The notes beneath the pieces were generated by a model. That model did not search any database, was not told the DNA's origin, and worked only from the letters and a program-made list of their open reading frames with translations. Positions 1-64,000 of a stretch of 64,000 nt of DNA are shown piece by piece (positions within the stretch are counted from its first letter, which is position 1; each line of letters opens with the position of its first letter). Made by a program: the position numbers and the translations under genes. The stretch is from positions 2,178-66,177 of the forward strand of contig JBKGYN010000003.1 of assembly GCA_046546105.1 (NCBI GenBank), in the 5' to 3' direction. The DNA is from Candidatus Woesearchaeota archaeon. GTDB lineage: Archaea; Nanobdellota; Nanobdellia; Woesearchaeales; SKGA01.

Positions 1-1
1 G

Positions 2-586
2 AACATTGCAGTTGACGTTGATGAAGTTATCGCCAGGTTTTTAGAGCAGTTCATGAATTTCCAGGAAGCGAGATATAACCGTAGGCTAGCCCCCGAGGAT
101 TGTCATTCGTATCTTTTCCGCGACCTCTTTGACATGACAGAGGAAGAAGAGATCAAGCAGATCATGGAGTTCTACGACAGCCCGTTTTTCAAGGATATCA
201 AGCCTATTCCGGAAGCGAGAGAAACGCTTGAGAGATTGAAACACCAAGGCCATTCCCTTTATGTCATCACTGCCCGACAGCACAGAATCGAGAAAGAGAC
301 CAAATCCTGGATTGACACTCACTTTCCAGGACTCTTCGAGGATGTTGTCATCACTAACGAAGCTTCTTTTGACGAGGATCACGTGAAAAAAGTTGACGTG
401 TGCAAAGAACTTGACGCTCAGGTTATCATCGAAGATTCCTTATCGAACGCTATTGACGCAGCGAATGCGAACATCCGCGCCGTTCTTATTGACAAGCCTT
501 GGAACCAGAATGAAGATGAGGATCCTCAAGGACTTTACAGAGTCAAATCATGGCAGGAAGCTTCAAGTATTCTTCTTGAGGATTAG
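2..586 (+). CDS. 5'(3')-deoxyribonucleotidase-like HAD hydrolase (NT5C family); 5' end truncated by window edge
   Basis: In-frame translation from nt 2 gives NIAVDVDEVIARF, matching the DxDxV HAD motif I of NT5C enzymes; further matches SPFFKDIKPIPEARETLERL, YVITAR and IIEDS to the 5'(3')-deoxyribonucleotidase family. Confidence 0.7.
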   Translation, partial: NIAVDVDEVIARFLEQFMNFQEARYNRRLAPEDCHSYLFRDLFDMTEEEEIKQIMEFYDSPFFKDIKPIPEARETLERLKHQGHSLYVITARQHRIEKETKSWIDTHFPGLFEDVVITNEASFDEDHVKKVDVCKELDAQVIIEDSLSNAIDAANANIRAVLIDKPWNQNEDEDPQGLYRVKSWQEASSILLED

Positions 587-1812
587 GCAGGCGCTCCCAG
601 GAAAATATTGTGTTTGTCGCGTATGATTTTCACTCGCACCGATCCTTTCTCCTTATCAAGTCCTTTGACCGTGATAATCCGCCCTTTCGCAACGCAGAGT
701 CGCTCGTTGGCATGGCGTCCGGGGCTTTTCACTTCTGCTGTGACGACCTGGTTCTTGTGCATCGGTTTCTCAAGCGTCTTATCCTCGTAAATGCCGAATG
801 GGTTGTAATCAGCTTTGGGAGTGAGCGTGATACCGTATTCTTTCTCGAAGGGCTTGAGAAGTGAGAAGAATTCTTCAAACTCCATCTGTGTTTTCACAGG
901 CTTTCGACCGTGCTTGTGCACAAGGTAATTCTGGAATCCGATTGTCGGATAGGGGCTTTTGATTGTCTTGGCGAGCTTGACAAGCGGTTCGATATCGCGT
1001 TTAGGATTGTCCGTGTAGGTTGGGATGACCAGGGGTGCAAGTAATACGGGAAACCCAATCTTCTTGCAATACTCGATCATATCGAGGACATGATCAAGTG
1101 GATACGTCTTGCCGGAGATCTTGCTTGAGACTTCCTTGTCGAGGCTATTGAGCGATAGGTTGATCCTGCCAAGTCCTGCTGCCTTGAGCCTGTCGATAAG
1201 CTCTCGTGTCAGCAGCGTGCCATTCGTGTTGACTGAGATGGTGTTTGTTTTCGGAGAGCGCCGGAGTTCTGTAACAAGCTCCTCGAGAAAAGGATAGAGT
1301 AGCGGTTCCCCGTGCGGACCGATGTTGAATTCTACTGCGTGCTCCTTGTACGAAGCGATCTCAAGTGCTGTCTGTGCGAGATAGTAGGGGTCGATGAGGA
1401 TGTCGTATTCTTTCTTGTTCTGCCCTTCATCAACGCTGCAGTAGATGCAGTTGAGGTTGCAGCCGGTCATGGGTTTGAGTTCAAGAACATTCGTGTTCCT
1501 GTCAACAACCCCGAACTCTCCAGAACCGAGAAGAGGAATCCCGCTGTACTCATCGATGAAGATGACATTCTTGCCGTTGATAACATGAGTGAGATTGTCA
1601 AGCCCTCTATCGATGATCCGATTGACTTTATTGCTTGCTTTTTTCTCACTGACCGAAGGGAATTCCAGAGCGTTGGTCATGATACTGACATCTTGGTCGA
1701 TCTCTTCAAGCTCGCTTCTATCGATGGTGAACTTGTACCTCTTTGCGTATAGCACCGAAACAACCCTCTCATGTTCGTGAAAGGAGAAGTTTTCAAACTC
1801 AAGCACAGTCAT
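583..1812 (-). CDS. Radical SAM protein with C-terminal TRAM-like domain (COG2100-like)
   Basis: CNLNCIYC is a CxxxCxxC radical-SAM cluster motif; the C-terminal ~60 aa (TAEVKSPGRHANERLCVAKGRIITVKGL...VRVKI) resemble a TRAM/OB fold. Confidence 0.65.
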   Translation of the reverse strand: MTVLEFENFSFHEHERVVSVLYAKRYKFTIDRSELEEIDQDVSIMTNALEFPSVSEKKASNKVNRIIDRGLDNLTHVINGKNVIFIDEYSGIPLLGSGEFGVVDRNTNVLELKPMTGCNLNCIYCSVDEGQNKKEYDILIDPYYLAQTALEIASYKEHAVEFNIGPHGEPLLYPFLEELVTELRRSPKTNTISVNTNGTLLTRELIDRLKAAGLGRINLSLNSLDKEVSSKISGKTYPLDHVLDMIEYCKKIGFPVLLAPLVIPTYTDNPKRDIEPLVKLAKTIKSPYPTIGFQNYLVHKHGRKPVKTQMEFEEFFSLLKPFEKEYGITLTPKADYNPFGIYEDKTLEKPMHKNQVVTAEVKSPGRHANERLCVAKGRIITVKGLDKEKGSVRVKIIRDKHNIFLGAPA

Positions 1813-3091
1813 GATTTTTGAAAACGAGAAGTTCTTTAAAAAACATATGGAAAAAAGAGGTTATTTCTGTATAATAACAATCTTTTTAAGTAGTCTTTTG
1901 ATGCGAAATGACAAGTTGGAACGGGCACTTAATTTTGTCGAAAGTCTGATGGTGAGACCGGGCGATAAACTTTATTATTTTGACCCGGAAGGTAAAACCG
2001 GTTCAAAAAGCATTTCTTCAGATGAGAACATACTCCTTTTCGAGCATGGCAGGGAGTTCATGGTCACGGACATGAAAATTCTTGATAGGGATAATAATGT
2101 CTTACGCTATATCGACTTCGGCCACGACCATTCGTTCAACAATCTCGATCTTGATAAGATCGCTAATATACAAGTGTATGTCGATGGCTTCCCGATCGCT
2201 CTTGATACTGATAATTTCAGTAAGAGTATCAAGGAGTCTCCCACATATTTCACCTCGCCTGAAGATCTTGAAGCCCTTGTGGATGATGGTCATGATTATG
2301 ACCTGTTCAAGACCCTTATACCGGATAGTGGCTTGTTCGATTTGACCATTGCAGAGTATATCAATTTCCACCAGTTTTTGATTGACACGATGAAACCTCC
2401 CACCTACGAGGATATCGCCGAATATATGGACGAGATGTATGACGATTCGGATTTGGATTCAGATGATGAAGACTTTGGACTTGAAGAGAACATGCAAAAT
2501 ACAGAATTATTCGCTCCAGGCTATGACACTCCTGAGTTGGTCCCTCCAGAAGATCATGATAGTGAACTCTATACGATAGGATTTCTCAATGAGGATGATC
2601 TCACCAATATCTACGAGAACACGATCATGGACAGCGTTGGTATTGAATTTCTTAATGATAAAGGGGAAATTGATATGTCAAAAGCACATCCTGAACGCCT
2701 CGGTCAGCGAGAGGATTTGGAAAAACCGATCGATGCTTACGAAGCAGAATTTCCCCAATATTATCAGGAAGAAGGGACTCACCTTGAAGACTTCCTTGAA
2801 GAGGAGGATGATTCTGAAACCGCTGTGTTCTACAGTCTCAGAGACATCTATGAAAGCCTTCAAGACCAATACCAGAAAAAGATTGAGTTCGTCTCATATA
2901 TGAGTAGCATGTATTCGGTTGAGACGATAGGCGATATCAGGAATCTTCTTATGACCCGGAAAGTCCCTGAAGAGACAATCGTCCGCTTCACCCGTTCGGG
3001 ACATCTTACTGATACTGTGTTTGAAGAGCCTGTGTTTGAAAAGTACTCTGTCTTATTCGAACATGATAACAACACGATTTATGAGAAGTGA
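1811..3091 (+). CDS. Hypothetical highly acidic protein
   Basis: Long ORF with coding-like composition and extreme D/E content (e.g. DDSDLDSDDEDFGLEEN); no recognisable motif. Confidence 0.5.
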   Translation: MIFENEKFFKKHMEKRGYFCIITIFLSSLLMRNDKLERALNFVESLMVRPGDKLYYFDPEGKTGSKSISSDENILLFEHGREFMVTDMKILDRDNNVLRYIDFGHDHSFNNLDLDKIANIQVYVDGFPIALDTDNFSKSIKESPTYFTSPEDLEALVDDGHDYDLFKTLIPDSGLFDLTIAEYINFHQFLIDTMKPPTYEDIAEYMDEMYDDSDLDSDDEDFGLEENMQNTELFAPGYDTPELVPPEDHDSELYTIGFLNEDDLTNIYENTIMDSVGIEFLNDKGEIDMSKAHPERLGQREDLEKPIDAYEAEFPQYYQEEGTHLEDFLEEEDDSETAVFYSLRDIYESLQDQYQKKIEFVSYMSSMYSVETIGDIRNLLMTRKVPEETIVRFTRSGHLTDTVFEEPVFEKYSVLFEHDNNTIYEK

Positions 3092-3135
3092 CCGTGAGAA
3101 ATATTTAAAAAAGAGAATCTGTCCGTGAAAATCCG

Positions 3136-3945
3136 ATGAAAAAGCCATTGACCATTGAGCAAGCCGTGACAATAGAGCCTGGAGATAAAGTCTACTTTCG
3201 CGATGGTGAAGGAGGGTTTAATCCTCTTATCGTTTCAGCGGTAAGGGCAAAAGATTCTTTGAACGACACAGTGATTCACAAGCGCTTATTCACACCTCTT
3301 ATCGAATTTTCCTCATCAGCAGAGATCAATGATGTGATCATCACGCCTGTCAATAGCCAGATAAGCTATTCCCACTCACGAATTTACGCAGAAGCTGGCA
3401 AGGTGACTCCATATAGTGTCAGTGACATACTCAAGTCCCGTAGTGCTTCCCAGCTCCATAGTGAAATCCTTAACGAGATGGTTCCTGAAAACGGTCTTTT
3501 CAACCTGCCCATACGCGAGTTCAAGGATTGGCTCGTGCTCGGCGGCAATCTCTATAGTAACCTTGATATCGATCTTGTTGAGGAGATGTTCTACCGCGAG
3601 CTTGCCAGGGAGCAAAACAATATCGAAATGAGAGGATCTCCGATCGTTACGCTTGATGCGTATTATAACCATAAATTCCAGGAGTATCAGGATCGCTTTG
3701 AACAGCTGGAAAGCACATACCGCATGATTTCTTATGTCGAGAAGCATTATCCGAAAGAACACTTCGATAATGTTAACCACCCCATTCGGACTATTGGTGA
3801 TCTGACCAAGAAACTCTATAATAATGAGATTGATAAGCAGACCATGAACGTGCTCATCAACGAGGGCGGATTTTCGATGACGCCGTTCAAAGAAGCTGTC
3901 AAGATGAGTTATAATGATCTCTTGAGTCGCAGGAACCCCTCATGA
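3136..3945 (+). CDS. Hypothetical protein
   Basis: 269-aa ORF directly downstream of the previous gene; no recognisable motif. Confidence 0.45.
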   Translation: MKKPLTIEQAVTIEPGDKVYFRDGEGGFNPLIVSAVRAKDSLNDTVIHKRLFTPLIEFSSSAEINDVIITPVNSQISYSHSRIYAEAGKVTPYSVSDILKSRSASQLHSEILNEMVPENGLFNLPIREFKDWLVLGGNLYSNLDIDLVEEMFYRELAREQNNIEMRGSPIVTLDAYYNHKFQEYQDRFEQLESTYRMISYVEKHYPKEHFDNVNHPIRTIGDLTKKLYNNEIDKQTMNVLINEGGFSMTPFKEAVKMSYNDLLSRRNPS

Positions 3946-4686
3946 GTTCATGACTTTCTCTACCTTCCCTTTCTTGAGAAGGATTTGCGCTATGGAATCT
4001 GGTAGTGTCACGATCTGTTCTTTTTCATACGGTCCGAAAATCTCTTTGTTCTTCCCGTAGAATTTAGGTACTGATGTGGTGAATTTGACAATGACCCCAT
4101 CCTCTCCTGTTCCTTTGCTATGGTTCTTGACATTCTCATCTGAAGACTGTTTTGCTTCAGAGCGTTCATTGGTCGCAACACCTACCGTTTCAGCTTCAGA
4201 ATCCGCTTTGCTTTCAGAATCTCTTCGTTCTGATTCGTTACTTGCAGAGTTTTCCTCTTCTTGTTTTGCATAGTGGTCTTCAGAAACAATCGTGGGCAGC
4301 TGGTTCTCAAAGACGTTCTTGAGAACTCCTTCCTTATAGCGTCGCAGCAGAGATAGAGTCTCCTCAAAAAGAGCTTTCTCTTCAGCGAGCATATTATTCG
4401 TGTCCACATAGCCTGCAGCGTCCGTGCGGATGACATTCAATGCAAGATTGAGTATTTTTCGTTCTCTTCGCTCATATATTTCTTTCAGGATGCGTTTGAT
4501 GTTTTGGAGTTGTATTTTCGCTTTTTCCTGCTCCCCAGGGCGGGAGGTGTTCTGGACTTCTTCTCGTTCTTTCATATAATTGATGACATACTTCCAGAAC
4601 TGCTGGTCAAGTGTCTGGAGTTCTTCAAGACTCCTTTCTTTTCTCAGAAGGTCAAAGAGTGTTTCGTATGTGATGTGGACGTCCAT
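3940..4686 (-). CDS. GINS subunit, Gins51 (Gins15)-like, with acidic linker
   Basis: N-terminus ITYETLFDLLRKERSLEELQTLDQQFWKYVINYMKE fits the archaeal Gins51 A-domain pattern (e.y.aw..E..s.eLq.L...fy..v..y); C-terminal B-domain-like segment; divergent from Orc1/Cdc6. Confidence 0.5.
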   Translation of the reverse strand: MDVHITYETLFDLLRKERSLEELQTLDQQFWKYVINYMKEREEVQNTSRPGEQEKAKIQLQNIKRILKEIYERRERKILNLALNVIRTDAAGYVDTNNMLAEEKALFEETLSLLRRYKEGVLKNVFENQLPTIVSEDHYAKQEEENSASNESERRDSESKADSEAETVGVATNERSEAKQSSDENVKNHSKGTGEDGVIVKFTTSVPKFYGKNKEIFGPYEKEQIVTLPDSIAQILLKKGKVEKVMNS

Positions 4687-4823
4687 TTTACCCGACTATC
4701 ATTACCCTCACAAGAGGTGACTCAGTGTCGTATATAAATCTTGCCTGACTGTAGTGAATCTGTAAAGCTGAATATTTATAAAGTGAAAGTTCTTATGTGA
4801 TGAGTAGTATATAGAAAACTTTT

Positions 4824-5036
4824 ATGGAGGTAACGCAGATGACAAAAATGTTTTCCCGCGAGAAGCGGAAACTGTCCAAGACCGGTGGTCGCAATAGGGC
4901 TCCGCGCCCGAAGACCTTCGCTTCTGAAGAAGCGGCGAAGAAATGGGCTGAAGCCAAGGGATTGAAAAAGTACCAGCTTGAAGATCTTCGTCCAGAATCC
5001 CAGCGTAAGAAGATTCGCGTCGTTCCGGAGGAGTAA
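4824..5036 (+). CDS. Small basic hypothetical protein (70 aa)
   Basis: ORF with higher GC than flanking AT-rich intergenic DNA; lysine/arginine-rich; lies between the GINS and orc1/cdc6 genes. Confidence 0.4.
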   Translation: MEVTQMTKMFSREKRKLSKTGGRNRAPRPKTFASEEAAKKWAEAKGLKKYQLEDLRPESQRKKIRVVPEE

Positions 5037-5096
5037 TCAGATGTTTTTCACTTTCTTTTTTTAATGACTCGCATTTACGATGTATGAACCATAGCA

Positions 5097-5109
5097 TTTA
5101 AAAATAAGA
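5097..5109 (+). promoter_or_regulatory. TATA-like element upstream of orc1/cdc6
   Basis: atttaaaaataag lies ~26-38 nt upstream of the ATG at 5135, the spacing expected for an archaeal leaderless transcript. Confidence 0.3.
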
Positions 5110-5134
5110 ACATCCACCTAATTCTTTGATAATT

Positions 5135-6190
5135 ATGGGATTGTTTGATGATATGCTTGAAGGTGGCCAATCGCTTTTCAAGGATGAGGTCGCTCTCGAT
5201 TACGATTTTCTTCCTAAGACCATCCCTTACAGGGAGCAAGAACAACAGTATGTCGCAACCTGTATGAAACCGCTTTTTTCAGGTCGTAGTGGTCGTAACC
5301 TTTTCATTCACGGTCCTCCGGGTATCGGGAAGACTGCTGCTGTCAGACATGTGCTTCGTGAGCTTGAGGAAAAGACTGATGAGATCGCTCCTGTGTTTGT
5401 CAATTGCTGGCAGTATAACACCAGTTACAAGATCATGGTCGAGATCTGCGAGCAGCTCGGTTATCGTTTCACACAGAACAAGAAGACGACAGAATTGTTC
5501 AAGATCGCTACCCAGCTTCTTAACAAGCAGTCTGCAGTCCTTGTTTTTGATGAAATCGACAAGGCGGAGGATTTTGATTTTCTCTATGTACTCATTGAAG
5601 AGGTTTATAGGAAGTCCATCTTTCTCATCACGAATTTCCAGTCTTGGCTTCTTGAGCTTGATGATCGCATCCGAAGCCGTCTCATGGCTGAGCTTCTCGA
5701 GTTCAAGCAATATAACGCTACTGAGACAAGCGGCATCCTGAAAGAACGTATGGGTTATGCCTTCATTCCAGGCACATGGGATGATAAAGCCATGGAAATG
5801 GTCATTGATAAGACTGCTTCAATCAAGGATATCCGTAGCGGTCTGTTCTTGCTTCGCGAGAGTGCAACTCTGGCCGAGGATCAGTCCAGACGGAAAGTTA
5901 TGTCCGAACATGTCGAAAAAGCGATTGAGAAGCTCGATCAGTTCACCTCGAAAAAGACTGACGAGCTTGATGAAGAGACTAAATTCATCCTTTCTATCGT
6001 GCGCAAGTCAAGCGGTAATCGCATCGGCGAGCTCTTCAAGGAGTATGAGAAAGAGGGTGGTAAGAGTTCGTATAAGACCTTCCAGCGAAAGATAACGAAG
6101 CTTGAAGAAGGCAAATATATCAACCTGACCAAGAAATCTGGAGCTGGCGGGAATACGACGATTGTCGAGAAGCGCCTGACCGATTTCTGA
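5135..6190 (+). CDS. cdc6: Orc1/Cdc6 replication initiator (AAA+ plus winged helix)
   Basis: Walker A GPPGIGKT, Walker B LVFDEIDK and overall Orc1/Cdc6 layout; the ORF track starts at TTG 5126, the first ATG is at 5135. Confidence 0.85.
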   Translation: MGLFDDMLEGGQSLFKDEVALDYDFLPKTIPYREQEQQYVATCMKPLFSGRSGRNLFIHGPPGIGKTAAVRHVLRELEEKTDEIAPVFVNCWQYNTSYKIMVEICEQLGYRFTQNKKTTELFKIATQLLNKQSAVLVFDEIDKAEDFDFLYVLIEEVYRKSIFLITNFQSWLLELDDRIRSRLMAELLEFKQYNATETSGILKERMGYAFIPGTWDDKAMEMVIDKTASIKDIRSGLFLLRESATLAEDQSRRKVMSEHVEKAIEKLDQFTSKKTDELDEETKFILSIVRKSSGNRIGELFKEYEKEGGKSSYKTFQRKITKLEEGKYINLTKKSGAGGNTTIVEKRLTDF

Positions 6191-6276
6191 ATGCTTTGAC
6201 TACTATGAAGTAATTACAAAACCACAACTTTTATAAATAACAACATCTCTAGTAAAGAGTATACACACCCCTTTGC

Positions 6277-6978
6277 ATGGTGATTGTCATGGCAGAACCA
6301 CTAGACGGAACGAAAACGGCATTCGAATACATCAAGAACAACCTCTCCACTGATTACTCCATCCGATCTGAGGCGGAAGATAAACGACCGATGACTGTTG
6401 AAGATGTTAATGGAAACAGCATTGATATTTACGTATTGAAATCACCCACTAATCCGGCCTCAAAATCAGAAAAAAAGTATCAGTCAGAACTGAGAAACCA
6501 TCTTATTGACATCGACGCTGTAGATGAAGAGGTCATCCGGAATCAGGTTGAGGGTCGCTATACGGTTGTTGTTCCGATCAACCTTTCAGCAGGAGAAACG
6601 ACTATCGGGCAGGATCCGAACTATACCGGTGTGAACCACCACCGATTCTACGATGAATTCGACGGCGAAAAGAGATTCTACGATGCTGTTAACATATCAC
6701 CCCTGCGGGAGTTTACAGCGATTCCTATCGGTGAAGATATGGAGATTTCCCCAGAGTTCAACAATAACACCAGGAAAATGGATTACAGCCTGCTTGAAGC
6801 AGTTGTTAAAGACGACATCCGACATGATGATAAGCGGTTCATCAACCCGGTGAACCTTTATAACAACAAGAACAAGAAGGATAAGCTGGAAATCCACCTG
6901 CCTGAAAACGACCAGTACAACATGGGCGTTATCGTCCCTGAAGGCAGCAAGACTTTCAAGCAGTATATCAACGAATAA
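6277..6978 (+). CDS. Hypothetical protein
   Basis: 233-aa ORF with coding-like composition; no motif recognised. Confidence 0.45.
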   Translation: MVIVMAEPLDGTKTAFEYIKNNLSTDYSIRSEAEDKRPMTVEDVNGNSIDIYVLKSPTNPASKSEKKYQSELRNHLIDIDAVDEEVIRNQVEGRYTVVVPINLSAGETTIGQDPNYTGVNHHRFYDEFDGEKRFYDAVNISPLREFTAIPIGEDMEISPEFNNNTRKMDYSLLEAVVKDDIRHDDKRFINPVNLYNNKNKKDKLEIHLPENDQYNMGVIVPEGSKTFKQYINE

Positions 6979-6994
6979 GATTCGTTTTATTTCT

Positions 6995-8641
6995 TTAGTT
7001 TTCTTTTACATGCATACTGGTAATTCCATCACGCTCTCCAAAGACCGACCGTTTCACCGCAGCCACCAGTCCGTTGAATAGCGGTGCAGGTCGTTCCAGA
7101 GCGCTTTTGAGTTCTGGATGCGCTTGAGTCGCCACGAAATATGGGTGTTCCGATCGTTCGATGAATTCTGCAAGCTTGCCATCTGGACTCATGCCTGAGA
7201 GCCTCAATCCCCAGTCCTTGAGTTTCTCATGATAATCAGGATTCACTTCAAAGCGGTGCCTGTGCCGTTCAGAGACTTCGGTTCTTCCATAAAGCGAATG
7301 CACAAGCGACCCTTTCTCGACGAGTGCCGGATAGGCTCCTTTGCGCAGTGTTCCGCCTATGGCAGTGATATCTTTTTTCTCAGGTAGGATGTCGATGACA
7401 GGATCCGGCGTCTCTGGATTCGCTTCTGTCGTGTGCGCCTTTGACTTGCCTCCTAGTGAACGTGCGGTCTCGATGACTGCCAGTTGTAGGCCGTAGCATA
7501 GCCCCAAAAATGGGATGTTGTTCTCCCGTATGTATTTGATGACTGAGATCTTACCCTCGATTCCTCTCGTTCCGAAACCTCCGGGAACGATCACACCATG
7601 AACGTCTGTCAAGGATTCTTCAACACGCTGCTCTCCGTTCTCAATCGCTTCAGTGTCAACCCAGGTGACATCCACCTTGACCTTGTTATGAGCTCCTGCA
7701 TGCGAGAGCGCCTCGACCACCGATGCATAAGAGTCTTCAAGGGCTGTATACTTGCCACAGATTGCGATGCGGACTGTCTCTGTCGCGTCCTGTTGCTGAT
7801 GTACCAGCCGGTTCCAATTGGTCAGGTCGGGCTTAGCATCAAGTCCGAGTTGCTTGTTGATGACCTTGACGATTCCTTGCTCGTTGAAAATTTGCGGAAT
7901 CTTATAGACACTATCGACATCCATCGCGCTGAAGACCGCTTCAGGACTGATGTTCGAGAATTCTGAGATCTTTCTTTTGACATTATCAGAGACTGCTTCC
8001 TCACCCCGGCAAATGATCGCTCCCGGAAAGAGACCTCGCTCCATGAGGTTTGCAACGGATTGCTGTGTCGGTTTTGATTTCTGCTCGTTCACACCTGCTG
8101 GTATGGGAACGTAGGTGAGATGTGCGAAAAAGACCTTCTCAGGACCGTACTCCAGACGTAGTCGTCTTGCCGCTTCAAGGTAGAGCTCGTTTTCCATATC
8201 TCCGACCGTTCCTCCGATCTCGATGAGAACGACATCCGCCTCTTTTGACTCGGCGACTCCTTTCCACCAGTCGATGATATGATTTGCCGCATGTGGAACG
8301 AGCTGGACGGTCTTTCCTTTGAAATCACCGTTTCGCTCCTTTTCCCGCAGTTCTTCGAAAACGCGTCCCATGGTGAGATTCTGTGCCCCGCCACATATTG
8401 TTCGTAAGAATCGTTCGTAATGGCCGAAGTCCATATCCACTTCGGTACCGTCATCAAGCACGAAGACCTCGCCATGCTCTACCGGGTTCATCGTTCCCGG
8501 ATCGACGTTGAGATAGCCGTCGCATTTGATCGGGACGACCTTGTAATCGTAAGAAAGTAGTTGACCTATTGAGGCTGAAGAGATGCCCTTGCCCAAACCT
8601 GAAAGAACTCCGCCCGTCACGATGATGTATTTAGTATCCAT
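6995..8641 (-). CDS. pyrG: CTP synthase
   Basis: MDTKYIIVTGGVLSGLGKG N-terminus; glutamine amidotransferase GLCYGLQ motif with catalytic Cys; start moved to the internal ATG at 8641 (the ORF track extends 17 codons further upstream). Confidence 0.9.
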   Translation of the reverse strand: MDTKYIIVTGGVLSGLGKGISSASIGQLLSYDYKVVPIKCDGYLNVDPGTMNPVEHGEVFVLDDGTEVDMDFGHYERFLRTICGGAQNLTMGRVFEELREKERNGDFKGKTVQLVPHAANHIIDWWKGVAESKEADVVLIEIGGTVGDMENELYLEAARRLRLEYGPEKVFFAHLTYVPIPAGVNEQKSKPTQQSVANLMERGLFPGAIICRGEEAVSDNVKRKISEFSNISPEAVFSAMDVDSVYKIPQIFNEQGIVKVINKQLGLDAKPDLTNWNRLVHQQQDATETVRIAICGKYTALEDSYASVVEALSHAGAHNKVKVDVTWVDTEAIENGEQRVEESLTDVHGVIVPGGFGTRGIEGKISVIKYIRENNIPFLGLCYGLQLAVIETARSLGGKSKAHTTEANPETPDPVIDILPEKKDITAIGGTLRKGAYPALVEKGSLVHSLYGRTEVSERHRHRFEVNPDYHEKLKDWGLRLSGMSPDGKLAEFIERSEHPYFVATQAHPELKSALERPAPLFNGLVAAVKRSVFGERDGITSMHVKEN

Positions 8642-8756
8642 AACGGGATTATAATAATCTGGAAACATATTTTTAAGGTTTGTTATCATCAAACATAGGT
8701 GTTTGATCGAAGGGTTTTATAAGTGAAAAAAAGAAAAAAGAGATTGACCAGCATCC

Positions 8757-10511
8757 TCAGGTTTCCACTTGCAGTTTCTGTTTCTGGAGCAGCTTGTAGA
8801 ACCGGTCCCGTTTTTCCATTAGCTTTCTGAACGTCCCTTGTTCCTTGACCCGACCGTGTTCCATATAAACGATCCTATCAACATTCTCCAGCGTCGAGAG
8901 TCGGTGCGCTATGATGATGATAGTCTTACCTTCAATCCTGTCGATAGCATCCTGTATGCTTCGTTCGGTTCTCGTGTCAAGGTGTGAGGTCGCTTCGTCC
9001 AGGATGATGACTGATGCGTTCCTGTAAAGAGCTCGCGCGATGCTCACTCTTTGTCGCTCTCCGCCGCTGAGCTTGTATCCTTTCTCTCCGATGATCGTCA
9101 GGAGTCCCTGCGGCAATTTCCTGATGACCTTGCTAAGCCCTGACGCTCGTATCACATAGTCGAGTCGTTTCTTGTCCACGCCGTTTTGCGAGAGCGTGAT
9201 GTTCTCTCTCAACGTCATGTTGAACACTTCCTGATCCTGTGACACGACTGTCACTTCGTTTCTCAAGTTATAGCGCTTGATGTCAAGCAGGTTTCGTCCA
9301 CCTATGCGTATCGCTCCGTTTGTCGGTTCATAGAGTCGCAGGAGCAATTTGATGAGTGTCGACTTTCCGGCTCCCGAACCTCCGACTATTCCTACTTTCT
9401 CGTTTCTCCGGATAGTCAAGTCAAGCCCTTGCAGTATGTCTTTCTGGTCATATCTGAATCTTACCTTGTCAAAGCGTAGCTCCTTCCAGCCTCGCGGCAC
9501 ATTTTTCTTTCCTTGCTTGTCGAATGGTTTTTCATGGAGTTGCAGTATCTCTTGCAGTCGCTGCATCTTCACCTTGAACTGTATGAGGTTCAGGCTGATG
9601 TTTGAATACTTCGAGATACCATTCGCAAACCGGGTATAGTACCCTGTAAATACCACGATCCGCCCTACCGTTATCGCTTGCGCCACCACATCGTATCCTA
9701 CAATCAGGAAAAAGATCGCGTGGCCGAGTGTGATGAGCACGTTCACCGCTTTCATCTTGTTCTGTGAAGTCACTTTATGCTTTTCCCAGAGCTGCTCGTA
9801 TTGTCTCTCGTGCGAGTGCATCGAGTTCTTGAATCGCTTGTGCAGCCCAAGCGATTTTATTGTCATGATGTTGCTTGCCGCTTCGTGCGCCTTTCCGGAG
9901 AGCGTTTCCTGTTTCTTGTGCAGATCCTTCGATCGCTTGTATAGCTTGTTCTCGTAGTACTTCTCCACCGCTATGTAGATCGCTGCGAATAGGAGCATGA
10001 ACATCACGTACTTCCAACCGACAAAGAAGAATATGATGATCGCGCCCACGAAGTCGATGAGAAACGCCGCCAGTTCGTTCGATAGCAGTCGTGCAAAATC
10101 ATGCGAGCTTTTCGAACCGCTTTGCACCCGTTGCACCTTGTTGCCCGTGTTCTCCTTCTCATGCCAGAACAGGTCGAGTTCGAGCAGTTTCGTGAAACCT
10201 CTCATCCGTAAATGTTTCTGCGTTTCCATCCCTGCCTTCTGTATGAAGAATTTCGAGTAGAATCGTGTGATGACTTTCACGACTCCTACCACGAATATCC
10301 CTCCGACTAGCCAGTGGAATTCTGTCAACACCTGCCCTTGCTCGTAGTTGATGAAGAAGTCCACGATGCGTCCTGTCAAGTATACTGCCAGGAAGGTCAG
10401 TGAACCGCTTGCTATCCTCAACGCCAGCATGAGAAGCAGTTTCAGTCTGTTGCCAGGGTACGACCTGTACAGGTCTTCGAAATAGTTCTTATACGTATAG
10501 TCTTCCGCCAT
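8757..10511 (-). CDS. ABC transporter, fused permease/ATPase (MsbA/multidrug exporter type)
   Basis: N-terminal 6-TM region; Walker A GGSGAGKST, signature LSGGERQR, Walker B ILDEATS. Confidence 0.85.
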   Translation of the reverse strand: MAEDYTYKNYFEDLYRSYPGNRLKLLLMLALRIASGSLTFLAVYLTGRIVDFFINYEQGQVLTEFHWLVGGIFVVGVVKVITRFYSKFFIQKAGMETQKHLRMRGFTKLLELDLFWHEKENTGNKVQRVQSGSKSSHDFARLLSNELAAFLIDFVGAIIIFFFVGWKYVMFMLLFAAIYIAVEKYYENKLYKRSKDLHKKQETLSGKAHEAASNIMTIKSLGLHKRFKNSMHSHERQYEQLWEKHKVTSQNKMKAVNVLITLGHAIFFLIVGYDVVAQAITVGRIVVFTGYYTRFANGISKYSNISLNLIQFKVKMQRLQEILQLHEKPFDKQGKKNVPRGWKELRFDKVRFRYDQKDILQGLDLTIRRNEKVGIVGGSGAGKSTLIKLLLRLYEPTNGAIRIGGRNLLDIKRYNLRNEVTVVSQDQEVFNMTLRENITLSQNGVDKKRLDYVIRASGLSKVIRKLPQGLLTIIGEKGYKLSGGERQRVSIARALYRNASVIILDEATSHLDTRTERSIQDAIDRIEGKTIIIIAHRLSTLENVDRIVYMEHGRVKEQGTFRKLMEKRDRFYKLLQKQKLQVET

Positions 10512-10739
10512 GTGTCACCTCGCAATTCGATTTCGCCTGAGGCGGAAACATTCCGCCCCAGTATATATACTGCGTTTCTCATATAAAAAGATTTGTGTTT
10601 TTTACTATGTGTTAATGACAACAACCAACGAAAGATTTATATAGAAGTGTATCTTTATTGATAATTAGAAGGTGAACAGACGCTTCGCAATCGATTTCGC
10701 CCATCGATTTCTCCAGTAAGAATTCTAATCAGAACTATC

Positions 10740-11615
10740 TCAATTACTTCTATGTATCGACAGCTTGTGATGGGAGTAGGTGAGTTGCGCGCCGAAGAGA
10801 AGCACATGCGCGGAATAATACAGCCACAAGAGCATGAACAGTAGCGATCCTGCAAACCCGTAAGTGGTCAGCAGCGGCGCTACGGAGACATACCAACCGA
10901 TAAGAAGTCCTCCGAGAAGAAAGAGAAAAGTGGCTGTCCCTGCACCGAATGCCGCACTCTCCATGTTTATATGACGTTCTGAAAGAAAGCGATAGCTCGT
11001 GAAAAAGAATATGAAAACGAACACGATTGAGATGATAGTAAGAAACAGGTTGACGAGTACAGGCATCGAAAGCGAGGGAAATTGCGAGGCGAGTCGTGAT
11101 TGTATCGAGTGCAGCAGAATCCTTCCTATGACAAAGAGCCCGAAGCTGAGACCTGTGAGAAAGACAAGCAGAAAACCATACAAGTTCCGTTTGAGAAATA
11201 TCTTGACATTAAGCCGTAACGGTCGCGCCGTCCGGTAAATCATATCGATAGATTGCTTGACATGGATGATTGCCTGCGAAGCGAGAAAGAAAAGCGCTAT
11301 GAGACTCAATATGATGACCAGGATGTTTGTCTCGAGAATGTGAAAGCTTGAGACCAGACCCGAAAGGATTTCTGTAGCAGGCATACCAACAGTTTCTGAA
11401 AACACCAGGTAGAAGTGAGTGGTCACCAGCTCGGAGCGCAGGAATATCTGCAAAACCTCCATTATGATAAGAAGGAATGGTCCTAGCGAGAGGAGCGTGA
11501 AAAAAACAAGTGCAGCAGAGAGCCAGGTGATGTTTTTTTCATATGCCTCCTCTAGAGTGTTCGAAAAGACCTTTGCCAGGAACGAATAGCTTCTTTTTGT
11601 TGTCTTGCTGCCCAC
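10740..11615 (-). CDS. Polytopic membrane protein, YihY/BrkB-like
   Basis: ~6 predicted TM helices; N-terminal ITWLSAALVFFTLLSLGPFLLII resembles the YihY family signature. Confidence 0.45.
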   Translation of the reverse strand: MGSKTTKRSYSFLAKVFSNTLEEAYEKNITWLSAALVFFTLLSLGPFLLIIMEVLQIFLRSELVTTHFYLVFSETVGMPATEILSGLVSSFHILETNILVIILSLIALFFLASQAIIHVKQSIDMIYRTARPLRLNVKIFLKRNLYGFLLVFLTGLSFGLFVIGRILLHSIQSRLASQFPSLSMPVLVNLFLTIISIVFVFIFFFTSYRFLSERHINMESAAFGAGTATFLFLLGGLLIGWYVSVAPLLTTYGFAGSLLFMLLWLYYSAHVLLFGAQLTYSHHKLSIHRSN

Positions 11616-11725
11616 ACACCCACCTCAATACCAGAATGATTGCATGAGACCGTATTTAAAAATTGCGATTAGGAAAACAGCAAATAGAAAGGGTTAAAAA
11701 TCCAAGAATCAAGGAATATGATACA

Positions 11726-11836
11726 ATGGTCGAAGATAGGGAGTTCATCAGGTGCCCGAAGTGCCATAAGAAAGTCCACGTGACCGAGAGTATCTGTCCT
11801 CACTGCGGAGAGCTTCTCAACCGCCCGATAGTTTAG
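11726..11836 (+). CDS. Small zinc-ribbon protein (36 aa)
   Basis: MVEDREFIRCPKCHKKVHVTESICPHCGELLNRPIV has two CPxC pairs; not in the ORF track because it is under 60 aa. Confidence 0.3.
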   Translation: MVEDREFIRCPKCHKKVHVTESICPHCGELLNRPIV

Positions 11837-11841
11837 GATTA

Positions 11842-12921
11842 TCACTTGAAAACTTTCTTCACATATTGTGAGCCCATGAGTTTAGCCACGGCCATGTAAT
11901 CAGGCTTGAATCTTATCGTATCCCCGACCTGATACTCCGTCTCATTCTTAGTGAATCGATAGACCGTCATGTCAGAAGTCGTTCCGACAAACTCTACATC
12001 AGGATCCTTCGGCACCAGTAAGTGTTCATCGACATCAACGATACCGAAATCGACAATCGCCTTATAGTTAGTATCGCTTAATGTCTCTTTGGTCGAGATA
12101 TGACCCACATTTCCGTCAGAGATCGTTCCCACAGGCCGGTTCGGTTTCTCCCAGAACTCGATGATGTCAGTGGAGAATTCAAAAGAATCCGTGTGAAAGT
12201 CAAGAAACTGCTTATTATCATATGGTGATGTACCGAGAAAGATCGCTTCACCGATCCGGAAGTGGTTGATGAGGTTATCGACTTCGGGACCCAGAAGAGG
12301 AAGCGTTATAGAGGTCCCCCCTGAGATGAGATCTATCTTAGTGTCGAATCGTTGTTCGAGCAATTCCTTATACAGCGATAATTGTACCAGCTTATCATAG
12401 CTTGGCTCGACCCCATACATACAACCCAGGTTCGTCCCTATCCCCATGATCTTAACGTTCGAGAGGTTGAAAGCTCTAGTATACAGATCAACCAAATCCT
12501 TACCAAGGATCCCTTCGCGTAGTTCGCCGAGTTCGATCATGATGATCGTCTTATGGATTTTTCCCTGTCGTTTGGCCTCCTCATTTATATTCTCCATCGT
12601 GCGTAGTGTCGTGTTATAGGAGATGTCTGCATAGCGTACCACATCGTCCAGTTCATTCAATGAAGGAGGCTTGATATATGCAGTCGTGATGTCCGGATCG
12701 ATTTCTTTAATGGTCTTGAGATTAGTGATTCGGGAATCCCCTATCGAGTTTATATCTTTGATCACATCTGCAGACAGGACCTTTCTAAGCGCGTCCTTGC
12801 TACCGGCCAGCGCCTTAACTACAAGGGACCACTCCATCCCATGTTCTTTCATCAGCCTGTGTGTCTTCTCGATGTTAGAGATGATCTTTCCAGTATCAAT
12901 TATCAGTTCTGCCATTTTCAA
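11842..12921 (-). CDS. PLP-dependent amino-acid racemase, YhfX-like (COG3457, alanine-racemase N-domain fold)
   Basis: LVVKALAGS (PLP-lysine region), GDSRITNL, and MIELGELREGILGKDL...IMGIGTNLGCMYGV closely parallel E. coli YhfX (MVELGDLREGIL...LVGIGTNLACFGGV). Confidence 0.7.
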   Translation of the reverse strand: MKMAELIIDTGKIISNIEKTHRLMKEHGMEWSLVVKALAGSKDALRKVLSADVIKDINSIGDSRITNLKTIKEIDPDITTAYIKPPSLNELDDVVRYADISYNTTLRTMENINEEAKRQGKIHKTIIMIELGELREGILGKDLVDLYTRAFNLSNVKIMGIGTNLGCMYGVEPSYDKLVQLSLYKELLEQRFDTKIDLISGGTSITLPLLGPEVDNLINHFRIGEAIFLGTSPYDNKQFLDFHTDSFEFSTDIIEFWEKPNRPVGTISDGNVGHISTKETLSDTNYKAIVDFGIVDVDEHLLVPKDPDVEFVGTTSDMTVYRFTKNETEYQVGDTIRFKPDYMAVAKLMGSQYVKKVFK

Positions 12922-13031
12922 ATCGTCTGTAATCCAAAAGAAAAGAAATCCAGATTAATATTTAATCATTTTTATTCAAGAGTAGTGAACTTGAGCAAGA
13001 TTTTTAAATTGAATTTCATTTTTTCTCTAGT
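12922..13031. promoter_or_regulatory. AT-rich divergent promoter region (racemase <-> ATP-grasp ligase)
   Basis: 110-bp AT-rich spacer with several TATA-like runs (tttttaaatt, ttaatatttaat) between divergent genes. Confidence 0.35.
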
Positions 13032-14267
13032 ATGAAACAGCCGTATGTGTTCATCTCACCAGAATACACCAACTCCCGACCACTCATCGATCTCATGACT
13101 GGTTATGAGCCTATTTTTTTGTGTATCAACGCCCCGTATGATGATCCTAACACTATCGCATTCCCCCGGGCACGAACCCTGGAAGATTTCCGGAGGCTTA
13201 TCGATAATTCGCAGCAGATAAAGAACCTTATCGAAAACCTGAGCAGCAAAGAGAAGGTGTATCTCAAATCATTTGAAAACAGAAAAGAACTCACCAGCAT
13301 CCAACGGGGAAAACTGGAAGTCATCGGTCTTGATCATGTTACGCACAAGTTTTTCAGCGATAAGTGTAACCAGTATGAACTCCTGAAGAATGTTGTTCCC
13401 ATCGTCAATCACACAGTCACTGATAAGGAAAATGCAAAAGACCTTTTTGAAAAACATCAGACTGAGAACGGTACCTTCACATCATTGCCCTTCGGGTTCG
13501 GAGGTAATGGAGCGAAGGTGCATTCGGATAAGGAGCAGTTCTTGAAATACATACGTTCAGTGCCTGATGAGAAGTTCATCGTGGCAGATGCTAAACAGAT
13601 TCGAAGCAATTACTCGATTGAAGCCTTGATCGCTAACGAACATGAGATCGCTATCTTCGGACTTTCAGAATCAATTCTTGATGGTACCTGTTCGACAGCT
13701 GCCTGGTCTTCCCCCGAAATATCTCCTTCATTGAAACGTCAGATTACAGAAGCTGCGTATCATGCATCCAAGAAAATCGCGGAACAAGGATATTTCGGTT
13801 ATGCGGATCTTGACTTTTTCGTTGATAAGCAGGATAATCTGTATTTTGCGGAATTGAATCCTCGTTACGCCGCATCCACTGCTGAAAAAATGTGTGCTTT
13901 AGAACTCTCCCGTCCACCCGGACATCCGACCATTCCCGATCTTGAATTGATGATACATCAACAAAGGACCATGGGAATGTATTCGGTGTGGTCTGAACCT
14001 GAAAATATCAGATGGTATAAAGAAGAATTTTGGATGACTGATGGTGTGGTCATCAATGATTACTCCAGACCCGACATTTCTGAGCAGGAACTCTTCAGAC
14101 AGAAGGGAACAAACATTTATGGAGCTGCTAAGGTCGGAACAAGAATCGGCAGCGAGGAGAAAAAGATCGGCAAGTTAGTATCCGTCTATGATAATAACAT
14201 CACAAAGAACCAAGCGTACCAGCATGCTCAGCGCATCAAGAGCGAATTATTCCAAAAATCAGAATAA
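13032..14267 (+). CDS. ATP-grasp ligase, D-Ala-D-Ala-ligase-like
   Basis: C-terminal GYADLDFFVDKQDNLYFAELNPRYA matches the ATP-grasp Mg/ATP-binding motif (R.DFF...g..y..E.N..PG). Confidence 0.65.
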   Translation: MKQPYVFISPEYTNSRPLIDLMTGYEPIFLCINAPYDDPNTIAFPRARTLEDFRRLIDNSQQIKNLIENLSSKEKVYLKSFENRKELTSIQRGKLEVIGLDHVTHKFFSDKCNQYELLKNVVPIVNHTVTDKENAKDLFEKHQTENGTFTSLPFGFGGNGAKVHSDKEQFLKYIRSVPDEKFIVADAKQIRSNYSIEALIANEHEIAIFGLSESILDGTCSTAAWSSPEISPSLKRQITEAAYHASKKIAEQGYFGYADLDFFVDKQDNLYFAELNPRYAASTAEKMCALELSRPPGHPTIPDLELMIHQQRTMGMYSVWSEPENIRWYKEEFWMTDGVVINDYSRPDISEQELFRQKGTNIYGAAKVGTRIGSEEKKIGKLVSVYDNNITKNQAYQHAQRIKSELFQKSE

Positions 14268-14272
14268 AAATT

Positions 14273-15214
14273 CTAAAGCGAATTATACTTATCTTCTACA
14301 GACTTGCAGATTGTTGATGCCAGATTGTACAAGCCATAGATCGTTCCCAGACCTGTTCCTGAACCATTTATCTCAAGCAAGTGATCTCCCTTGAAGTCGA
14401 TGGCCCCATAAAACAAGCCAGTCTGATCGATGGCATCATAGACAACATCGAGTTTCTGTTTTTCAAACGGTACGAAATAAGTGTCGATGGTTTTCTCCTT
14501 GCCGACATCCCCTGATCGGAGGAATTCCTGAGCGAATAAAGGTTTTCCAGCCATCACGATATATCGGTCTTCTTGTTTTGAGCTATTCACGCGTTCAAAG
14601 GAAGAATTCCTGATGACTTCTTCCGAGATAGATTCAAGCGATCTGTCTGGTGAAAGATACTCCACACCTCGAGCCATGAACCCTATATCGGGTTTGAGAA
14701 CGACACCATTTTCCTCTTTGATCAGATCGTAGAGCTCGTCCCGAGAATCCACTCTCCATGATTCGATAAATGGCAGATCAAGTTTTTTTTGCTCAGGTTT
14801 CAACTCGAAATAAGTGGTGCGAGCACTGTTCAGCATCAATGAAACCTGATTTTCAAGGTTGAATAGGTGGTTAAAAAACGTCCGTTCATTCTGGAATTTT
14901 GAGGACTCATCTTCCCCCAGCCCTCTGATGAAGACAACATCTGCATCAGGTCTCGAGTTCTCATTGATCTGTTCTGTCGAGACCGAGGATATATCTCTGG
15001 TAAACTGGTTCTCTCCGCCGTTGAGTTTCCATTCTGAAGCGAAATACACTCCAGAATCATCAGCTTTGATATCTCCAGGATGGATATACGTGACCTCATG
15101 ACCTCTTCTTGAGAACAGGTTGTAGAGATAGATATCTTCAGAAAACGAGACTTCCCCATTTTTTCGGTTGATGAAATCAGTCATTGATTTATTTGATGTG
15201 AACGTGATCTTCAT
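14273..15214 (-). CDS. ATP-grasp ligase, glutathione-synthetase (GshB)/RimK-like
   Basis: N-terminal MKITF...LFSRRGHEV resembles the GSH-S N-domain; VVLKP.IG..ARG and GLFYGAIDFKGDHLLEINGSGTG are the ATP-grasp C-terminal motifs. Confidence 0.65.
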   Translation of the reverse strand: MKITFTSNKSMTDFINRKNGEVSFSEDIYLYNLFSRRGHEVTYIHPGDIKADDSGVYFASEWKLNGGENQFTRDISSVSTEQINENSRPDADVVFIRGLGEDESSKFQNERTFFNHLFNLENQVSLMLNSARTTYFELKPEQKKLDLPFIESWRVDSRDELYDLIKEENGVVLKPDIGFMARGVEYLSPDRSLESISEEVIRNSSFERVNSSKQEDRYIVMAGKPLFAQEFLRSGDVGKEKTIDTYFVPFEKQKLDVVYDAIDQTGLFYGAIDFKGDHLLEINGSGTGLGTIYGLYNLASTICKSVEDKYNSL

Positions 15215-15226
15215 ACTCTAACACCT

Positions 15227-16315
15227 CTAATTTGCTACTTCTATCTCTTCGTTCAGAAGTGTTGCTTTTGCAAGCTTTGTCTTTTGGACATGCTCATAGA
15301 CGAGCTTATCGAAATATTCAGCCACTCGTTCGCCAAAAGTTGGTCCGATATCGCTGTAATTGGCGTAGGCTGCAGGGTTCATCAGTTCTGCCTCGATAAC
15401 ATGAGGTTTCCCGTTGATTTCGATGAGATCGATCCTGCTATAATGAACAGAGTATCCCCAATCACGCCATACTTTCAGAACTGACCGTGCGAATGAGATC
15501 TCTTCTTCAGTGGGTTCGTAAACGGAAACTGTACCGCCCATTGATTCGTTTGACCGATACTCATCCTCTTTTTTCGGATTAGGCATCTTCAGTACTGCAT
15601 GCGAGAATTCATCACCGAGGAATACAAGGCTTTTCTCTCCGTTCTTTCCACTAGGATAATATTCCTGAGCGATATAGTGTTCCTTGTTAGCGATTTGCTC
15701 TTTGATTTCAGTGACCTCTGAAGTCTTGATCTGGCCAGCACCCCCTTCACCGACCTTAGGCTTGATGACGAATTCTTCTCCAGCTTCCATCCGAGCGATA
15801 ATATTCTCATCAAGATGGTACGTCTTTACAGAAGGTACATTCTCCCTGTTCAGGTCAATCAAGTATTCTTTCGATATGTTTTTCCGGATGGTTTTCGGAT
15901 CGTTGATGACAAGACCACCAGTATTTTCGAATACCTGTACCATCGAGAGGAATTTCTTCAGTGATAGCTCGTCTTTGGAAAATTCCAGAAATTGATAGAC
16001 AAAGAATATATCGATTTCGTTTATCGAGACCGGCTCGACAAATTTTTGTTCATTATATGAGAACATCCGGGAGAATCCAGTCCCATTGAAATCATGCCAG
16101 TTGACGAAGTAAACATCATAGTTTTTAAGCATAAGAGAATATGCGAAGTGGAGGGAATCCCGTTCATCGGTATTATAGTAGATCTCAAAGTGATTTTCGG
16201 TCGAGCGGACCCGGTCTTCTGCCAGAGTGAATAAGACTTTTTTCGAGGAGGTTTTCAGGACGTCATCAACAGTGATTGGTTTATGAAGTTTTTGGTCGGT
16301 CATCATAGCTGCCAC
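15227..16315 (-). CDS. ATP-grasp ligase, GshB/RimK-like (second copy)
   Basis: FVIKPKVGEGGAGQ and SRIDLIEINGKPHVIEAELMNP are ATP-grasp motifs. Confidence 0.65.
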   Translation of the reverse strand: MAAMMTDQKLHKPITVDDVLKTSSKKVLFTLAEDRVRSTENHFEIYYNTDERDSLHFAYSLMLKNYDVYFVNWHDFNGTGFSRMFSYNEQKFVEPVSINEIDIFFVYQFLEFSKDELSLKKFLSMVQVFENTGGLVINDPKTIRKNISKEYLIDLNRENVPSVKTYHLDENIIARMEAGEEFVIKPKVGEGGAGQIKTSEVTEIKEQIANKEHYIAQEYYPSGKNGEKSLVFLGDEFSHAVLKMPNPKKEDEYRSNESMGGTVSVYEPTEEEISFARSVLKVWRDWGYSVHYSRIDLIEINGKPHVIEAELMNPAAYANYSDIGPTFGERVAEYFDKLVYEHVQKTKLAKATLLNEEIEVAN

Positions 16316-16605
16316 TCCGTTTTTAAGTAGACGAAAAATATATTATTTAAATTTTTAGTTTTTTAAAACTATATTAAATTAAATTTAAAGATCGAAAAAC
16401 AATATGAAAAAGGAAAAGAAAAGCAAATTGAACTTCATTGAAATAAAAAAGAAAAAATAAGATAAATTAATTAAAAATCCAAAAAAACCACTCAAAAATG
16501 GAAATGAATACACCCCCGAATTCCGAACCAAAACAAGACCCAGAACACACAACTTCAAAGACAGAAGATACCAAGACAAGGCATTGAAAAAATTCTTATA
16601 TATGA
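16316..16605. promoter_or_regulatory. AT-rich divergent promoter region
   Basis: 290-bp very AT-rich spacer between divergent genes; only poly-A/T and purine-rich runs, no long ORF. Confidence 0.35.
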
Positions 16606-17604
16606 GTGATGCATCACGAAGCGATAATGATAAAAACCGGGACTAAAATCGATTTCAAGAAGTTTCGCCGATTGAAGATAGGTAAGAATACATTCAAGAA
16701 CACCGATCTTTCAATAGGGCTTGTAGCCCCTTCGTACTGGGTTTCGAAAAAGTCCCGACTGTTGGCTAAAGAACGGCTGAAACATCTCGGTTTCAGCAAG
16801 ATTGATGCTGAGTCAGATCTGTTCAAGAAAAGATATTTCTGGGGTGGAACCCCGAAACAGAGAGCCGAAGTCATCAACAAGTTCTTCAGCGACGATTCGA
16901 TTGACATCATCTGGTGTTTAAGAGGAGGCTTTGCTTCAATCGCGGTGCTTGAGCATCTTGATTTCGATACCATCGCAAATAACAAGAAGCTATTTATCGG
17001 CTACAGCGACATTACCACCTTGCAACTTGCTATGATGGCAAAATCAAACCTGCCATCTGTACAGTTCTACATGCCAGGAACAAAGAACTGGATGACCAGC
17101 GAGAACGACATCAAATACCTATCAGCAATCTTGACAGGTTCTGATTATAAAGCCAAAATCAAAGATAAGCAGATTTACACTTCAGGGTTTGCCGAAGGCC
17201 AGATCGTCGGCGGGTGCATGGACCTTGTGGTGTCAAGCCTGGGAACTCCTCATGAGATTGATACGGATGGCAAAATCCTGTTCATCGAGGATGCCAACAT
17301 CCCCCCTGACAGATTCTATAACATGCTTTATGTCTTGAAATTCGCAGGTAAACTCAAGAATCTTAAAGGTTTGATTGTCGGTAAGATCTATAATTGCAAA
17401 GACTACCAAGAGTATCTCCAGCTGTTCCTTGATGAACTCCGTGAAACAGTGACCTACCCCATCATCATCGATTATAAGTCAGGCCACACGTTTACAAAAA
17501 TTCCTATCCCGCTTGGCGGATACTGCGTTATCGACACCGATGCAAAAGAAACCCGTTTCTCATTCCCCGAATCATTCAAAGAGTTTCTTCCAGTAAAGCA
17601 GTAA
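16606..17604 (+). CDS. LD-carboxypeptidase (peptidase S66, LdcA/MccF-like)
   Basis: IGLVAPS, GGF and GYSDIT (Ser nucleophile) motifs of the S66 family; the likely start is the internal Met near 16627. Confidence 0.75.
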   Translation: MMHHEAIMIKTGTKIDFKKFRRLKIGKNTFKNTDLSIGLVAPSYWVSKKSRLLAKERLKHLGFSKIDAESDLFKKRYFWGGTPKQRAEVINKFFSDDSIDIIWCLRGGFASIAVLEHLDFDTIANNKKLFIGYSDITTLQLAMMAKSNLPSVQFYMPGTKNWMTSENDIKYLSAILTGSDYKAKIKDKQIYTSGFAEGQIVGGCMDLVVSSLGTPHEIDTDGKILFIEDANIPPDRFYNMLYVLKFAGKLKNLKGLIVGKIYNCKDYQEYLQLFLDELRETVTYPIIIDYKSGHTFTKIPIPLGGYCVIDTDAKETRFSFPESFKEFLPVKQ

Positions 17605-17783
17605 TGAAAAACCGTCAAAAACCTCTTAAAATAATTCTCAACACAAACCCAGGGAGTACGGCGAATCAGAAGTAAAGAAACAACCCACATTCATAAATAA
17701 ACCCATCAACACACCCAACCAGTATACAAAATACCATACAGAAACACAACATTTATATACTAGTTCTGTTATATACACGAACT

Positions 17784-18188
17784 ATGGTCGTTTTGTTTAA
17801 CCGGTTCAGCCTCCCTGACAACGTGTTGGAGATTGTCTTTGCGACGACACAACAAGTCGAGGTAGCGAAGCTCCTCATCGACAACATGAAACTCAACGGC
17901 AATGAGATCGGTAAGACAGAGATGAGCATGTTTGCCAGTGCGCTGCACGAAGGCAAGATTGTCGAACAAGAAGGTGAAGGTCCTTTCGGGAAAAAGAAAA
18001 AGGTGAAAGTGTCTTATAACAAACGTCAGTTTTACGATAGGATCTTGACACCCATGAAGACAATGGGCATGATCGAATACGACATGTACAAGAAAACGTA
18101 CAAACTGAGCGAGAGTTTCAATAAAGACATGATGCGCATCGGCCTGATGTGGCTTCAGGAGTTGCGTAAACCCCCTACAAACCAATAA
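17784..18188 (+). CDS. Hypothetical protein
   Basis: K/E-rich ORF with coding-like composition, preferred over the overlapping antisense ORF 17769..18185, which is H/C/F/R-rich. Confidence 0.35.
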   Translation: MVVLFNRFSLPDNVLEIVFATTQQVEVAKLLIDNMKLNGNEIGKTEMSMFASALHEGKIVEQEGEGPFGKKKKVKVSYNKRQFYDRILTPMKTMGMIEYDMYKKTYKLSESFNKDMMRIGLMWLQELRKPPTNQ

Positions 18189-18189
18189 C

Positions 18190-18480
18190 CTCTCCTAAAC
18201 GGATGAGGTATATCGGTGCTTGAGGTTGGCAAAGATGGCTTGAAAGCCAGAATAGGAGTCTGGCCTCAAACAATCAATAACCACCCCCACATGACCACGA
18301 TTGGTCAAACACACCCAAACAAGTGGAAATCATGGTGACCCCATGATTTTCCTCTTATGGTGAACATCACATTGACCCCATAAGGAAGAAGTGGCCTCTA
18401 TGGTTTACCACTAAGTTCTTTACAAACCACCCCTCCCCTAACTACCCTCTCTCCATAGAGCGCCCCTTCTTCTTTTTCTT
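18190..18480 (+). ncRNA. Candidate structured non-coding RNA (unassigned)
   Basis: C/A-rich non-coding stretch with several perfect hairpins: aaatcatgg-tgacc-ccatgattt (9 bp), cttatgg-N18-ccataag (7 bp), tggct-tgaa-agcca (5 bp), ttgagg...cctcaa; strand not established. Confidence 0.25.
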
Positions 18481-18499
18481 TTTTTTATCACACAAAATC

Positions 18500-18817
18500 T
18501 TGATATTCATGTGTTTCAAACAATTTAAAGAGCAGCATCGCCAGATTATAGAAAGCGAGAAGAACATCCAGATCAGAGAGCGTCATGAGCGCCGGATGAG
18601 ATATAACTACATAATATTTCTCATATTGTTTCTCGGAGGAGGCATATATATAGGACGCCAGTTCCTTTCATTCATCGAAGGTGGCATTTTTGCAATCCTG
18701 TTCTTGCTATATTACTTGTTTCTGGAATCTGTGCAAAAAGAATACGCCGAGTATACAGACAAGCTCATCAGAGAGCAAAACCAGAAGAAGAGAAACCCTC
18801 GCAGGAAAAAGAAGTGA
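18500..18817 (+). CDS. Small membrane protein
   Basis: Two hydrophobic helices (IIFLILFLGGGIYIG, IFAILFLLYYLFL) and a basic C-terminus. Confidence 0.4.
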   Translation: MIFMCFKQFKEQHRQIIESEKNIQIRERHERRMRYNYIIFLILFLGGGIYIGRQFLSFIEGGIFAILFLLYYLFLESVQKEYAEYTDKLIREQNQKKRNPRRKKK

Positions 18818-18819
18818 AT

Positions 18820-19170
18820 CTACCAGCTTTTGATCTGGTCGATCACAGCATCGTGCCATTTGTTGACTATATCAAGCATCGTACTCTTGATGTACTCCTT
18901 GTTCTTGATAGAATACACGAAAGTATAACCGCCGCTTTCCAGATTGACCTGATGTTTGTTGACCAGTCCTTTGGCAACTAGTTTCTTGACCGCTTTTTGG
19001 ATAGTAGTCCGGTCCTTGCCTGATTGCTCGCCGATCGTTGTCGTGCACAACGGTTCGTCTTGGGATAAGAGGAATGTGAAGAGACCATATTCTGTCTTGT
19101 TGAGTTCGAAACTGCACATGACCAGTTCCTGGAAGTCAATGTTCTTGCATGCGAATGATAATCTCATCAT
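18820..19170 (-). CDS. Winged-helix transcriptional regulator, TrmB/MarR-like
   Basis: GLFTFLLSQDEPLCTTTIGEQSGKDRTTIQKAVKKLVAKGLV fits the TrmB N-terminal HTH pattern. Confidence 0.55.
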   Translation of the reverse strand: MMRLSFACKNIDFQELVMCSFELNKTEYGLFTFLLSQDEPLCTTTIGEQSGKDRTTIQKAVKKLVAKGLVNKHQVNLESGGYTFVYSIKNKEYIKSTMLDIVNKWHDAVIDQIKSW

Positions 19171-19208
19171 AGTTCACCCTCTGTATAGTTCAAGAAAATA
19201 AGGAAAGA

Positions 19209-20183
19209 TCACGAGACTTCCCGTTGCATCTTCTTCTCGTGCTCTTCACGCTCAAGAAGCCGTTGCGCCTCTAGTGCTGCCATGCAACCGCTTCCAGCGG
19301 CCGTCACTGCCTGACGATACACATGATCCTGGACATCCCCTGCTGCAAAGATTCCTGTAACGGATGTTCTTGTGTTCTCGGCCTTGAGGTAACCGACATC
19401 ATCCATCTCAAGAACGTCCTTGAAGAGTTCCGTATTCGGCTTGTGACCGATGGCTAGGAAGAGCCCGTCAGTTGTCATCTCTTCGACCTCTCCTGTCTTC
19501 GTATCCTTGACCTTCAGGCCAGTCACTTTCTCATCGCCGAGGACTTCATCCACGGTCTTGTTCGGTATGATCGTTATCTTCTCATTGTGTTTTGCCCTGT
19601 CGAGCATGATAGGTGATGCTTTGAATGTTTCTCGCCTGTTGAGGATAGTTACGCTCTTTGCGAAGTTCGTGAGGAAGTTCGCTTCTTCCATTGCTGAATC
19701 TCCGCCGCCGACAACGACAACATCCTTGTCCTTGAAGAAGAATCCGTCACAAGTAGCGCACGCAGACACTCCTTTACCCCGCATACGTTGTTCGCTCTCG
19801 ATACCGAGATATTTCGCTCTCGCACCTGTCGCGATAATCACAGTCTTCGCTTTGACCGTCTGCGCTCCTGTCGTGACCGTGAATGGTCGCTCTCCCATCT
19901 CGACATTCGTGACTTCTTCGAAGAAATCATCAGTTCCGAATCGTTTCGCTTGTTCTCGCATATCGTTCATGAGCTGTGTTCCTTGAATCCCTTTCGGAAA
20001 TCCGGGGAAGTTCTCGACTTCAGTAGTTGTTGTCAACTGCCCTCCAGGTTGCGTCCCTTCAAAGAGCGCTACTGAAAGGTTCGCTCGTGAAGCGTAGATC
20101 GCTGCTGTGAATCCTGCCGGTCCCGATCCTATAATGACAACGTCATAGAGTTTCTCGTTCGTTTGCTGTTCTGTCATTTTCAT
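19209..20183 (-). CDS. trxB: Thioredoxin-disulfide reductase
   Basis: FAD motif VIIGSGPAG, redox-active CATCDG, NAD(P)H motif VVVGGGDSAME. Confidence 0.9.
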   Translation of the reverse strand: MKMTEQQTNEKLYDVVIIGSGPAGFTAAIYASRANLSVALFEGTQPGGQLTTTTEVENFPGFPKGIQGTQLMNDMREQAKRFGTDDFFEEVTNVEMGERPFTVTTGAQTVKAKTVIIATGARAKYLGIESEQRMRGKGVSACATCDGFFFKDKDVVVVGGGDSAMEEANFLTNFAKSVTILNRRETFKASPIMLDRAKHNEKITIIPNKTVDEVLGDEKVTGLKVKDTKTGEVEEMTTDGLFLAIGHKPNTELFKDVLEMDDVGYLKAENTRTSVTGIFAAGDVQDHVYRQAVTAAGSGCMAALEAQRLLEREEHEKKMQREVS

Positions 20184-20264
20184 TCCACCTTGTTCAAATC
20201 ACGATAGTGATGATTACGAAAACAAACATCACATGTAGAAAAAAAGAAAAAGCCAACCATACAC

Positions 20265-20594
20265 TTACGCTTTAGCGAGTGCCTGATCGATCTTCTGTTT
20301 GAGCAGGTCTTTCGGTGCGAAGCCCACGATCCGATCCACTTCCTTACCGTCTTTCATGACAAGCAGCGTAGGAATACCCTGGATGCCGAATTCTCCCGCG
20401 AGTTGCGGATGGTCTTCAGTGTTGAGTTTGGAGAATACCGCTTTCCCATCGTATTCGCCGCTGAGCTCTTCAAAGACAGGTCCCATCATCTGGCATGGTC
20501 CGCACCATGGAGCCCAGAAATCAACAAGGACTGGAAGATCAGATTGTTTGACCACTTCATCAAAATTATCCGGTGTTATGTGTGTAACTGCCAT
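20265..20594 (-). CDS. trxA: Thioredoxin
   Basis: WCGPC active site in a 109-aa Trx fold (FWAPWCGPCQMM). Confidence 0.9.
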   Translation of the reverse strand: MAVTHITPDNFDEVVKQSDLPVLVDFWAPWCGPCQMMGPVFEELSGEYDGKAVFSKLNTEDHPQLAGEFGIQGIPTLLVMKDGKEVDRIVGFAPKDLLKQKIDQALAKA

Positions 20595-20681
20595 GTTCTT
20601 TCACCCTGTTTTTGTTCAATCATTCTTTCTTTTTAAGACTTGTGCAAGTAGTTTGCACTTGTGGGAGAAATACGCACATTA

Positions 20682-20689
20682 TTTATATA
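20682..20689 (+). promoter_or_regulatory. TATA-like box upstream of trpS
   Basis: tttatata lies ~90 nt upstream of ATG 20780; a near-palindrome gtgtgcgttttggagaacgacacac (20700-20724) sits between. Confidence 0.25.
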
Positions 20690-20779
20690 TTTGCTGGAAG
20701 TGTGCGTTTTGGAGAACGACACACCCACTAGTCTGTGTCCAAAACACATAAAAAGAGCACTCCCCCTCAATGTAACATA

Positions 20780-21925
20780 ATGGAACCTGTTGTTAACCCA
20801 TACGAAGTATCAGGCCATGTCGATTACGAGCGCCTGATCAAAGAGTTCGGTATCAACCCCTTGAAAAAAAAGGATCTTGATCGAATAGAGGATGTCGCCG
20901 GCGAGCTCCACATGTTCCTTCGCAGAGGCATGTTCTTCGCTCACCGCGATCTCAAGTGGTGCCTTGACGAGTATAAGAAAGGAAACCAGTTCTTCCTCTA
21001 TACCGGTCTTGGCCCTTCAGGTCCCATTCATCTCGGTCATCTCGCTACATGGCGGTTCACGAAGTGGCTTCAGGACGTGTTTGACGTCGAATTGTGGTTC
21101 CAGTTCACCGATGATGAGAAGTTCCTCTTCAAGGAGAAAAGCTATGATGAGATCCAGAAGTGGACGCACGAGAACATGCTTGATATCATCGCTCTCGGTT
21201 TCAATCCTGAAAAGACCCACTTCCTTGTTGACACGAAGCACGCTGGTTTGATGTATCCTGAAGCTATCAAAGTCGCTAAGAAGATCACATTCTCCACGAT
21301 CAAGAGCGCCTTCGGCTTCACTGACTCGAATAACATCGGCAGTATCTTCTACACGGCGATGCAGACCGTACCAGTCTTTCTCCCTAACGTTCTCAGGGGC
21401 GAGAAGCGACCGTGTCTCATCCCTCTCGGTGTCGATCAGGATCCTCACTTCAGGATTTCTCGTGATGTTCTTGAGAAGCTTGGTCATTACAAGCCGGCGA
21501 TCATGCACGGTAAGATGATGCCGCCGCTCTCAGGTTTCGATGATAAGATGAGCAGCAGCTCTTCGAGCATGGATAAGACCATCCTGACCACTGACATACC
21601 AAAGCAGGTCAAGAAGAAGATCAACAAGCACGCATTGTCCGGCGGCAAGGATACTGTCGAGGAACACCGTGAGCATGGCGGTGACACTGATAAGGATATC
21701 GCGTTCCAGTGGCTCCGTTACTTCGAGGATGATGATAAGAGGCTTGATGACATCAAACGGAAGTACGAATCCGGCGAGATGCTCAGCGGCGAGTTGAAAG
21801 CGATTCTTATCGAAAAGGTCAATGACTTCCTCGCAGAGCATCAGAAGCGTCGGGAGAAAGCCAAGGACATGCTTGACCAGTTCATCTACGATCCTACAAA
21901 GGATCCTGATGCAAAGAAGGAGTGA
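20780..21925 (+). CDS. trpS: Tryptophanyl-tRNA synthetase, archaeal/eukaryotic type
   Basis: HLGH (HIGH) and KMSSS (KMSKS) motifs; near-collinear similarity to eukaryotic TrpRS (FFLYTGLGPSGPIHLGH, FTKWLQDVF, GVDQDPHFRISRD, KHALSGG); the ORF track starts at GTG 20735, the first ATG is at 20780. Confidence 0.85.
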   Translation: MEPVVNPYEVSGHVDYERLIKEFGINPLKKKDLDRIEDVAGELHMFLRRGMFFAHRDLKWCLDEYKKGNQFFLYTGLGPSGPIHLGHLATWRFTKWLQDVFDVELWFQFTDDEKFLFKEKSYDEIQKWTHENMLDIIALGFNPEKTHFLVDTKHAGLMYPEAIKVAKKITFSTIKSAFGFTDSNNIGSIFYTAMQTVPVFLPNVLRGEKRPCLIPLGVDQDPHFRISRDVLEKLGHYKPAIMHGKMMPPLSGFDDKMSSSSSSMDKTILTTDIPKQVKKKINKHALSGGKDTVEEHREHGGDTDKDIAFQWLRYFEDDDKRLDDIKRKYESGEMLSGELKAILIEKVNDFLAEHQKRREKAKDMLDQFIYDPTKDPDAKKE

Positions 21926-22013
21926 ATACAACCCATCTTGTTTTCACCTCCATAATTCTTTTTTTCAAGTCTCACATCATGTCTTTAAAAGCATAGGATT
22001 AGGCAACAAAAGG

Positions 22014-22023
22014 TATAAAAATA
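22014..22023 (+). promoter_or_regulatory. TATA-like box upstream of mutS
   Basis: tataaaaata lies 23-32 nt upstream of ATG 22046 (leaderless-type spacing). Confidence 0.3.
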
Positions 22024-22045
22024 CCCTTCTATCACTTACATCACC

Positions 22046-24619
22046 ATGGGGTCGTTTGAAGAGATTGATCAGTCAGATCTGACACCTGCGATGCGACAGT
22101 ACGTTGATATCAAGCGCCAGAACATGGATTCGATAGTCTTGTTTCGCATGGGCGATTTCTACGAGACATTCTATGATGACGCCATTGTAGCGGCTGACGT
22201 TCTCAACATCACGCTCACGTCGAGAAAGCAAGGCAAGGGCAAAGCTCCACTTGCAGGCATCCCGTTCCATGCTGCCGAGACATATGTCAAGCGTCTCATA
22301 GAAGCCGGTAAAAAGGTCGTTATCGTCGAGCAGCTTGAAGATCCGAAGAAAGCCAAGAAGGTCGTCAAGCGCGGTGTCACGCGCATCATCACCCCCGGAA
22401 CTGTTCTCGAGGATAACATCCTCTCCCCTACCACGAATAATTATCTCGCCAGCATCATTCTTGAGGGTAAGCGCTTTGGGATTGCCGTGTGCGATGTGTC
22501 CACTTCGGAAGTCTTCATGACACAGAGTGATGATAAGAACTTGCTTTTCGGAGAGTTAGAGAAATTCCGTCCTGCTGAGCTTGTCGTCAAGGGTTCCTTC
22601 GCCTCGCAAGAAGTGATTGATACCTGTCAGCATCTCGATATCACAATCTCCCGCGTTGATGACGAATTGTTTGATGTGGAGACCGCACTTCACATAGCTG
22701 GTAAGCAATTCGACAAGAAAAAGCTCAACGCGATTTCAAAGCATAACGAGCTGGCCATTTCCGCTCTCGGCCCGTTGGTCTCGTATGTCAAGCGCAACCT
22801 CCTCAAGGACGAGACTTATCTCTCATTTCCAGAGCTCTATTCATTAAGCCAATCGATGGTGCTCGATCAGACGACGCAGCGTAACCTCGAGCTCGTGTCA
22901 AACCAGATCGATGGAAGTCGTAAAGGCACCTTATTCTCCACGCTCAATCACACGATGACTGGCATGGGCGCTCGTTACCTGCAAAAGCTCATCCTCTCCC
23001 CCTCACTCGATCTCGATACGATCACGAAGCGCCAGGATGCAGTCGAATCCTTATTCCAGAATCCCATCCTCCTTGGCGATTTGCGCGAATCGCTTCGTGG
23101 TTGTAGCGACCTCCAGCGTCTTGTCGCCAGAGCGACCTACGGCTCCATCAATCCAAAGGAAGTCATCAGCCTGGCTCAGACCATCGAGACATTCAGCATC
23201 ATCAAGAAATTGCTCACGCAGACTGAATCCTCATTGTTCTCGGAAAGTCTTGATGTTCCTGACAACGAAAAGCTCGCATCCTCCATCCGCTCGACGATAA
23301 AGGATGAGCCTGCGACCAGTGTCCGCGAGGGTAATATCATCAAGGAAAGCGTGAGTGACGAACTTGACGAGCTGCGCACCCTCGCTTCCGACTCGAAAAC
23401 ATGGCTTCGTGATTTTGAGGAGCAGGAGCGTGAAAAGACCGGCATCAAGTCCTTGAAGGTCAAGTATAACAAGGTCTTCGGTTATTTCATCGAAGTCACG
23501 AAGGCAAACCTTCATCTCGTCCCCGATCATTACATCCGCAAGCAGACGCAAGTCAATAGCGAACGATACATCACTGACGAGCTCAAGGATAAGGAATCTC
23601 AACTTCTCGGCGCGCGAGAGCGTGCGAACACACTGGAGTTCGAACTCTTCCAGGAAACCATCAGGACGATCGTGTCGTATCAGGAAACGCTCAAGCGATC
23701 AGGGTCAGTACTCTCTCTCATCGACGCGATGCAGAGTCTCGCCCATGTGGCAAACAAGAATTCGTATTGCCGTCCGGAACTATCCGCTTCAGGCGATACT
23801 GTAATCCAGAAGGGTCGTCATCCTGTTGTTGAGCAACACGCTTCCTTTGTCGCCAATAACACCTTGTTCAAGGAGAAGGACACACTCCATGTCATCACAG
23901 GTCCTAATATGGCCGGTAAGAGCACGTATTTGCGACAGGTAGCGCTCATAACTCTCATGGCCCAGACTGGCAGTTTCGTTCCTGCAACGGATGCTCGTAT
24001 CGCGATTGTCGATCGCATATTCACGAGAGTCGGAGCTCACGATAATCTTTCCCAAGGTGAATCCACGTTCATGGTGGAGATGACCGAGACAGCCAACATC
24101 CTCAAGAACGCCACATCGAAATCGCTCATCATCCTTGATGAGATCGGTCGCGGGACATCGACATATGATGGTTTTTCCATCGCCTGGGCTGTCGCCCGTC
24201 ACATCGTTACGCGCATCGGTGCTAAAGCTCTCTTCGCCACTCATTATCACCAGCTCAACACGCTTGCTGGCGAGTTCGAGAGCGTGAAGAATTATCATAG
24301 CACTGTCGAGGAAAGCGAACACGGTCTCATATTCCTTCGTAAAATCCTTCCAGGCAGCACGGACAAGAGTTTTGGAGTTCACGTTGCCAAGATTGCAGGT
24401 GTTCCTGACGAGGTCATCAGTGATGCCCAGTCCATGATGGAAACATTGGAAGCTGAAGATAGGATCCTCGCACAATCGCAATCACACAAGAACAGCGACG
24501 GCTCCACACAAAAACAAAATATTGGGCCGCACGAACAACAATCCCGATCCGAAGAAGTCACTGAAGAGAAGCTCGGCAGCACAGGCCAGCTCTCTCTTGA
24601 GTCATTCGAGAAAAATTGA
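22046..24619 (+). CDS. mutS: DNA mismatch repair protein MutS (bacterial MutS1 type)
   Basis: N-terminal mismatch-binding region (TPAMRQY...GDFYE...F), Walker A GPNMAGKST, DE box ILDEIGRGTSTYDG, HTH at the C-terminus. Confidence 0.9.
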   Translation: MGSFEEIDQSDLTPAMRQYVDIKRQNMDSIVLFRMGDFYETFYDDAIVAADVLNITLTSRKQGKGKAPLAGIPFHAAETYVKRLIEAGKKVVIVEQLEDPKKAKKVVKRGVTRIITPGTVLEDNILSPTTNNYLASIILEGKRFGIAVCDVSTSEVFMTQSDDKNLLFGELEKFRPAELVVKGSFASQEVIDTCQHLDITISRVDDELFDVETALHIAGKQFDKKKLNAISKHNELAISALGPLVSYVKRNLLKDETYLSFPELYSLSQSMVLDQTTQRNLELVSNQIDGSRKGTLFSTLNHTMTGMGARYLQKLILSPSLDLDTITKRQDAVESLFQNPILLGDLRESLRGCSDLQRLVARATYGSINPKEVISLAQTIETFSIIKKLLTQTESSLFSESLDVPDNEKLASSIRSTIKDEPATSVREGNIIKESVSDELDELRTLASDSKTWLRDFEEQEREKTGIKSLKVKYNKVFGYFIEVTKANLHLVPDHYIRKQTQVNSERYITDELKDKESQLLGARERANTLEFELFQETIRTIVSYQETLKRSGSVLSLIDAMQSLAHVANKNSYCRPELSASGDTVIQKGRHPVVEQHASFVANNTLFKEKDTLHVITGPNMAGKSTYLRQVALITLMAQTGSFVPATDARIAIVDRIFTRVGAHDNLSQGESTFMVEMTETANILKNATSKSLIILDEIGRGTSTYDGFSIAWAVARHIVTRIGAKALFATHYHQLNTLAGEFESVKNYHSTVEESEHGLIFLRKILPGSTDKSFGVHVAKIAGVPDEVISDAQSMMETLEAEDRILAQSQSHKNSDGSTQKQNIGPHEQQSRSEEVTEEKLGSTGQLSLESFEKN

Positions 24620-24639
24620 ACTGGAAAAAACCCTTTACG

Positions 24640-26601
24640 ATGACAGACACTAACGATATCCGATTGCTTCCTGACGAGCTTATCAATAAGATCGCTGCTG
24701 GCGAGGTCATCGAACGTCCCGCCAATGTCGTCAAAGAAATCGTTGAGAACGCTCTTGACGCAGGCGCTAGGAAAGTCAACGTCTCGCTTGAAGATGGTGG
24801 TAAGAGTTTCATCCGCATAGAAGACGACGGGAGCGGCATCAGCGACATCACAACCGCTATAGAGCGTCATGCTACAAGTAAAATCCACACTGAAGAAGAC
24901 CTCGATCGCATCAGCACTCTTGGTTTCAGGGGAGAAGCGCTTGCCAGCATCTGCGCCATCTCGAAAGTCGAAATCCAGTCGAAAACAGAAATGATGAGCG
25001 AAGGGATCAAAGCAATCATTGAAAACGGTTCCGTGCTCAAGACCTCTAAAGTCCCGATGGATACTGGCACCATCATCACGATCAGGAATCTGTTCTACAA
25101 CACGCCCGCTCGTCAGAAATTTCTCAAATCGACTGCTGTCGAGAGGCGTCATTGTCAGGACATCCTGACCAAACTCTCCTTGTGTCAGCCTAAGGTCGAC
25201 ATTCGCCTGTCACATGATGGTAATGAGCTTCTTCACGCCACCCCCCATGATGATCTCAAGCAACGCGTAGCCAGTATTTATGATGTCGAAACCGCAAAGT
25301 CAATGCTTCCAATCAGTTTCGAGGATGATTTGTTCCGTATCACCGGTCTCACAGGTATTCCTTATAGCACAAGAAAGGACAAGAGTCGCCAGACCATCCT
25401 TATCAACCATCGTCCTGTTTCAGCTCCTGCTGTACGTCAGGGAGCGTATGACGCCTACCAGTCGCTTCGTTTCCTCGATCAGCATCCTGTATTCATCATT
25501 TCTATCGAATTAGATCCTACATTGGTCGATGTGAACGTTCATCCGACCAAGCAGGTTGTTCGTCTTTCTCACGAGGAACAGCTCGAGCGTGCTGTCTTTG
25601 AAGCTTGTACAAAAGCTCTGGAGAGCAACAACCTTACTCCTGAAGTGAATGCTTCAGAAAAAGTCTCTTCCAAACCTCAACAAACGAGTTTTCCCCCTCC
25701 AGAATTTCTCCCGTCTGAAATCCATCCTGCTCCTGATGATAAGCAGACACTTCTTGATATCCAACCAGAACCGGAACACCCATCACGATCTCATGAACCG
25801 ATTATGACCGGAAAGGAAAGCATCGTTGCCGATGACAGAGAGCAATATATCCAACAAGACCATATATCTGGCGAGAAACAGCCAGTCACGAACGAGACCC
25901 GTCCTGGAACCACAGGTTCACAGGATAATATAAGTGTCGAGCACGATAAGACAGCTCAACCCGCATCCGAGGAGAGGACAACCCCTAATGTTTCTGAAAC
26001 AGGAAAAAGTGCTTTTCATCATGATTTCGGCATCACCAGGATTTTCGGCCAATTATCACGCCTGTATATTCTTGCTGCATCAAGCAAGGGTCTTGTGATT
26101 ATTGACCAACATGCTGCTGAAGAGAGAATCCTCTTTGAGGAATTTCTTGACGGATTCAAGAAGGATTCAGTACCCTCGCAAGCACTGTTTAAACCTATCA
26201 TTTCGGAGGTTTCACCGTTGCAGATGGAAGAATATCAGGCTAATGCCGAACTCCTTTCAAAAGCAGGTTTTCGTATCGATGAATTCGGCGAGACCGAAAT
26301 CAAGATTTCTGCGATACCGGAGCTTTTCGGTAATATCGAGAAATCCTTTTTTACCGAGATTCTTGACGAGTTCAGTCTCATCCGTAAAGGTAAAGTCACT
26401 TCCTCTTCTCTACACACACTTGCTACAAAGGCTTGTAAGGCTGCCGTCAAAGCAGGTGATGAGCTCACTCCGCCCCAGATGAAACGCTTGATTAAACGCA
26501 TGGAATCTTGTAAACGTCCTTTTACATGCCCGCACGGTCGTCCGACTATCATTTCCATAACTCCGTACGAGCTTGAGAAGATGTTCCGTCGCAAAGCTTG
26601 A
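24640..26601 (+). CDS. mutL: DNA mismatch repair protein MutL
   Basis: GHKL ATPase motifs (IAAGEVIERPANVVKEIVENALDA, DDGSGI, GFRGEAL); C-terminal dimerisation domain with an endonuclease-like region; the ORF track starts at a TTG overlapping the mutS stop, the ATG is at 24640. Confidence 0.85.
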   Translation: MTDTNDIRLLPDELINKIAAGEVIERPANVVKEIVENALDAGARKVNVSLEDGGKSFIRIEDDGSGISDITTAIERHATSKIHTEEDLDRISTLGFRGEALASICAISKVEIQSKTEMMSEGIKAIIENGSVLKTSKVPMDTGTIITIRNLFYNTPARQKFLKSTAVERRHCQDILTKLSLCQPKVDIRLSHDGNELLHATPHDDLKQRVASIYDVETAKSMLPISFEDDLFRITGLTGIPYSTRKDKSRQTILINHRPVSAPAVRQGAYDAYQSLRFLDQHPVFIISIELDPTLVDVNVHPTKQVVRLSHEEQLERAVFEACTKALESNNLTPEVNASEKVSSKPQQTSFPPPEFLPSEIHPAPDDKQTLLDIQPEPEHPSRSHEPIMTGKESIVADDREQYIQQDHISGEKQPVTNETRPGTTGSQDNISVEHDKTAQPASEERTTPNVSETGKSAFHHDFGITRIFGQLSRLYILAASSKGLVIIDQHAAEERILFEEFLDGFKKDSVPSQALFKPIISEVSPLQMEEYQANAELLSKAGFRIDEFGETEIKISAIPELFGNIEKSFFTEILDEFSLIRKGKVTSSSLHTLATKACKAAVKAGDELTPPQMKRLIKRMESCKRPFTCPHGRPTIISITPYELEKMFRRKA

Positions 26602-26686
26602 ACTGGCGGGCGCACATCAATCCCAAAGACCGGTTGTAAGAATAAACCATCCTATTGCTAGACTGAAAAGAAAAAAGCCAAGAATC

Positions 26687-27616
26687 TTATTTTTCCCATG
26701 AGCTGATGACAAGATCGTAGATTTTACCCTCGTATTTAACTGGCAAGACACGGTGTGCCAGATGCTTGATGGAATCGCTTGTATTCACTTTGAGATTGCT
26801 CGAGATGTCGATTTGTTTCCTTTCTTCTGTGATCACCGGTTCTCCTGCACAGCAGGTTGCATAGACTGTATGCGTGGAGTTCTGTTCGAGTTTGATCTTA
26901 TCACCGATTGGTTTGTAATCACATAGTGTTGCAATCTCGCCAGCATCGTATGATTTTTGCGTTCCCTCATAGCTTGAGAATGAACAGTTGTTAACGCCCG
27001 CACAATCTGCTTTACAGATCTCCCTGAAAGCTCCAGTGCAATCTTCGTGGCATGAACCTTGAGACAGGTATATGGTGGTCTCGTTATGCCCACCTCGAGG
27101 GATATATGTCTCTGCAATTTGTGAGTCGAAATCGCTGTAGATTGCTTTGAATCTGATACGGCCGCTTCGCACCACTTTATTTTCCAAGATTCCGTCTGAC
27201 CCGGTATTTCCCAATGATTCTTCACCATAAGGATAGATGGCGACAACTTCGGAATCTACCGTTCCACCATCTTCAAGTTTCACTTTGACCGTGACTGTGT
27301 TCGTATTGGATTCGTCTTTTCCGCAGTCCGGATCAGGACAGTTCTTGCAGCTTGTACGAACACCATCAGAATAGAAGTCTTCTGGACAGACCCCATCATC
27401 CGCTCCACAAGGGTAGCATTTTCCGCAGATATCGACAGCACCGTATCCTTGGACACTGTTTGGCGTCGCTCCGCAAACAAGCGTGGAGAACGTGGTTTGT
27501 TCATTGCAAGGTTTTGTCGGATCATAATCAGGGTTCGCCTCGATAGCTAGTCCGAAGCTCGCCATTCCAACGATAAGCAGTGCCGACACAATAAAGAATA
27601 ATGAATTGCCCTTCAT
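26687..27616 (-). CDS. Secreted cysteine-rich protein
   Basis: N-terminal signal peptide (MKGNSLFFIVSALLIVGMASFGLA) and about 20 Cys in C.C, CxxC and CxC clusters. Confidence 0.5.
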   Translation of the reverse strand: MKGNSLFFIVSALLIVGMASFGLAIEANPDYDPTKPCNEQTTFSTLVCGATPNSVQGYGAVDICGKCYPCGADDGVCPEDFYSDGVRTSCKNCPDPDCGKDESNTNTVTVKVKLEDGGTVDSEVVAIYPYGEESLGNTGSDGILENKVVRSGRIRFKAIYSDFDSQIAETYIPRGGHNETTIYLSQGSCHEDCTGAFREICKADCAGVNNCSFSSYEGTQKSYDAGEIATLCDYKPIGDKIKLEQNSTHTVYATCCAGEPVITEERKQIDISSNLKVNTSDSIKHLAHRVLPVKYEGKIYDLVISSWEK

Positions 27617-27659
27617 ATGCTTTATACCAGAGACATGAATTTATAAATGTTTCTTTCAC

Positions 27660-28313
27660 TCAGACGTTGTTACTGGAGACAGAGCGTGATTTCTTCTTTT
27701 TTGGTGGCTTTTTAGCTCCTGTTGTTTGTCCAGGGGTTTTTCCGGAGGATCGTTTGCCAGCATAAGTCTTATAGACCTCTGTCATGAGAAGACTGTTAGG
27801 TATGTGGATCACATCCCCTGAACTCGTACGAACCTTCAATTCAAAAATCGTCAATTCTTCAATCACACCCGTTATATTCTGGACCGTGATTGTCTTTCCG
27901 ACTGCCACATCCTTGCGTCCGGACAATTTCCGGTAAGCGATGATATTGGGCATGCTATCTTTTATGCTCAGGATAAGAGATATGGCAAGGACCACGACGA
28001 TGAGAATTGCGACAATATTGAGTATGACAGCAGTAATCCCTATCTTGTTGAGCGCGAGAATGAAGAATACCGTGTAGATGCTGTAAGAAACAAACCCGCT
28101 CACGACCTTTTCAAAAGATGTTTTCAGCTTGGTCTTTTTCCGGACCGCCTCTCCGACCTTGAATTCCTTCAGAATTTTCTCCACGACCTTTCCAAGCACT
28201 CTTCCCAGTATCAGTCCTATGATAAAGAGTATGAAAGCGACCGTGACCGAACTGATAAGCTCGCTTGACTGGAATAGTGGTGGTTGTGCTAGTGTCGTGT
28301 TATTCATCGTCAT
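27660..28313 (-). CDS. Mechanosensitive channel, MscS-like (short form)
   Basis: TM helices followed by GKTITVQNITGVIEELTIFELKVRTSSGDVIHIPNS, the MscS beta-domain signature; basic C-terminal tail. Confidence 0.5.
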   Translation of the reverse strand: MTMNNTTLAQPPLFQSSELISSVTVAFILFIIGLILGRVLGKVVEKILKEFKVGEAVRKKTKLKTSFEKVVSGFVSYSIYTVFFILALNKIGITAVILNIVAILIVVVLAISLILSIKDSMPNIIAYRKLSGRKDVAVGKTITVQNITGVIEELTIFELKVRTSSGDVIHIPNSLLMTEVYKTYAGKRSSGKTPGQTTGAKKPPKKKKSRSVSSNNV

Positions 28314-28451
28314 TTCACACAGCGTGGTTTATAAGTAGTGCAGTGTGGACATGTGCTTTATAATTGTTTTGCTTCAAAAAAGCCATCATCAAGATTTTGT
28401 TAGAAAATAATTTGTGAAATAAAAAAGCGTTTAAAAAACGAACGTACAGCA

Positions 28452-29366
28452 TTAGAGAGTCGCCAGATAGTCTTTGATATATGCATGACCGTGCTTTCTC
28501 GAAAGCTTTGTTAAGGCATGATGTGTTCTTGAACCGTACTGTGCTGCCTTTTTTGGGCGTTGCGAGAATGAGACTTCAAGACCGAGTTGTTTTGCCGCTT
28601 CCCTCAGGATCAGTTTGCTTCCTCGTTCTGATAGCTTCCATTTAGCAGGAATAGTCATCGCTTTCTCAATAACATCTTCATCCAAAAAAGGTGCGAGTGC
28701 AGTTACGTTGAAGTGTCTTGTGAGTGCGAGTTCTCTGAGAAGGTCTCGCCTGAACATCTTATCAAGACCGTTCCAGCATTCAGCATGGACATTTTCAGAA
28801 TCGGCATGGCGTTTGTATCCTGCAAATATCTCTTCGCTGCCGAGTCCTGTGAAAATGTGGGTTATACCAGGGTTCTCTTTCTTGAGTTGTTTTATCGCTT
28901 CTGCCTCAACGCTCCCTACACCGATATTCACAGCGTTCACCAACTCAGGCCCAAGTATTGAAGCTGTCTCTTTGAACAGTTCTTCTATGCGCTCGAAGTT
29001 GCAAATCTCTTCAATATATTCGAAACCGAGTTTTTCTGAAGTGTCTCTTGCAGCCAATATGTCTTCAGGAAGTTTCTGCCCGGGATTGTCTTGGAATCCG
29101 ATGCTAACTGCTGTAAACGGTCGGGCGTTTTTTTTGAGGATGAAACCGATAAGTGTGGAGTCTATCCCTCCAGAGAACAAGAGACCTATGGCTCCCTGAT
29201 CTAACGCCTGATCAGCTTGCTCGAGAATTGTTTTCTCAAGTAGCGTTCCGATCATCCCGACAGCTTCTTCGTGAGTCTTTAGCGTATCGATTTCAGACCG
29301 TTCTCGTATATGGGCTATATAATTTTGCCATTCAGTTGTTGTTGTCGGGAGTCTCATCGTCAACAT
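28452..29366 (-). CDS. Asparagine-synthetase-domain PP-loop ATP pyrophosphatase
   Basis: PP-loop LLFSGGIDSTLIGFIL; overall AsnB C-terminal domain architecture. Confidence 0.6.
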   Translation of the reverse strand: MLTMRLPTTTTEWQNYIAHIRERSEIDTLKTHEEAVGMIGTLLEKTILEQADQALDQGAIGLLFSGGIDSTLIGFILKKNARPFTAVSIGFQDNPGQKLPEDILAARDTSEKLGFEYIEEICNFERIEELFKETASILGPELVNAVNIGVGSVEAEAIKQLKKENPGITHIFTGLGSEEIFAGYKRHADSENVHAECWNGLDKMFRRDLLRELALTRHFNVTALAPFLDEDVIEKAMTIPAKWKLSERGSKLILREAAKQLGLEVSFSQRPKKAAQYGSRTHHALTKLSRKHGHAYIKDYLATL

Positions 29367-31392
29367 AGATTACCTCGTAAGTGAGTAGAAAGCATTCTGC
29401 ATAATCCTGTATCGAGGTGTATTGGGAGAGTGATTGTTTGATCTCGTATAGTTCTTTTCGCGGTTCTTTTTTCTCATGGTAAGGGATGCTCTCGTAGTTA
29501 ATCTCGTCGTGGGTCTTGCAGGTGGAGAGCTTATCGAAAATGATGTTCGGATTCAAGAAATAGCTATCGTTCCGTTCGGCAAGATATCCTTTCTGCAAGA
29601 GAGATTTCACAATATGTTCAATACCTTCAAGTGATTGAAGAACAGTTTGCAGCTCTCCCAGTGTCATTTCTTTTTTGGAGTATATCGTTTGCAGCACCAT
29701 CAGTTCTTGTTGTGAAAGTGTTGATAATTGCGGGACTTGCTTGACAGAAGCGGTCTCCTTATCAACTATGATCCCCCCATCAGTCCTGTCGATAAGAAGT
29801 TGGTACGAACTCTCTCCTTCCGTGCAGGTCAATTGGTATGCAGGAACAAGTATGGTTCGTATCTCTTTGACTTCCTTGTCGCTCATCAGCTTGAGATCCT
29901 TGGAATCTGCGGTCGGTTTGATGACAGGCAGCACTTCTTCGTTCTCGAACTGCTCAATCTGCTCGAAGATATCGCTTCCGCCTTCATCGCTCATAGGATT
30001 CTGTCCGAGGATGTCTATGGCTTGCCCCCCATGGAGACTCTTTCGTGGCCTGACTCGGACAAACAAGGGGACTTCAGTAACTCCTGTGACAAGAGATGTT
30101 CCGATACTGATTTCCTGCATCTCTTTTTCTGTGCTTGCAGTCAACCCCTCGACACTGTTTGATATCGCTTTGATATCATTAGGATTCGTGACCTTCATGA
30201 TGAGTTGTGTGCTGCACTGGCTTAACACAGATTTATCCACCCGCGCAGGTCGTTGGCTGACAACACCTAGCCCCAAGCCGAATTTCCTTCCTTCACTTGC
30301 TATGGTCCGCAGTACTTTTGAAGATTTCTTTTCGCCAAAACTTCGTTCAGGACAGTAGTTGTGTGCTTCTTCAACGACGAGAAAGAATGGGGGTATCGTG
30401 TTTTTTTTACGGGCGTCAAAAAGGTCTTTGGTGAGCTTGTAGACAATGATGTCTTGGATTTCAGGATCGATTCCTTTGAGATTGAGCACTGAACAGGTTC
30501 CGGACGATACCAGTTCATGGTATGGCGTCGGCGCATCAGAGAAGAGGTTCATGCCTCGCAACTGTTCGATTATGCTGATGACATTCCATTTAGCGTTGGA
30601 TTCTTCTTGGTGAAGGCTTGAGAGAACACTGTCGAAATCGCAGGCATCAAGGTGTTGTGTTGCGCTGTGAAGAAGCCCTAGTTGCGTACTCGATAATTTT
30701 GTCGGTAGCATCTCGACGAGTTCTTGTGAAGAAATTTTGTTCGTGAGCTTGAGCGGTCTGACCTGTTTTGAGATATTCGGATCGCCGTACTCGTTGACAT
30801 TGAATCTTTCCGGTCGCACATCGAAATATGCCATCTGGGATATCTCGCTCTCTTCCGTATTCTCATGCTTCATTGAAGAGTATTCGCCGTGCGGATCGAT
30901 GATGAGAAGAGGCACGTTCTTATCGATGATCTCTTCAAGAAGGACCCCTACTGTATAACTTTTTCCGGAACCGGATTTTGCCAGTATTGCAACGTGTTTT
31001 GTCAGGAGTTTTCGCAAGTCGAGGTATATAGGAATGTCTTTCCCATCAAGTTTTCCAAGATACGCCCCATGATCCTTGCTCTCTAGCTTCACGACTTCTC
31101 GTATGAAATCATCTTGTGCCAAGAATACCTCGCTTCCGGGCTCGAACGGTATGCGCAGCTTCTTGATCTTTCGATCATCCTTATCCTTGTATCCGATAAT
31201 ATGGCATTGTGCTGTTGTCATGGATTCTTGCTTCTCGAGTTCTATGACTTGACAGAGCACGTAATCATACACGTCATGATAGACTTGCACATAATCGAAC
31301 TTTGTAACTTCCCGCTCCACGATAAAGCGGAATTCAGTTGTTGTAACCTTACCATAAATTTTCCCTACAAGCATGCTATCGACAGAACACAA
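29332..31392 (-). CDS. HerA/DUF87-family P-loop ATPase with C-terminal extension
   Basis: Walker A ILAKSGSGKSYTVGVL, Walker-B-like LLIIDPHGEY; 686 aa, no adjacent NurA-like gene. Confidence 0.55.
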   Translation of the reverse strand: MCSVDSMLVGKIYGKVTTTEFRFIVEREVTKFDYVQVYHDVYDYVLCQVIELEKQESMTTAQCHIIGYKDKDDRKIKKLRIPFEPGSEVFLAQDDFIREVVKLESKDHGAYLGKLDGKDIPIYLDLRKLLTKHVAILAKSGSGKSYTVGVLLEEIIDKNVPLLIIDPHGEYSSMKHENTEESEISQMAYFDVRPERFNVNEYGDPNISKQVRPLKLTNKISSQELVEMLPTKLSSTQLGLLHSATQHLDACDFDSVLSSLHQEESNAKWNVISIIEQLRGMNLFSDAPTPYHELVSSGTCSVLNLKGIDPEIQDIIVYKLTKDLFDARKKNTIPPFFLVVEEAHNYCPERSFGEKKSSKVLRTIASEGRKFGLGLGVVSQRPARVDKSVLSQCSTQLIMKVTNPNDIKAISNSVEGLTASTEKEMQEISIGTSLVTGVTEVPLFVRVRPRKSLHGGQAIDILGQNPMSDEGGSDIFEQIEQFENEEVLPVIKPTADSKDLKLMSDKEVKEIRTILVPAYQLTCTEGESSYQLLIDRTDGGIIVDKETASVKQVPQLSTLSQQELMVLQTIYSKKEMTLGELQTVLQSLEGIEHIVKSLLQKGYLAERNDSYFLNPNIIFDKLSTCKTHDEINYESIPYHEKKEPRKELYEIKQSLSQYTSIQDYAECFLLTYEVIYVDDETPDNNN

Positions 31393-31532
31393 ATACCTTT
31401 AAAAAGCTTTGTGCTACCCGTCCAGTCACCCTGCAACAAGCAGAAAACGTTATTTCGAGACATGGACGTGAGTGGACGGTTTCTATGTCTATAGTCACTA
31501 AAAGATGCAAGAAAGTACCGAGCGCAGTTGTT

Positions 31533-32864
31533 CTATCGTTTTTCGTATCCTCTCATATCATCTCGTGTAGTTTTTGTTATCTCGACAGGCACCTCTTTAC
31601 CGACAAGATCCTCATCACTCTCCACAACGACCTGTCTGTAATTTCCGGTCCGTCCCAAGAAAGTATTTTTTTTATGACCTCTCTCGATGATGACCACATT
31701 CACTGTTGAACCGACATAGCTTTTGTTTGGATCGAGAGTGGAGAAATATTTGCTCAACTTTGTACTTCTTTCTTTGATGGTTTTTGTCGGCAAAGGTTTG
31801 AGTTGTGCTGCAAGCGTTCCTTTCCGCGGATAGAATTTTGAGATGTTGAGCACAGGGAATCGGTGTTTGCGAACCAATGCCATTGTCTGCTCGAAATCCT
31901 CTTCCGTTTCTGTCGGATAACCGCAGATGATATCAGTTGCTATTGTGATCTCAGGTATCTCTTCACGGAGAACTTTTACTGATTCTTCGAATTGATCTCG
32001 AGTATATGGTCTATTCATCTCATTCAGGACCTTATCGCTTCCTGATTGCAGCGGTATATGAAGAAATTTGTAGAAGATATCATGCTTGAGTAACCTCGCA
32101 AGTTCATGACGGAATCGGTAGACATAATGAGGATTTATCATCCCAACGCGTATTTTCAAGCCACCACCTACACCGGCCATTTCTTCAAGCAGCGTTGGCA
32201 GGTCAGTACCTATATCAAGTCCGTAACCGCCATTATCTTCTGAGACAAGCCATACTTCTCGCATACCTCCTGCTTTTGCCATCCTCACTTGCCATACTAT
32301 ACTTTCTTTCGGAAAACTTTTCAATTGCCCCCGGGCGCTTTTGGTCTTACAATATGCGCATGTTCCCAAACAACCTTGCAATAAGGGGATAATCGCTACA
32401 TAGTCATTCTTTCTTGTCAGAGGCAGGAACGTCCTATCAAACGGCTGTACCGTTCTTGATAATTCGTGAGCGACTTCTCCACGCAGCGTCCGCTCGACAA
32501 CCTCTTCGATCTTGTGAACCTGATCTACCCCGATTGCACTCCATCTCTTCAACCAATCATCTTGTTCTTGCGATTGAGGAATACAACCCGCAATCACTAC
32601 AGGCTTGTTGATCCGTTCAAGAGAGGAGAAGAATTTGCTTTCTGACGGATCTTTTACAGTGCAAGTGTTAAAGATTATAATATCCGCACGATCCATCTCG
32701 GAAAACATATCTCTTTTATCTTTCCTTGTCCGTACAGCCTCATCAAGTCCGATGATTTCATGCCCGTTTCTAGCGAGATAGTCCGCCATCGTCTCACTAT
32801 CAGCCATATTATGAGAACATCCGTAAGTCTTGATATAGATACGTGCCATGCTGAACAAGAACAC
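31533..32864 (-). CDS. MiaB/MtaB-family radical-SAM tRNA methylthiotransferase with TRAM domain
   Basis: N-terminal MTTase domain (IYIKTYGCSHNMADSE), radical SAM CLGTCAYC, C-terminal TRAM domain. Confidence 0.8.
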   Translation of the reverse strand: MFLFSMARIYIKTYGCSHNMADSETMADYLARNGHEIIGLDEAVRTRKDKRDMFSEMDRADIIIFNTCTVKDPSESKFFSSLERINKPVVIAGCIPQSQEQDDWLKRWSAIGVDQVHKIEEVVERTLRGEVAHELSRTVQPFDRTFLPLTRKNDYVAIIPLLQGCLGTCAYCKTKSARGQLKSFPKESIVWQVRMAKAGGMREVWLVSEDNGGYGLDIGTDLPTLLEEMAGVGGGLKIRVGMINPHYVYRFRHELARLLKHDIFYKFLHIPLQSGSDKVLNEMNRPYTRDQFEESVKVLREEIPEITIATDIICGYPTETEEDFEQTMALVRKHRFPVLNISKFYPRKGTLAAQLKPLPTKTIKERSTKLSKYFSTLDPNKSYVGSTVNVVIIERGHKKNTFLGRTGNYRQVVVESDEDLVGKEVPVEITKTTRDDMRGYEKR

Positions 32865-32954
32865 AAACAGTCCTTATATAAAAGTTTCATGGTATTATAT
32901 GGTTTGAAAACGGAGAGAAATAGCGTGAATAAGAAAAAAGATATGTAGACGGAC

Positions 32955-33773
32955 TCACCAGTTCATCTCGGCATGCTTGAGAGACTGTTGGTTCCTGACA
33001 TCCATCCACTTACCATAGAAGATATATCCTGCCAAGTTGTTATCATCAGCAAGTTTTGGAAAAACATCGCTTTCAAGACGCCCATATCCTTCAGGTGCTT
33101 CAGTGATGACTTCCGGATCGAAGATGTAGAGTCCTGCATTGATAAGGTTTGTCGGTGTCGAACTTTTCGGTTTCTCGACAAAACTGTACACCCTGTTCCC
33201 GTTGAGCACGACTTCACCGTATTCTCTTGTACTGGAAGCTGTAGTGACTGCGATGGTGGCTGAAGTTCCCTGTTTTTTGTGGAATTCGAACATCTCTTTG
33301 ATATTGATCTCTTTAAGCTCATCACCATTGCAGACAAGGAATGTGCTGTTGATAAGCGGTGCTGCCTTTCTGATAACCCCTGAGGTTCCAAGCGGGTGCT
33401 CTTCCTCGATGTATCTTAATGAAACTCCAAAGTGTGAGCCATCACCGAGTCGATCTTTGACCATCTCTTTCTTATATCCCACTGCGATGATAAACTCTTT
33501 AATCCCCTGGCGTTTGAGCATGAGAATGTTGTGTTCGAGGATTGTTCTTCCGTTGATTTCGATCATTAAGGTAGGCAGCTCTTTTCCTTCTTGCTCCACG
33601 ACATGTTTTCCTCCCGCCAGTATAATCGCTTGAGCAATGTGTTGGCGCTTGAGAGTCTTCGATAGATTCAGCTCGATAGCATGACTCCTGTTCTTGACCA
33701 TGACCCCGTCGATCTGATTATCGAGAGCATCGAGAAGTTCTTGATCGATTGTTATCGTGATTCGTTCTTTCAT
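32955..33773 (-). CDS. Sugar-phosphate nucleotidyltransferase fused to an N-terminal ribbon-helix-helix domain
   Basis: N-terminal ITITIDQELLDALDNQI is CopG/RHH-like; followed by AIILAGGKH, LGTSGVI and NGDE motifs of the NTP_transferase family. Confidence 0.6.
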   Translation of the reverse strand: MKERITITIDQELLDALDNQIDGVMVKNRSHAIELNLSKTLKRQHIAQAIILAGGKHVVEQEGKELPTLMIEINGRTILEHNILMLKRQGIKEFIIAVGYKKEMVKDRLGDGSHFGVSLRYIEEEHPLGTSGVIRKAAPLINSTFLVCNGDELKEINIKEMFEFHKKQGTSATIAVTTASSTREYGEVVLNGNRVYSFVEKPKSSTPTNLINAGLYIFDPEVITEAPEGYGRLESDVFPKLADDNNLAGYIFYGKWMDVRNQQSLKHAEMNW

Positions 33774-33922
33774 AGGATATCCTCCTTTAATCCCTTCTTC
33801 TCAGCAAACACTTATGTGAGCAAGTATGATAGATATTTAAAGATTATGAAATAAAGCACCATACCCGAAGTCAGACTTATAGAAAAAGAAGAGTTTGCAA
33901 ATAAAAAAACATTTCAAGATGC

Positions 33923-34177
33923 TCAAGCATCGATGCCTTCGAGCATACTTGAAATACTCCATATCTGTTGCCTTGTGAACTGGTCAAGATTCGCATCCCC
34001 TGAAATGTCATCAAGGTCTGAAAGGAGCTTGTTGATAGTAAGAGACAGATTGCTCTCGTCCGCTTTCTTGAGTTCAGAGATTATTTCTGAGAATTTGTTC
34101 TTGATGTTCTTTGGTACGTTCGAATCACTTTCCAATTCGCTCATAAAATCGATCACTTCTTCGATTTGTGGATTCAT
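33923..34177 (-). CDS. UPF0147-family small protein
   Basis: Segments SNVPKNIKNKFSEIISELKK and GDANLDQFTRQQIWSISSMLEGI match the duplicated UPF0147 pattern (svPrniRr.a...i..L ... R...w.v.s.LE.i). Confidence 0.45.
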   Translation of the reverse strand: MNPQIEEVIDFMSELESDSNVPKNIKNKFSEIISELKKADESNLSLTINKLLSDLDDISGDANLDQFTRQQIWSISSMLEGIDA

Positions 34178-34232
34178 TCTATCACACCTCGCTCGTTAAT
34201 GCTTCTCATATGGATTTTTCAGATTGTGTGCA

Positions 34233-34562
34233 TCAGGAATTATTTTCACTTTCAGAAAATCCGTCCATGGCTTGTTCCTGAAGAGTTTTAGCTTGTTGGC
34301 GCAAGGATTTTTCCTGTTTTTCGAGCGCTTCAAGACGCTTTGAATAGATTTCTTTTTTCTCTTCCAGATCCTTACGGAGATTTTCTGATGATTTCTTGAT
34401 CATTATAGTTCCGACAATCTGATACCCTTCCTCGACAACCCCAAGTTCTTTGAGTGCTGAATCGATATCGTAGAGATAGCGTTGGTAACCTTGTTTTTGG
34501 GCTACAGTTTGAGAAAGATTCTGTTCAATAAGACGCAATTGTTCGATATCCTTTTGAGACAT
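34233..34562 (-). CDS. pfdB: Prefoldin beta subunit
   Basis: 109 aa with two heptad coiled-coil arms around a central beta hairpin (GYQIVGTIMIKKS). Confidence 0.6.
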   Translation of the reverse strand: MSQKDIEQLRLIEQNLSQTVAQKQGYQRYLYDIDSALKELGVVEEGYQIVGTIMIKKSSENLRKDLEEKKEIYSKRLEALEKQEKSLRQQAKTLQEQAMDGFSESENNS

Positions 34563-34618
34563 GTCTTCTCACCTTGTATGATTTGCGATGATGATCGGTC
34601 CTGTCTGAAAATCAGATG

Positions 34619-34864
34619 TCAGTCTTGAATGGAACCCATCTTATTATATACCGTAAGGACCTTGGTGATGGCATTCAATGCTGCCCGTAGCGCAACAGGG
34701 TCATCTGCACTTATCCTGAAGCGAACAGTGACACCTTCTATCTTGACCTCATATTGTGCGCGGTCATTAGCAAGTACCGTATCTTCAGTTTCAAAGAGTT
34801 TCAGGATTTTCGTTGCTTCATCAGAGTCTGATACAGTAACAACTATAGTGCTTTCCAGCTTCAT
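34619..34864 (-). CDS. Pcc1-like KEOPS subunit (putative)
   Basis: 81-aa protein; VALRAALNAITKVL resembles the Pcc1 C-terminal helix; lies in the conserved archaeal L37ae-RpoP neighbourhood and overlaps rpoP as ATGA. Confidence 0.4.
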   Translation of the reverse strand: MKLESTIVVTVSDSDEATKILKLFETEDTVLANDRAQYEVKIEGVTVRFRISADDPVALRAALNAITKVLTVYNKMGSIQD

Positions 34865-34998
34865 CGTGCCTTGACGTGAGACGGTTGGCTTCTCGCCTTG
34901 AAGATGATCTTGGAGCCGCAGTAGATGCAGCGCACTTTCTTCTTGATGTACTGGTCTGAAACCGTCCTGTTACATGAAAAGCATCGATATTCTGTCAT
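34861..34998 (-). CDS. rpoP: DNA-directed RNA polymerase subunit P (Rpo12/RpoP)
   Basis: Manual translation MTEYRCFSCNRTVSDQYIKKKVRCIYCGSKIIFKARSQPSHVKAR (45 aa) with a CxxC...CxxC zinc ribbon typical of RpoP; under 60 aa, so absent from the ORF track. Confidence 0.75.
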   Translation of the reverse strand: MTEYRCFSCNRTVSDQYIKKKVRCIYCGSKIIFKARSQPSHVKAR

Positions 34999-35062
34999 GA
35001 CAATTCACCTGTGGTGTAGCGTCTCGTCCTTCAACATAGGATCTGAAGAAAAACAAGAGAGC

Positions 35063-35326
35063 TCATAGCTCTGATACTGAAGTCTGGATACTGGATACTT
35101 TGGAGACAGTGAATGCTTTGCTTGCGAATTTCGCATTGCACTTCTTACACTGCCAAATACCTGCATTCACACGTTTAACTTGCTCTCGGGAACAGTATGG
35201 GCACTTGTATTTCTTATGCTGCTGACTCTCAAGTTTTCCGTACTTATCACGAGCAGTCTTACCATACCTGCTACCGAATCGCTTGACTGATTTTGTTCCT
35301 GCGCTTCGTGCCATAGTAATTTTCAC
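35063..35326 (-). CDS. rpl37ae: Ribosomal protein eL43 (L37ae)
   Basis: RFGSRYG, CPYC...GIWQCKKC zinc-ribbon pattern of L37ae. Confidence 0.85.
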   Translation of the reverse strand: MKITMARSAGTKSVKRFGSRYGKTARDKYGKLESQQHKKYKCPYCSREQVKRVNAGIWQCKKCNAKFASKAFTVSKVSSIQTSVSEL

Positions 35327-35372
35327 CTGAATTATGAATGATGATACCCATTACCAGAATGAGGATCTGGTA

Positions 35373-35447
35373 TGGGGCTGCCCAGATTCGAACTGGGGTC
35401 TTAGCGTCCCAAACGCCAGATGATAGACCAAGCTACACCACAGCCCC
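35373..35447 (-). tRNA. tRNA-Pro (anticodon UGG)
   Basis: Hand-folded cloverleaf: 7-bp acceptor GGGGCUG/CAGCCCC, D-loop with A14 and GG, anticodon stem UGGCG/CGCUA, loop UU-UGG-GA, T-arm CCCAG-UUCGAAU-CUGGG, discriminator A. Confidence 0.85.
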
Positions 35448-35554
35448 TTGATGAGACAGTCCGAGAAATGCCAACCGCTTTATAAATCTTTCTGGAGACC
35501 CTTGTCTCACATCAACCCGTTTCAAGCAGTATGCGCAGTTTCCGGAAACAGTGT

Positions 35555-36604
35555 TCAGATGAATGGCCCGAGTCGCTCTTTGAAGTGCTCGATAAGTTCC
35601 ACTGGCGAAGGATCTCGCTCATAGCGGAGAGCCAAGTAGAAGGCAGTAAGATCCCCTATTATCATCGAGGAATAGAGTTTCGTGAGCAGGTGATCGCCGC
35701 TCATCTTCACTTCTGTCGTCTCGACATCGTATTTGGCAGTAATCTCCCGTGTCAGGCTCATCCGTTTCTTGATGCGCCTATGGTCGTCGTCGAAGTTGAA
35801 GAGCACTATATGAAACTCTGCTTTCAGGTCCGTGAATGCCAGCATCTCATTGTGATTGAGTTCGCTGAAGTGGTTCGAGAACGCGTGGACTTTCGAGCAT
35901 TCATTGAGTTGTGTTTTGAACCGATAAGCTACCGGATAGTATTCCTCTGAAGTATAGATTAGAGGGATTTTCCCCTCCAGTTTTTCGCTGATCGAGACTG
36001 CCAGGCTCTTGAAGTCAGGTTTGGCCAGTCCTTTGACGAGCTGGTCGATGCTGCTTTGATGGGATGGCAGGAGCCCGTACCTTTCGAGTATCTTCAGTAA
36101 CGGGAAGAACAGGTACGTGAGTGCAGCGGTCCGAGGCTGGAAGCCTTTAGGGACCTTGAGAAACGGCTTCCTGTTGAGATTCGTGATTTCTTCCAGCTTC
36201 CCGCCTTTCGATAGTGCAACGATGTGTTTTGCTGTCCTGATAGCCTGTCGGTATGCACTCACAGTCTCTTCAGTATTTCCTGAATAGCTGATGGTAAAGA
36301 CAAGCGATTTTTCAGTCAGGCTTTCCGGTACGGAGTATGACCGAGAGACTATCACAGGGATTTTCACGCCTAACCGTTTAAGATAAAGCTTGAGAACCTC
36401 TCCACTGAGTGCTGAGCCTCCCATCCCCAGAACGATTATCCTGTCGAATTCGGCCTTTTCATCAGAAAGATCGACATCATCTCCTAACTCGTAGGCTGCT
36501 CGGATGTCCTGTCCAATATTAGTGTAATGATCAAGAAGTCCTTGTTCGTCATAATGCATGTGATCATCGGGAAATGTACCTTCTACCATGGATTTCACCA
36601 CCAC
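35555..36604 (-). CDS. Bifunctional phosphoglucose/phosphomannose isomerase (SIS domain, archaeal PGI/PMI)
   Basis: SIS motif IIVLGMGGSALSG; two-SIS-domain architecture of about 350 aa. Confidence 0.7.
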   Translation of the reverse strand: MVVKSMVEGTFPDDHMHYDEQGLLDHYTNIGQDIRAAYELGDDVDLSDEKAEFDRIIVLGMGGSALSGEVLKLYLKRLGVKIPVIVSRSYSVPESLTEKSLVFTISYSGNTEETVSAYRQAIRTAKHIVALSKGGKLEEITNLNRKPFLKVPKGFQPRTAALTYLFFPLLKILERYGLLPSHQSSIDQLVKGLAKPDFKSLAVSISEKLEGKIPLIYTSEEYYPVAYRFKTQLNECSKVHAFSNHFSELNHNEMLAFTDLKAEFHIVLFNFDDDHRRIKKRMSLTREITAKYDVETTEVKMSGDHLLTKLYSSMIIGDLTAFYLALRYERDPSPVELIEHFKERLGPFI

Positions 36605-36681
36605 TACCTCTCAATAATACAGGAGCAACGGTGATTTATAAAGTATTTGTTTTTTAGGGAGAGAAACAAGAACAGTTGTAT

Positions 36682-37965
36682 TTAAAGGACTTCCCGGTCG
36701 ATCGGGAAATGATCGCTTGTCGGGTATTCGGTGACCAGAGCCGCTTCGAACTGGTTCTTCCAGCCGAAGAATTTCCGTTTCCTCTTGATCTGCGGCCATA
36801 TCTCTTTCAGGATGTGCGGTGCTGTCAGGATCCGTCCGTCCTGCACTTCAATGAGTTCTTCAGGAATATCATAATTGCGTATAAGTTGTTGTCTGATCCC
36901 TTCGAGCGTGAATCCTTCATAGAGCGTATCGAATCCAGAGCTCTCCTCTTCGGGCTCTTCCTCATCAGGAAGGTCCAGAAGCCCCATCTTCTCAACGACG
37001 TGATCGACTTCTTTCTCGTGCTCGTCACGCTCATCCTTTTCAGTGGTCTCTCTGTCCGGTCTCGATTCCCTCTCCTGATTGACAGGCTTAAGTTCTGCCC
37101 TGTAAAGCATCCCTTGCTCATCAACGCTGTCAAATGCCCTGGCCACTGATTCAGCACGTAATCGCAGCCTGTTTCCGAGCTGCACTTTGTCCTTGAATTC
37201 CGCCGAACAGTAGTGGACCGGCATTGTCCTATTTTTGCCGAAGTCGACGAGTTCTTTGGCCAGTTCTTCACTACCATTGATGCCGTATGACAAGTCATCC
37301 TTGACAGCCAGTTTCAATTCCTCGAATCGTGCTTGTGACGCATCGCTGTATTCGAGCTCGTTGAGATTTACGAATTCGATAAAACCAAGTTGTTTGCAAT
37401 AGTTGATAAGTTCTTTCGTCTTCTCGCCGAAGCCAGGAATTGCAGGAACTTCCGCTCCCACGGTGAAGTTCATGCCTTCGGCAAAGTGCGCTTTCTCCCA
37501 CAATAGGATGTCGGCGACGTTGAAGTGTAGCCGCAGTTCATCAAGACCCGCTTCTTCGAGCTGGAAGAGAGCCTCTTGAGTCACATGATCGAGTGTCGTA
37601 TAAAGATGGATGTGGAAATCGTATCCGAATTCTTCTTTGAAAGCTTCTATATAACGGCAGGTGCGTTCCAGTCTCATGAGCGGATCTCCGCCTGTAATCC
37701 CCACGCCCTTTGATTGACAGAGTCTTATCTCTTCGATTGCCTCGTTGATGCCTTCAGGTGCATCGGGCCTTGCGACAACCCGTTCATTGATCTTGACAAC
37801 ATCCTTGTATCTTTTTTCATCAGAAATTGGGCAGTAGAAGCATTTATAATGACAGATTCCTGTTATAAAAAGCACACTCTTGCGTCCTTCGATGCATTGC
37901 TCGCAGCCTTTGGCGAGAGGTCCATAGTGCACTTTTTCTGTTTTCACGAACTCCATCGTTATCAT
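36682..37965 (-). CDS. Radical SAM protein, PFL-activating-enzyme-related (COG2108-like) with acidic linker and unknown C-terminal domain
   Basis: CHYKCFYC cluster motif and GGDPL; an acidic low-complexity linker is followed by a ~90-aa C-terminal region of unknown type. Confidence 0.6.
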   Translation of the reverse strand: MITMEFVKTEKVHYGPLAKGCEQCIEGRKSVLFITGICHYKCFYCPISDEKRYKDVVKINERVVARPDAPEGINEAIEEIRLCQSKGVGITGGDPLMRLERTCRYIEAFKEEFGYDFHIHLYTTLDHVTQEALFQLEEAGLDELRLHFNVADILLWEKAHFAEGMNFTVGAEVPAIPGFGEKTKELINYCKQLGFIEFVNLNELEYSDASQARFEELKLAVKDDLSYGINGSEELAKELVDFGKNRTMPVHYCSAEFKDKVQLGNRLRLRAESVARAFDSVDEQGMLYRAELKPVNQERESRPDRETTEKDERDEHEKEVDHVVEKMGLLDLPDEEEPEEESSGFDTLYEGFTLEGIRQQLIRNYDIPEELIEVQDGRILTAPHILKEIWPQIKRKRKFFGWKNQFEAALVTEYPTSDHFPIDREVL

Positions 37966-38016
37966 CTGAAAAAAGTATCAACTTAAAAATCTTGGGATAG
38001 GCCCTTTCTCCATAGG

Positions 38017-38823
38017 CTAAAAAAGCCCCATATAGTTCATGAAGACCTGATCAGCAGTCTCTTGCTCAGTCATTCCTTTGATTTCAGCGATTTTTCGTAT
38101 CGTGGATCGGACATTCGCCGGTTCATTTGGAACCTCAGGCTCGGGTCCTAGAAACGGCGCGTCGGTTTCTGTGAGGAGTTTGGAAAGTCTTGTCGTCCTG
38201 ACAATCTCTTGCATCTGCTCAAGTTTCGTGACCACTGTGGGTATAGAGAACATCCATCCCTGATCCTGTATTCGCTTGACATATTTTTTCTTTCCCATGA
38301 AGCAGTGCATGATGACTTTTCGGGCATTGTGCTTGATGAGGAGGTCGATTACATCATTCTCTGCTTTTCTTGAGTGGACAATCAGAGGAATATCAAGCTC
38401 GTTTGCCAGTTTTATGAATTTGACAAAGGCATCACGCTGGATTTGTTTCAATCCCTCTTGCTTCTCTAACGAGAGTTCTTTCATCTCAACATCGCCACCT
38501 TCCTCGGCGAATTTGTAATCGAGACCCACCTCGCCGATGGCGACTGGTTTCTGTTTTCTTATGAATTCGATCTCTTCATCGATCTCTTCAGGAGAGTACT
38601 CTACTGTGTGTGTCGGATAGACTCCTAAAGCGGGTTTTATGATATCGTTTTGGGATGCGAGCGCGAGTACTCGCCTATTGCTATGAGGATCAGTACCGTT
38701 TGAGATTATAGCTTTGACCCCTGCTTCCGATGCTCGTATCAGGATCCGATCACTCTTGTGGATAAGGGGTTCCATATCCATATGCGCGTGTACATCGACA
38801 AGTCTCATGGTATCAGCCAACAT
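38017..38823 (-). CDS. TatD-family metal-dependent hydrolase/DNase
   Basis: N-terminal LVDVHAHMD, plus GEVGLD and HSR motifs characteristic of TatD. Confidence 0.75.
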   Translation of the reverse strand: MLADTMRLVDVHAHMDMEPLIHKSDRILIRASEAGVKAIISNGTDPHSNRRVLALASQNDIIKPALGVYPTHTVEYSPEEIDEEIEFIRKQKPVAIGEVGLDYKFAEEGGDVEMKELSLEKQEGLKQIQRDAFVKFIKLANELDIPLIVHSRKAENDVIDLLIKHNARKVIMHCFMGKKKYVKRIQDQGWMFSIPTVVTKLEQMQEIVRTTRLSKLLTETDAPFLGPEPEVPNEPANVRSTIRKIAEIKGMTEQETADQVFMNYMGLF

Positions 38824-38873
38824 AGCATGTTAAGGAACGTTATAAAAAGATTGTTTGAAAGGGACAAGAATCC

Positions 38874-39281
38874 CTATCGGTCCTTATCGTTTTCAGGACC
38901 CATATTCTTGAACGATTCAAGGAGATCGATAACGTATTTACCATCTTCAAGCTTGTAGATAAGCGGTTGTTTCTGTTGGAATAGATTGACCAGATCAAGC
39001 TCATATTGTCCTGGCTTGAGAATCTTGATACTCTCTATATCTAGAATCACCGGTTTTTCCAGATCAACATCATCACCAAGAATATCATAGACATCTTCTT
39101 CAATCTGTTGTTTTTCATTATCTGAGAGGTCAAGGATTTGCTGTTGCTCTTCTTTCATCTCCTTGAGTCGTTCTTTCTTGACATAGAAAAAGAGTTTCCT
39201 GCCACAATTAGAGCATCCGTGTAGAATCTCTTGGGATCCATCGTCAAACATCGTTCCGCAAGATACGCATTGGTGTGGCAT
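38874..39281 (-). CDS. Zn-ribbon protein (DUF2072-like, tentative)
   Basis: N-terminal CVSCG...CSNCG zinc ribbon; acidic coiled-coil C-terminus. Confidence 0.4.
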   Translation of the reverse strand: MPHQCVSCGTMFDDGSQEILHGCSNCGRKLFFYVKKERLKEMKEEQQQILDLSDNEKQQIEEDVYDILGDDVDLEKPVILDIESIKILKPGQYELDLVNLFQQKQPLIYKLEDGKYVIDLLESFKNMGPENDKDR

Positions 39282-39348
39282 TTTTTAATCACCGATCAGG
39301 ATATAAATGGGTTCACTGAAAAAAAAAACATGTCGAAAAGAGCTGATT

Positions 39349-39759
39349 TCACTTCTTTTTAGGTTTTGATTTCGGTTTCTTTTTCTCGTTTACCGCTTCG
39401 GTCGTGAAAAGCTGAATCTTATCAGGATCCTGTTTGATTTCCTTGACAACATTTGCCGGTCCGATGATTGTCATCCCCCTTCGTGAACCAAGCACCATGT
39501 TGATGAACATGTTCCGTACACGTTTGAAAAGTGCAGCATTATTGTCTTCTGGAAAGATGACTGATAATTCGATTCCAGTGAACTTATCATTGATAGACTC
39601 CATCGTCTTGCGAATGAGTTCTGCTTCTTCTTCACTCCGTAACCGTCCCTCAACAAGAAGAATCTTATCAGTCTTTACAAGACGGAGCAGTTTGGAAATC
39701 CGTTTCTGGGATGAGAGGTTCTCAATCTCTGAATGCGGAATGTATTGTAGTGTTAGCAT
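39349..39759 (-). CDS. Conserved archaeal hypothetical protein (DUF2073-like, tentative)
   Basis: 136-aa protein with a K-rich tail; sits between the Zn-ribbon protein and the GTPase, the arrangement I recall for the archaeal GTPase/DUF2073/DUF2072 triad. Confidence 0.35.
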   Translation of the reverse strand: MLTLQYIPHSEIENLSSQKRISKLLRLVKTDKILLVEGRLRSEEEAELIRKTMESINDKFTGIELSVIFPEDNNAALFKRVRNMFINMVLGSRRGMTIIGPANVVKEIKQDPDKIQLFTTEAVNEKKKPKSKPKKK

Positions 39760-39775
39760 TTTATAGTACCTACTT

Positions 39776-40483
39776 CTACATCGTCACCTCAAAGAGTGCG
39801 TCGTAGAACTTGTTGACGTTCTTGCCGGTTTTCGCGCTTATACCCACTACTTTATATTGAGGGAATGCAGACTGCACTTTTCGGAGGTTTGCTTTTTTCA
39901 GATCGAGCTTGTTCGCAACTACAAGCACAGGAATCTTTCTTGCCTGAAGGTTTCCGATGATAGTGAGATTGACTTGTGAAAAAGGATCTTTGGTCGCATC
40001 CAAGACCACCACGACTGCATCCATATCATCAAGCCATTTTATCGAGCTGATGACGCCTTTTGTCGCTTCTTTTGCACGGGATTTAGCTTCAGTCTCTTCC
40101 ATCCCTTTCTTGATGAAATCCTCATAATCGATTTTTGTTGCAATACCAGGAGTATCGACCAGATTGAAAGAAAGCTCTCCGTGACCGTCTTTTGATTTGA
40201 TATTGATCTGTTCTTTGACTTGTATTTCTCTTGTTTCGTGAGCTACATCACTGACAGACCCCATGGGCTCACCGAGCCAATCCTCGCAGATCTTGTTCGC
40301 GAGCGTGGTCTTGCCACCGTTTGGCGGACCGTACAAACCAAGCTTTAGTTCTTTCTTCTTGCTGAAGAACTGCTTGAAGAACTTATTTGCTAGTCGTTTC
40401 AGCGTCTTTATCATTATGACTTGACAGAACAACATGTCTTTAAAAAGATTTCGTTTGTAACAGCTGCATATCGGTTTCCGCAA
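39776..40483 (-). CDS. Small GTP-binding protein (HSR1/MMR1-like GTPase)
   Basis: G1 GPPNGGKTT, G3 DTPG, G4 NKLD; the true start may be an internal Met (MIKTLKRL). Confidence 0.65.
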   Translation of the reverse strand: MRKPICSCYKRNLFKDMLFCQVIMIKTLKRLANKFFKQFFSKKKELKLGLYGPPNGGKTTLANKICEDWLGEPMGSVSDVAHETREIQVKEQINIKSKDGHGELSFNLVDTPGIATKIDYEDFIKKGMEETEAKSRAKEATKGVISSIKWLDDMDAVVVVLDATKDPFSQVNLTIIGNLQARKIPVLVVANKLDLKKANLRKVQSAFPQYKVVGISAKTGKNVNKFYDALFEVTM

Positions 40484-40614
40484 CTCTATTCCGCTACGAG
40501 TCCACCCCGAGCCTTTTAAAAATAGCTTTACAACCTATTTTCGGGCCATATTACCAGAACCTTCATCGGAGAAAGAATAAGAATTTAAAAAGATGAAAAG
40601 AAAAAACGACTAGC

Positions 40615-40779
40615 TTATTTTTTTTGCCAGGCATATGATCGTTTCTTTGCGCTTTTTCCGTATCCGCAAGCTGCGCAGACACCGCTTTTTCGATGGTATG
40701 CGTGCTTTCCGCATCGTCGGCACGGGATATGCGCACTCTTTCCAGAGTGTTTTCCTTGTGCTGCTGTTCCGGTTCCCAT
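40615..40779 (-). CDS. rpl37e: Ribosomal protein eL37 (L37e)
   Basis: Manual translation MGTGTAAQGKHSGKSAHIPCRRCGKHAYHRKSGVCAACGYGKSAKKRSYAWQKK (54 aa) is the C4 zinc-finger L37e signature; the ORF track shows only a wrong-frame ORF 40610..40792. Confidence 0.8.
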   Translation of the reverse strand: MGTGTAAQGKHSGKSAHIPCRRCGKHAYHRKSGVCAACGYGKSAKKRSYAWQKK

Positions 40780-40807
40780 TGTGCATCCTCAAATAATCGG
40801 GATAAAA

Positions 40808-41113
40808 CTACTGGACTGAGATGTTAGTGATCGTATCTCCTCGTAGGAAGACAGTGCCGAGTTTTCGTTTGAGCTGTTTCTCAGCATCATAGGTCTCTTC
40901 AGTCTTTTTCTCATCGACCTGAGCCACAATCTTTTTGGTCTTTGGCTCGTATTCTTCAGCTTCATCCAGCACTGTATTGATATGAATGTCGAACGCCTGG
41001 AGCTTTCCCACATATCTCCATCCGTTTTTCAGATCGACAATTACTCGTTTTCCTCGTGATTTGTTCAGTGCATCCAGTGGTCTTGACATCGTATTACCAT
41101 CCATAATCATCAA
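40808..41113 (-). CDS. Sm-like archaeal protein (LSm/SmAP) with an insertion
   Basis: Sm1-like VIVDLKNGWRYVGKLQAFDIHINTVL and Sm2-like GTVFLRGDTITNI; adjacent to rpl37e, as is common in archaea. Confidence 0.6.
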   Translation of the reverse strand: MMIMDGNTMSRPLDALNKSRGKRVIVDLKNGWRYVGKLQAFDIHINTVLDEAEEYEPKTKKIVAQVDEKKTEETYDAEKQLKRKLGTVFLRGDTITNISVQ

Positions 41114-41239
41114 CCCCTCATAGGTATATGCGGCATTTCATTGAAAAAAATCCTTTCAAGAAAGCCTATAATAAGCTCTGATCGCTGACCAAAGCATCTG
41201 TGAAGAAGTAATGGGAGATTTATAAACCTATCGCATAAG

Positions 41240-42451
41240 CTATAGCTCGTCAATCCCTTTGATTCTTGGTTCTATATTCCTCGCATACCCGCCACTACGA
41301 ATAACACCATCTTTTCCAAGCTCTATAGTAACTCCCAAGACCGTTTCAAGAACGTAAGCATAGCCTTTGAGTCGTTCTGTAATGCGCTCCATTTTCACTT
41401 CTCCACCCTGTAGTGCCACGAGAGGTAGGATCTGTTCTGCCAGAAGCGGTTCGATCTCTTGAGAAAGCATTGATGCCTCGAATTCACGTATGAACTCGTA
41501 GACCCGATTATCGAAACCATCAACAAGGTCTTTTTTCCGGTAGTGCCGGTCTAGTTGCCGTATCCAGGGCTTGTCATTATCATAGCCATCCTGATCTCCG
41601 AACAGTGCATTCAGGGAGATGGCACAGGCGTTTTCTGATGACGATACATAGTTCGTGTCGATAACCAGAGGAACTTGTTTTTCCCTGTAAGCGAGTCGCA
41701 GTAGTTGTTCGATGCGATCAAGGATATTCTGTTCCGCCAAGTCCTTGCTTGCAACCAGCTTTCCCCTGATCGCGACCAAGTCCGACGAAGGCTTGAATGA
41801 AAAGCGTGGTGAATTCTTGTCAAGCTCGTGCTTTCCCCGTACTGACAGCGTCACGTTTCCATCATGATCGGGATAGAACGCCACTTTGTTTATTGAGAGC
41901 ATACATTCATCGGCATAGGGCATGAGTGGTCTTAAAAGGTATTCTTTGAGCACATCTACTGACGGAGCATCCAGCCCATGCGTCATGCCTGTCGCTTCAA
42001 TCGTGATTCTCTTTGGAGAGTGGATACCTGCAATCGCAAACGGTATCAACGCCAGTGCTATCGAGTGAGGGCCACCAAGGTCGATCTTGAATTTCCGGGG
42101 TGGTGTAAAAGATTTTTGTGGTGAGAAGGTGATTGTGTCAGAACCTTTTCCCAGACCCTTGATTTCGGCATCAGTGCATGATACCATCGCTTCTGTGAAG
42201 GCGATTAAGGGTTCGCTCAACCCTGATTTATTTTTCTGATCCGTACAAATATTATTGATTGATATCGCCTTGCCCGACAAAGCCGATGCCAGAAGTGCTG
42301 TTCGCACAAGACCTCCGCCTGAATAGTATTTAGAGCCGTCGACAAGTATAGGTTGATTCTTCTGCAACCCTGATCTTGAATCTCCAGTTTCAACCATAGA
42401 GTTGTTGATGAGATGAGTTCTCTTATAAGAATTACGAAAAATAGCTTGCAT
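41240..42451 (-). CDS. rtcA: RNA 3'-terminal phosphate cyclase
   Basis: ILVDGSKYYSGGGLVRTALLASALSGKAISINNI parallels RtcA ([34 protein letters not shown]); the N-terminal ~18 aa of the ORF are probably not translated. Confidence 0.7.
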   Translation of the reverse strand: MQAIFRNSYKRTHLINNSMVETGDSRSGLQKNQPILVDGSKYYSGGGLVRTALLASALSGKAISINNICTDQKNKSGLSEPLIAFTEAMVSCTDAEIKGLGKGSDTITFSPQKSFTPPRKFKIDLGGPHSIALALIPFAIAGIHSPKRITIEATGMTHGLDAPSVDVLKEYLLRPLMPYADECMLSINKVAFYPDHDGNVTLSVRGKHELDKNSPRFSFKPSSDLVAIRGKLVASKDLAEQNILDRIEQLLRLAYREKQVPLVIDTNYVSSSENACAISLNALFGDQDGYDNDKPWIRQLDRHYRKKDLVDGFDNRVYEFIREFEASMLSQEIEPLLAEQILPLVALQGGEVKMERITERLKGYAYVLETVLGVTIELGKDGVIRSGGYARNIEPRIKGIDEL

Positions 42452-42454
42452 CTC

Positions 42455-44965
42455 TTATGCTTCATCATTAAGCGTGAGAATCGCTTCCTGTTCAAGAAGT
42501 TTGATTTTTATTTGGTCAAAGAGAGACTTTAGTTCCATGTAGCGACGTTCTTTCTCTTGTCTTGAAATGTTGAGTTCGAGATAGACCTCTCTGGCCTCCT
42601 GATATTTCTCTTTGGCCTTCAATGCATTGCCATTTGCTAATTGTTGCCTGCATTCATCGATTATTCTTGCAAGTTTGTTTGCCGCCTCATCATCTTCTGA
42701 TGAAACGGTTTCTTGTTCAGAAGCATCAGCATTATCTTCACCATGCTTTTCGGGAGGCATTGGTTTTTCAATATGATCATTTCCAGAAACCTCTGCTGAA
42801 GACGTTTGAAGTTCAGCCGCCTCATCAGCCTGTTCCATCTTATTTTCGAGTTGTGTTTCTTCAGCGTCGTAGTCTTCACAGAGTTGATGGATACGTTCAT
42901 CCTGCTTCTTAAGTGCTTCTTCTACTCCCTGCACCTCTGATGCAGGTACCGCAGTAGAATTGTTTGAATCAGCAGCCTCACCTCGCTCTTTGACCAACGA
43001 CGATGATCCGGATGAAGGATCATGTGCTCCTTTCATTTCAAGTTGTTCTATCTCGTTGTTGGTCTCTCGAAGGGATTTCTTGAGCATGTCAATCTCGTCT
43101 TGCAGTTTTTCCAGAGTTCCTGGATCACCAGAATCACTTCCTGAAGCTTTCTGTTCAAGCATCCTTTCGACTTCCTCTCGTTTCTGTTCTATCCGCTTCT
43201 CTTGTTCTTTCTCCCATTTCCTGAATTCTTCCAGTTTCTTCTCGTAAAATGATTTGAGATGTTCTTCTTTTTCTTTGAGTATATGTTCGAACTCTTCAAG
43301 CTCTTTGGCATGGCTGTTCTCCACATGTCGTGTTTGTGCGCTTTCCTGCTCTTGTAAATTCATCTTGTCGTCATCAGAATCGTTTGAAACATCATCCTCT
43401 TGTAAGGCGGTATTTTCAGAAGGCGAATCCGCTTCTCGTCCAGCTGTATCTTGATTATCTTCAGCTGCAAGATCTGTTTTGAGCTCAGCCGCTTGAGAAT
43501 CTCCATCGGAAGGTTCTTGCTCAGACTCCTCTTCTGGTTGTGTGTCTATAGCTTCAGGTTCTTCGGTTAAAGGAAATTGTTCATCCTTTGAATCCGATCC
43601 CTCCTCCTTAACCCAGGATGAGCTTTCAGATTTTTCTTCAGGTGGTTCATCATCTTCGGCGACCTGTTTTTTTTCAGGATTATCTGTCAAAGATGACCCT
43701 TCCGACGATAGGGTTTGGTTTTCCCCATCTTCTGCAGTTTCTTGCTCGCCAGCCTCATCTTTCTCCTCAGGATCTTCCGTGAACGAGGATTCGGCTTGGG
43801 ACTCTTCTTGTTCAGAACTAGTTTCTTCCTCAATGTCTTTCGTAAAAGACGAGGTTGTTTTCGATCCTGCATGGTTATCTGAGGTCCCTTCCTCCGGATC
43901 ATCCGCAAACGAAGAAGTGTTAGCAGTAGTCTTGTTTCCGTCCGGATCATCATCCGGATCATCAGTGAATGAAGAAGTCGCCTGTGATTCAGTCTGATCC
44001 TCTGAAGTTTGCTCGCTTGGGTCGACTGTGAAAGAAGAAGTGTTTGTTGACGTTGAGTCCTTGCCGTCGTCCGAATCGGTAATGAATGAGGAGTCCTTCT
44101 TTCCGGTAGACTCTTCGAAGCCATCATCCTGTATCCATGAGGAAGAGTTCGTTCTTTCTTGTGATGAAGAAGTGTTTTTTTCCTCTTGAACTAACGAAGG
44201 GGAGGATGGATGAGATTTCTCTTCTGCTTCAGCAGCAAATCCTGATGATACAGAATCACCAGTTGAGGTCTTATCCTCTGATTCCCGCTCATGTTCTCTT
44301 ACAGGACCATCTGTCCATGAGGAATCACCGCTTTTTCCAACTTCCAAATCCTTTTTTTGTTCTTCTTGATTTATTTGAAGTAGCTCTTCGGGAACCTTAC
44401 TTTCTTTTTTCGAGCCTTCTCCTGATCCCTTCGTTTCCTCTTGTTGCTCGTTATCCTCCAGGGTTGTTGACCCTGCAGAGTCTTCGTTTTCCGGTGTCCA
44501 TGCTGTCTGTGATGACCATTCGGTTCGTGTTTGGTCAGGACCGTCACGTTCTCCTCTTGACTCATGGGCCGCTTGTTCTTTCTCGTATTGATCTGCAAGA
44601 TTTTGCGCTGATGATTTCGCATCAGTTTCCAGATGGTCATAAAGATGGTCGGTTGAAGGAATCTGTTGATTCAGCCCTAGTTTTTCTCTGTTTTTTTCCA
44701 ACTCAGCATTCTTTGAGTTTGATGTGTCGCGGACTGTGTCTGAAATATCGTTCTTTTCAGAAGGATCGACCGAAGTTTTTGCGTTCTGTTCAAGCTCGCT
44801 ATGGATGTTATCGAAAGTTTGCGAAAAAGAATCAGTGTTCGTGTTTTCGGACGCATCAGAAGCTTTTTTTCCGCCGAAAAGCTTTGAGAATAGACCTTTT
44901 TTCTTGTTCCTACTTTGCATACTCGGCGGCGTAGGCGGTTTGATATCAAGATCATCTGACGACAT
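42455..44965 (-). CDS. Large acidic low-complexity repeat protein with C-terminal coiled coil
   Basis: 836 aa with extreme D/E/S/T content, at least 6 imperfect repeats of (S/T)SSFT.DP(D/E), and a C-terminal heptad-rich region (ELEEFEHILKEKEEHLKSFYEKKLEEFRKWEKEQEKRIEQ). Confidence 0.55.
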   Translation of the reverse strand: MSSDDLDIKPPTPPSMQSRNKKKGLFSKLFGGKKASDASENTNTDSFSQTFDNIHSELEQNAKTSVDPSEKNDISDTVRDTSNSKNAELEKNREKLGLNQQIPSTDHLYDHLETDAKSSAQNLADQYEKEQAAHESRGERDGPDQTRTEWSSQTAWTPENEDSAGSTTLEDNEQQEETKGSGEGSKKESKVPEELLQINQEEQKKDLEVGKSGDSSWTDGPVREHERESEDKTSTGDSVSSGFAAEAEEKSHPSSPSLVQEEKNTSSSQERTNSSSWIQDDGFEESTGKKDSSFITDSDDGKDSTSTNTSSFTVDPSEQTSEDQTESQATSSFTDDPDDDPDGNKTTANTSSFADDPEEGTSDNHAGSKTTSSFTKDIEEETSSEQEESQAESSFTEDPEEKDEAGEQETAEDGENQTLSSEGSSLTDNPEKKQVAEDDEPPEEKSESSSWVKEEGSDSKDEQFPLTEEPEAIDTQPEEESEQEPSDGDSQAAELKTDLAAEDNQDTAGREADSPSENTALQEDDVSNDSDDDKMNLQEQESAQTRHVENSHAKELEEFEHILKEKEEHLKSFYEKKLEEFRKWEKEQEKRIEQKREEVERMLEQKASGSDSGDPGTLEKLQDEIDMLKKSLRETNNEIEQLEMKGAHDPSSGSSSLVKERGEAADSNNSTAVPASEVQGVEEALKKQDERIHQLCEDYDAEETQLENKMEQADEAAELQTSSAEVSGNDHIEKPMPPEKHGEDNADASEQETVSSEDDEAANKLARIIDECRQQLANGNALKAKEKYQEAREVYLELNISRQEKERRYMELKSLFDQIKIKLLEQEAILTLNDEA

Positions 44966-45142
44966 TACTACTCACACACCCCTTTTGGCTACGCGCATGT
45001 ATTTCTATGAAATACTCTGCCCGTATAGTGACACTATCACATGAAAGTATATAAAAAGGTTTTGTTATCACTCGCAAGTCTAATGTGTAAAAAACAAAAT
45101 TTCCAATAATATTAAAAAAACAGCCCTTTCTTTCAAGAAAAC

Positions 45143-45973
45143 ATGACCCGGATTTCTCACGATAAAATTGCTGTATTCCAAAATAAGATTTTCAGGCACT
45201 ACAAACAAGAGGGTCGCAATCTTCCCTGGCGTCACACGACTGACCGGTACAAGGTCATGGTCAGCGAGATCATGTTGCAACAGACGCAAGTATCTCGTGT
45301 CATCGAGAAGTACATCGAGTGGATGAGAGAATTCCCTACGCCGAAAGCTCTTGCTGACGCTTCTCTTTCTGACGTGCTGAAATTGTGGAAAGGGCTTGGG
45401 TATAATAATCGTGCGAAGCGCTTGCAGGATTCTGCACGCATCATCCTCAATGAGTATGACGGTGTTGTTCCTGATACTGTAGAAGAACTCATCAAGCTGC
45501 CGGGCATCGGTCCGTACACTGCGCGATCGATTCTTATCTTCGCAGATAACAAGGACATCGCTACTGTGGATACTAACATCCGACGGCTTCTCATCGCCGA
45601 GTTCGGCATCGCCGAAGACACGTCCGATAGAGATCTCTTCGAGCTGGCTCAGCGTCTTCTCCCAACGGGCCGTTCTCGTGATTGGCATAATGCACTCATG
45701 GATTACGGTGCTATGGTGTTGACAAGCAGGAAAAGCGGTATCAAGCCTAAGAGCACACAGTCGAAATTCAAGGGTTCGCGTCGCCAGTATCGTGCAAAAC
45801 TGCTTCACCGTATCGTCGAGAACGGAGAGTTGTCTCTTGCTGAAGCTAGAGAGGAGTATGGAGACAGTCCTGCTCCTGTGAGTGAGATCCTTGGCGAGCT
45901 TGAAAGCGATGGTCTCGTGAAACAAGAAGCAGTGAACAATAAGAAGAAAGGATCAGTGTATCGTCCGGCTTGA
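45143..45973 (+). CDS. HhH-GPD DNA glycosylase, MutY/EndoIII-like, lacking the [4Fe-4S] cysteine cluster
   Basis: WY..nkR.LPWR-like N-terminus (FRHYKQEGRNLPWRHTTDRYKVMVSEIMLQQTQV), GLGYNNRAKRL, HhH LPGIGPYTA and catalytic-Asp region VDTNIRRL; no CX6CX2CX5C follows. Confidence 0.6.
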   Translation: MTRISHDKIAVFQNKIFRHYKQEGRNLPWRHTTDRYKVMVSEIMLQQTQVSRVIEKYIEWMREFPTPKALADASLSDVLKLWKGLGYNNRAKRLQDSARIILNEYDGVVPDTVEELIKLPGIGPYTARSILIFADNKDIATVDTNIRRLLIAEFGIAEDTSDRDLFELAQRLLPTGRSRDWHNALMDYGAMVLTSRKSGIKPKSTQSKFKGSRRQYRAKLLHRIVENGELSLAEAREEYGDSPAPVSEILGELESDGLVKQEAVNNKKKGSVYRPA

Positions 45974-45974
45974 T

Positions 45975-46343
45975 TCATCCCTTGTAGCCTTGGATAGGGT
46001 TCGTATGCACGCCTTTGATCTTATCGACCGGATATCGCTTCGCGTTCTTCTCGAGTTTCTCCTCGACCGCCTTGAAGATGTCGATATCGGTCTTGTAGGA
46101 GATCATGATCAGATACATCATGATGTCAGCGACTTCCTCTTCGACCTGTTTCTTCTTCTCAGGATGCGAGTGGATCGTATCAACTTCCTCTTCAGTCAAC
46201 CAGCGATAGCATTCTGCCAGCTCTCCGACCTCGCTTACCATCGCTACGAAGAGGTCTTTGGGATTGTGGTACTTATCCCAATCGCGTTCCTTGTTGAATT
46301 CCTGGATCTTGTTTTTCAGTTCTTCGAGTGTCGTTGCCATCAA
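45975..46343 (-). CDS. MazG-like nucleoside triphosphate pyrophosphohydrolase
   Basis: EVGELAE and EEEVADIMMYLI match the EExxE/D metal-binding helices of the all-alpha NTP-PPase fold. Confidence 0.6.
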   Translation of the reverse strand: MMATTLEELKNKIQEFNKERDWDKYHNPKDLFVAMVSEVGELAECYRWLTEEEVDTIHSHPEKKKQVEEEVADIMMYLIMISYKTDIDIFKAVEEKLEKNAKRYPVDKIKGVHTNPIQGYKG

Positions 46344-46424
46344 TGAAAACCCCCTTACAAGAGATACTATCTACGAGTATCGTTATTTAAAGATTTCGAA
46401 GAGGAAAACACGAAAAGCATACAA

Positions 46425-46718
46425 TTAATCATCATATCTTAAATTATCAACATTTCCAAAATCCACATTATAACGCAACTCATCATCCTGCATATCAGAA
46501 GTAACTTTAGATGAATGAAAAAACCAATTGAAAGTTTCTTCCCCTTCACAAGAAATATCACTTATTTCAATAAGACCTTCTGCAAGAAAAGTGGAAATTA
46601 GCTGTTTTAGTTTTTTTTCAGATATATCAATCAACTCTTGAATCCATTTACAAGAGTGTTTCACAGGAATTTCATCTAATAAAGTCAAAATTTTCTTTTT
46701 TTCACTAGTCAAATTCAT
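46425..46718 (-). CDS. Hypothetical protein in AT-rich island
   Basis: 97-aa ORF in a locally low-GC segment (about 46.4-47.5 kb). Confidence 0.3.
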   Translation of the reverse strand: MNLTSEKKKILTLLDEIPVKHSCKWIQELIDISEKKLKQLISTFLAEGLIEISDISCEGEETFNWFFHSSKVTSDMQDDELRYNVDFGNVDNLRYDD

Positions 46719-46950
46719 AATTACACATCTAAAAAAAAACGAATATATAAAGATCTGCTTATTTTACAACAAATAAAACACATAGAAAAGAAACTAAAGA
46801 ACTTCAACAAAGAAAATATAAAATTAGTTCCAAAAAAATATGTTTCAAGAATAGGATATACTGTTTATGAAAACACCGTCGCACTAGGATTGATTCAAGA
46901 AAAAGGAATAACTACTATAAAAATCGTTAGTGAAGATTTTGCAAAAGGAT

Positions 46951-47394
46951 TCAAAAACTACTTCGAAATGATTTGGAATTCAAATAATCATCTTGACAAG
47001 AATCACAATAATTCATAATCTTAAATTCATCTTCACTAGTAATATACGGATGGCGATTGAGAATATAATCCATAGAAACAAGGTTTGAAGGAAACAATGG
47101 ATTTATTGAAATACACTGAGAACATTCATACTCCCCTTCACCAGTAAACCACTCGCCATTCACATCGGAAAACTCTTTAAAAAAGAATTCTATAAATTCA
47201 TCGTCAGAAAATCGCGAACTATCTGTCTGCATATCACCATCAATGTAAATGTAATTAAAAATAGCATTTCCATTTCTTTTCTTGAACTCTCTCTTGAGAC
47301 GAGGCAATAATAGATCGATTCTTTCTTCAACAGTTGGTGAATCCATGAATTTTTCTGATTCCAGCACGATTTTTATACTTTGTGGTTTTTTCAT
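46951..47394 (-). CDS. Hypothetical protein in AT-rich island
   Basis: 147-aa ORF in the same low-GC segment; contains a CSQC pair and NYCDSC. Confidence 0.35.
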   Translation of the reverse strand: MKKPQSIKIVLESEKFMDSPTVEERIDLLLPRLKREFKKRNGNAIFNYIYIDGDMQTDSSRFSDDEFIEFFFKEFSDVNGEWFTGEGEYECSQCISINPLFPSNLVSMDYILNRHPYITSEDEFKIMNYCDSCQDDYLNSKSFRSSF

Positions 47395-47483
47395 ATCTCT
47401 TCATATATAGAAATCAGCATGCACGATTTATGAACCAGAAATATATTTAAAACTTATAAAGCTGGATGACATAATACATTCTG

Positions 47484-47753
47484 ATGCAACAATACCATAT
47501 CATCATCAAAGGACGCGTCCAAGGCGTTAATTTCCGTAATTTCGTCAGACGTACCGCTCGCGAACTCAGTCTATACGGCTGGGTGAGAAACTCCGGCGAT
47601 GATGTCGAGATAGTCGCTCAAGGCCGGGAACAGCAGCTTGTCAAGCTATTGCAGCTGGTTCGCTCCGGTCCTCCCCTCGCCCGCGTCGATGATATCGATT
47701 ATGAGGCGAGGGAGCCCTCCAAAAAGTTCGACTCGTTCTTTATCAGGGCCTGA
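47484..47753 (+). CDS. acyP: Acylphosphatase
   Basis: KGRVQGVNFRNFV and GWVRNSGDDVEIVAQG are the two acylphosphatase signature motifs. Confidence 0.8.
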   Translation: MQQYHIIIKGRVQGVNFRNFVRRTARELSLYGWVRNSGDDVEIVAQGREQQLVKLLQLVRSGPPLARVDDIDYEAREPSKKFDSFFIRA

Positions 47754-47820
47754 AAAAACCCTCTTTTCACGACCAGTTAACAGTTAAACATAAAAATACA
47801 GTTTTCTTCCTGTTCTTGCT

Positions 47821-48255
47821 ATGACTGAAAACAAGATACTGGGACAGCCATTAGACGATGATGATAGTGTTATGACTCCCGTAACACCCACCCGAAAGGG
47901 TCGGAATCGTAAACCTCCTATCAATAAGATCGAAGCCAAGAAGGATAACGCGCTCTGGGAGATGGATGAGAAAGGGTATTTTCTCATAGATCCCCGTCCT
48001 GAAGAAGAAGTCATCTACGCTCATCACTATACTCCTGATAGGAAATACAATTGTTCGATCTCCGGAGAGACTGCTGAAGAGATCTATTATACGATCATAA
48101 AAGAAGAACTCGTGTCTTCTCTGCTTCATGCAGCATATCTCGGTGCAGAGCTTCAAAAAGCTGAGCTTGTCATCGCCTATGAGATCGCGACCTACGAGCA
48201 AGATAAATTCCTACACATCAACACCGATAAAGAGCAGGAAGAAGAGGAAGAATAG
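47821..48255 (+). CDS. Hypothetical protein
   Basis: 144-aa ORF with an acidic tail (EEEEE); no motif recognised. Confidence 0.4.
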   Translation: MTENKILGQPLDDDDSVMTPVTPTRKGRNRKPPINKIEAKKDNALWEMDEKGYFLIDPRPEEEVIYAHHYTPDRKYNCSISGETAEEIYYTIIKEELVSSLLHAAYLGAELQKAELVIAYEIATYEQDKFLHINTDKEQEEEEE

Positions 48256-48279
48256 ACGTTTCTGCGTTCTCTCACCCAA

Positions 48280-49713
48280 GTGATTGCCATGGTACGAACC
48301 GTAACTTTGAATGGAAAACCCTACAACCTCCCCGAGAAAAAACCAGAGCTCCTCATGCCGGCAGGTGATCTGCAGAAGGCCAAGTTCGCATTCGCCTTCG
48401 GCGCTGACGCCGTCTATGCTGGCGTGCCGGTCTTTGCGTTGCGTACCAGAGAGAACAAGTTCAACATAGAGCAAGTGAAAGAAGTCGTCGAATATGCTCA
48501 CAATCTTGGAAAAAAAATTTATCTCACGATCAACATCTATCCGCATAACGAGAAGATCGAACCATTCCTTAATGCCATGGACGAGATGGTCGATGTCAAG
48601 CCTGACGCATTCATCGTTTCCGACCCTGGCGTTCTCGATCTCGTGAAAGAACGCTGGCCTGATGTCGAGCTTCACTTATCAGTTCAGCAGAACAATATCA
48701 ACTGGGCGAGCGCTCGCTTCTGGGGCAAGCAGGGCATCAGTCGCATCATCCTTGCTAGGGAGCTCTCTCTTAAGGAGGTCAGAGAGATTGTCAAGAAGAA
48801 TCCTGAGATGGAGTTCGAATATTTCATTCATGGCTCCATGTGCATCGCGTATTCCGGTCGCTGCCTATTATCCTATTACTTGTCAGGACGTGATGCTAAT
48901 CAGGGCGTGTGCACCCAGCCGTGCCGTTGGCAGTACAAGGTGTTCAAGAGCGACAAGCCCGATTATGATTCTGCGTCGAGCAGACCCGATCCTGAAACGT
49001 ACAAACATCCTGAAGGGAATTATGTCATTGAAGAGCGTCTTCGTGAAGGCGAATTTCACCCTGTCGAGGAGGATGAGAATGGCACGTACATCATGAACTC
49101 TCGTGACATGTGCATGATTGATTATCTTGAGGATCTCATGGATGCTGGCGTGTGTTCCTTCAAGGTCGAGGGTCGTAACAAGAGCGTGTATTATGCTGCT
49201 ATCACTGCCAGGGCTTACCGGGAAGCGATCGATGCGATCTATGAAGGTGAGAAGCCTGATGTCAAACGACTCTTGACAGAACTCCAGAGTGCTGGTAATC
49301 GTGGTTTCATCCCAGGTTTTCTTGCAGGTGATCTTGGCGAGAAAGCGCAATGGTATGATAAGAATGGTCTCTTGCAGACTCATGTTTTTGCAGGCATCAT
49401 GACTGACTATGATAATACAGAAAATACCGTGACTATCGCCGCTCGTAACCGTATTGATGTGGGAGACACTATCGAACTCATAACACCGACCAAGACTATA
49501 CCAATCACTATCAATGAGATGACTGATGCTGACGGTAATTCCATCTCTACAGTCCATCCTGGTGCTGGCACATTCACAATATCACTTCCTGAAAACAGGA
49601 CTCTCGATAGCGAGTTTGCCGTCGCGCGGATGGAAGGTGAGCAGAAGCGAAAGAGTGACCAAAAGATAAGAGCGGAGAAAGGTGAAAGCGAACATGTTAT
49701 GTCTAGGGATTGA
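48280..49713 (+). CDS. Peptidase U32 family protein (RlhA/TrhP-like RNA hydroxylase family)
   Basis: U32 core motifs (E..H.S.C.AYSGRC) plus a conserved C-terminal domain; 477 aa. Confidence 0.7.
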   Translation: MIAMVRTVTLNGKPYNLPEKKPELLMPAGDLQKAKFAFAFGADAVYAGVPVFALRTRENKFNIEQVKEVVEYAHNLGKKIYLTINIYPHNEKIEPFLNAMDEMVDVKPDAFIVSDPGVLDLVKERWPDVELHLSVQQNNINWASARFWGKQGISRIILARELSLKEVREIVKKNPEMEFEYFIHGSMCIAYSGRCLLSYYLSGRDANQGVCTQPCRWQYKVFKSDKPDYDSASSRPDPETYKHPEGNYVIEERLREGEFHPVEEDENGTYIMNSRDMCMIDYLEDLMDAGVCSFKVEGRNKSVYYAAITARAYREAIDAIYEGEKPDVKRLLTELQSAGNRGFIPGFLAGDLGEKAQWYDKNGLLQTHVFAGIMTDYDNTENTVTIAARNRIDVGDTIELITPTKTIPITINEMTDADGNSISTVHPGAGTFTISLPENRTLDSEFAVARMEGEQKRKSDQKIRAEKGESEHVMSRD

Positions 49714-50857
49714 AAGCACCGCTCACACCTTCGGCGCCAGCGTCGTCACGGGTAGCGGTAACGTCTTGAGTAATGAGCGCCAGCTCTACACGACTGAATC
49801 CGGAGGCATCATTCCGAACAAGCTTTCTGAACATCATGTGGCTCATTGTGATACGATCATCAGGCAAGCTCTTGAGAAAGCTGATGTTTCTATCAAGGAC
49901 ATCGATCTCATCTCCTTCTCACAGAGTCCTGGAATAGGCCATGCTCTTCGTATCGGTGCTGCTGCTGCCAAGAGCTTGTCACTTCATCATGATATTCCTC
50001 TTGTGGGCGTCAATCATTGCATCGCTCATCTCGAGATTGGTCGGTTGAAAGCAAAACCAGAAAACCAGACCGCTGAATCCAGCACAACCGAACAATCGGA
50101 CGCAGAACTCAGTGAAGCAGCACAACAGAACACTGACAGACCGTGTGAAGATCCGATCCTTCTCTATGCCAGCGGTGCGAACACGCAGATCATCGGTTAC
50201 GAGGGTAAGAAATATCGTGTCTTCGGCGAGACGCTGGATAGTGGCGTTGGTAATTTCCTTGACAGCTTCGCACGTCACGTCGGTCTTGGTTTTCCAGGAG
50301 GTCCAAAAATCCAGGAGCTTGCAAGCAGGTCCGACAATTATATTCCGCTCCCGTATACTGTCAAGGGTATGGATGTGAGTTTTGGCGGTCTTCTGACAAA
50401 GCTCAAGACGATGTTCTCGACCGGCAAGTACAAGCTCGAGGACTTATGTTATAGCTTGCAGGAAGTAGCCTTCGCCATGCTTCTTGAAGTCAGCGAGCGA
50501 GCTCTCGCTCACACTGGTAAGAACGAGCTTCTTCTCGGCGGTGGTGTGGCGTGTAACACTCGCTTGCAGGAGATGGCTTCAAAAATGTGCGCTGACCGTG
50601 GTGCGACGTGTTATGTTCTTGACAACCAATATAATGTCGATAACGCTGCGATGATAGCATGGACAGGAATAATAACAGTGACCGGCGAACAGGGAACAGG
50701 AAACAGTGACAGCGACCAGCGAACAGGGAACAGGAAACAGCAGGAACAGAAAGCAGAAAACAGCGTTATCAACAAAGAACTTTGCACGCCAGTCACTGAA
50801 GCGAAGATCGAACCACACTTGCGCACCGATGATATTGAGATTATCTGGCGCGATTGA
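49694..50857 (+). CDS. kae1: tRNA N6-adenosine threonylcarbamoyltransferase Kae1 (KEOPS), with internal acidic insertion and low-complexity C-terminal tail
   Basis: MLCLGIESTAHTFGASVV N-terminus, HCIAHLE metal-binding His pair, GGGVACN; the ORF track starts at GTG 49682, the ATG is at 49694; the tail carries a 21-bp tandem DNA repeat (50686-50741). Confidence 0.8.
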   Translation: MLCLGIESTAHTFGASVVTGSGNVLSNERQLYTTESGGIIPNKLSEHHVAHCDTIIRQALEKADVSIKDIDLISFSQSPGIGHALRIGAAAAKSLSLHHDIPLVGVNHCIAHLEIGRLKAKPENQTAESSTTEQSDAELSEAAQQNTDRPCEDPILLYASGANTQIIGYEGKKYRVFGETLDSGVGNFLDSFARHVGLGFPGGPKIQELASRSDNYIPLPYTVKGMDVSFGGLLTKLKTMFSTGKYKLEDLCYSLQEVAFAMLLEVSERALAHTGKNELLLGGGVACNTRLQEMASKMCADRGATCYVLDNQYNVDNAAMIAWTGIITVTGEQGTGNSDSDQRTGNRKQQEQKAENSVINKELCTPVTEAKIEPHLRTDDIEIIWRD

Positions 50858-50875
50858 AAGAACTGAAACTTATAG

Positions 50876-51835
50876 TTGCCAATCAATGAATTAATGGCAA
50901 CATTTAAAAAAGAGACTTTCAGAATCAAGGCTAATCAAAAACCAAAGAGGGATCGTATGGAACACGAACTTGGTGAGGATTTCATGGAATTTAAGAAAGA
51001 TCTGGAAAAAAGGATAATTAATCAAGCACACGTTGTTTTTGAAGACACGCAATATGTTGAGAGTCTAAAGCAGGAGACAAGAAAATTCTGTCAAGAGAAT
51101 AATGACTTTTTGGAACACATATACAAATCTGCTAAAAAATATGATGAGTTGCTTGACCGATTGAATCTTGTTAAAGAGTATGATGAATCAAGGAATGCTG
51201 AATTGTCAACCGGAATAATCGCGTTGAACGGAACTTCAGGAGTAGGTCAATCATTTGTCATGAAATATATTCAAAAAGAATTGGAGAAAAACCAAATTCC
51301 TTTCGAAAGGATTTACCTTCTTGGAACAAGAGAACAAAGAGACAATGAAGGGCATAAGGACCCATACATCTTTGTGGATAAAACAAGAAACGGGTATGAA
51401 TGCATCCATACAGGAAAAGAGTACTCCGATTCAGATATTTATTTTGAATATGAGTCCAGACCAGGGGCGAACAATGCCATTGTAAAAGATGATATCTTAA
51501 AAGCGGACTCCAGATTATTATATTTGGAAACTGTTATTCCGACTCTTATAAAAATGAAAAATGAACCGTTGAGTGGTTTCTCTCCTTTAGATGATAAGTT
51601 GAAAGTCGCATACTTAGCCGCGGATTCTGGTACTGAATGGGTGAAACGTCTAGTGGCAAGAGAACCGCACAAGTTATCTGATAAGAAATTCTTGGATAAA
51701 TTAGTCGGCAGAGTCGACTCCTCACTAGCAGATATGGAAATAGCGGCGAAGGAGCAGATTCCGACTGCGGTTCACGTTCTTGACCATGGCGAGGAAACAG
51801 CGAAAAAAGTCCTTACAGCATGGAACATGAATTGA
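50876..51835 (+). CDS. Guanylate-kinase-like P-loop protein with degenerate Walker A (GTSGVGQS)
   Basis: ALNGTSGVGQSFV parallels GMP kinase GPSGVGKST but with Lys replaced by Gln; LGTREQRDNEGHKDPYIFVDK parallels TTRPPRPGEVDGVDYHFV; located in an AT-rich island. Confidence 0.45.
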   Translation: MPINELMATFKKETFRIKANQKPKRDRMEHELGEDFMEFKKDLEKRIINQAHVVFEDTQYVESLKQETRKFCQENNDFLEHIYKSAKKYDELLDRLNLVKEYDESRNAELSTGIIALNGTSGVGQSFVMKYIQKELEKNQIPFERIYLLGTREQRDNEGHKDPYIFVDKTRNGYECIHTGKEYSDSDIYFEYESRPGANNAIVKDDILKADSRLLYLETVIPTLIKMKNEPLSGFSPLDDKLKVAYLAADSGTEWVKRLVAREPHKLSDKKFLDKLVGRVDSSLADMEIAAKEQIPTAVHVLDHGEETAKKVLTAWNMN

Positions 51836-52100
51836 TTTTTTCTTTTTAATTCATTTTTTTTATTAGAAAGAACGACTGTAAATAACCATGAATATTGAAT
51901 AAAATAATAAATGGTATCGCCATGGTATTGCACGACGATTTCTGAAAACGACTTTTAACACGAAGGTCTGTTAGACAATGGTCGTCTGAACAAAAGATTT
52001 TTATACAGTTGAACTTGAACATATTTGGATAAAACAGAATTTCGACTCGAAAAGTGATCTGTTCGAATATATTGTAGATAATTTTTCGGATGGAAATGAT

Positions 52101-52490
52101 GTGGTTCTGATCAGGGGTTCTACAGCCTATGGCGAGATCAAAGAGTATTCTGACTTAGACATCGAAATCTATGGTATGGAAAGTAAAAAACCATTTTATG
52201 GAATCTTATTTTATCAGAGTAAGATCATCCTGTTAACAATTTATTTTTACAAATATGAAGAAGGTAATCCCGAGAAGCCTCCTGATAATGTGAGACTATT
52301 ACAAGGGCAGTATAATGATAGAATACGATCGATTTTTGAATATGAGGTCAAAAAGAAAGATTCCTATACAGAAGAGGAATTGATAATTAGAAAAAGACAA
52401 TTGTTTCTTGACTTATTCTTTGAGTACATGCGTTCTAATGATGATAAACTGCTCTCACAAATTCAGAATAAAATAAGATTCAAAGAATGA
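52101..52490 (+). CDS. Minimal nucleotidyltransferase (Pol-beta superfamily MNT)
   Basis: LIRGSTAYGEIKEYSDLDIEIY is the GS...G....SD.D motif; GTG start with no upstream in-frame ATG/GTG/TTG, although in-frame upstream codons read like a natural MNT N-terminus. Confidence 0.5.
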   Translation: MVLIRGSTAYGEIKEYSDLDIEIYGMESKKPFYGILFYQSKIILLTIYFYKYEEGNPEKPPDNVRLLQGQYNDRIRSIFEYEVKKKDSYTEEELIIRKRQLFLDLFFEYMRSNDDKLLSQIQNKIRFKE

Positions 52491-52494
52491 AAAT

Positions 52495-53223
52495 TCATAA
52501 CCGTTTCGTGAACACTGCCACTTCGTGCGGCTTCGATGATTTCTTCGTGCACACGTCCGTTTCTTCTTCCACTTTCAAATCCCTCACGTGAAATCCGTTG
52601 TGCGTCCAGAACGCTTTCGTGTGAATATCACCTTCTGCGATCGTATCCATGCACAGTAACACCTGCACCTCATTGACCTTCGCGTGTCTCACATACCTGT
52701 CAAGCAGCTTCGTTCCCACACCAAGACTTCTCGCCTTCGGTGCCACGACCACTTGCAACCGACCGTACTGCTTTGGCTTTTTCAGCTTCGATCGTGTCGA
52801 CTTTCCGAATAGATTCTTCCACGCCAACTTGATGCGATAGTGATAGTAGCTTGACGAATGCGCTATGGTCCTGAAAAGATAATAGAACAGATCACTGAGA
52901 TTCCTTGACCTTGTTTTCATCTGATATTTCCGGAGTGTGCCGAACGCTACACCCAAAAGCTCTCCTCTCTTCGAGAGCGCGATAAATGCTTGCGGTTTGT
53001 CAGTGCCGAAATAGAAGTTGAAATCCCGTTTGAGATCAGAAATAGACGGTTTGTGCTTGAAGTGACGATGATGCTCGTTCCAGCTGGTCGCAAGTAGTCT
53101 CAGGACTTTCCCGCGATAGGTGTGCGTATATTCTTGTATCGTCACTGCTTCTCCTTTGACCATAAGAATACAATTGATTCGAGGATTTTTAAATCTTGCT
53201 TTATAGGAAAAAATCACATCCAT
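52495..53223 (-). CDS. GNAT-family N-acetyltransferase
   Basis: QVVVAPKARSLGVGTKLL is the acetyl-CoA-binding motif A (Q/R-x-x-G-x-G/A). Confidence 0.55.
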   Translation of the reverse strand: MDVIFSYKARFKNPRINCILMVKGEAVTIQEYTHTYRGKVLRLLATSWNEHHRHFKHKPSISDLKRDFNFYFGTDKPQAFIALSKRGELLGVAFGTLRKYQMKTRSRNLSDLFYYLFRTIAHSSSYYHYRIKLAWKNLFGKSTRSKLKKPKQYGRLQVVVAPKARSLGVGTKLLDRYVRHAKVNEVQVLLCMDTIAEGDIHTKAFWTHNGFHVRDLKVEEETDVCTKKSSKPHEVAVFTKRL

Positions 53224-54395
53224 GATGACAGGCTTTTCTGCGATATTGAAAACAGCTTGCTCGCCTTGAGCAGTTCTGAAGCATCCTCACCGATCTTTGG
53301 CGTGATGAGCTTTTGCGCATGGCGTTTCGCTTCTGCTGTCGAACTTACACCAGCATCATCCGCCTTCTCAAGGGCCATTCTCACACCTTCACGAACCACC
53401 CACACGCCAAGCGGCACGGTGTATCTCTTCGTAATCACTCTGAAGACGATCACTCTGGCTTGCATCTTCTCCTGCCGGCACTTCTCGAGCGCTGCCAGTT
53501 TCGCTGCATAGTAAGCTCCTGAGGTGTTTGACGCGTACTTTTTCCTTCCTTGTTGGAACTCGTAATCCTGCGTTATCGTCACTTCGTCCGTGCTGTTGTA
53601 GATACAATGCGGTACTGCCATCTCGAACAGTTCGAAACTCCACGGACCAGGCAAAAAGAGTATCACATACTCATTACCCATATATTCTCCGGTGTAGACA
53701 CGATAATCTTTCTCTTGATAATCAAGCACCACATCCCTGAACCGGTCTGAAATCGTGTCATCCACTGCTGTAATCGACCATTTCGTCGGCACGAGTTTTC
53801 GCTTCTGACCCAGAGTTCCCACGCTGAACAACTTGGTGAGATAATGCTCATCGAACCCTTTTGAATTCAATTCGTGAAGTGCTGTCGTCGCCTTGACATC
53901 AGTATCCGAGGTTAATCGTTCGATAGGCCGAGGTATATGAGGATTTGAAGTCAGCATCAGCTTTCGGAGTTCTCCTGAAGGACCGTGAGGCATGTTCCGT
54001 TCGTCAAAGGACATTCCTGGCGTGACCGCTTTTTTCAGGAACACTTCCGAATCGACCGATCGCTTGCTTTTTGCCAAGTCCCCTGCTTGTTCCGTGAATC
54101 GTGAGTTCATCGTCTTGACGTTCGTCATGACTCTGGAATTGACAAGAGATTGTCGTGACTGCAGCACTCGATCGATATCATGCCGTTTTGCCACGATGTC
54201 TTTAGGGTCGTCCACCGAGCCGCCGATGTCATCGACCAGCGCTCCTGTCGATACGTCCGGATAGCCGTAGGAGCCGATGAGTAGGTTCGGTACTTTTCCG
54301 GAGAAATAATTCTTCGATCTCTTCTTGAGCGTTCCCGACTTTTGATAGAGAATTGACTTGTCAGGCTCTTCCTTCTTCCTGAATCTGACCCCCAT
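53214..54395 (-). CDS. Conserved hypothetical protein, possibly Nre-family (DNA-repair-associated)
   Basis: 394 aa from the internal Met MGVRFRKKEEP; C-terminal TVPLGVWVVREGVR resembles what I recall of the NreA C-domain (LGVW.VRE); no zinc-finger cysteines. Confidence 0.3.
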   Translation of the reverse strand: MGVRFRKKEEPDKSILYQKSGTLKKRSKNYFSGKVPNLLIGSYGYPDVSTGALVDDIGGSVDDPKDIVAKRHDIDRVLQSRQSLVNSRVMTNVKTMNSRFTEQAGDLAKSKRSVDSEVFLKKAVTPGMSFDERNMPHGPSGELRKLMLTSNPHIPRPIERLTSDTDVKATTALHELNSKGFDEHYLTKLFSVGTLGQKRKLVPTKWSITAVDDTISDRFRDVVLDYQEKDYRVYTGEYMGNEYVILFLPGPWSFELFEMAVPHCIYNSTDEVTITQDYEFQQGRKKYASNTSGAYYAAKLAALEKCRQEKMQARVIVFRVITKRYTVPLGVWVVREGVRMALEKADDAGVSSTAEAKRHAQKLITPKIGEDASELLKASKLFSISQKSLSSWM

Positions 54396-54504
54396 GATAA
54401 ACCTATGAAGATGTTCGTGTTTAAAAAAAGTTCGATACGAACGCAGTTTATAAGTCAAAAAACGGAATATGAGAAGAAATAGAGAAGAGAAAAAGAAAAG
54501 AAGC

Positions 54505-55131
54505 TTATAATACATCTAAATGTCCAAGTATATCATCATAGGAGTACAGAACAGGAATCCTGAAGCGTTCAATCTTGTTTCCGTCCATATCAACAGGAAT
54601 GACAAGTTCCATATCATCAGTATAATCATTCCAATCAATCAGGACAATATCATTCGAACCTTTTTGAATGGCTGAATCCGTTGAATCGTGAAATACGATA
54701 TTTTTTGAATTTGGAAGATATTCTCTAGCCAGGTCTTCACCCACAGCAGTATGAACCTTGCTTCTCTCTACATCTGACATACGCATAAGTTTTTTTTCGG
54801 TTCCGACCAGCGTCAAACCACTTTCAAGGCGCTTTTCAAAACCATTGTTCACTTCACTTTGATGTGCAAGTCGTCCTACAAGCACCACATCCACAGAGCC
54901 CTTATTCAATTCATCAAGAGCTTGGGCAGTAGATTCGTGATGAACCAATGAAACATGCTCATTCTTTGAAGCAATTTCTTCAGCCAAATCGTTCATCGTC
55001 GGACAATGACCGAGTGTGACAGGATCTTTTGCTGTAGAATCTTCAGTGACATCACCTGTGACACTGCAACCAGTCATGGACAGCACTACAGCAATCGCTA
55101 GTATCCCCAACATCAAAGTCTTGCTCTTCAT
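54505..55131 (-). CDS. Lipoprotein with periplasmic-binding-like domain
   Basis: Lipobox LSMTGCS after a signal peptide (start taken at MKSKTLMLG); first gene downstream of lplA in the operon. Confidence 0.45.
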   Translation of the reverse strand: MKSKTLMLGILAIAVVLSMTGCSVTGDVTEDSTAKDPVTLGHCPTMNDLAEEIASKNEHVSLVHHESTAQALDELNKGSVDVVLVGRLAHQSEVNNGFEKRLESGLTLVGTEKKLMRMSDVERSKVHTAVGEDLAREYLPNSKNIVFHDSTDSAIQKGSNDIVLIDWNDYTDDMELVIPVDMDGNKIERFRIPVLYSYDDILGHLDVL

Positions 55132-55176
55132 TTTACATACCTTTAAAAAATAATACAATAGTCAATTCTTAGTATT

Positions 55177-56097
55177 TCAACGATTGTTTTTTCCTGAATA
55201 AACAGTCTCTTGTTCTTCTTCAACAAGATCGACAAAACAATGACCTAAAAATCGCTGTCCCGAACCATGAGATTTCACATTTAGTTCTTTTTCATATTTA
55301 TGTATAGTATCTTCATCAAGGACTGAAAATTTAGTTTCATACAATGTTCCAAAGACTTCTTCCAGTGATTGTTTGAAAGTTCTTTTGAATTCTGTTACTG
55401 TCATCCCTATATCCTCTAGTCCTATAATCTTCTCGAGTTCTCGTTTTTCACTTCTTATAAATTCTAGCGAAGAGTTACTAGGGTCAGTTTTTTTCCCTTG
55501 TAAATCATAAAATTCACCCTCTACTTCAAGGTATTTTGAATCATCGGAAACCCACAATTCTCTTAACCTCAGGACTTTTTCGATAGTATCCATATCGAAT
55601 TTTTTTATGTTTATGACACCATCAAATTGAGTTATTGTATTATAGGATTTCATTGCATGTCCTGCAATAGGAACTAACCCATCATCAAGTTCATACCTTA
55701 AATAATAATTTCCGACTATTGAGAATTTCTCTCCCAGATTTTTCGCTAAAGGGAATGTGATTGATTTATATGCGTCGTGAATATTGAATTTATCACCGAA
55801 TTTCTCAGAATTGTAGAATACACTGTAACACAATGTCAGATTTGGTCCTGTTACTATAGCTGATCCCCCTGTCGGTCTTGAAGTTATTTCATAACCTTCC
55901 TGTTTACAGAAATCAACATTAACATCATCGATACTTTCTCGATTCCCTAATATGATTCCTTTATCGTGTAAGTAAGTTCTGGCAATCACATCATATTTTC
56001 CTTGGTGTATCAAATCAACACAATACCTGTTTATGGCGAGATTTTCTGAAGGTGATTTTACAACATCATCATTCCAAAATATGTTTCTCTCGTTCAT
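55177..56097 (-). CDS. lplA: Lipoate-protein ligase A-like (BPL/LplA/LipB family)
   Basis: ITSRPTGGSAIVTGPNLTLCYSVFY parallels the LplA motif RRSSGGGAVFHDLGN...; the conserved Lys region (HAMKSY) is present. Confidence 0.6.
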   Translation of the reverse strand: MNERNIFWNDDVVKSPSENLAINRYCVDLIHQGKYDVIARTYLHDKGIILGNRESIDDVNVDFCKQEGYEITSRPTGGSAIVTGPNLTLCYSVFYNSEKFGDKFNIHDAYKSITFPLAKNLGEKFSIVGNYYLRYELDDGLVPIAGHAMKSYNTITQFDGVINIKKFDMDTIEKVLRLRELWVSDDSKYLEVEGEFYDLQGKKTDPSNSSLEFIRSEKRELEKIIGLEDIGMTVTEFKRTFKQSLEEVFGTLYETKFSVLDEDTIHKYEKELNVKSHGSGQRFLGHCFVDLVEEEQETVYSGKNNR

Positions 56098-56100
56098 AGT

Positions 56101-57417
56101 CTATCGCCTTACGAACTGTAATTTCTTCAGACACAAATCTGCAACGATGGTCAAAGGATCGAAAATTGGTGCTGAGGCAGGGTTATAACAGGTCTCGAGA
56201 TTGGCCAATTCTTGTACAGTCACACCTTTTTGAATCGCTAAAGCAATCATATTCAAGCGGCCGACGACTTCGGCATCACCGATTATTTGCCCTCCAATGA
56301 TCTTTCCTGAATGGTCACAGAGTAATTGTAACGTAATACGTTCTTCTGATGGATAATATTCAGACCTTGCAGAGGCAGTATATTTTGCAGAGATTGTTTT
56401 GATATCAAGCTCTGTTGTTCGTCGTTTAGTCATCCCGACAGCTCCTATGTAGAACTCTCCGATTTTTGATATCGTATTATTCATCACAGGAGGGAATTTC
56501 TCACTGCCTCCGAGAATATTACTCGCAATGACCTTCGCCTGCCTGACAGCTGTTGTTCCCAACTGGCTGAATATCCGTTTTCCGGAATTAGCTTCATACG
56601 ATTCTACACAATCCCCACAGGCGAATATGTTCTTATCGGATGTTCTCATGTGATCATCGACGAGAATTCCTTTATTGACATCAAGGCCGGTTTCTTTCCC
56701 TATACTCGTGTCAGGTCTGACTCCTGTACATATGAAAAGATCCTCATATGAGATTTCTTGCGTATCAGTAATGACTGAATCAGAGGTTACTTCTGAAATG
56801 CGCTCGCCAGAATATAGTTGTATACCATTTGACTTCAAGTATTCTTCAAGGTCTTTTGCTATAGCTTCATCCAACAAAGCCGGCAGGATATTCTCTTTCG
56901 CTTCGACAAGAGAGACATTCTCACCTTTGCTTGCAAGGGAGAAAGCCAATTCCACACCCACCATACCAGCACCGACAACCACTGATTTTCTGCCGGATTT
57001 CATCCTCTCATGAATTTTTTTGGCATCTTCGATCGTATTCAAACAAGTGTAGTTTGCATTCTCCAAACCTTGTATTGGAGGAACGAAAGAATCGCTTCCT
57101 GTTGCAAGAACAAGATAATCGTATGGAACATCCTTATCATGGGCAAGAAGAAGCGTTTTTGCATCTCTATCGATAGCCTTGACTTCAGAGTTTTGCAAGA
57201 GCTTGATGTTATTCTCCTCATAATCCTTCTTTTTGAAAATGAAAATATCATCAAAAGAGGGTATCTCACCTGAAAGCACATACGGTAGTGCACATGAAGA
57301 ATACTCTGTATTGGACGTTTTTTCAATAAGGAGTATCTCAACTTCCTTATCTGACCTCCTTAATTCAAATGCACACGTAGTGCCTGCACTACCCCCTCCG
57401 ATAATCACGACTCTCAT
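56101..57417 (-). CDS. FAD-dependent pyridine-nucleotide-disulfide oxidoreductase, NADH oxidase/CoA-disulfide reductase type (single redox Cys)
   Basis: FAD fold VVIIGGGSAGTTCA, single active-site Cys in SSCALPY (Nox/Npx/Cdr hallmark), NADH fold VVVGAGMVGVELA. Confidence 0.75.
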   Translation of the reverse strand: MRVVIIGGGSAGTTCAFELRRSDKEVEILLIEKTSNTEYSSCALPYVLSGEIPSFDDIFIFKKKDYEENNIKLLQNSEVKAIDRDAKTLLLAHDKDVPYDYLVLATGSDSFVPPIQGLENANYTCLNTIEDAKKIHERMKSGRKSVVVGAGMVGVELAFSLASKGENVSLVEAKENILPALLDEAIAKDLEEYLKSNGIQLYSGERISEVTSDSVITDTQEISYEDLFICTGVRPDTSIGKETGLDVNKGILVDDHMRTSDKNIFACGDCVESYEANSGKRIFSQLGTTAVRQAKVIASNILGGSEKFPPVMNNTISKIGEFYIGAVGMTKRRTTELDIKTISAKYTASARSEYYPSEERITLQLLCDHSGKIIGGQIIGDAEVVGRLNMIALAIQKGVTVQELANLETCYNPASAPIFDPLTIVADLCLKKLQFVRR

Positions 57418-57427
57418 TGGAATAACC

Positions 57428-57871
57428 TCAGTCTAGCTTATCACCGGGATTAGGACAACTGTTCTCGATACAGTCTTGTATTTTGCTCTCCATCTCTTGA
57501 CCCATGGAATCACTAAAGCCGACCCAGTGCTCTTCACCTATGAAGGTCGTTGGAACGCCACTAGCCCGGATTCCGTAAGCTTGTGCAACTTCTTGGAATA
57601 GGTTCCTGTTCTCACGATCATTCCACGTCTCAAACATTTTCACTTCAAGATCGTCACCATATTTTTGGTCCAATTCTTCAAGGAAAGGCTTCTCGTCAGA
57701 ACAATGTGGACATCCTTCTCCCCAGAAGAAATACACGACTACCTTATCAGCATCATCACTTTTATTCTCAACGGCTTTTCCTGCAGGAGTTTCTGGATTA
57801 TCTGTTGAACACCCAGCAAGCATCATCACTGCAAATAATAGTATCATCACATAAATCATTGTAGTTCTCAT
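57428..57871 (-). CDS. Thioredoxin-fold lipoprotein (CPHC active site; TlpA/ResA-like)
   Basis: Signal peptide plus lipobox MLAGCS; VVVYFFWGEGCPHCSDEKPFLEEL is a Trx-fold CxxC motif. Confidence 0.65.
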   Translation of the reverse strand: MRTTMIYVMILLFAVMMLAGCSTDNPETPAGKAVENKSDDADKVVVYFFWGEGCPHCSDEKPFLEELDQKYGDDLEVKMFETWNDRENRNLFQEVAQAYGIRASGVPTTFIGEEHWVGFSDSMGQEMESKIQDCIENSCPNPGDKLD

Positions 57872-57890
57872 AATATTTCACCATAGATCA

Positions 57891-58277
57891 TTAATCATTA
57901 TACGTTTTATAGAACTCTTTTGCCTCATCAGCACCCATTAAGCCTTCAACTTCCGAAGGATCGTCGAGCTTGATCTTTGCAATCCAGTTCTTGTACGGTT
58001 CCTTGTTGATTTCAGAGGGATCATCGAACAGCGAATCGTTCACTTCAATAATCTCCCCGGAGACCGGGCTTGAGAGATGCCCTGACCATTTTAGAGCTTC
58101 TACTGAAACATACGTATCACCTTGCTTTATTTTCTTCCCTTTTTCAGGGAGCATTATGAAGACGAATTCCTTGACTTTTTTCGCGGCAGGCCCTATAACA
58201 CCAAGAGTGGCCGTATCGCCTTCAACCTTGACCCACGTGTAATCCTTGTTGTATTTCAGCTCAGTTGGGAAGTCCAT
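57891..58277 (-). CDS. gcvH: Glycine-cleavage-H-like lipoyl carrier protein
   Basis: 128 aa; hybrid-barrel hallmarks YTWVKVEGDTATLGV and VEALKWSGHLSSPVSGEI, with the lipoyl-Lys in VEALK. Confidence 0.7.
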   Translation of the reverse strand: MDFPTELKYNKDYTWVKVEGDTATLGVIGPAAKKVKEFVFIMLPEKGKKIKQGDTYVSVEALKWSGHLSSPVSGEIIEVNDSLFDDPSEINKEPYKNWIAKIKLDDPSEVEGLMGADEAKEFYKTYND

Positions 58278-59733
58278 TGGTATCCTCCTCTTTGTTTTTT
58301 GGATCTTCAGTATTTTTGTTCTTATTATTATGGTGGTTCACTTGAGATTCTATGTCGCTATCTTTCTTAACCTTTCGAGCTCCAGTACGCTTGTTATTCC
58401 TCACATCATTCTTCCCAAGTTTTTCGGAACCTATATAGATTCCGAATCTCGGAAGCACCTTCCTATGAATCCATATGACAAGTATTGAAGCTGCAATAGC
58501 TCCTCCAAATACCAAAAATGTCGTTCCAATACTATTCATAAGGTCGGGATCGACAAGCATTACGAAAGCAAGTGCCAACATTATCATTCCACCGACCATT
58601 TTCAAGATTCGACCATGTTTTTCTTCAAATCGTGTAGCTTTCATAGTAGTAATAGCAATCACTATTATGATGATCTCAATCAAAAGATAGATTATCATAT
58701 ATAGTAACAGATGCGTAAAGAATGCGAATCCTTGAATCTGTTGTTGAGCCATCATGTTAGTCCATATCAAAGGGAATCCTGCAGTACAAGGTAATTCGAC
58801 CAGAACCACACCTAGAGCTAGCAATGACGTCCCTATGATTGTAGAAGTAAATGATTTATCACTTCTCATCACATTCCGCATATTCTTGAAAATCTTGGGT
58901 TTGTATTTATCAGGAATCGTGAAAGAAACTCCTTTCTTATACCAGAAATAATCCTTGATATTCACAACCGCAAAGATAAACGCTATCGTTGCTACTATTA
59001 TCTGTATCACATTCAGATACCCAACATACTGGAAGACATTCAACAATCCTGCCATGAAAAGAGCATAAGCAGTACCGGTTACCAATAAAAACGTTCCTCC
59101 AACAACAAGTACTTTCTTTCTGGAATTAGAATAGATGACAATACCCAAGAGGAATGTTATCAACCACAATGAACATGGATTGAAACCATCGACAAAAGCT
59201 ATCAACCCTGTCATTACCGCCGAGGGCATAGCACCTACATTGACCTGTCCGATAAGTGGAATATTAACTATATCTTTTGATTCTGACTTGTAATCACCTT
59301 TGGGGAGAGAAGGTGTGACCCCATCTACTTTCTCTGCAGGGCAAGGACAACCGTCTTCTTGACAATCCTCTAGTAAAGAGTCGATGCTGTTTTTTATAGA
59401 ATCCTGCCCTATCAAATAATTATTACCGATAAATACGATAGGATAGCCGCCACTACGGACACCATAACTTTCTTTGAATGATTCATAGATATCTTTTTCT
59501 GACTCATTGGCGATATCATGATATGTCATATGGAGATTGTCATATTCAAGCCCGTCAAGGTACACCTCTATCTCAGAACAATCAGGACACTCCTCATCGA
59601 TAAATACGTGTAAGCACGTTCCTTCAGAAGTTGTTGCATTCGTTCCATCCTGTGCCATGACAGGAGCTACAATGGTAAGTAGCATCACCACCATCAACAA
59701 TACTTTCGCTGTTTGATCACCCTTGAATTTCAT
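58261..59733 (-). CDS. DsbD/CcdA-family transmembrane thiol-disulfide electron transporter with N-terminal CxxC Trx-like domain
   Basis: Signal peptide; N-domain CPDC and CPCP; TM core with the two DsbD-family Cys motifs FNPCSLWL and LPCTAGFPL; basic K/N-rich C-terminal tail. Confidence 0.7.
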   Translation of the reverse strand: MKFKGDQTAKVLLMVVMLLTIVAPVMAQDGTNATTSEGTCLHVFIDEECPDCSEIEVYLDGLEYDNLHMTYHDIANESEKDIYESFKESYGVRSGGYPIVFIGNNYLIGQDSIKNSIDSLLEDCQEDGCPCPAEKVDGVTPSLPKGDYKSESKDIVNIPLIGQVNVGAMPSAVMTGLIAFVDGFNPCSLWLITFLLGIVIYSNSRKKVLVVGGTFLLVTGTAYALFMAGLLNVFQYVGYLNVIQIIVATIAFIFAVVNIKDYFWYKKGVSFTIPDKYKPKIFKNMRNVMRSDKSFTSTIIGTSLLALGVVLVELPCTAGFPLIWTNMMAQQQIQGFAFFTHLLLYMIIYLLIEIIIIVIAITTMKATRFEEKHGRILKMVGGMIMLALAFVMLVDPDLMNSIGTTFLVFGGAIAASILVIWIHRKVLPRFGIYIGSEKLGKNDVRNNKRTGARKVKKDSDIESQVNHHNNKNKNTEDPKNKEEDTNGLPN

Positions 59734-59854
59734 TGATATAACCCCACTACCACACTAATGGTATTACCAGTGCAATTATGTTATACCCAATTTAGGAAGT
59801 GAAATCCTTTTTAAAGGTTTTTTTCAAAAAATGAAATGACCCTCTTCAATCATT

Positions 59855-60397
59855 TCATTGTATAAAAAGCTCTTTGAACGAATCGTTGAGAATCACTTTG
59901 TTCGTCATCCCATTCTTTTCTTTACGCACGACACCTTTGGATTCAAGATTCGCAAGCTTCCTGTGGAGTTTGACAGCATTAATTCCTGTCACATCTGCCA
60001 GATTACTCTGAGTGATTTCTCCTCCATCTCTGATTAGAGCCAAAACGATCACTTTATTATCATGTTCGAGAAAATCCAAGGTGTGTTCAATATTCCCGAG
60101 AATTTGTTGTTTCTCTTTAGAATAGGATTTTGATAAGAAATAGTAAGTCAAAATACCAACAAATACTCCTAACGATGTCAGTACGGCGATAATGATAGGC
60201 AGAGTTACCTTGCAACTGCAAGCCAGACCATAATTATCATTGATGAAATAAATCGCTAATGAAACGACAAATATGAATCCGATCAATATAGCGACAGACA
60301 GCAGTATGCTGCGCAGATTGGAACCGTCTTGAGATTCATCTGTTCTTTTCAGCGAGTCTATAGTATTATCAAAAGACATTCCGAATAAAAAAACCAT
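59855..60397 (-). CDS. Membrane-anchored winged-helix transcriptional regulator
   Basis: Two TM helices followed by an MarR/ArsR-like wHTH (LALIRDGGEITQSNLADVTGINAVKLHRKLANLESKGVV). Confidence 0.5.
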   Translation of the reverse strand: MVFLFGMSFDNTIDSLKRTDESQDGSNLRSILLSVAILIGFIFVVSLAIYFINDNYGLACSCKVTLPIIIAVLTSLGVFVGILTYYFLSKSYSKEKQQILGNIEHTLDFLEHDNKVIVLALIRDGGEITQSNLADVTGINAVKLHRKLANLESKGVVRKEKNGMTNKVILNDSFKELFIQ

Positions 60398-60624
60398 AAA
60401 TTATTATTTAAATATATCGTATAACGATCCCTTATCACCATAACATATGAAAACCAATAACACCATCAAGATACAAAAACCTTAAAAACTACACAACCCA
60501 TAATCATAGCATATAGAGGTGAGCGACCATTCCATCACAACATACTTCTCATAAGCAAAAAGAAGAACAAGCGGCTGCTAAGAATGAAGAAGAGCACAAA
60601 CTTATCAAACAGCTCGCTCATCGG

Positions 60625-60933
60625 ATGAACAACTTGCAGAAAGAGGATCTTGAGCTTCATAATACTGTCGAGAAACAGCATAAGACCATCGGCGAGAAAA
60701 GAGTGAAGTTCCAGGAAAAGATTCAATTTGCACGCAATGAACTCAAAGAACTTAATGAAGAGTGTGACTTGCTGCACAAATCGATATTTTCGCTCGGAGA
60801 TCGACTCAAGCGAAAGGTGAGCTCTAAAGAATTCGAAGCCCTCAAGGAAGTAGTCGATAACTGGAATCTGGAAGGCTTCATGCACCACAGGGAGCTTGAG
60901 AAGACTTGGCAAAAATATGCCGATAATAAATAG
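60625..60933 (+). CDS. Hypothetical coiled-coil protein
   Basis: 102-aa K/E-rich ORF; the antisense ORF 60535..60912 is L/F-rich and judged spurious. Confidence 0.35.
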   Translation: MNNLQKEDLELHNTVEKQHKTIGEKRVKFQEKIQFARNELKELNEECDLLHKSIFSLGDRLKRKVSSKEFEALKEVVDNWNLEGFMHHRELEKTWQKYADNK

Positions 60934-60944
60934 AGAAAAGATTC

Positions 60945-61961
60945 TTATGAATTCTTCTTATCATACTTCATAGCTTCCTGCAGTGATAAACGTGCAGGTC
61001 TGATGTGTTTCGGTGAGGGAGTGTTCACCGAAAGCGATTGCAACCACAGACCCGGACGCAATACGATCTTGCCGAAACCTTTCGAATACAATGCTCCGAA
61101 GCGTTGCAGCTCATAAGATATCCCGGCTATGAACGGCACAAGTGCAAGCCGGAGTCCGAAGTTGATCAGAAAAGGCAAGTCTTTCGGTATGAACAGATAG
61201 ACCAGGATACTCATGAACAACACGAGGAACATGAACGTGGTTCCGCAGCGAAGGTGTTCTTGCGAGTGTTTGGAGATATTTCTTACGCTAAGTTTCTCGC
61301 CCGCTTCCATACAGTTGATTGTCTTGTGCTCGCCGCCATGATACCGGAATAATTCCTTGATGTCAGGTAGTCGACCGACGATGACCATGTAGAGGATGAA
61401 AATCCCTCCTTTGAACACACCATCAACAATATTGAACACCATGTCTGAAACATTGAAGAGCGAATCAACACTTTTCGCCGCCAATAACGGCAGGAACTTG
61501 AACAACCCTATAGCGAATACGATACCAACCGCCACTGATCCCCAGATGAGGAGTTGGTCTCCCAAGGATGAATCCGGATCATCATCAGACTCCTTCGACA
61601 TCTTGTCCTTTGAACCGTTTTCTTCTCGTTGCTTCTTGTTCTCTTCTTCAAGAGCGACTTCTGATGAATAAGTGAGTGACTTGTAACCGATGGAGAACGT
61701 CTCGATGAGAACGATCATCCCCCTGATAATAGGAATCCGAAGTGACTTGTAACGTTTGGTCAGCGATCGGTGCGGCTTGAGTTGTCGTTTGTATCCTTCA
61801 GAAGTTCGCACTGTCGTGACATAGCAGTGTGTCCCTTTCATCATGACCCCTTCCATGACCGCTTGACCGCCATAGACTGGTCTTGACGCTGAGAGCACGA
61901 CGAGCATGAGCGCTATCTTGAGTCGTGTAAAGAATTGTTTGAATGTCTTGTAAAATGTCAT
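60945..61961 (-). CDS. DUF1385-family membrane protein
   Basis: GGQAVMEGVMM and LFRYHGGEHKTINCMEAGEKLSVRNISKHSQEHLRCGTTF match the DUF1385 (YqhQ-like) signature YHGAEHK...HPRCGT. Confidence 0.6.
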   Translation of the reverse strand: MTFYKTFKQFFTRLKIALMLVVLSASRPVYGGQAVMEGVMMKGTHCYVTTVRTSEGYKRQLKPHRSLTKRYKSLRIPIIRGMIVLIETFSIGYKSLTYSSEVALEEENKKQREENGSKDKMSKESDDDPDSSLGDQLLIWGSVAVGIVFAIGLFKFLPLLAAKSVDSLFNVSDMVFNIVDGVFKGGIFILYMVIVGRLPDIKELFRYHGGEHKTINCMEAGEKLSVRNISKHSQEHLRCGTTFMFLVLFMSILVYLFIPKDLPFLINFGLRLALVPFIAGISYELQRFGALYSKGFGKIVLRPGLWLQSLSVNTPSPKHIRPARLSLQEAMKYDKKNS

Positions 61962-62026
61962 TGTGAGTTAAGAAGACAAAAATCCCGGTTGATTTATTAA
62001 TGTTGGGGAGAAGATCATCACTTTAT

Positions 62027-62422
62027 TCACTGTCTGAAATTCCAGTTATCCTTACGGCATTGCACTTCACGGTCCACTGATTCCATGAAGCGATATAGTG
62101 TCGCCTTGAGTTCTTCAAGTTGCTTCTCGAGAAGCGTGTAAACATCGTTCTCTATGAAATGCAGATCCTTTGCCAATAGCAAGAGCACTTCGACTTCCCG
62201 GCACGATCCGTAGCTGTATTGCAGATGGTTGAAGAACACCTTGTTCGATCTATTGGACGCCCCCTCCACGATGTTGAGGACGATGCTTGTCGCTGCCCGT
62301 TGCAGTTGCGAGTACATGTTGCGAAGTTCCGTTTCCGGAAAAGAAGGCAGTACTCCGTAGACTTCCAGAACGAACCTATAACTCAAATCATAAATTTTTA
62401 GTTTCTTGAAATTCCGCCCCAT
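62027..62422 (-). CDS. Four-helix-bundle protein (23S rRNA intervening-sequence protein family, TIGR02436; Avd-like)
   Basis: MGRNFKKLKIYDLSYRFVLEVYGV...YSQLQRAATSIVLNIVEGASNRSNKVFFNHLQYSYGSCREVEVLL matches the family pattern (l.vy..a..L...vy..t..fP..E.y.L.dQlrRAa.Si..NIAEG..r.s.kef..fl.ia.GS..E); start set at the internal Met (the ORF track extends 109 codons further into purine-rich low-complexity DNA). Confidence 0.7.
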   Translation of the reverse strand: MGRNFKKLKIYDLSYRFVLEVYGVLPSFPETELRNMYSQLQRAATSIVLNIVEGASNRSNKVFFNHLQYSYGSCREVEVLLLLAKDLHFIENDVYTLLEKQLEELKATLYRFMESVDREVQCRKDNWNFRQ

Positions 62423-62794
62423 GATAAAAGCAGATATACTGCGGCAGTTAAAAACAGTTTCTCGAAGAAATTCGGAAAGCTTCCGGATGAACGACCATAA
62501 GAAAGCAGCCAAGTGAAAAAAAAGAGTGAGAAGAATATCGATCGTGAGCTTGAATAGCAGCGATACACAAGCAGTTTGTTTGAATGATGAGAGGAAGGCA
62601 AAAAAGGAAAGAAGAGACGAGAGTAAAAAAGACAAGAGGAAAGTGAAACACAGTCTTCCGTCTATCCGGTTGATTCTACTTGTAAGAAAAGTGAACACAG
62701 AAAAAGTCTGAACGATGAGAAAAGAGAAGGGAAAAAATGATACCCGCACAAAGGAAAGAAGATTATGTAATCAGAACACCAAATGTTGAATACA

Positions 62795-64000
62795 AAGACG
62801 AACTATTAGTAACCGCGGGCTGAACGTCTCGTTGCCTCGACGCTTACACCCCAGTCCTATCAACCCCGTCTTCTACGGGGGTTCTGGGTCTCTTTTCGAG
62901 GGGAGTTTCGTGCTTAGATGCTTTCAGCACTTACCTCGTGAAGCGTAGCTGCTCGACATGCCCTGTCGGACAATCGATCACCAGAGGCTCCGAATCATCG
63001 TTCCTCTCGTACTAAATGATCCTTCCTCTCAGACCCGTTAACAATTCCAGTAGATATCAAACAAACTGCTTCACAGCGTTCTGAACCCAGCTCACGATTC
63101 CTTTTAATGGGTGAACACCCCCACCCTTGGCCGCTTCTACACAGCCAGGATAGGAAGAGCCGACATCGATGTAGCAAACCGCGCCGTCGATAGGGGCTCT
63201 CGGGCGCGACAACTCTGTTATCCCCGGAGTAACTTTTCAGTCACGCCTACCGCCCAGTCAAGGACAAGTAGGAGATCGCTAGACCAAACTTTCGTTACTG
63301 GACTCGATTGTGGTACGATTCCAGTTAGGCTGGCTTTTATTCTTGCACTCTACACCGGATTTCTGACCCGGTTGAGCCAACCTTTGGGCGCCATTGATAT
63401 CTTTTCAACGGCGTGCCACCCCAGCCAAACTGTCCACCAGCAGCTGTCCCGACATGTCGGTTAGCGGCGCGAAACTCAAAGAATGGTGTTACATTGGCGC
63501 CTCCACAAGATCTGGCGACCTTGCTTCGAAGGCTCCCATTTACGCTATACAATGAGTTTCCCGTCACAACAACTGGCTACAGTAAAGTTTCACGGGGTCT
63601 TCGCTTCCCACTGGAATTCTCTGGCCTTTGCACCAGAAAAGAGTGTTCGGAGGGTTCTAGTTAGGGACAGCGGTAATCTCGTTACGCCATTCATGCAGGC
63701 CGTCAATCAAACGGCAAGGCGTTTCGCTACCTTAAGAGAGTTATAGTTACCCCCGCCGTTTACCAGCTCTTAGCTCCCTTGAAAAGGAGTTTGAAGTGCA
63801 GGCACTGGGCAGACGTCACCGACTATACACACCATTACTGGCTTGCAGTCAGTTAAGTTTTTGTTAAACAGTCGGACTACCTTTGTCATCAAACCCTACG
63901 ATTGCATCCATACGAACACAAAAGTAGGGACCCCTTATACCGAAGGTACAGGGCCAATATTGCTGAATTCCCTTAACTTAGATTTTCCCTTCACACCTTA
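62795..64000 (-). rRNA. rrl: 23S ribosomal RNA, 3' ~1.2 kb (continues beyond window end)
   Basis: Reverse complement contains universally conserved 23S domain V/VI strings (AAAAGTTACTCCGGGGATAACAG; GTAACTATAACTCTCTTAAGGTAGCGAAA; GCTGAAAGCATCTAAGCACGAAA) and a 3' terminus ...CGGTTACTAATAG near 62795. Confidence 0.9.

Follow-up and report, generated by a model that had tools for sequence, protein, structure and literature searches.

A mosaic five-gene cluster in a Woesearchaeota archaeon as a candidate for ribosome-independent synthesis of a small D-amino-acid peptide

Do five neighbouring genes on a contig of Candidatus Woesearchaeota encode a way to make a D-amino-acid peptide without the ribosome? 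A first-pass annotation had read them as a racemase feeding non-ribosomal ligation by three ATP-grasp enzymes (here G2, G3 and G4), together with an S66 hydrolase. We analysed the 64-kb stretch of DNA that contains them (the window) and the neighbourhoods of their homologues. Conserved gene neighbourhoods argue for the core of this reading, whereas the Ddl label of one ligase, the links to specific known pathways and acquisition as a single block found no support. In our estimate there is about an even chance that the five genes are a mosaic cluster whose products make and trim a small D-amino-acid peptide independently of the ribosome.

Organization of the locus

The window is archaeal, as first annotated, by its LSU rRNA and carries the NCBI label Candidatus Woesearchaeota, its host being a tiny-celled archaeon. 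An ORF check of the contig confirmed all five open reading frames, arranged around AT-rich divergent spacers, where the first-pass annotation had placed them. The racemase gene (11842–12921, reverse strand) encodes 359 aa from a TTG codon, or 357 aa from the ATG at 12915 chosen in public gene calls. It diverges from the G2 gene (13032–14267, forward strand, 411 aa) across a 116 bp region (12916–13031) with a computed GC content of 24%, which is presumed to hold two promoters. G2 converges with G3 (14273–15214, reverse strand, 313 aa) over a gap of 5 bp, so that the two lie on separate transcripts. G3 is co-directional with G4 (15227–16315, reverse strand, 362 aa from GTG, or 359 aa from the ATG at 16306 in public gene calls); only 12 bp separate them and they are probably co-transcribed. 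A second divergent region (16307–16608, 302 bp, computed GC content 26%, compared with about 43% in the genes) lies between G4 and the S66 hydrolase gene (16606–17604, forward strand, 332 aa). It contains a 29-codon ORF (16498–16587) rich in Thr, Ser, Lys, Asp and Glu that is absent from the public annotation. The five genes thus occupy both strands and at least three transcription units, a layout that counts against the reading as one cluster.

Downstream of the racemase gene and in the same direction lie genes for a YihY/BrkB membrane protein (10740–11615, reverse strand; Virul_fac_BrkB, 103 bits) and an ABC exporter (8757–10511, reverse strand; ABC_membrane and ABC_tran), with gaps of 226 and 228 bp. 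Both are possible accessory members of the cluster. ABC exporters are also found near the related bacterial module described below in 12 Pyrinomonadaceae loci, where their proximity may be lineage synteny.

The five encoded proteins

None of the five proteins reaches the curated cut-off of a characterized enzyme. The first is predicted to be an OrnR/Orr-type fold-type III PLP amino-acid racemase (Ala_racemase_N, 51 bits; NCBIfam racem_Orr, 274 bits for a cut-off of 480). The family alignment shows no variation at K36, R135, N164, C167, R222 and Y342. Of these, K36, together with the N-x-x-C spacing, agrees with Lys36 and Asn161/Cys164 of OrnR, whereas R135, R222 and Y342 are paired with its Arg129, Arg220 and Tyr349 by position only, not by direct alignment (OrnR residues from PMC13397332). 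With the catalytic Lys and Cys of OrnR kept, the protein does not look like a non-racemase PLP enzyme. It shares the fold-type III domain, the Lys36/Cys pair and an Asn in place of the stacking His with Salmonella OrnR, Clostridium sticklandii Orr and S. aureus SfaC, but it scores below the Orr cut-off and lies in neither an ornithine fermentation operon nor the DOKDC operon of PMC13397332. Judging from its family, its substrate is most likely a basic amino acid such as ornithine or lysine. Among more than 4000 homologues, the closest are 52–66% identical: the nearest (66%) adjoins a G2-like gene and the second (58%) follows a Ddl-like gene at a distance of 27 bp, while remoter ones (52–57%) are paired with a GNAT acetyltransferase and not with ligases.

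G4 is a GshB/RimK/DcsG-like ATP-grasp ligase and G3 is its paralogue (hhalign probability 97.7% between the two profiles), in keeping with the GshB/RimK-like label that both had received (GSH-S_ATP, 35 bits for G4 and 17.6 bits for G3). Against curated models G4 scores 52 bits for DcsG (NCBIfam cut-off 360), 43–51 bits for GshB and 30 bits for the RimK family, all far under the cut-offs. The best PDB match of its profile is DcsG (PDB entry 6jil, 55 bits), and DcsG also ranks first in Foldseek searches with the AF2 model (pLDDT 88), among top ranks shared with GshB, RimK and ArgX; the graspetide ligases PsnB and MdnC are less close. In the D-cycloserine pathway (DcsC/DcsG) the substrate of DcsG is a D-amino acid supplied by a co-encoded racemase. 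However, this nearest solved relative is only 18% identical to G4 and cyclizes its substrate instead of ligating two molecules, and no dcs genes are present besides the DcsG-like G4. The G3 profile weakly matches GshB and the cyanophycin synthetase G domain (cyanophycin synthetase marginal, E value 0.002–0.04), and archaeal and bacterial homologues without exception keep its K174, E215, R217, D273, E281 and N283. The ATP-grasp catalytic residues are kept in all three ligases. G4 and G3 have the fold and the Mg/ATP-binding motifs in common with GshB and RimK/LysX/ArgX, whose chemistry, the addition of an amino acid onto a terminal carboxylate, would fit. Yet they score 5- to 10-fold under the equivalog cut-offs of these enzymes, are set apart by N-terminal motifs such as VFFVNWxD and, unlike GshB, LysX and RimK systems, occur without GshA, a LysW carrier or S6.

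G2 is a three-domain ATP-grasp protein of a rare subfamily of the PurK/biotin carboxylase/L-amino-acid-ligase type. Domain searches gave weak generic ATP-grasp matches only, and the known systems closest to it include L-amino acid ligases and their relatives (BacD, BL00235, LdmS, BesA, PGM1 and PylC). The Ddl-type identity at first proposed for it was dropped in favour of this assignment.

The fifth protein is, by its domains, an S66-family serine hydrolase (LD-carboxypeptidase/MccF family), as had been annotated. It contains both Peptidase_S66 (N-terminal, 104 bits) and Peptidase_S66C (C-terminal, 93 bits), matches LdcA (PDB entry 6uuk, 91 bits) and MccF (83 bits), and like these has Ser-Glu-His motifs (G-Y-S134-D, I-E228-D and G-H294). 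It nevertheless scores 112 bits against the LdcA model PRK11253, for an equivalog cut-off of 378, and its setting differs from that of LdcA and MccF: the host lacks its own murein, and microcin C genes are absent. With no Mur ligases or CapB-like genes in the window either, the ties once suggested to peptidoglycan, poly-gamma-glutamate and microcin C are unsupported.

A module that recurs in bacteria and related archaea

G4 is the anchor gene of a conserved module. Its homologues (40–51% identity) were found in 61 genome loci, 39 of which have a G3-like gene, and in 45 of the 59 other loci with upstream sequence the G4 homologue lies directly downstream of an Asp-type racemase on the same strand. 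Dozens of bacterial genomes carry racemase–G4–(third ATP-grasp)–G3 modules, in which the third ligase is an ATP-grasp of roughly 430 aa (G430). Where flanks suffice, the racemase is accompanied by G430 and G3 in 19 of 34 loci and by G430 in nine of 34. The module forms a fully co-directional operon in five MAGs of the Cyanobacteria/Melainabacteria lineage (L028, L030, L038, L039 and L041; four with Obscuribacter-type labels and one 'uncultured cyanobacterium'). The ATP-grasp genes are clustered, not scattered, in related genomes, and because parts of the set recur across many unrelated genomes the clustering exceeds chance. We found no description of this module in the literature.

The G4–G3 pair is the archaeal version of this widespread uncharacterized bacterial module (Asp-type racemase, G4, G430 and G3); in the window another racemase and another third ligase fill the corresponding positions. 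G2 and G430 belong to different subfamilies (hhalign probability 1.3%), and the racemase is a PLP-dependent enzyme of the basic-amino-acid type, compared with PLP-independent Asp-type racemases in the modules elsewhere, so that it may work with G2 alone, or with none of the ligases. A Pacearchaeota operon (L057) reads racemase–G4–G3–S66::DUF1861 with overlapping or 42-bp junctions, a related metagenome contig has a racemase, G4 and then a 308 aa protein, and a further locus (L004) has overlapping racemase, G4 and G2-like genes. The G3 proteins of the window and of Pacearchaeota are 31% identical. Their S66 proteins are only 26% identical, which suggests that the two archaeal S66 genes were recruited independently. 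No bacterial locus has an S66 gene within 10 kb, and one of the three loci of DPANN type lacks it as well; the hydrolase near the ligases varies by lineage (S66 in the window and L057, AAT/DUF3335 in L004).

Acquisition as one module, as first envisaged, finds no support in the nearest relatives, which are Bacteroidota/Cloacimonadota-type for the racemase, a Spirochaetes MAG for G4, Pacearchaeota for G3 and a tiny family for G2, nor is there a GC anomaly in the cluster, which looks like a mosaic. A precedent for the pairing of a racemase with an ATP-grasp ligase is the racD–aslA operon of Lactococcus lactis and Enterococcus faecium, in which an aspartate racemase accompanies a D-aspartate ligase acting by an acyl phosphate route (PMC4155827). 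The bacterial and Pacearchaeota modules also have an Asp-type racemase, but here the ligases number two or three, apparently from other ATP-grasp subfamilies, and a peptidoglycan precursor pathway is absent, and the window has an OrnR-type PLP enzyme instead.

A candidate pathway and its alternatives

We infer the product, substrates and reaction order as follows. The racemase (Lys36/Cys167) would convert an L-amino acid to its D-form. G2 would then make an acyl phosphate of a carboxylate and link another amino acid to the D-amino acid, a role suggested by the racemase–G2 pairing in two organisms and by a racemase–Ddl-like pairing in a third. G4 and G3 might each, in the manner of GshB, extend a free carboxylate by one residue, so that a tri- or tetrapeptide or a short oligomer results; here fold and family logic are the guide. 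Finally, the cytosolic S66 hydrolase could act in maturation, turnover or self-protection by cutting an L-D type amide at the end of the product or of a by-product, as is suggested by family chemistry and by another DPANN lineage in which S66 has independently joined the module.

We may wonder whether the cluster instead consists of two independent neighbours, the racemase and G2 making a D-amino-acid dipeptide while G4 and G3 (with or without S66) make another product, drawing on a D-acidic amino acid from a racemase whose gene lies elsewhere. The customary partner of G4 is indeed an Asp-type racemase, G2 and G3 are on separate transcripts, neither G2 nor an OrnR-type racemase accompanies G4–G3 in L057, the P0020 contig and bacteria, and racemase–G2 occurs without G4 or G3 on contig L074. 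But L074 is only 2 kb long, which makes this last absence uninformative, no Asp/Glu racemase was found in the 64-kb window, and in L004 the G2-like gene immediately follows G4 with overlapping reading frames, so that G2-type and G4-type ligases cooperate at least once. We regard such a split as rather unlikely. Peptidoglycan salvage, in which S66 takes the terminal D-Ala off scavenged stem tetrapeptides, the racemase turns freed D-amino acids to the L-form and the ligases re-ligate or modify fragments, would suit an LdcA-family protein in a lineage that may feed on bacteria, Woesearchaeota and Pacearchaeota having murein lytic transglycosylases (PMC9723730, PMC8204110). It is improbable: the ligase module is conserved without S66 in free-living bacteria, which speaks for biosynthesis, the neighbourhood lacks Mpl/Mur-type ligases, peptide importers, amidases and muramidases, the S66 score is far below the LdcA cut-off, and an OrnR-type racemase is unexpected for D-Ala or D-Glu.

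Could the ligases act on other substrates? A poly-amino acid for storage or osmoprotection, resembling cyanophycin or poly-Asp/Glu, polymerized by the GshB-like ligases and degraded by S66, is hinted at by the G3 matches to GshB and the cyanophycin synthetase G domain, by the polymerization of glutamate by RimK-type enzymes and by the lineage-dependent hydrolase. Its probability is likewise low, since the cyanophycin synthetase matches are marginal, the Mur-like M domain is absent, S66 enzymes are exopeptidases acting on small substrates and three different ligases suggest a defined sequence, not a homopolymer. There is a slim chance that a protein or ribosomal peptide is modified, by RimK-like C-terminal tailing or graspetide-type macrocyclization, for instance of the 29-codon ORF, given the resemblance of G4 to RimK and ArgX/LysX and, less closely, to PsnB and MdnC. 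Against this, G4 is tightly and repeatedly tied to a free-amino-acid racemase, RimK and the graspetide ligases rank below DcsG and GshB, neither a conserved small ORF nor a LysW-like carrier turned up, the 29-codon ORF is uncalled publicly and Archaea are not known to have ribosomal protein S6. Cofactor-tail ligation (CofF/MptN/MfnD type), raised at the outset as a competing identity, or adjacency without functional meaning, is very improbable: the matches (MptN, 33 and 19 bits for a cut-off of 350; MfnD, 24 bits for the L004 G2-like protein) lie ten-fold under cut-offs of 350–400, the host is a DPANN archaeon, the window has no methanopterin, F420 or methanofuran genes and the neighbourhoods are conserved.

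If the reading of the cluster as a D-amino-acid peptide pathway is true, a Woesearchaeota archaeon would make and trim a short D-amino-acid peptide without the ribosome, using a gene set of which parts recur together in many bacteria and in a few related archaea.

The five-gene cluster and its surroundings

All five ORFs listed in the first-pass annotation are present in the window, at 11842–17604. They encode an OrnR/Orr-type PLP racemase (11842–12921, minus strand); G2, an ATP-grasp protein of the PurK/biotin-carboxylase/L-amino-acid-ligase type (13032–14267, plus strand); G3 (14273–15214, minus strand) and G4 (15227–16315, minus strand), two paralogous GshB/RimK/DcsG-like ATP-grasp proteins; and S66, a hydrolase of the LD-carboxypeptidase/MccF family (16606–17604, plus strand). 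G3 follows G4 on the same strand after a gap of 12 bp, G2 and G3 converge with 5 bp between them, and divergent spacers separate the racemase from G2 (116 bp, 24% GC) and G4 from S66 (302 bp, 26% GC). The same locus is carried by two Logan contigs. The genes around the cluster are housekeeping genes (GINS, Cdc6/Orc1, CTP synthase, thioredoxin reductase, thioredoxin, TrpRS and MutS/MutL), and an archaeal LSU rRNA lies at 62786–64000; the encoded proteins have their match in an NCBI MAG labelled Candidatus Woesearchaeota.

Two small ORFs border the cluster genes. The first, of 36 codons (MVEDREFIRCPKCHKKVHVTESICPHCGELLNRPIV; 11726–11836, plus strand), has a CxxC...CxxC zinc-ribbon pattern and sits between YihY/BrkB and the racemase, ending 5 bp short of the racemase stop codon; it is absent from public gene calls. 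A role as a LysW-like carrier was discarded because it lacks the acidic C-terminal tail. The second, of 29 codons (MEMNTPPNSEPKQDPEHTTSKTEDTKTRH; 16498–16587, plus strand), is rich in Thr, Ser, Lys, Asp and Glu and lies inside the AT-rich G4/S66 spacer; it may have arisen by chance or encode a small peptide. Elsewhere in the window, tandem bacterial-type mismatch-repair genes for MutS (857 amino acids) and MutL (661 amino acids) occupy 22046–26601 (plus strand) in this DPANN archaeon, and a 304-amino-acid protein (28452–29366, minus strand) consists of the synthetase domain of asparagine synthase alone (PF00733, 107 bits), the glutaminase domain being missing. Three large ORFs of 836 (42455–44965, minus strand), 490 (58261–59733, minus strand) and 426 amino acids (1811–3091, plus strand) give no match to Pfam at E ≤ 1e-4 or 1e-5, and three 1 kb bins (46001–47000, 51001–52000 and 55001–56000) have a GC content of 0.35–0.37 compared with about 0.44 for the window.

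Folds and families of the five proteins

None of the five proteins attains the curated cut-off of a characterized enzyme. The racemase matches PF01168 (Ala_racemase_N, fold-type III PLP) over residues 8–230 with 51 bits (cut-off 24.1) and reaches 274 bits with the NCBIfam Orr model NF040742, under its cut-off of 480; it is a relative within the family and not an Orr equivalog. According to a 2025 study of Salmonella OrnR, the two bases of the family are Lys36 and Cys164, in a site where the stacking histidine is replaced by Asn161 and which is lined by Arg129, Arg220 and Tyr349 (PMC13397332). In an alignment of the racemase with 13 homologues, Lys36, Arg135, Asn164, Cys167, Arg222 and Tyr342 are invariant, and the N-x-x-C spacing is identical to that of OrnR, with the asparagine three residues ahead of the cysteine and no histidine. 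From these conserved residues and this spacing, the protein is very probably an active OrnR-family racemase. Searches of PDB sequences with the racemase, as a single sequence and as a profile, returned no match.

G2 has the three-domain ATP-grasp fold and the E-x-N Mg site of the L-amino acid ligase type (LdmS, BesA and BacD). Its score with LdmS is 36 bits compared with a cut-off of 475, and members of its family give 26–49 bits with BesA (cut-off 750). The first-pass annotation had called this protein Ddl-like, a label that we reject: neither Dala_Dala_lig_C nor TIGR01205 is attained above its cut-off. The G2 family is tiny, with 12 representatives at E ≤ 1e-30 in an exhaustive search of 1.84 billion proteins; a word-index homology search with G2 returned the query alone, and metagenome scans with G2-family and archaeal-G3 patterns found nothing.

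G4 matches PF02955 with 35 bits (cut-off 23), and its equivalog scores are 52 bits for DcsG (cut-off 360), 43–48 for GshB (272–299), 30 for the RimK family (143) and 21 for LysX (276). The best match of its family profile among solved structures is the D-cycloserine synthetase DcsG (55 bits), and Foldseek with its structural model (pLDDT 88) ranks DcsG, GshB, RimK and ArgX in this order, with a probability of 1.00 for the first three. G3 is the more divergent paralogue (hhalign probability 97.7% with G4) and links weakly to GshB, with 17–25 bits for the GshB models; it retains the Lys, Glu-x-Arg, Asp and Glu-x-Asn positions that are conserved across the ATP-grasp alignment. By domain and fold, both proteins belong to the GshB/RimK/DcsG-type ATP-grasps, with no equivalog-level match to a characterized member.

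The N- and C-terminal domains of S66 are both there (PF02016, 104 bits; PF17676, 93 bits), together with the motifs GYS134D, IE228D and GH294, for which the catalytic equivalence with LdcA/MccF was judged by motif position alone. Its score with the LdcA equivalog NF008424 is 112 bits, under the cut-off of 378.

Related loci in bacteria and archaea

Scanning one genome per species gave 61 loci with G4 homologues at 40–51% identity, and the window proteins, together with their neighbours, were used as queries against all of them. They are labelled Burkholderiales and other Betaproteobacteria, Obscuribacterales/Melainabacteria, Acidobacteriota (mainly Pyrinomonadaceae), Spirochaetes and one Pacearchaeota MAG. 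At 45 of the 59 loci with upstream sequence, the gene immediately upstream of G4 encodes an Asp-type PLP-independent racemase and runs on the same strand. Of the 34 loci with enough flank, 19 also contain a G3-like gene and G430, an ATP-grasp_4 protein of about 430 residues, and nine more contain G430. In five MAGs of the Cyanobacteria/Melainabacteria lineage (four Obscuribacter-type and one ‘uncultured cyanobacterium’), all four genes are arranged as a single co-directional operon. The racemases of this module give 195–230 bits with the CuyB cysteate racemase model (cut-off 190) and 162–227 bits with the aspartate racemase subfamily model, and they probably act on an acidic amino acid. Where bacterial loci miss the Asp-type racemase, no other racemase was found standing in, and the upstream genes are unrelated (TctC, PrpD, multicopper oxidase and others). 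We found no description of the module in the literature searched, which did not cover an amidoligase survey (Iyer/Aravind 2009), and no curated family model assigning a function to a racemase and three-ATP-grasp operon. An ABC exporter near the module recurs within Pyrinomonadaceae only. At 21 Acidobacteriota loci (L006, L012, L015, L017–L019, L023, L024 and 13 others) a protein of 930–1060 amino acids with Cytochrome_P460 and MtrC-like multihaem matches is encoded on the opposite strand just downstream of G4, between G4 and the G3/G430 pair where the pair is present; either lineage synteny or a functional connection with the module may explain this.

The closest G4 homologue (50% identity), from Spirochaetes MAG contigs (L008 and L055), lacks a racemase, a G3 and a third ligase in its neighbourhood. 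On its flanks are an ISKra4-family transposase and a unit comprising 2,4-diaminopentanoate dehydrogenase, a thioesterase and an amidohydrolase, the dehydrogenase lying two genes away. 2,4-Diaminopentanoate dehydrogenase is an enzyme of ornithine fermentation. These surroundings hint at mobility and at a tie to ornithine metabolism.

The window locus fits the module in having a G4 orthologue and a nearby G3-like paralogue homologous to the module G3, with the three defining neighbours of the bacterial module replaced. No PF01177 homologue (Asp-type racemase) was found in the window, and the OrnR-type racemase lies 3.4 kb away instead. The third ligase, G2, falls outside the ATP-grasp_4 subfamily of G430; the idea that it is a diverged equivalent of G430 was rejected, as hhalign against the G430 profile gives a probability of 1.3%. 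Other versions exist as well. In the Pacearchaeota locus L057, overlapping racemase, G4 and G3 genes are followed 42 bp on by an S66 fused to DUF1861 (11937–13790, 617 amino acids), which ends the module and precedes a nitroreductase gene. The related metagenome contig P0020 carries a racemase, G4, a 308-amino-acid protein and a nitroreductase, without S66; it has a separate GH130 gene, and the nitroreductase follows the module as in L057. At L004, a locus of uncertain origin, the genes for a racemase, G4 and a G2-like protein (33% identity to G2) are in overlapping frames, followed by an AAT-family hydrolase and DUF3335. Across the loci, G4 is thus accompanied by G3 in many genomes, by G2 in two and by S66 in two archaeal lineages. 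The window and L057 S66 proteins share 26% identity, which argues against shared ancestry of the arrangement and for S66 having been recruited independently in the two. Judged by these comparisons, the five-gene grouping is meaningful, as its parts recur in other genomes.

The racemase family is large (more than 4000 hits). Homologues with 52–57% identity occur in Bacteroidota, Cloacimonadota and Thermoplasmata (L070–L073 and L076–L079), where a GNAT acetyltransferase gene of about 150 codons almost always precedes the racemase gene, with an overlapping or adjacent start; this widespread two-gene unit perhaps N-acetylates a D-amino acid. Closer to the window racemase, a homologue with 66% identity (L074) lies between a GNAT gene and a convergent G2-like gene (37% identity to G2), and one with 58% identity (L075) starts 27 bp after a Ddl-type ligase gene. 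All three closest-branch racemases thus adjoin an ATP-grasp amino-acid ligase. It is mainly from this adjacency that we infer that the OrnR-type racemase supplies G2, a ligase whose subfamily recurs only at L004 and L074 among the compared loci.

Acquisition of the cluster as a single module, as suggested in the first-pass annotation, is not borne out: recent transfer as one block finds no support, as the GC content of the cluster matches that of the remainder of the window and the nearest relatives differ gene by gene. The neighbour-joining tree is too crude to decide the direction of G4 transfer.

A candidate D-amino-acid peptide pathway

From the observed genes, folds, retained catalytic residues and recurrent neighbourhoods we infer substrates, step order, product and role as follows. 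The racemase would make a D-amino acid, which G2 would couple to a second amino acid; G4 and G3 would each lengthen the terminal carboxylate by one residue via acyl-phosphate intermediates; and S66 would hydrolyse a terminal bond of the L-D type, serving maturation, turnover or self-protection. We give this mechanism an even chance. Export of the product might fall to YihY/BrkB and the ABC exporter, which are encoded downstream of the racemase. The D-amino-acid peptide pathway of the first-pass annotation is thereby retained as the best reading, now with strong comparative evidence, but stripped of the Ddl label, of one-block acquisition and of its peptidoglycan, poly-glutamate and microcin analogies. 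The cluster works like racD–aslA, in which lactic acid bacteria pair an aspartate racemase with an ATP-grasp D-aspartate ligase (PMC4155827), and resembles the Alr–Ddl, DcsC–DcsG, GshA–GshB and L-amino-acid-ligase pathways; on profile scores it is a member of none of these, as every equivalog-level test failed.

The chief rival would divide the cluster into two separate units, racemase with G2 and G4 with G3 (and perhaps S66). As G4 and G3 elsewhere pair with an Asp-type racemase, the product of the window racemase may or may not reach them; at L004 a racemase, G4 and a G2-like gene form one overlapping run. We consider such a division unlikely. Peptidoglycan salvage, a storage polymer, protein or RiPP modification and cofactor ligation are each less likely still. 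For RiPP modification, a check for graspetide precursors returned a single ORF, that of 29 codons in the G4/S66 spacer, which is not among the public gene calls. For cofactor ligation, which the first-pass annotation had itself set against its proposal, scores and context reject the MptN/CofF type of glutamate ligase: the MptN model gives only 33 bits for G4 and 19 bits for G3 (cut-off 350), and no cofactor biosynthesis genes were found in the window.

To our knowledge, no archaeal D-amino-acid peptide is known, free D-amino acids aside, and pseudomurein has an all-L peptide; a dedicated racemase, ligase and LD-peptidase set in DPANN archaea would therefore be the first. DPANN archaea, with their minimal genomes, presumably live on other cells. 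We may wonder whether Woesearchaeota and Pacearchaeota borrowed a bacterial-style ligase module and added a racemase and an LD-carboxypeptidase, making their own peptidoglycan-stem-like D-amino-acid peptide to decorate the envelope, or to mimic or counteract the cell-wall peptides of bacteria when they interact with bacterial hosts, a scenario that we regard as distinctly improbable. The racemase and three-ATP-grasp operon is conserved in dozens of genomes labelled Obscuribacterales/Melainabacteria, Acidobacteriota (mostly Pyrinomonadaceae) and Burkholderiales, and, were the stem-like peptide reading true, the module in these lineages would represent a new and widespread class of D-amino-acid peptide metabolites. 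The enzymes are soluble and the assays simple, so the product is directly identifiable; even an ordinary one, such as a small osmolyte or the outcome of a salvage route, would provide four protein families with an annotation that they lack. This finding suggests that DPANN archaea and several bacterial phyla have a class of metabolites yet to be studied.

Follow-up and report, generated by a model that had tools for sequence, protein, structure and literature searches.

The six-gene cluster at positions 54505-59733 (minus strand) of the window, the whole 64,000-nt stretch of Woesearchaeota (DPANN) DNA analysed, most likely exports NADH reducing power to the cell surface along a previously undescribed route. 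With a probability of roughly 55%, it was read as a laterally mobile redox module, complete in itself, that ultra-small archaea and bacteria share and in which protein-bound lipoyl groups would carry electrons from NAD(P)H to surface thiols. The initial annotation had described six minus-strand genes with gaps of −17 to +20 nt, and an ORF check returned the same head-to-tail coordinates (junctions in transcription order of −17, +19, +10, +3, and +18 nt). It had also called the gene combination unfamiliar, and no publication describing the cluster was found in the literature.

The lipoyl carrier is encoded at 57891..58277 (minus strand, 128 aa), and its gene start overlaps by 17 nt the stop of the gene for the membrane protein, MEM (58261..59733, minus strand, 490 aa). 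In profile searches, the carrier matched PF01597 (1.5e-34) and NF002270 (125.3 bits, cutoff 117), and its model scores fit GcvH, not LbpA or GcvH-related families. The lipoyl-lysine, K63 in the motif VEALKWSGH, was invariant in the alignment of cluster GcvHs (30/30), and no signal peptide was visible in the sequence. The protein, described before as a stand-alone lipoyl carrier, is predicted to be cytoplasmic.

A neighbourhood survey of relatives, which the initial annotation had suggested, found the gcvH-membrane-Trx linkage conserved. GcvH stood directly after the membrane gene in 26 of the 30 CPR/DPANN-type species loci that had enough downstream sequence and at none of the 45 loci of Chloroflexota type. 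When the survey started from GcvH instead, 33 of 37 metagenome loci had the membrane gene immediately before a member of the cluster GcvH clade. The gcvH-membrane gene arrangement is far beyond chance, and dozens of lineages, both DPANN and CPR, keep the two genes linked with Trx, flavoprotein, and lipoylation genes. The usual partners were a Trx lipoprotein, a Pyr_redox_2 protein, and, added in most relatives, LipA (TIGR00510, 345.7 bits, cutoff 310) together with LplA and LplB. No T/P or E1/E2 genes were among the conserved partners, and domain searches of window ORFs of at least 300 aa detected no GCV_T, GDC-P, E1, or E2 domains. Both results agree with the original claims that the window lacks glycine cleavage T/P and 2-oxoacid dehydrogenase E1/E2 genes and that the gene set is a functional unit unlikely to serve glycine cleavage.

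MEM combines a signal peptide with a Trx-fold domain outside the cytoplasm and a 7-TM domain of the CcdA fold. The outside domain contains C49-P-D-C52 as well as C40, C124, C129, and C131, and the membrane domain has two invariant cysteines, Cys187 (NPC, TM1) and Cys316 (LPC, TM4). DSBA Pfam matches were obtained for 11 of 15 MEM homologs. The earlier label, DsbD/CcdA transporter, stands as far as the fold and the two membrane cysteines go, but the membrane domain had no match to DsbD, DsbD_2, or CcdA sequence models (Pfam included). The Chloroflexota membrane domain differs from that of the GcvH-linked clade by one cytoplasmic-loop substitution (K280G) and three TM positions. No GcvH was found near it at the 45 loci, so the donor may be generic.

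The Trx-fold lipoprotein (57428..57871, minus strand, 147 aa) has the CPHC active site of its first description, a LAGC lipobox, and a C-terminal CIENSC pair; its Thioredoxin, Redoxin, and Thioredoxin_2 profile matches were weak. It shared 55% identity (9e-54) with the first extracytoplasmic domain of a longer membrane homolog (P0003) and 48% identity (7e-35) with the N-terminal domain of the Longilinea arvoryzae homolog; in these relatives, its counterpart is fused into the membrane protein.

The flavoprotein (56101..57417, minus strand, 438 aa) belongs to the CoADR/Nox/Npr group of FAD/NAD(P)H enzymes (Pyr_redox_2 2e-65, Pyr_redox_dim 5e-12), with TIGR03385 at 308 bits, below the cutoff of 579. 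Its active-site Cys42 (YSSCALPY) was present in 121 of 121 homologs. It had been annotated as a single-Cys Nox/Cdr-type reductase; the CoADR/Nox type and Cys42 were confirmed, but there is a second, clade-enriched cysteine, Cys410, which adjoins the conserved active-site Tyr (85/121 homologs, including all 16 in-cluster copies). The best solved relative was A. fulgidus NoxA-3 (6pfz, 7e-75); others include 6ruz, the CoA-persulfide reductase 8a56, and the CoADR-type 3ntd/3nta. The protein lacks the CxxxxC of true lipoamide dehydrogenases and is proposed as the reductase of lipoyl-GcvH. It is kept in the window despite the absence of LipA there, so its role goes beyond supplying electrons to lipoyl synthase.

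From these features, we infer the following steps and their direction. The flavoprotein would reduce the lipoyl disulfide on its dedicated cytoplasmic GcvH using NAD(P)H, probably NADH, and the dihydrolipoyl arm would then reduce the buried Cys187-Cys316 pair of MEM. The electron pair would pass by thiol-disulfide exchange to the outside Trx domain of MEM and to the CPHC lipoprotein, both of which would keep extracytoplasmic cysteines reduced. By standard potentials, the path from NADH (−0.32 V) to lipoyl (−0.29 V) and on to Trx-fold and protein disulfides is downhill. In relatives, peroxidases of the cytoplasm (AhpD-like and OsmC-type) probably draw on dihydrolipoyl-GcvH as well: an AhpD-like (CMD) gene directly followed GcvH in six distinct metagenome loci and in L044, and an OsmC gene did so in L027; the window has neither gene. 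Lipoyl-SucB reduces AhpD in M. tuberculosis, and peroxidases of the Ohr/OsmC type depend on lipoyl groups, so these neighbours would fit a dihydrolipoyl reductant. The module carries its own carrier and reductase although a normal thioredoxin reductase, TrxB (TIGR01292, 417 bits, cutoff 343), is also present in the window, and this was counted in favour of the relay. The lipoyl redox shuttle first suggested for these genes thus gains a linked unit, an invariant lipoyl-lysine, a Trx fusion, and AhpD/OsmC neighbours, but the donor-acceptor pairs and the direction should be read as proposals. Several points count against it: the CPHC site, the flavoprotein family, the missing DsbD/CcdA model match, the Chloroflexota loci without GcvH, the sulfur-relay loci, and the ligase-like protein without a catalytic lysine (the last two are described below).

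The oxidase DsbA has CPHC as its active-site motif, and the outside Trx proteins could therefore be oxidising instead. In this alternative, which is unlikely, disulfides would form without quinones: electrons would run from exported cysteines through the CPHC Trx protein and the membrane cysteines to lipoyl-GcvH, which the flavoprotein would re-oxidise with NAD(P)+ or O2, standing in for DsbB/VKOR in quinone-less hosts. The DSBA matches of the MEM homologs agree with it, as do the NADH oxidase names of the closest solved flavoprotein relatives (6pfz, 6ruz) and the physiological direction of E3, which is dihydrolipoyl oxidation. Also on its side, CcdA2 is a reported redox partner of SdbA, an oxidase, in S. 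gordonii (PMC7034828), and PMC7507113, where quinones are unmentioned, reports CPR and DPANN as lacking electron transport chains. DsbB or VKOR would then be left with no acceptor. However, the AhpD-like and OsmC genes beside GcvH need a reduced lipoyl pool, and redox potential is not set by the motif alone. Electrons leaving a DsbA-like centre (about −0.12 V) would have to go strongly uphill to reach lipoyl (−0.29 V). Many hosts come from sediment and spring metagenomes, presumed anoxic from sample and isolate names, and O2 would then be unavailable as a sink.

The flavoprotein family takes in persulfide reductases as well as O2-reducing NADH oxidases, and it is conceivable, if improbable, that the cluster handles sulfane sulfur instead of just exporting electrons. 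Lipoyl-GcvH would then act like LbpA of the sHdr system, the flavoprotein would be a persulfide or polysulfide reductase, and the substrates of the membrane and Trx proteins would be polysulfide or persulfidated cysteines on the cell surface. L026, L029, L031, and L036 have, in place of the flavoprotein gene, genes for a YeeE-type sulfur transporter and for DsrE, DsrF, and DsrH, with TusA also present in L029 and L031. These loci speak for sulfur handling, as do the solved relatives 8a56 and 3ntd/3nta, the soda-lake or saline-site isolate names of several source MAGs, and the precedent of LbpA, a GcvH-like carrier in sulfur metabolism with its own lipoylation genes (PMC6067878, PMC10332631). 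Yet the variant accounts for just 4 of about 75 clusters, and the cluster in the window is without a sulfur-transfer gene. Persulfide reductases have a rhodanese domain that is missing from the flavoprotein, no sHdr genes were found at any locus, and the carrier scores as GcvH rather than LbpA.

That GcvH and the ligase merely serve glycine cleavage or a lipoyl relay elsewhere, with a meaningless CcdA-like neighbour, is very improbable: GcvH does pass the general model NF002270, Firmicutes GcvH is a known lipoyl-relay hub (PMC10332631), and E2-type matches are reported in 18% of Nanoarchaeota genomes, but in either survey direction about 90% of loci, spanning two domains of life, keep the adjacency, the GcvH and membrane genes overlap, T, P, E1, and E2 genes are absent from the window ORFs searched and from the conserved neighbours, and among the entries listed in the supplementary table of Tanabe et al., those for Woesearchaeales GW2011-AR15 (CP010425.1) are confined to LipA, LplA, and LplB.

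In the NADH-to-surface relay, the cofactor would be made and attached by LipA and LplA/LplB in most relatives and by an atypical LplA-like protein, LplAw (55177..56097, minus strand, 306 aa), in the window. LplAw matched PF21948 (LplA-B_cat, 8.7e-15), had only 69 relatives among 1.84 billion representatives, and has a family-specific LGHCFVD motif in its C-terminal part. When aligned to the canonical cluster LplA with hhalign (probability 98.4%, E 7e-15), the catalytic lysine of KKISG fell on the Pro of P-I-A-G-H-A. By alignment, LplAw is a divergent member of the LplA/LipB catalytic-domain superfamily without the catalytic lysine. The superfamily part of its earlier annotation as a lipoate ligase therefore holds, but the ligase role is doubtful because Pro replaces the lysine, and lipoylation of the window's GcvH is not assured.

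The sixth gene (54505..55158, minus strand, 217 aa; start at 55131 and 208 aa in public gene calls), noted before as a lipoprotein only, encodes a conserved protein, LP217, with no Pfam or NCBIfam match. Its AlphaFold model (pLDDT 84) matched phosphate-binding proteins and OxyR/LysR effector domains in Foldseek (~1e-8), and it is predicted to be an extracytoplasmic lipoprotein of the type-2 periplasmic-binding-protein fold. A single invariant Cys43 (LG[YH]CPTM; 23/23 sequences) lies where the first strand meets the first helix. LP217 is homologous to a CPR protein encoded upstream of the membrane gene (hhalign 98.3%, E 2e-14), which has CPTC in 8 of 12 sequences, and it adjoins the membrane gene even at loci without GcvH. 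It is a candidate ligand receptor or relay client, and would be the first client to consider; the substrate proposed in the initial annotation was a Cys-rich protein at 26687-27616 (17 Cys).

Extracytoplasmic reducing pathways are known from Streptococcus (CcdA1/2 to the Trx lipoproteins Etrx/SdbB to MsrAB) and E. coli (DsbD). As in these, TM1 and TM4 cysteines would pass an electron pair to outside Trx lipoproteins or domains, and MEM combines a CcdA-resembling fold with an N-terminal outside redox domain fused as in DsbD-type proteins. Those systems are thought to use cytoplasmic thioredoxin and thioredoxin reductase, whereas here the tightly linked genes are those for GcvH, a CoADR-like flavoprotein, and lipoylation; MEM also differs in having seven TM helices and no DsbD/DsbD_2 match, and no MsrAB or cytochrome c maturation genes were found near it. 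The mycobacterial Lpd-SucB(lipoyl)-AhpD-AhpC relay starts at NADH and passes a flavoprotein and then a lipoyl group bound to protein before it reaches a CxxC protein, the order proposed here, and its AhpD core (CMD) recurs, or OsmC appears, beside GcvH in several relatives. In mycobacteria, however, the carrier is a dehydrogenase E2 and the reductase a CxxxxC Lpd, whereas here there are a dedicated GcvH and a Cys42-type CoADR/Nox relative, no AhpC, and, as main conserved partner, a membrane relay with outside Trx domains.

Two further systems employ GcvH-like carriers. The sHdr-LbpA clusters share a carrier outside glycine cleavage with a flavoprotein and dedicated lipoate assembly genes, sLpl(AB), LipS1/S2, and LipT (PMC6067878, PMC10332631), and the TusA and DsrE of a minority of clusters add to the likeness. 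They differ in having sHdr genes, LipS1/S2 where LipA is found here, and no link to a CcdA-fold membrane protein; the carrier of the present cluster scores as GcvH, not LbpA. The GcvH-L/LplA2/SirTM/macrodomain operons of Firmicute pathogens (PMC4518038) likewise pair an extra stand-alone GcvH with an LplA-type enzyme dedicated to it, and for both a role in responding to oxidative stress is proposed. The operons occur in other organisms and lack membrane and Trx components, whereas this cluster has no sirtuin or macrodomain genes and its LplAw lacks the catalytic lysine.

A gene missed in the initial annotation lies upstream of MEM (59855..60397, minus strand). It encodes a membrane-anchored wHTH regulator of DUF7343/MarR-like type (Pfam DUF7343, 1.8e-07). 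The intergenic region between them (59734..59854, minus strand), read directly from the sequence, contains a T-run that follows the regulator gene, as well as a candidate TATA-like element, TTTAAAAA, ~75 nt before the MEM ATG. In the archaeal cluster versions, the wHTH gene is directly upstream of the membrane gene, and it is probably part of the cluster unit. The protein may control the cluster as a thiol-based sensor: it has two TM helices with a CxC in the loop between them, and the CxC was present in all 12 aligned homologs.

Six minus-strand ORFs occupied positions 54505–59733 of the window, exactly where the initial annotation had placed them, with junctions of −17, +19, +10, +3, and +18 nt. 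They encoded, in order, a membrane protein (58261–59733), GcvH (57891–58277), a thioredoxin (Trx)-fold lipoprotein (57428–57871), a flavoprotein (56101–57417), an LplA-like protein (55177–56097), and a second lipoprotein (54505–55158). All window ORFs of at least 300 aa were scanned for GCV_T, GDC-P, E1, and E2 domains and none were detected, in line with the earlier statement that the window contains no glycine cleavage T or P proteins and no 2-oxoacid dehydrogenase E1 or E2. A sigma-70 promoter and terminator scan gave counts close to the shuffled expectation, the sigma-70 model being uninformative for an archaeon.

A search with the membrane protein retrieved more than 2,600 relatives, the nearest of which were in Woesearchaeota/Nanoarchaeota and Patescibacteria (CPR). 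Gene maps were first drawn around five of these relatives. Four loci, one from Woesearchaeota and three from CPR, had the same order: membrane protein, GcvH, Trx/Redoxin lipoprotein, Pyr_redox_2, radical SAM, LplA catalytic subunit, and LplB. The fifth, from Woesearchaeota, had the membrane protein followed only by a homolog of the last gene of the window cluster. For the species survey, one genome per species was taken (80 loci), and six-frame ORFs were searched with the cluster proteins; surveyed loci with membrane-protein or GcvH relatives are referred to by L numbers. Among the top 35 loci by membrane-protein score, 33 had at least 450 nt downstream, and three of these were Chloroflexota. 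In the remaining 30, GcvH was directly downstream of the membrane gene in 26, and one further locus had GcvH downstream but cut by the contig end. No GcvH, flavoprotein, LipA, or Lpl gene was found within 10 kb in any of the 45 Chloroflexota-type loci, which carry membrane-protein homologs of a second clade. For the reverse survey, an alignment of the GcvH clade was searched against metagenome contigs, yielding 42 loci, 37 of them with at least 300 nt upstream; the membrane gene was immediately upstream of GcvH in 33 of the 37. The gcvH–membrane gene linkage, for which the initial annotation had proposed a survey of relatives, was thus conserved in both directions, and the arrangement is beyond chance.

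The window and CPR versions were 57–58% identical in the membrane protein and 59–62% in GcvH. Since this equals the level between different Woesearchaeota, the module has probably been transferred as a whole between two domains of life. Several module-bearing species MAGs (among L015–L036) were titled, e.g., ‘uncultured Gammaproteobacteria’ or ‘Methanosarcinales’; both the module proteins and the genes around them were CPR/DPANN-like, so the record names may be unreliable.

The membrane protein had been described as a DsbD/CcdA transporter. In an alignment of 15 homologs, the protein comprised a signal peptide, either one or two Trx-like modules on the extracytoplasmic side, and a highly conserved membrane domain; every module had a CxxC motif as well as a C-terminal pair of cysteines. 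Cys187 (NPC, TM1) and Cys316 (TM4; LPC, or FSC in Chloroflexota) were invariant in 85 of 85 homologs, Chloroflexota included, and in the predicted model both were located at helix breaks next to a proline. Loop charges fit a predicted N-out, C-in topology. The CcdA-type helical core fold was found by structure comparison, but the assignment did not hold at the sequence level: none of 15 family members matched the Pfam models DsbD (PF02683) or DsbD_2 (PF13386) at E ≤ 0.1, the 490-aa protein fell into no DsbD family of NCBIfam, a PDB profile search returned no CcdA, hhalign comparison with a pair of DsbD_2 proteins taken from the loci was not significant, and a test for an internal 3+3 repeat gave no support. 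Placement in DsbD/CcdA thus failed at the sequence level, and we call the domain CcdA-like with regard to its fold and cysteines, without assigning it to the family. Clade-separating positions on the cytoplasmic face were sought as a mark of donor switching; the GcvH-linked and Chloroflexota clades differed at just four positions, one of them cytoplasmic, which gave no signal.

The Trx lipoprotein had a Trx fold, a CPHC motif, and a lipobox. It aligned at 55% identity (9e-54) with the first outside domain found in longer homologs of the membrane protein and at 48% identity (7e-35) with the sole outside domain of the membrane homolog of Longilinea arvoryzae. This split in the window versus fusion in relatives was the strongest evidence that the Trx lipoprotein and the membrane protein act together.

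The stand-alone lipoyl carrier was borne out: GcvH matched PF01597 (119 bits, cutoff 22; 1.5e-34) and NF002270 (125.3 bits, cutoff 117) and was just under the cutoff of TIGR00527 (107 bits, cutoff 115.85). The lipoyl-lysine, K63, was present in the VEALKWSGH hairpin motif, and E-A-[LVI]-K-W-[ST]-G was invariant in 30 of 30 cluster GcvHs. The protein had no signal peptide.

The flavoprotein contained Pyr_redox_2 and Pyr_redox_dim, with CoA-disulfide reductase (CoADR) and NADH oxidase as the nearest models and A. fulgidus NoxA-3 as the best solved relative (7e-75). Its single redox cysteine, Cys42, is that of the CoADR/Nox/Npr group and was found in 121 of 121 homologs. The earlier label of a single-Cys Nox/Cdr-type reductase stood for the domains and the cysteine but not at equivalog level, as all CoADR and Nox equivalogs scored below cutoff (TIGR03385, 308 versus 579 bits; NF007123, 283 versus 458; NF046103, 215 versus 600). 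Dihydrolipoamide dehydrogenase (Lpd/E3) was rejected, since TIGR01350 gave 124 bits against 409 over residues 86–406 alone and there was no CxxxxC. The pattern GxGxxG...E (VVVGAGMVGVE...LVE) suggests a preference for NADH. A second cysteine, C410, was located just before the conserved active-site Tyr of ETCYNPA, a segment that aligned with LDLAYAPP of NoxA-3; the equivalent Tyr in CoADR reaches the active site of the partner subunit. All 16 cluster copies had C410, as did 85 of the 121 homologs in total; the position was Ala or Ser in methanogen relatives and Ala, Val, or Gly in some fairly close relatives. C410 may form a pair with the partner subunit's Cys42. Its presence in just 85 of 121 homologs led us to drop it as an obligatory second redox cysteine, and it is retained as an observation outside the mechanism.

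The radical-SAM gene of most relatives was identified as LipA (TIGR00510, 345.7 bits, cutoff 310), and it was followed in most by a Thermoplasma-type bipartite LplA/LplB (LplB: NF053749 above cutoff); one locus had a LipB-like gene. A role of the flavoprotein solely as reductant of the radical-SAM lipoyl synthase (LipT-like) was rejected, because the window retains it without LipA, as do L015 and L045, so it is not merely a lipoyl synthase helper. Between LipA and LplA, an unmatched secreted or lipoprotein-like ORF of ~156–180 aa was observed in three loci (L005, 12739–13209; L035, 13711–14250; L036, 15573–16076).

The LplA-like protein of the window (306 aa), previously taken for a lipoate ligase, had the LplA/LipB catalytic-domain fold (PF21948, LplA-B_cat, 55.6 bits, cutoff 27, 8.7e-15; hhalign probability 98.4% against canonical LplA) but not the other parts of a ligase. 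The position of the KxSG catalytic lysine of the LplA/LipB/BirA superfamily (K133 in E. coli LplA) was Pro in P-I-A-G-H-A, and no conserved lysine was found there in 31 family members. Neither the protein nor the genes beside it matched Lip_prot_lig_C, i.e., there was no accessory domain or LplB. The family was rare, with 69 matches among 1.84 billion representatives, and had a C-terminal LGHCFVD motif of its own, in which G-H-(C)-F was invariant. The same type was found in L015, L044, L045, and L098, with LipA absent every time. The protein could be a new kind of lipoyl/octanoyl transferase or a non-catalytic partner.

The sixth gene encoded a 217-aa lipoprotein to which family scans assigned no family. 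Its model had a type-2 periplasmic-binding-protein fold (pLDDT 84), and one invariant cysteine (Cys43) was located in LG[YH]CPTM, where the first helix begins. In CPR, the gene immediately preceding the membrane gene encoded a homolog of ~218 aa (hhalign probability 98.3%), often with CPTC and in addition a C-terminal CxxxC. Because it is linked to the membrane gene even without GcvH, the lipoprotein is a likely outside client or partner. In archaeal versions, a winged-helix DUF7343 protein was encoded upstream of the cluster (59855–60397, minus strand, in the window), with two TM helices and an invariant CxC in the inter-helix loop. Homologs were found upstream of the membrane gene in L005, L009, L015, L017, L024, L027, L034, L036, L038, L040, and L088. 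This protein may sense thiol redox state from the membrane and regulate the cluster.

The best-supported reading was a reductive relay from NAD(P)H to outside cysteines. We infer the transfer steps as follows: NAD(P)H would reduce the flavoprotein, the flavoprotein would reduce lipoyl-GcvH, and lipoyl-GcvH would pass electrons to Cys187/Cys316 of the membrane protein, from which they would reach the outside Trx domains and then outside cysteines. Standard potentials are downhill in this order. In seven loci, AhpD-core (CMD, CxxC) genes were found directly after GcvH (L044, 3832–4119; L098, 2431–2757; L117, 5097–5426; L120, 941–1288; L126, 546–905; L131/L132, 8954–9292 in L131; L134, 2616–2909), and in L027 an OsmC-type peroxidase gene (4581–5057) separated the Trx gene from the flavoprotein gene. 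Since a lipoyl protein is the reductant of mycobacterial AhpD, and Ohr/OsmC peroxidases likewise draw on lipoyl donors, these insertions argue for a pool of reduced lipoyl-GcvH that serves as a reductant hub. DUF169 was often in the same slot as AhpD-core (L007, L035, L096, L097, L099–L102, L109).

Three rival readings were weighed. Operation of the module in the oxidative direction would suit the CPHC motif, which is that of DsbA; the quinones needed by DsbB are probably absent, judging from the reported lack of electron transport chains. A sulfur-handling role was considered next. In L026 (8327–10346), L029 (5161–7600), L031 (12643–14940), and L036 (12777–14782), YeeE/Sulf_transp with DsrE, DsrF, and DsrH replaced the flavoprotein directly before LipA, Pfam having been run on the L029 copies only, and L029 and L031 also had a TusA gene. 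Neither sHdr subunits nor an LbpA-type carrier nor LipS1/S2 were found in the window or the loci, the lipoyl synthase of the relatives being LipA (LipS2, 26 bits). The third rival, ordinary housekeeping, is the least likely; no T or P protein was found in the window or among conserved neighbours across ~120 loci, with flanks of up to 10 kb covered. In two loci, one from Woesearchaeota and one from CPR (L005, 14892–16863; L013, 4017–5697), an ArsR-type HTH_5 gene formed a trio near the cluster with genes for a small Thioredoxin_3 protein and an ArsP_1 permease.

The reductive relay can be extended to a wider proposal, to which we give a probability of about 0.4. A lipoyl protein, and not thioredoxin, would be the obligatory cytoplasmic donor for CcdA-fold relays; CPR and DPANN organisms would keep lipoate, its synthase, and GcvH solely to export electrons from NADH to the surface; the module would have moved between domains; and the Chloroflexota homologs would use housekeeping lipoyl proteins. 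The window also encodes a canonical thioredoxin-disulfide reductase (TrxB; 19209–20183, minus strand; TIGR01292, 417 bits, cutoff 343), so the organism owns a normal Trx system besides the lipoyl module; that the module nevertheless brings its own carrier may reflect a preference of the membrane protein for a lipoyl donor. To our knowledge, lipoate-dependent dehydrogenases are generally absent from CPR bacteria and DPANN archaea, and lipoate would accordingly be kept for electron export alone. As a matter of speculation, Chloroflexota could supply the lipoyl donor from housekeeping proteins; for this phylum, Tanabe et al. reported GcvH in 76% of genomes and E2 in 85%.

The module would work like CcdA/DsbD-fed reducing pathways, although without a DsbD model match, and like the mycobacterial Lpd–lipoyl–AhpD relay, although its flavoprotein lacks the Lpd-type CxxxxC. 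With sHdr-LbpA clusters it shares private lipoylation genes. It differs from GcvH-L/SirTM operons in that the SirTM sirtuin and the macrodomain were absent from the cluster and its flanking genes. In Nanoarchaeota, LipA has been reported in 15.6% and Lpl in 13.5% of genomes, the cofactor acceptor not being clear there (Tanabe et al.). For Woesearchaeales GW2011-AR15 (CP010425.1), the portion of their table considered here has just LipA, LplA, and LplB. The linkage seen here was not described by these authors. A full-text literature search found no prior description of the cluster, and the CPR/DPANN physiology literature searched did not mention the module components.

The module is of clear interest for work on lipoate metabolism, thiol redox biology, and the physiology of CPR/DPANN. 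It is compact, with six to eight genes, and three of its families are uncharacterised: the membrane protein, the lysine-less LplA-like enzyme, and the Cys-bearing lipoprotein with the binding-protein fold. CPR and DPANN comprise a large part of microbial diversity, with tiny genomes, no respiratory chains, and a poorly understood redox biology. If the proposal is true, lipoate has a role beyond 2-oxoacid dehydrogenases, glycine cleavage, and sHdr sulfur oxidation, this DsbD/CcdA-type transmembrane relay is the first with a donor other than thioredoxin, and the retention of LipA and LplA in some CPR/DPANN organisms is explained. If an outside acceptor such as disulfides or polysulfide is abundant, the pathway could be a fermentative electron sink without respiratory chains.

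Elsewhere in the window, the secreted protein at 26687–27616 (minus strand), which the initial annotation had named as a candidate substrate, contained 17 cysteines among its 309 residues and matched no Pfam family. The window ended in an archaeal 23S rRNA gene (62786–64000, the 3′ part of the LSU gene). Directly beside it was an ORF (62027–62749, minus strand) whose counterpart on identical contigs has PF05635 (23S rRNA-intervening-sequence protein). Positions 22046–26601 (plus strand) encoded, in tandem, a full-length bacterial-type MutS with all five domains and MutL, in a DPANN archaeon.
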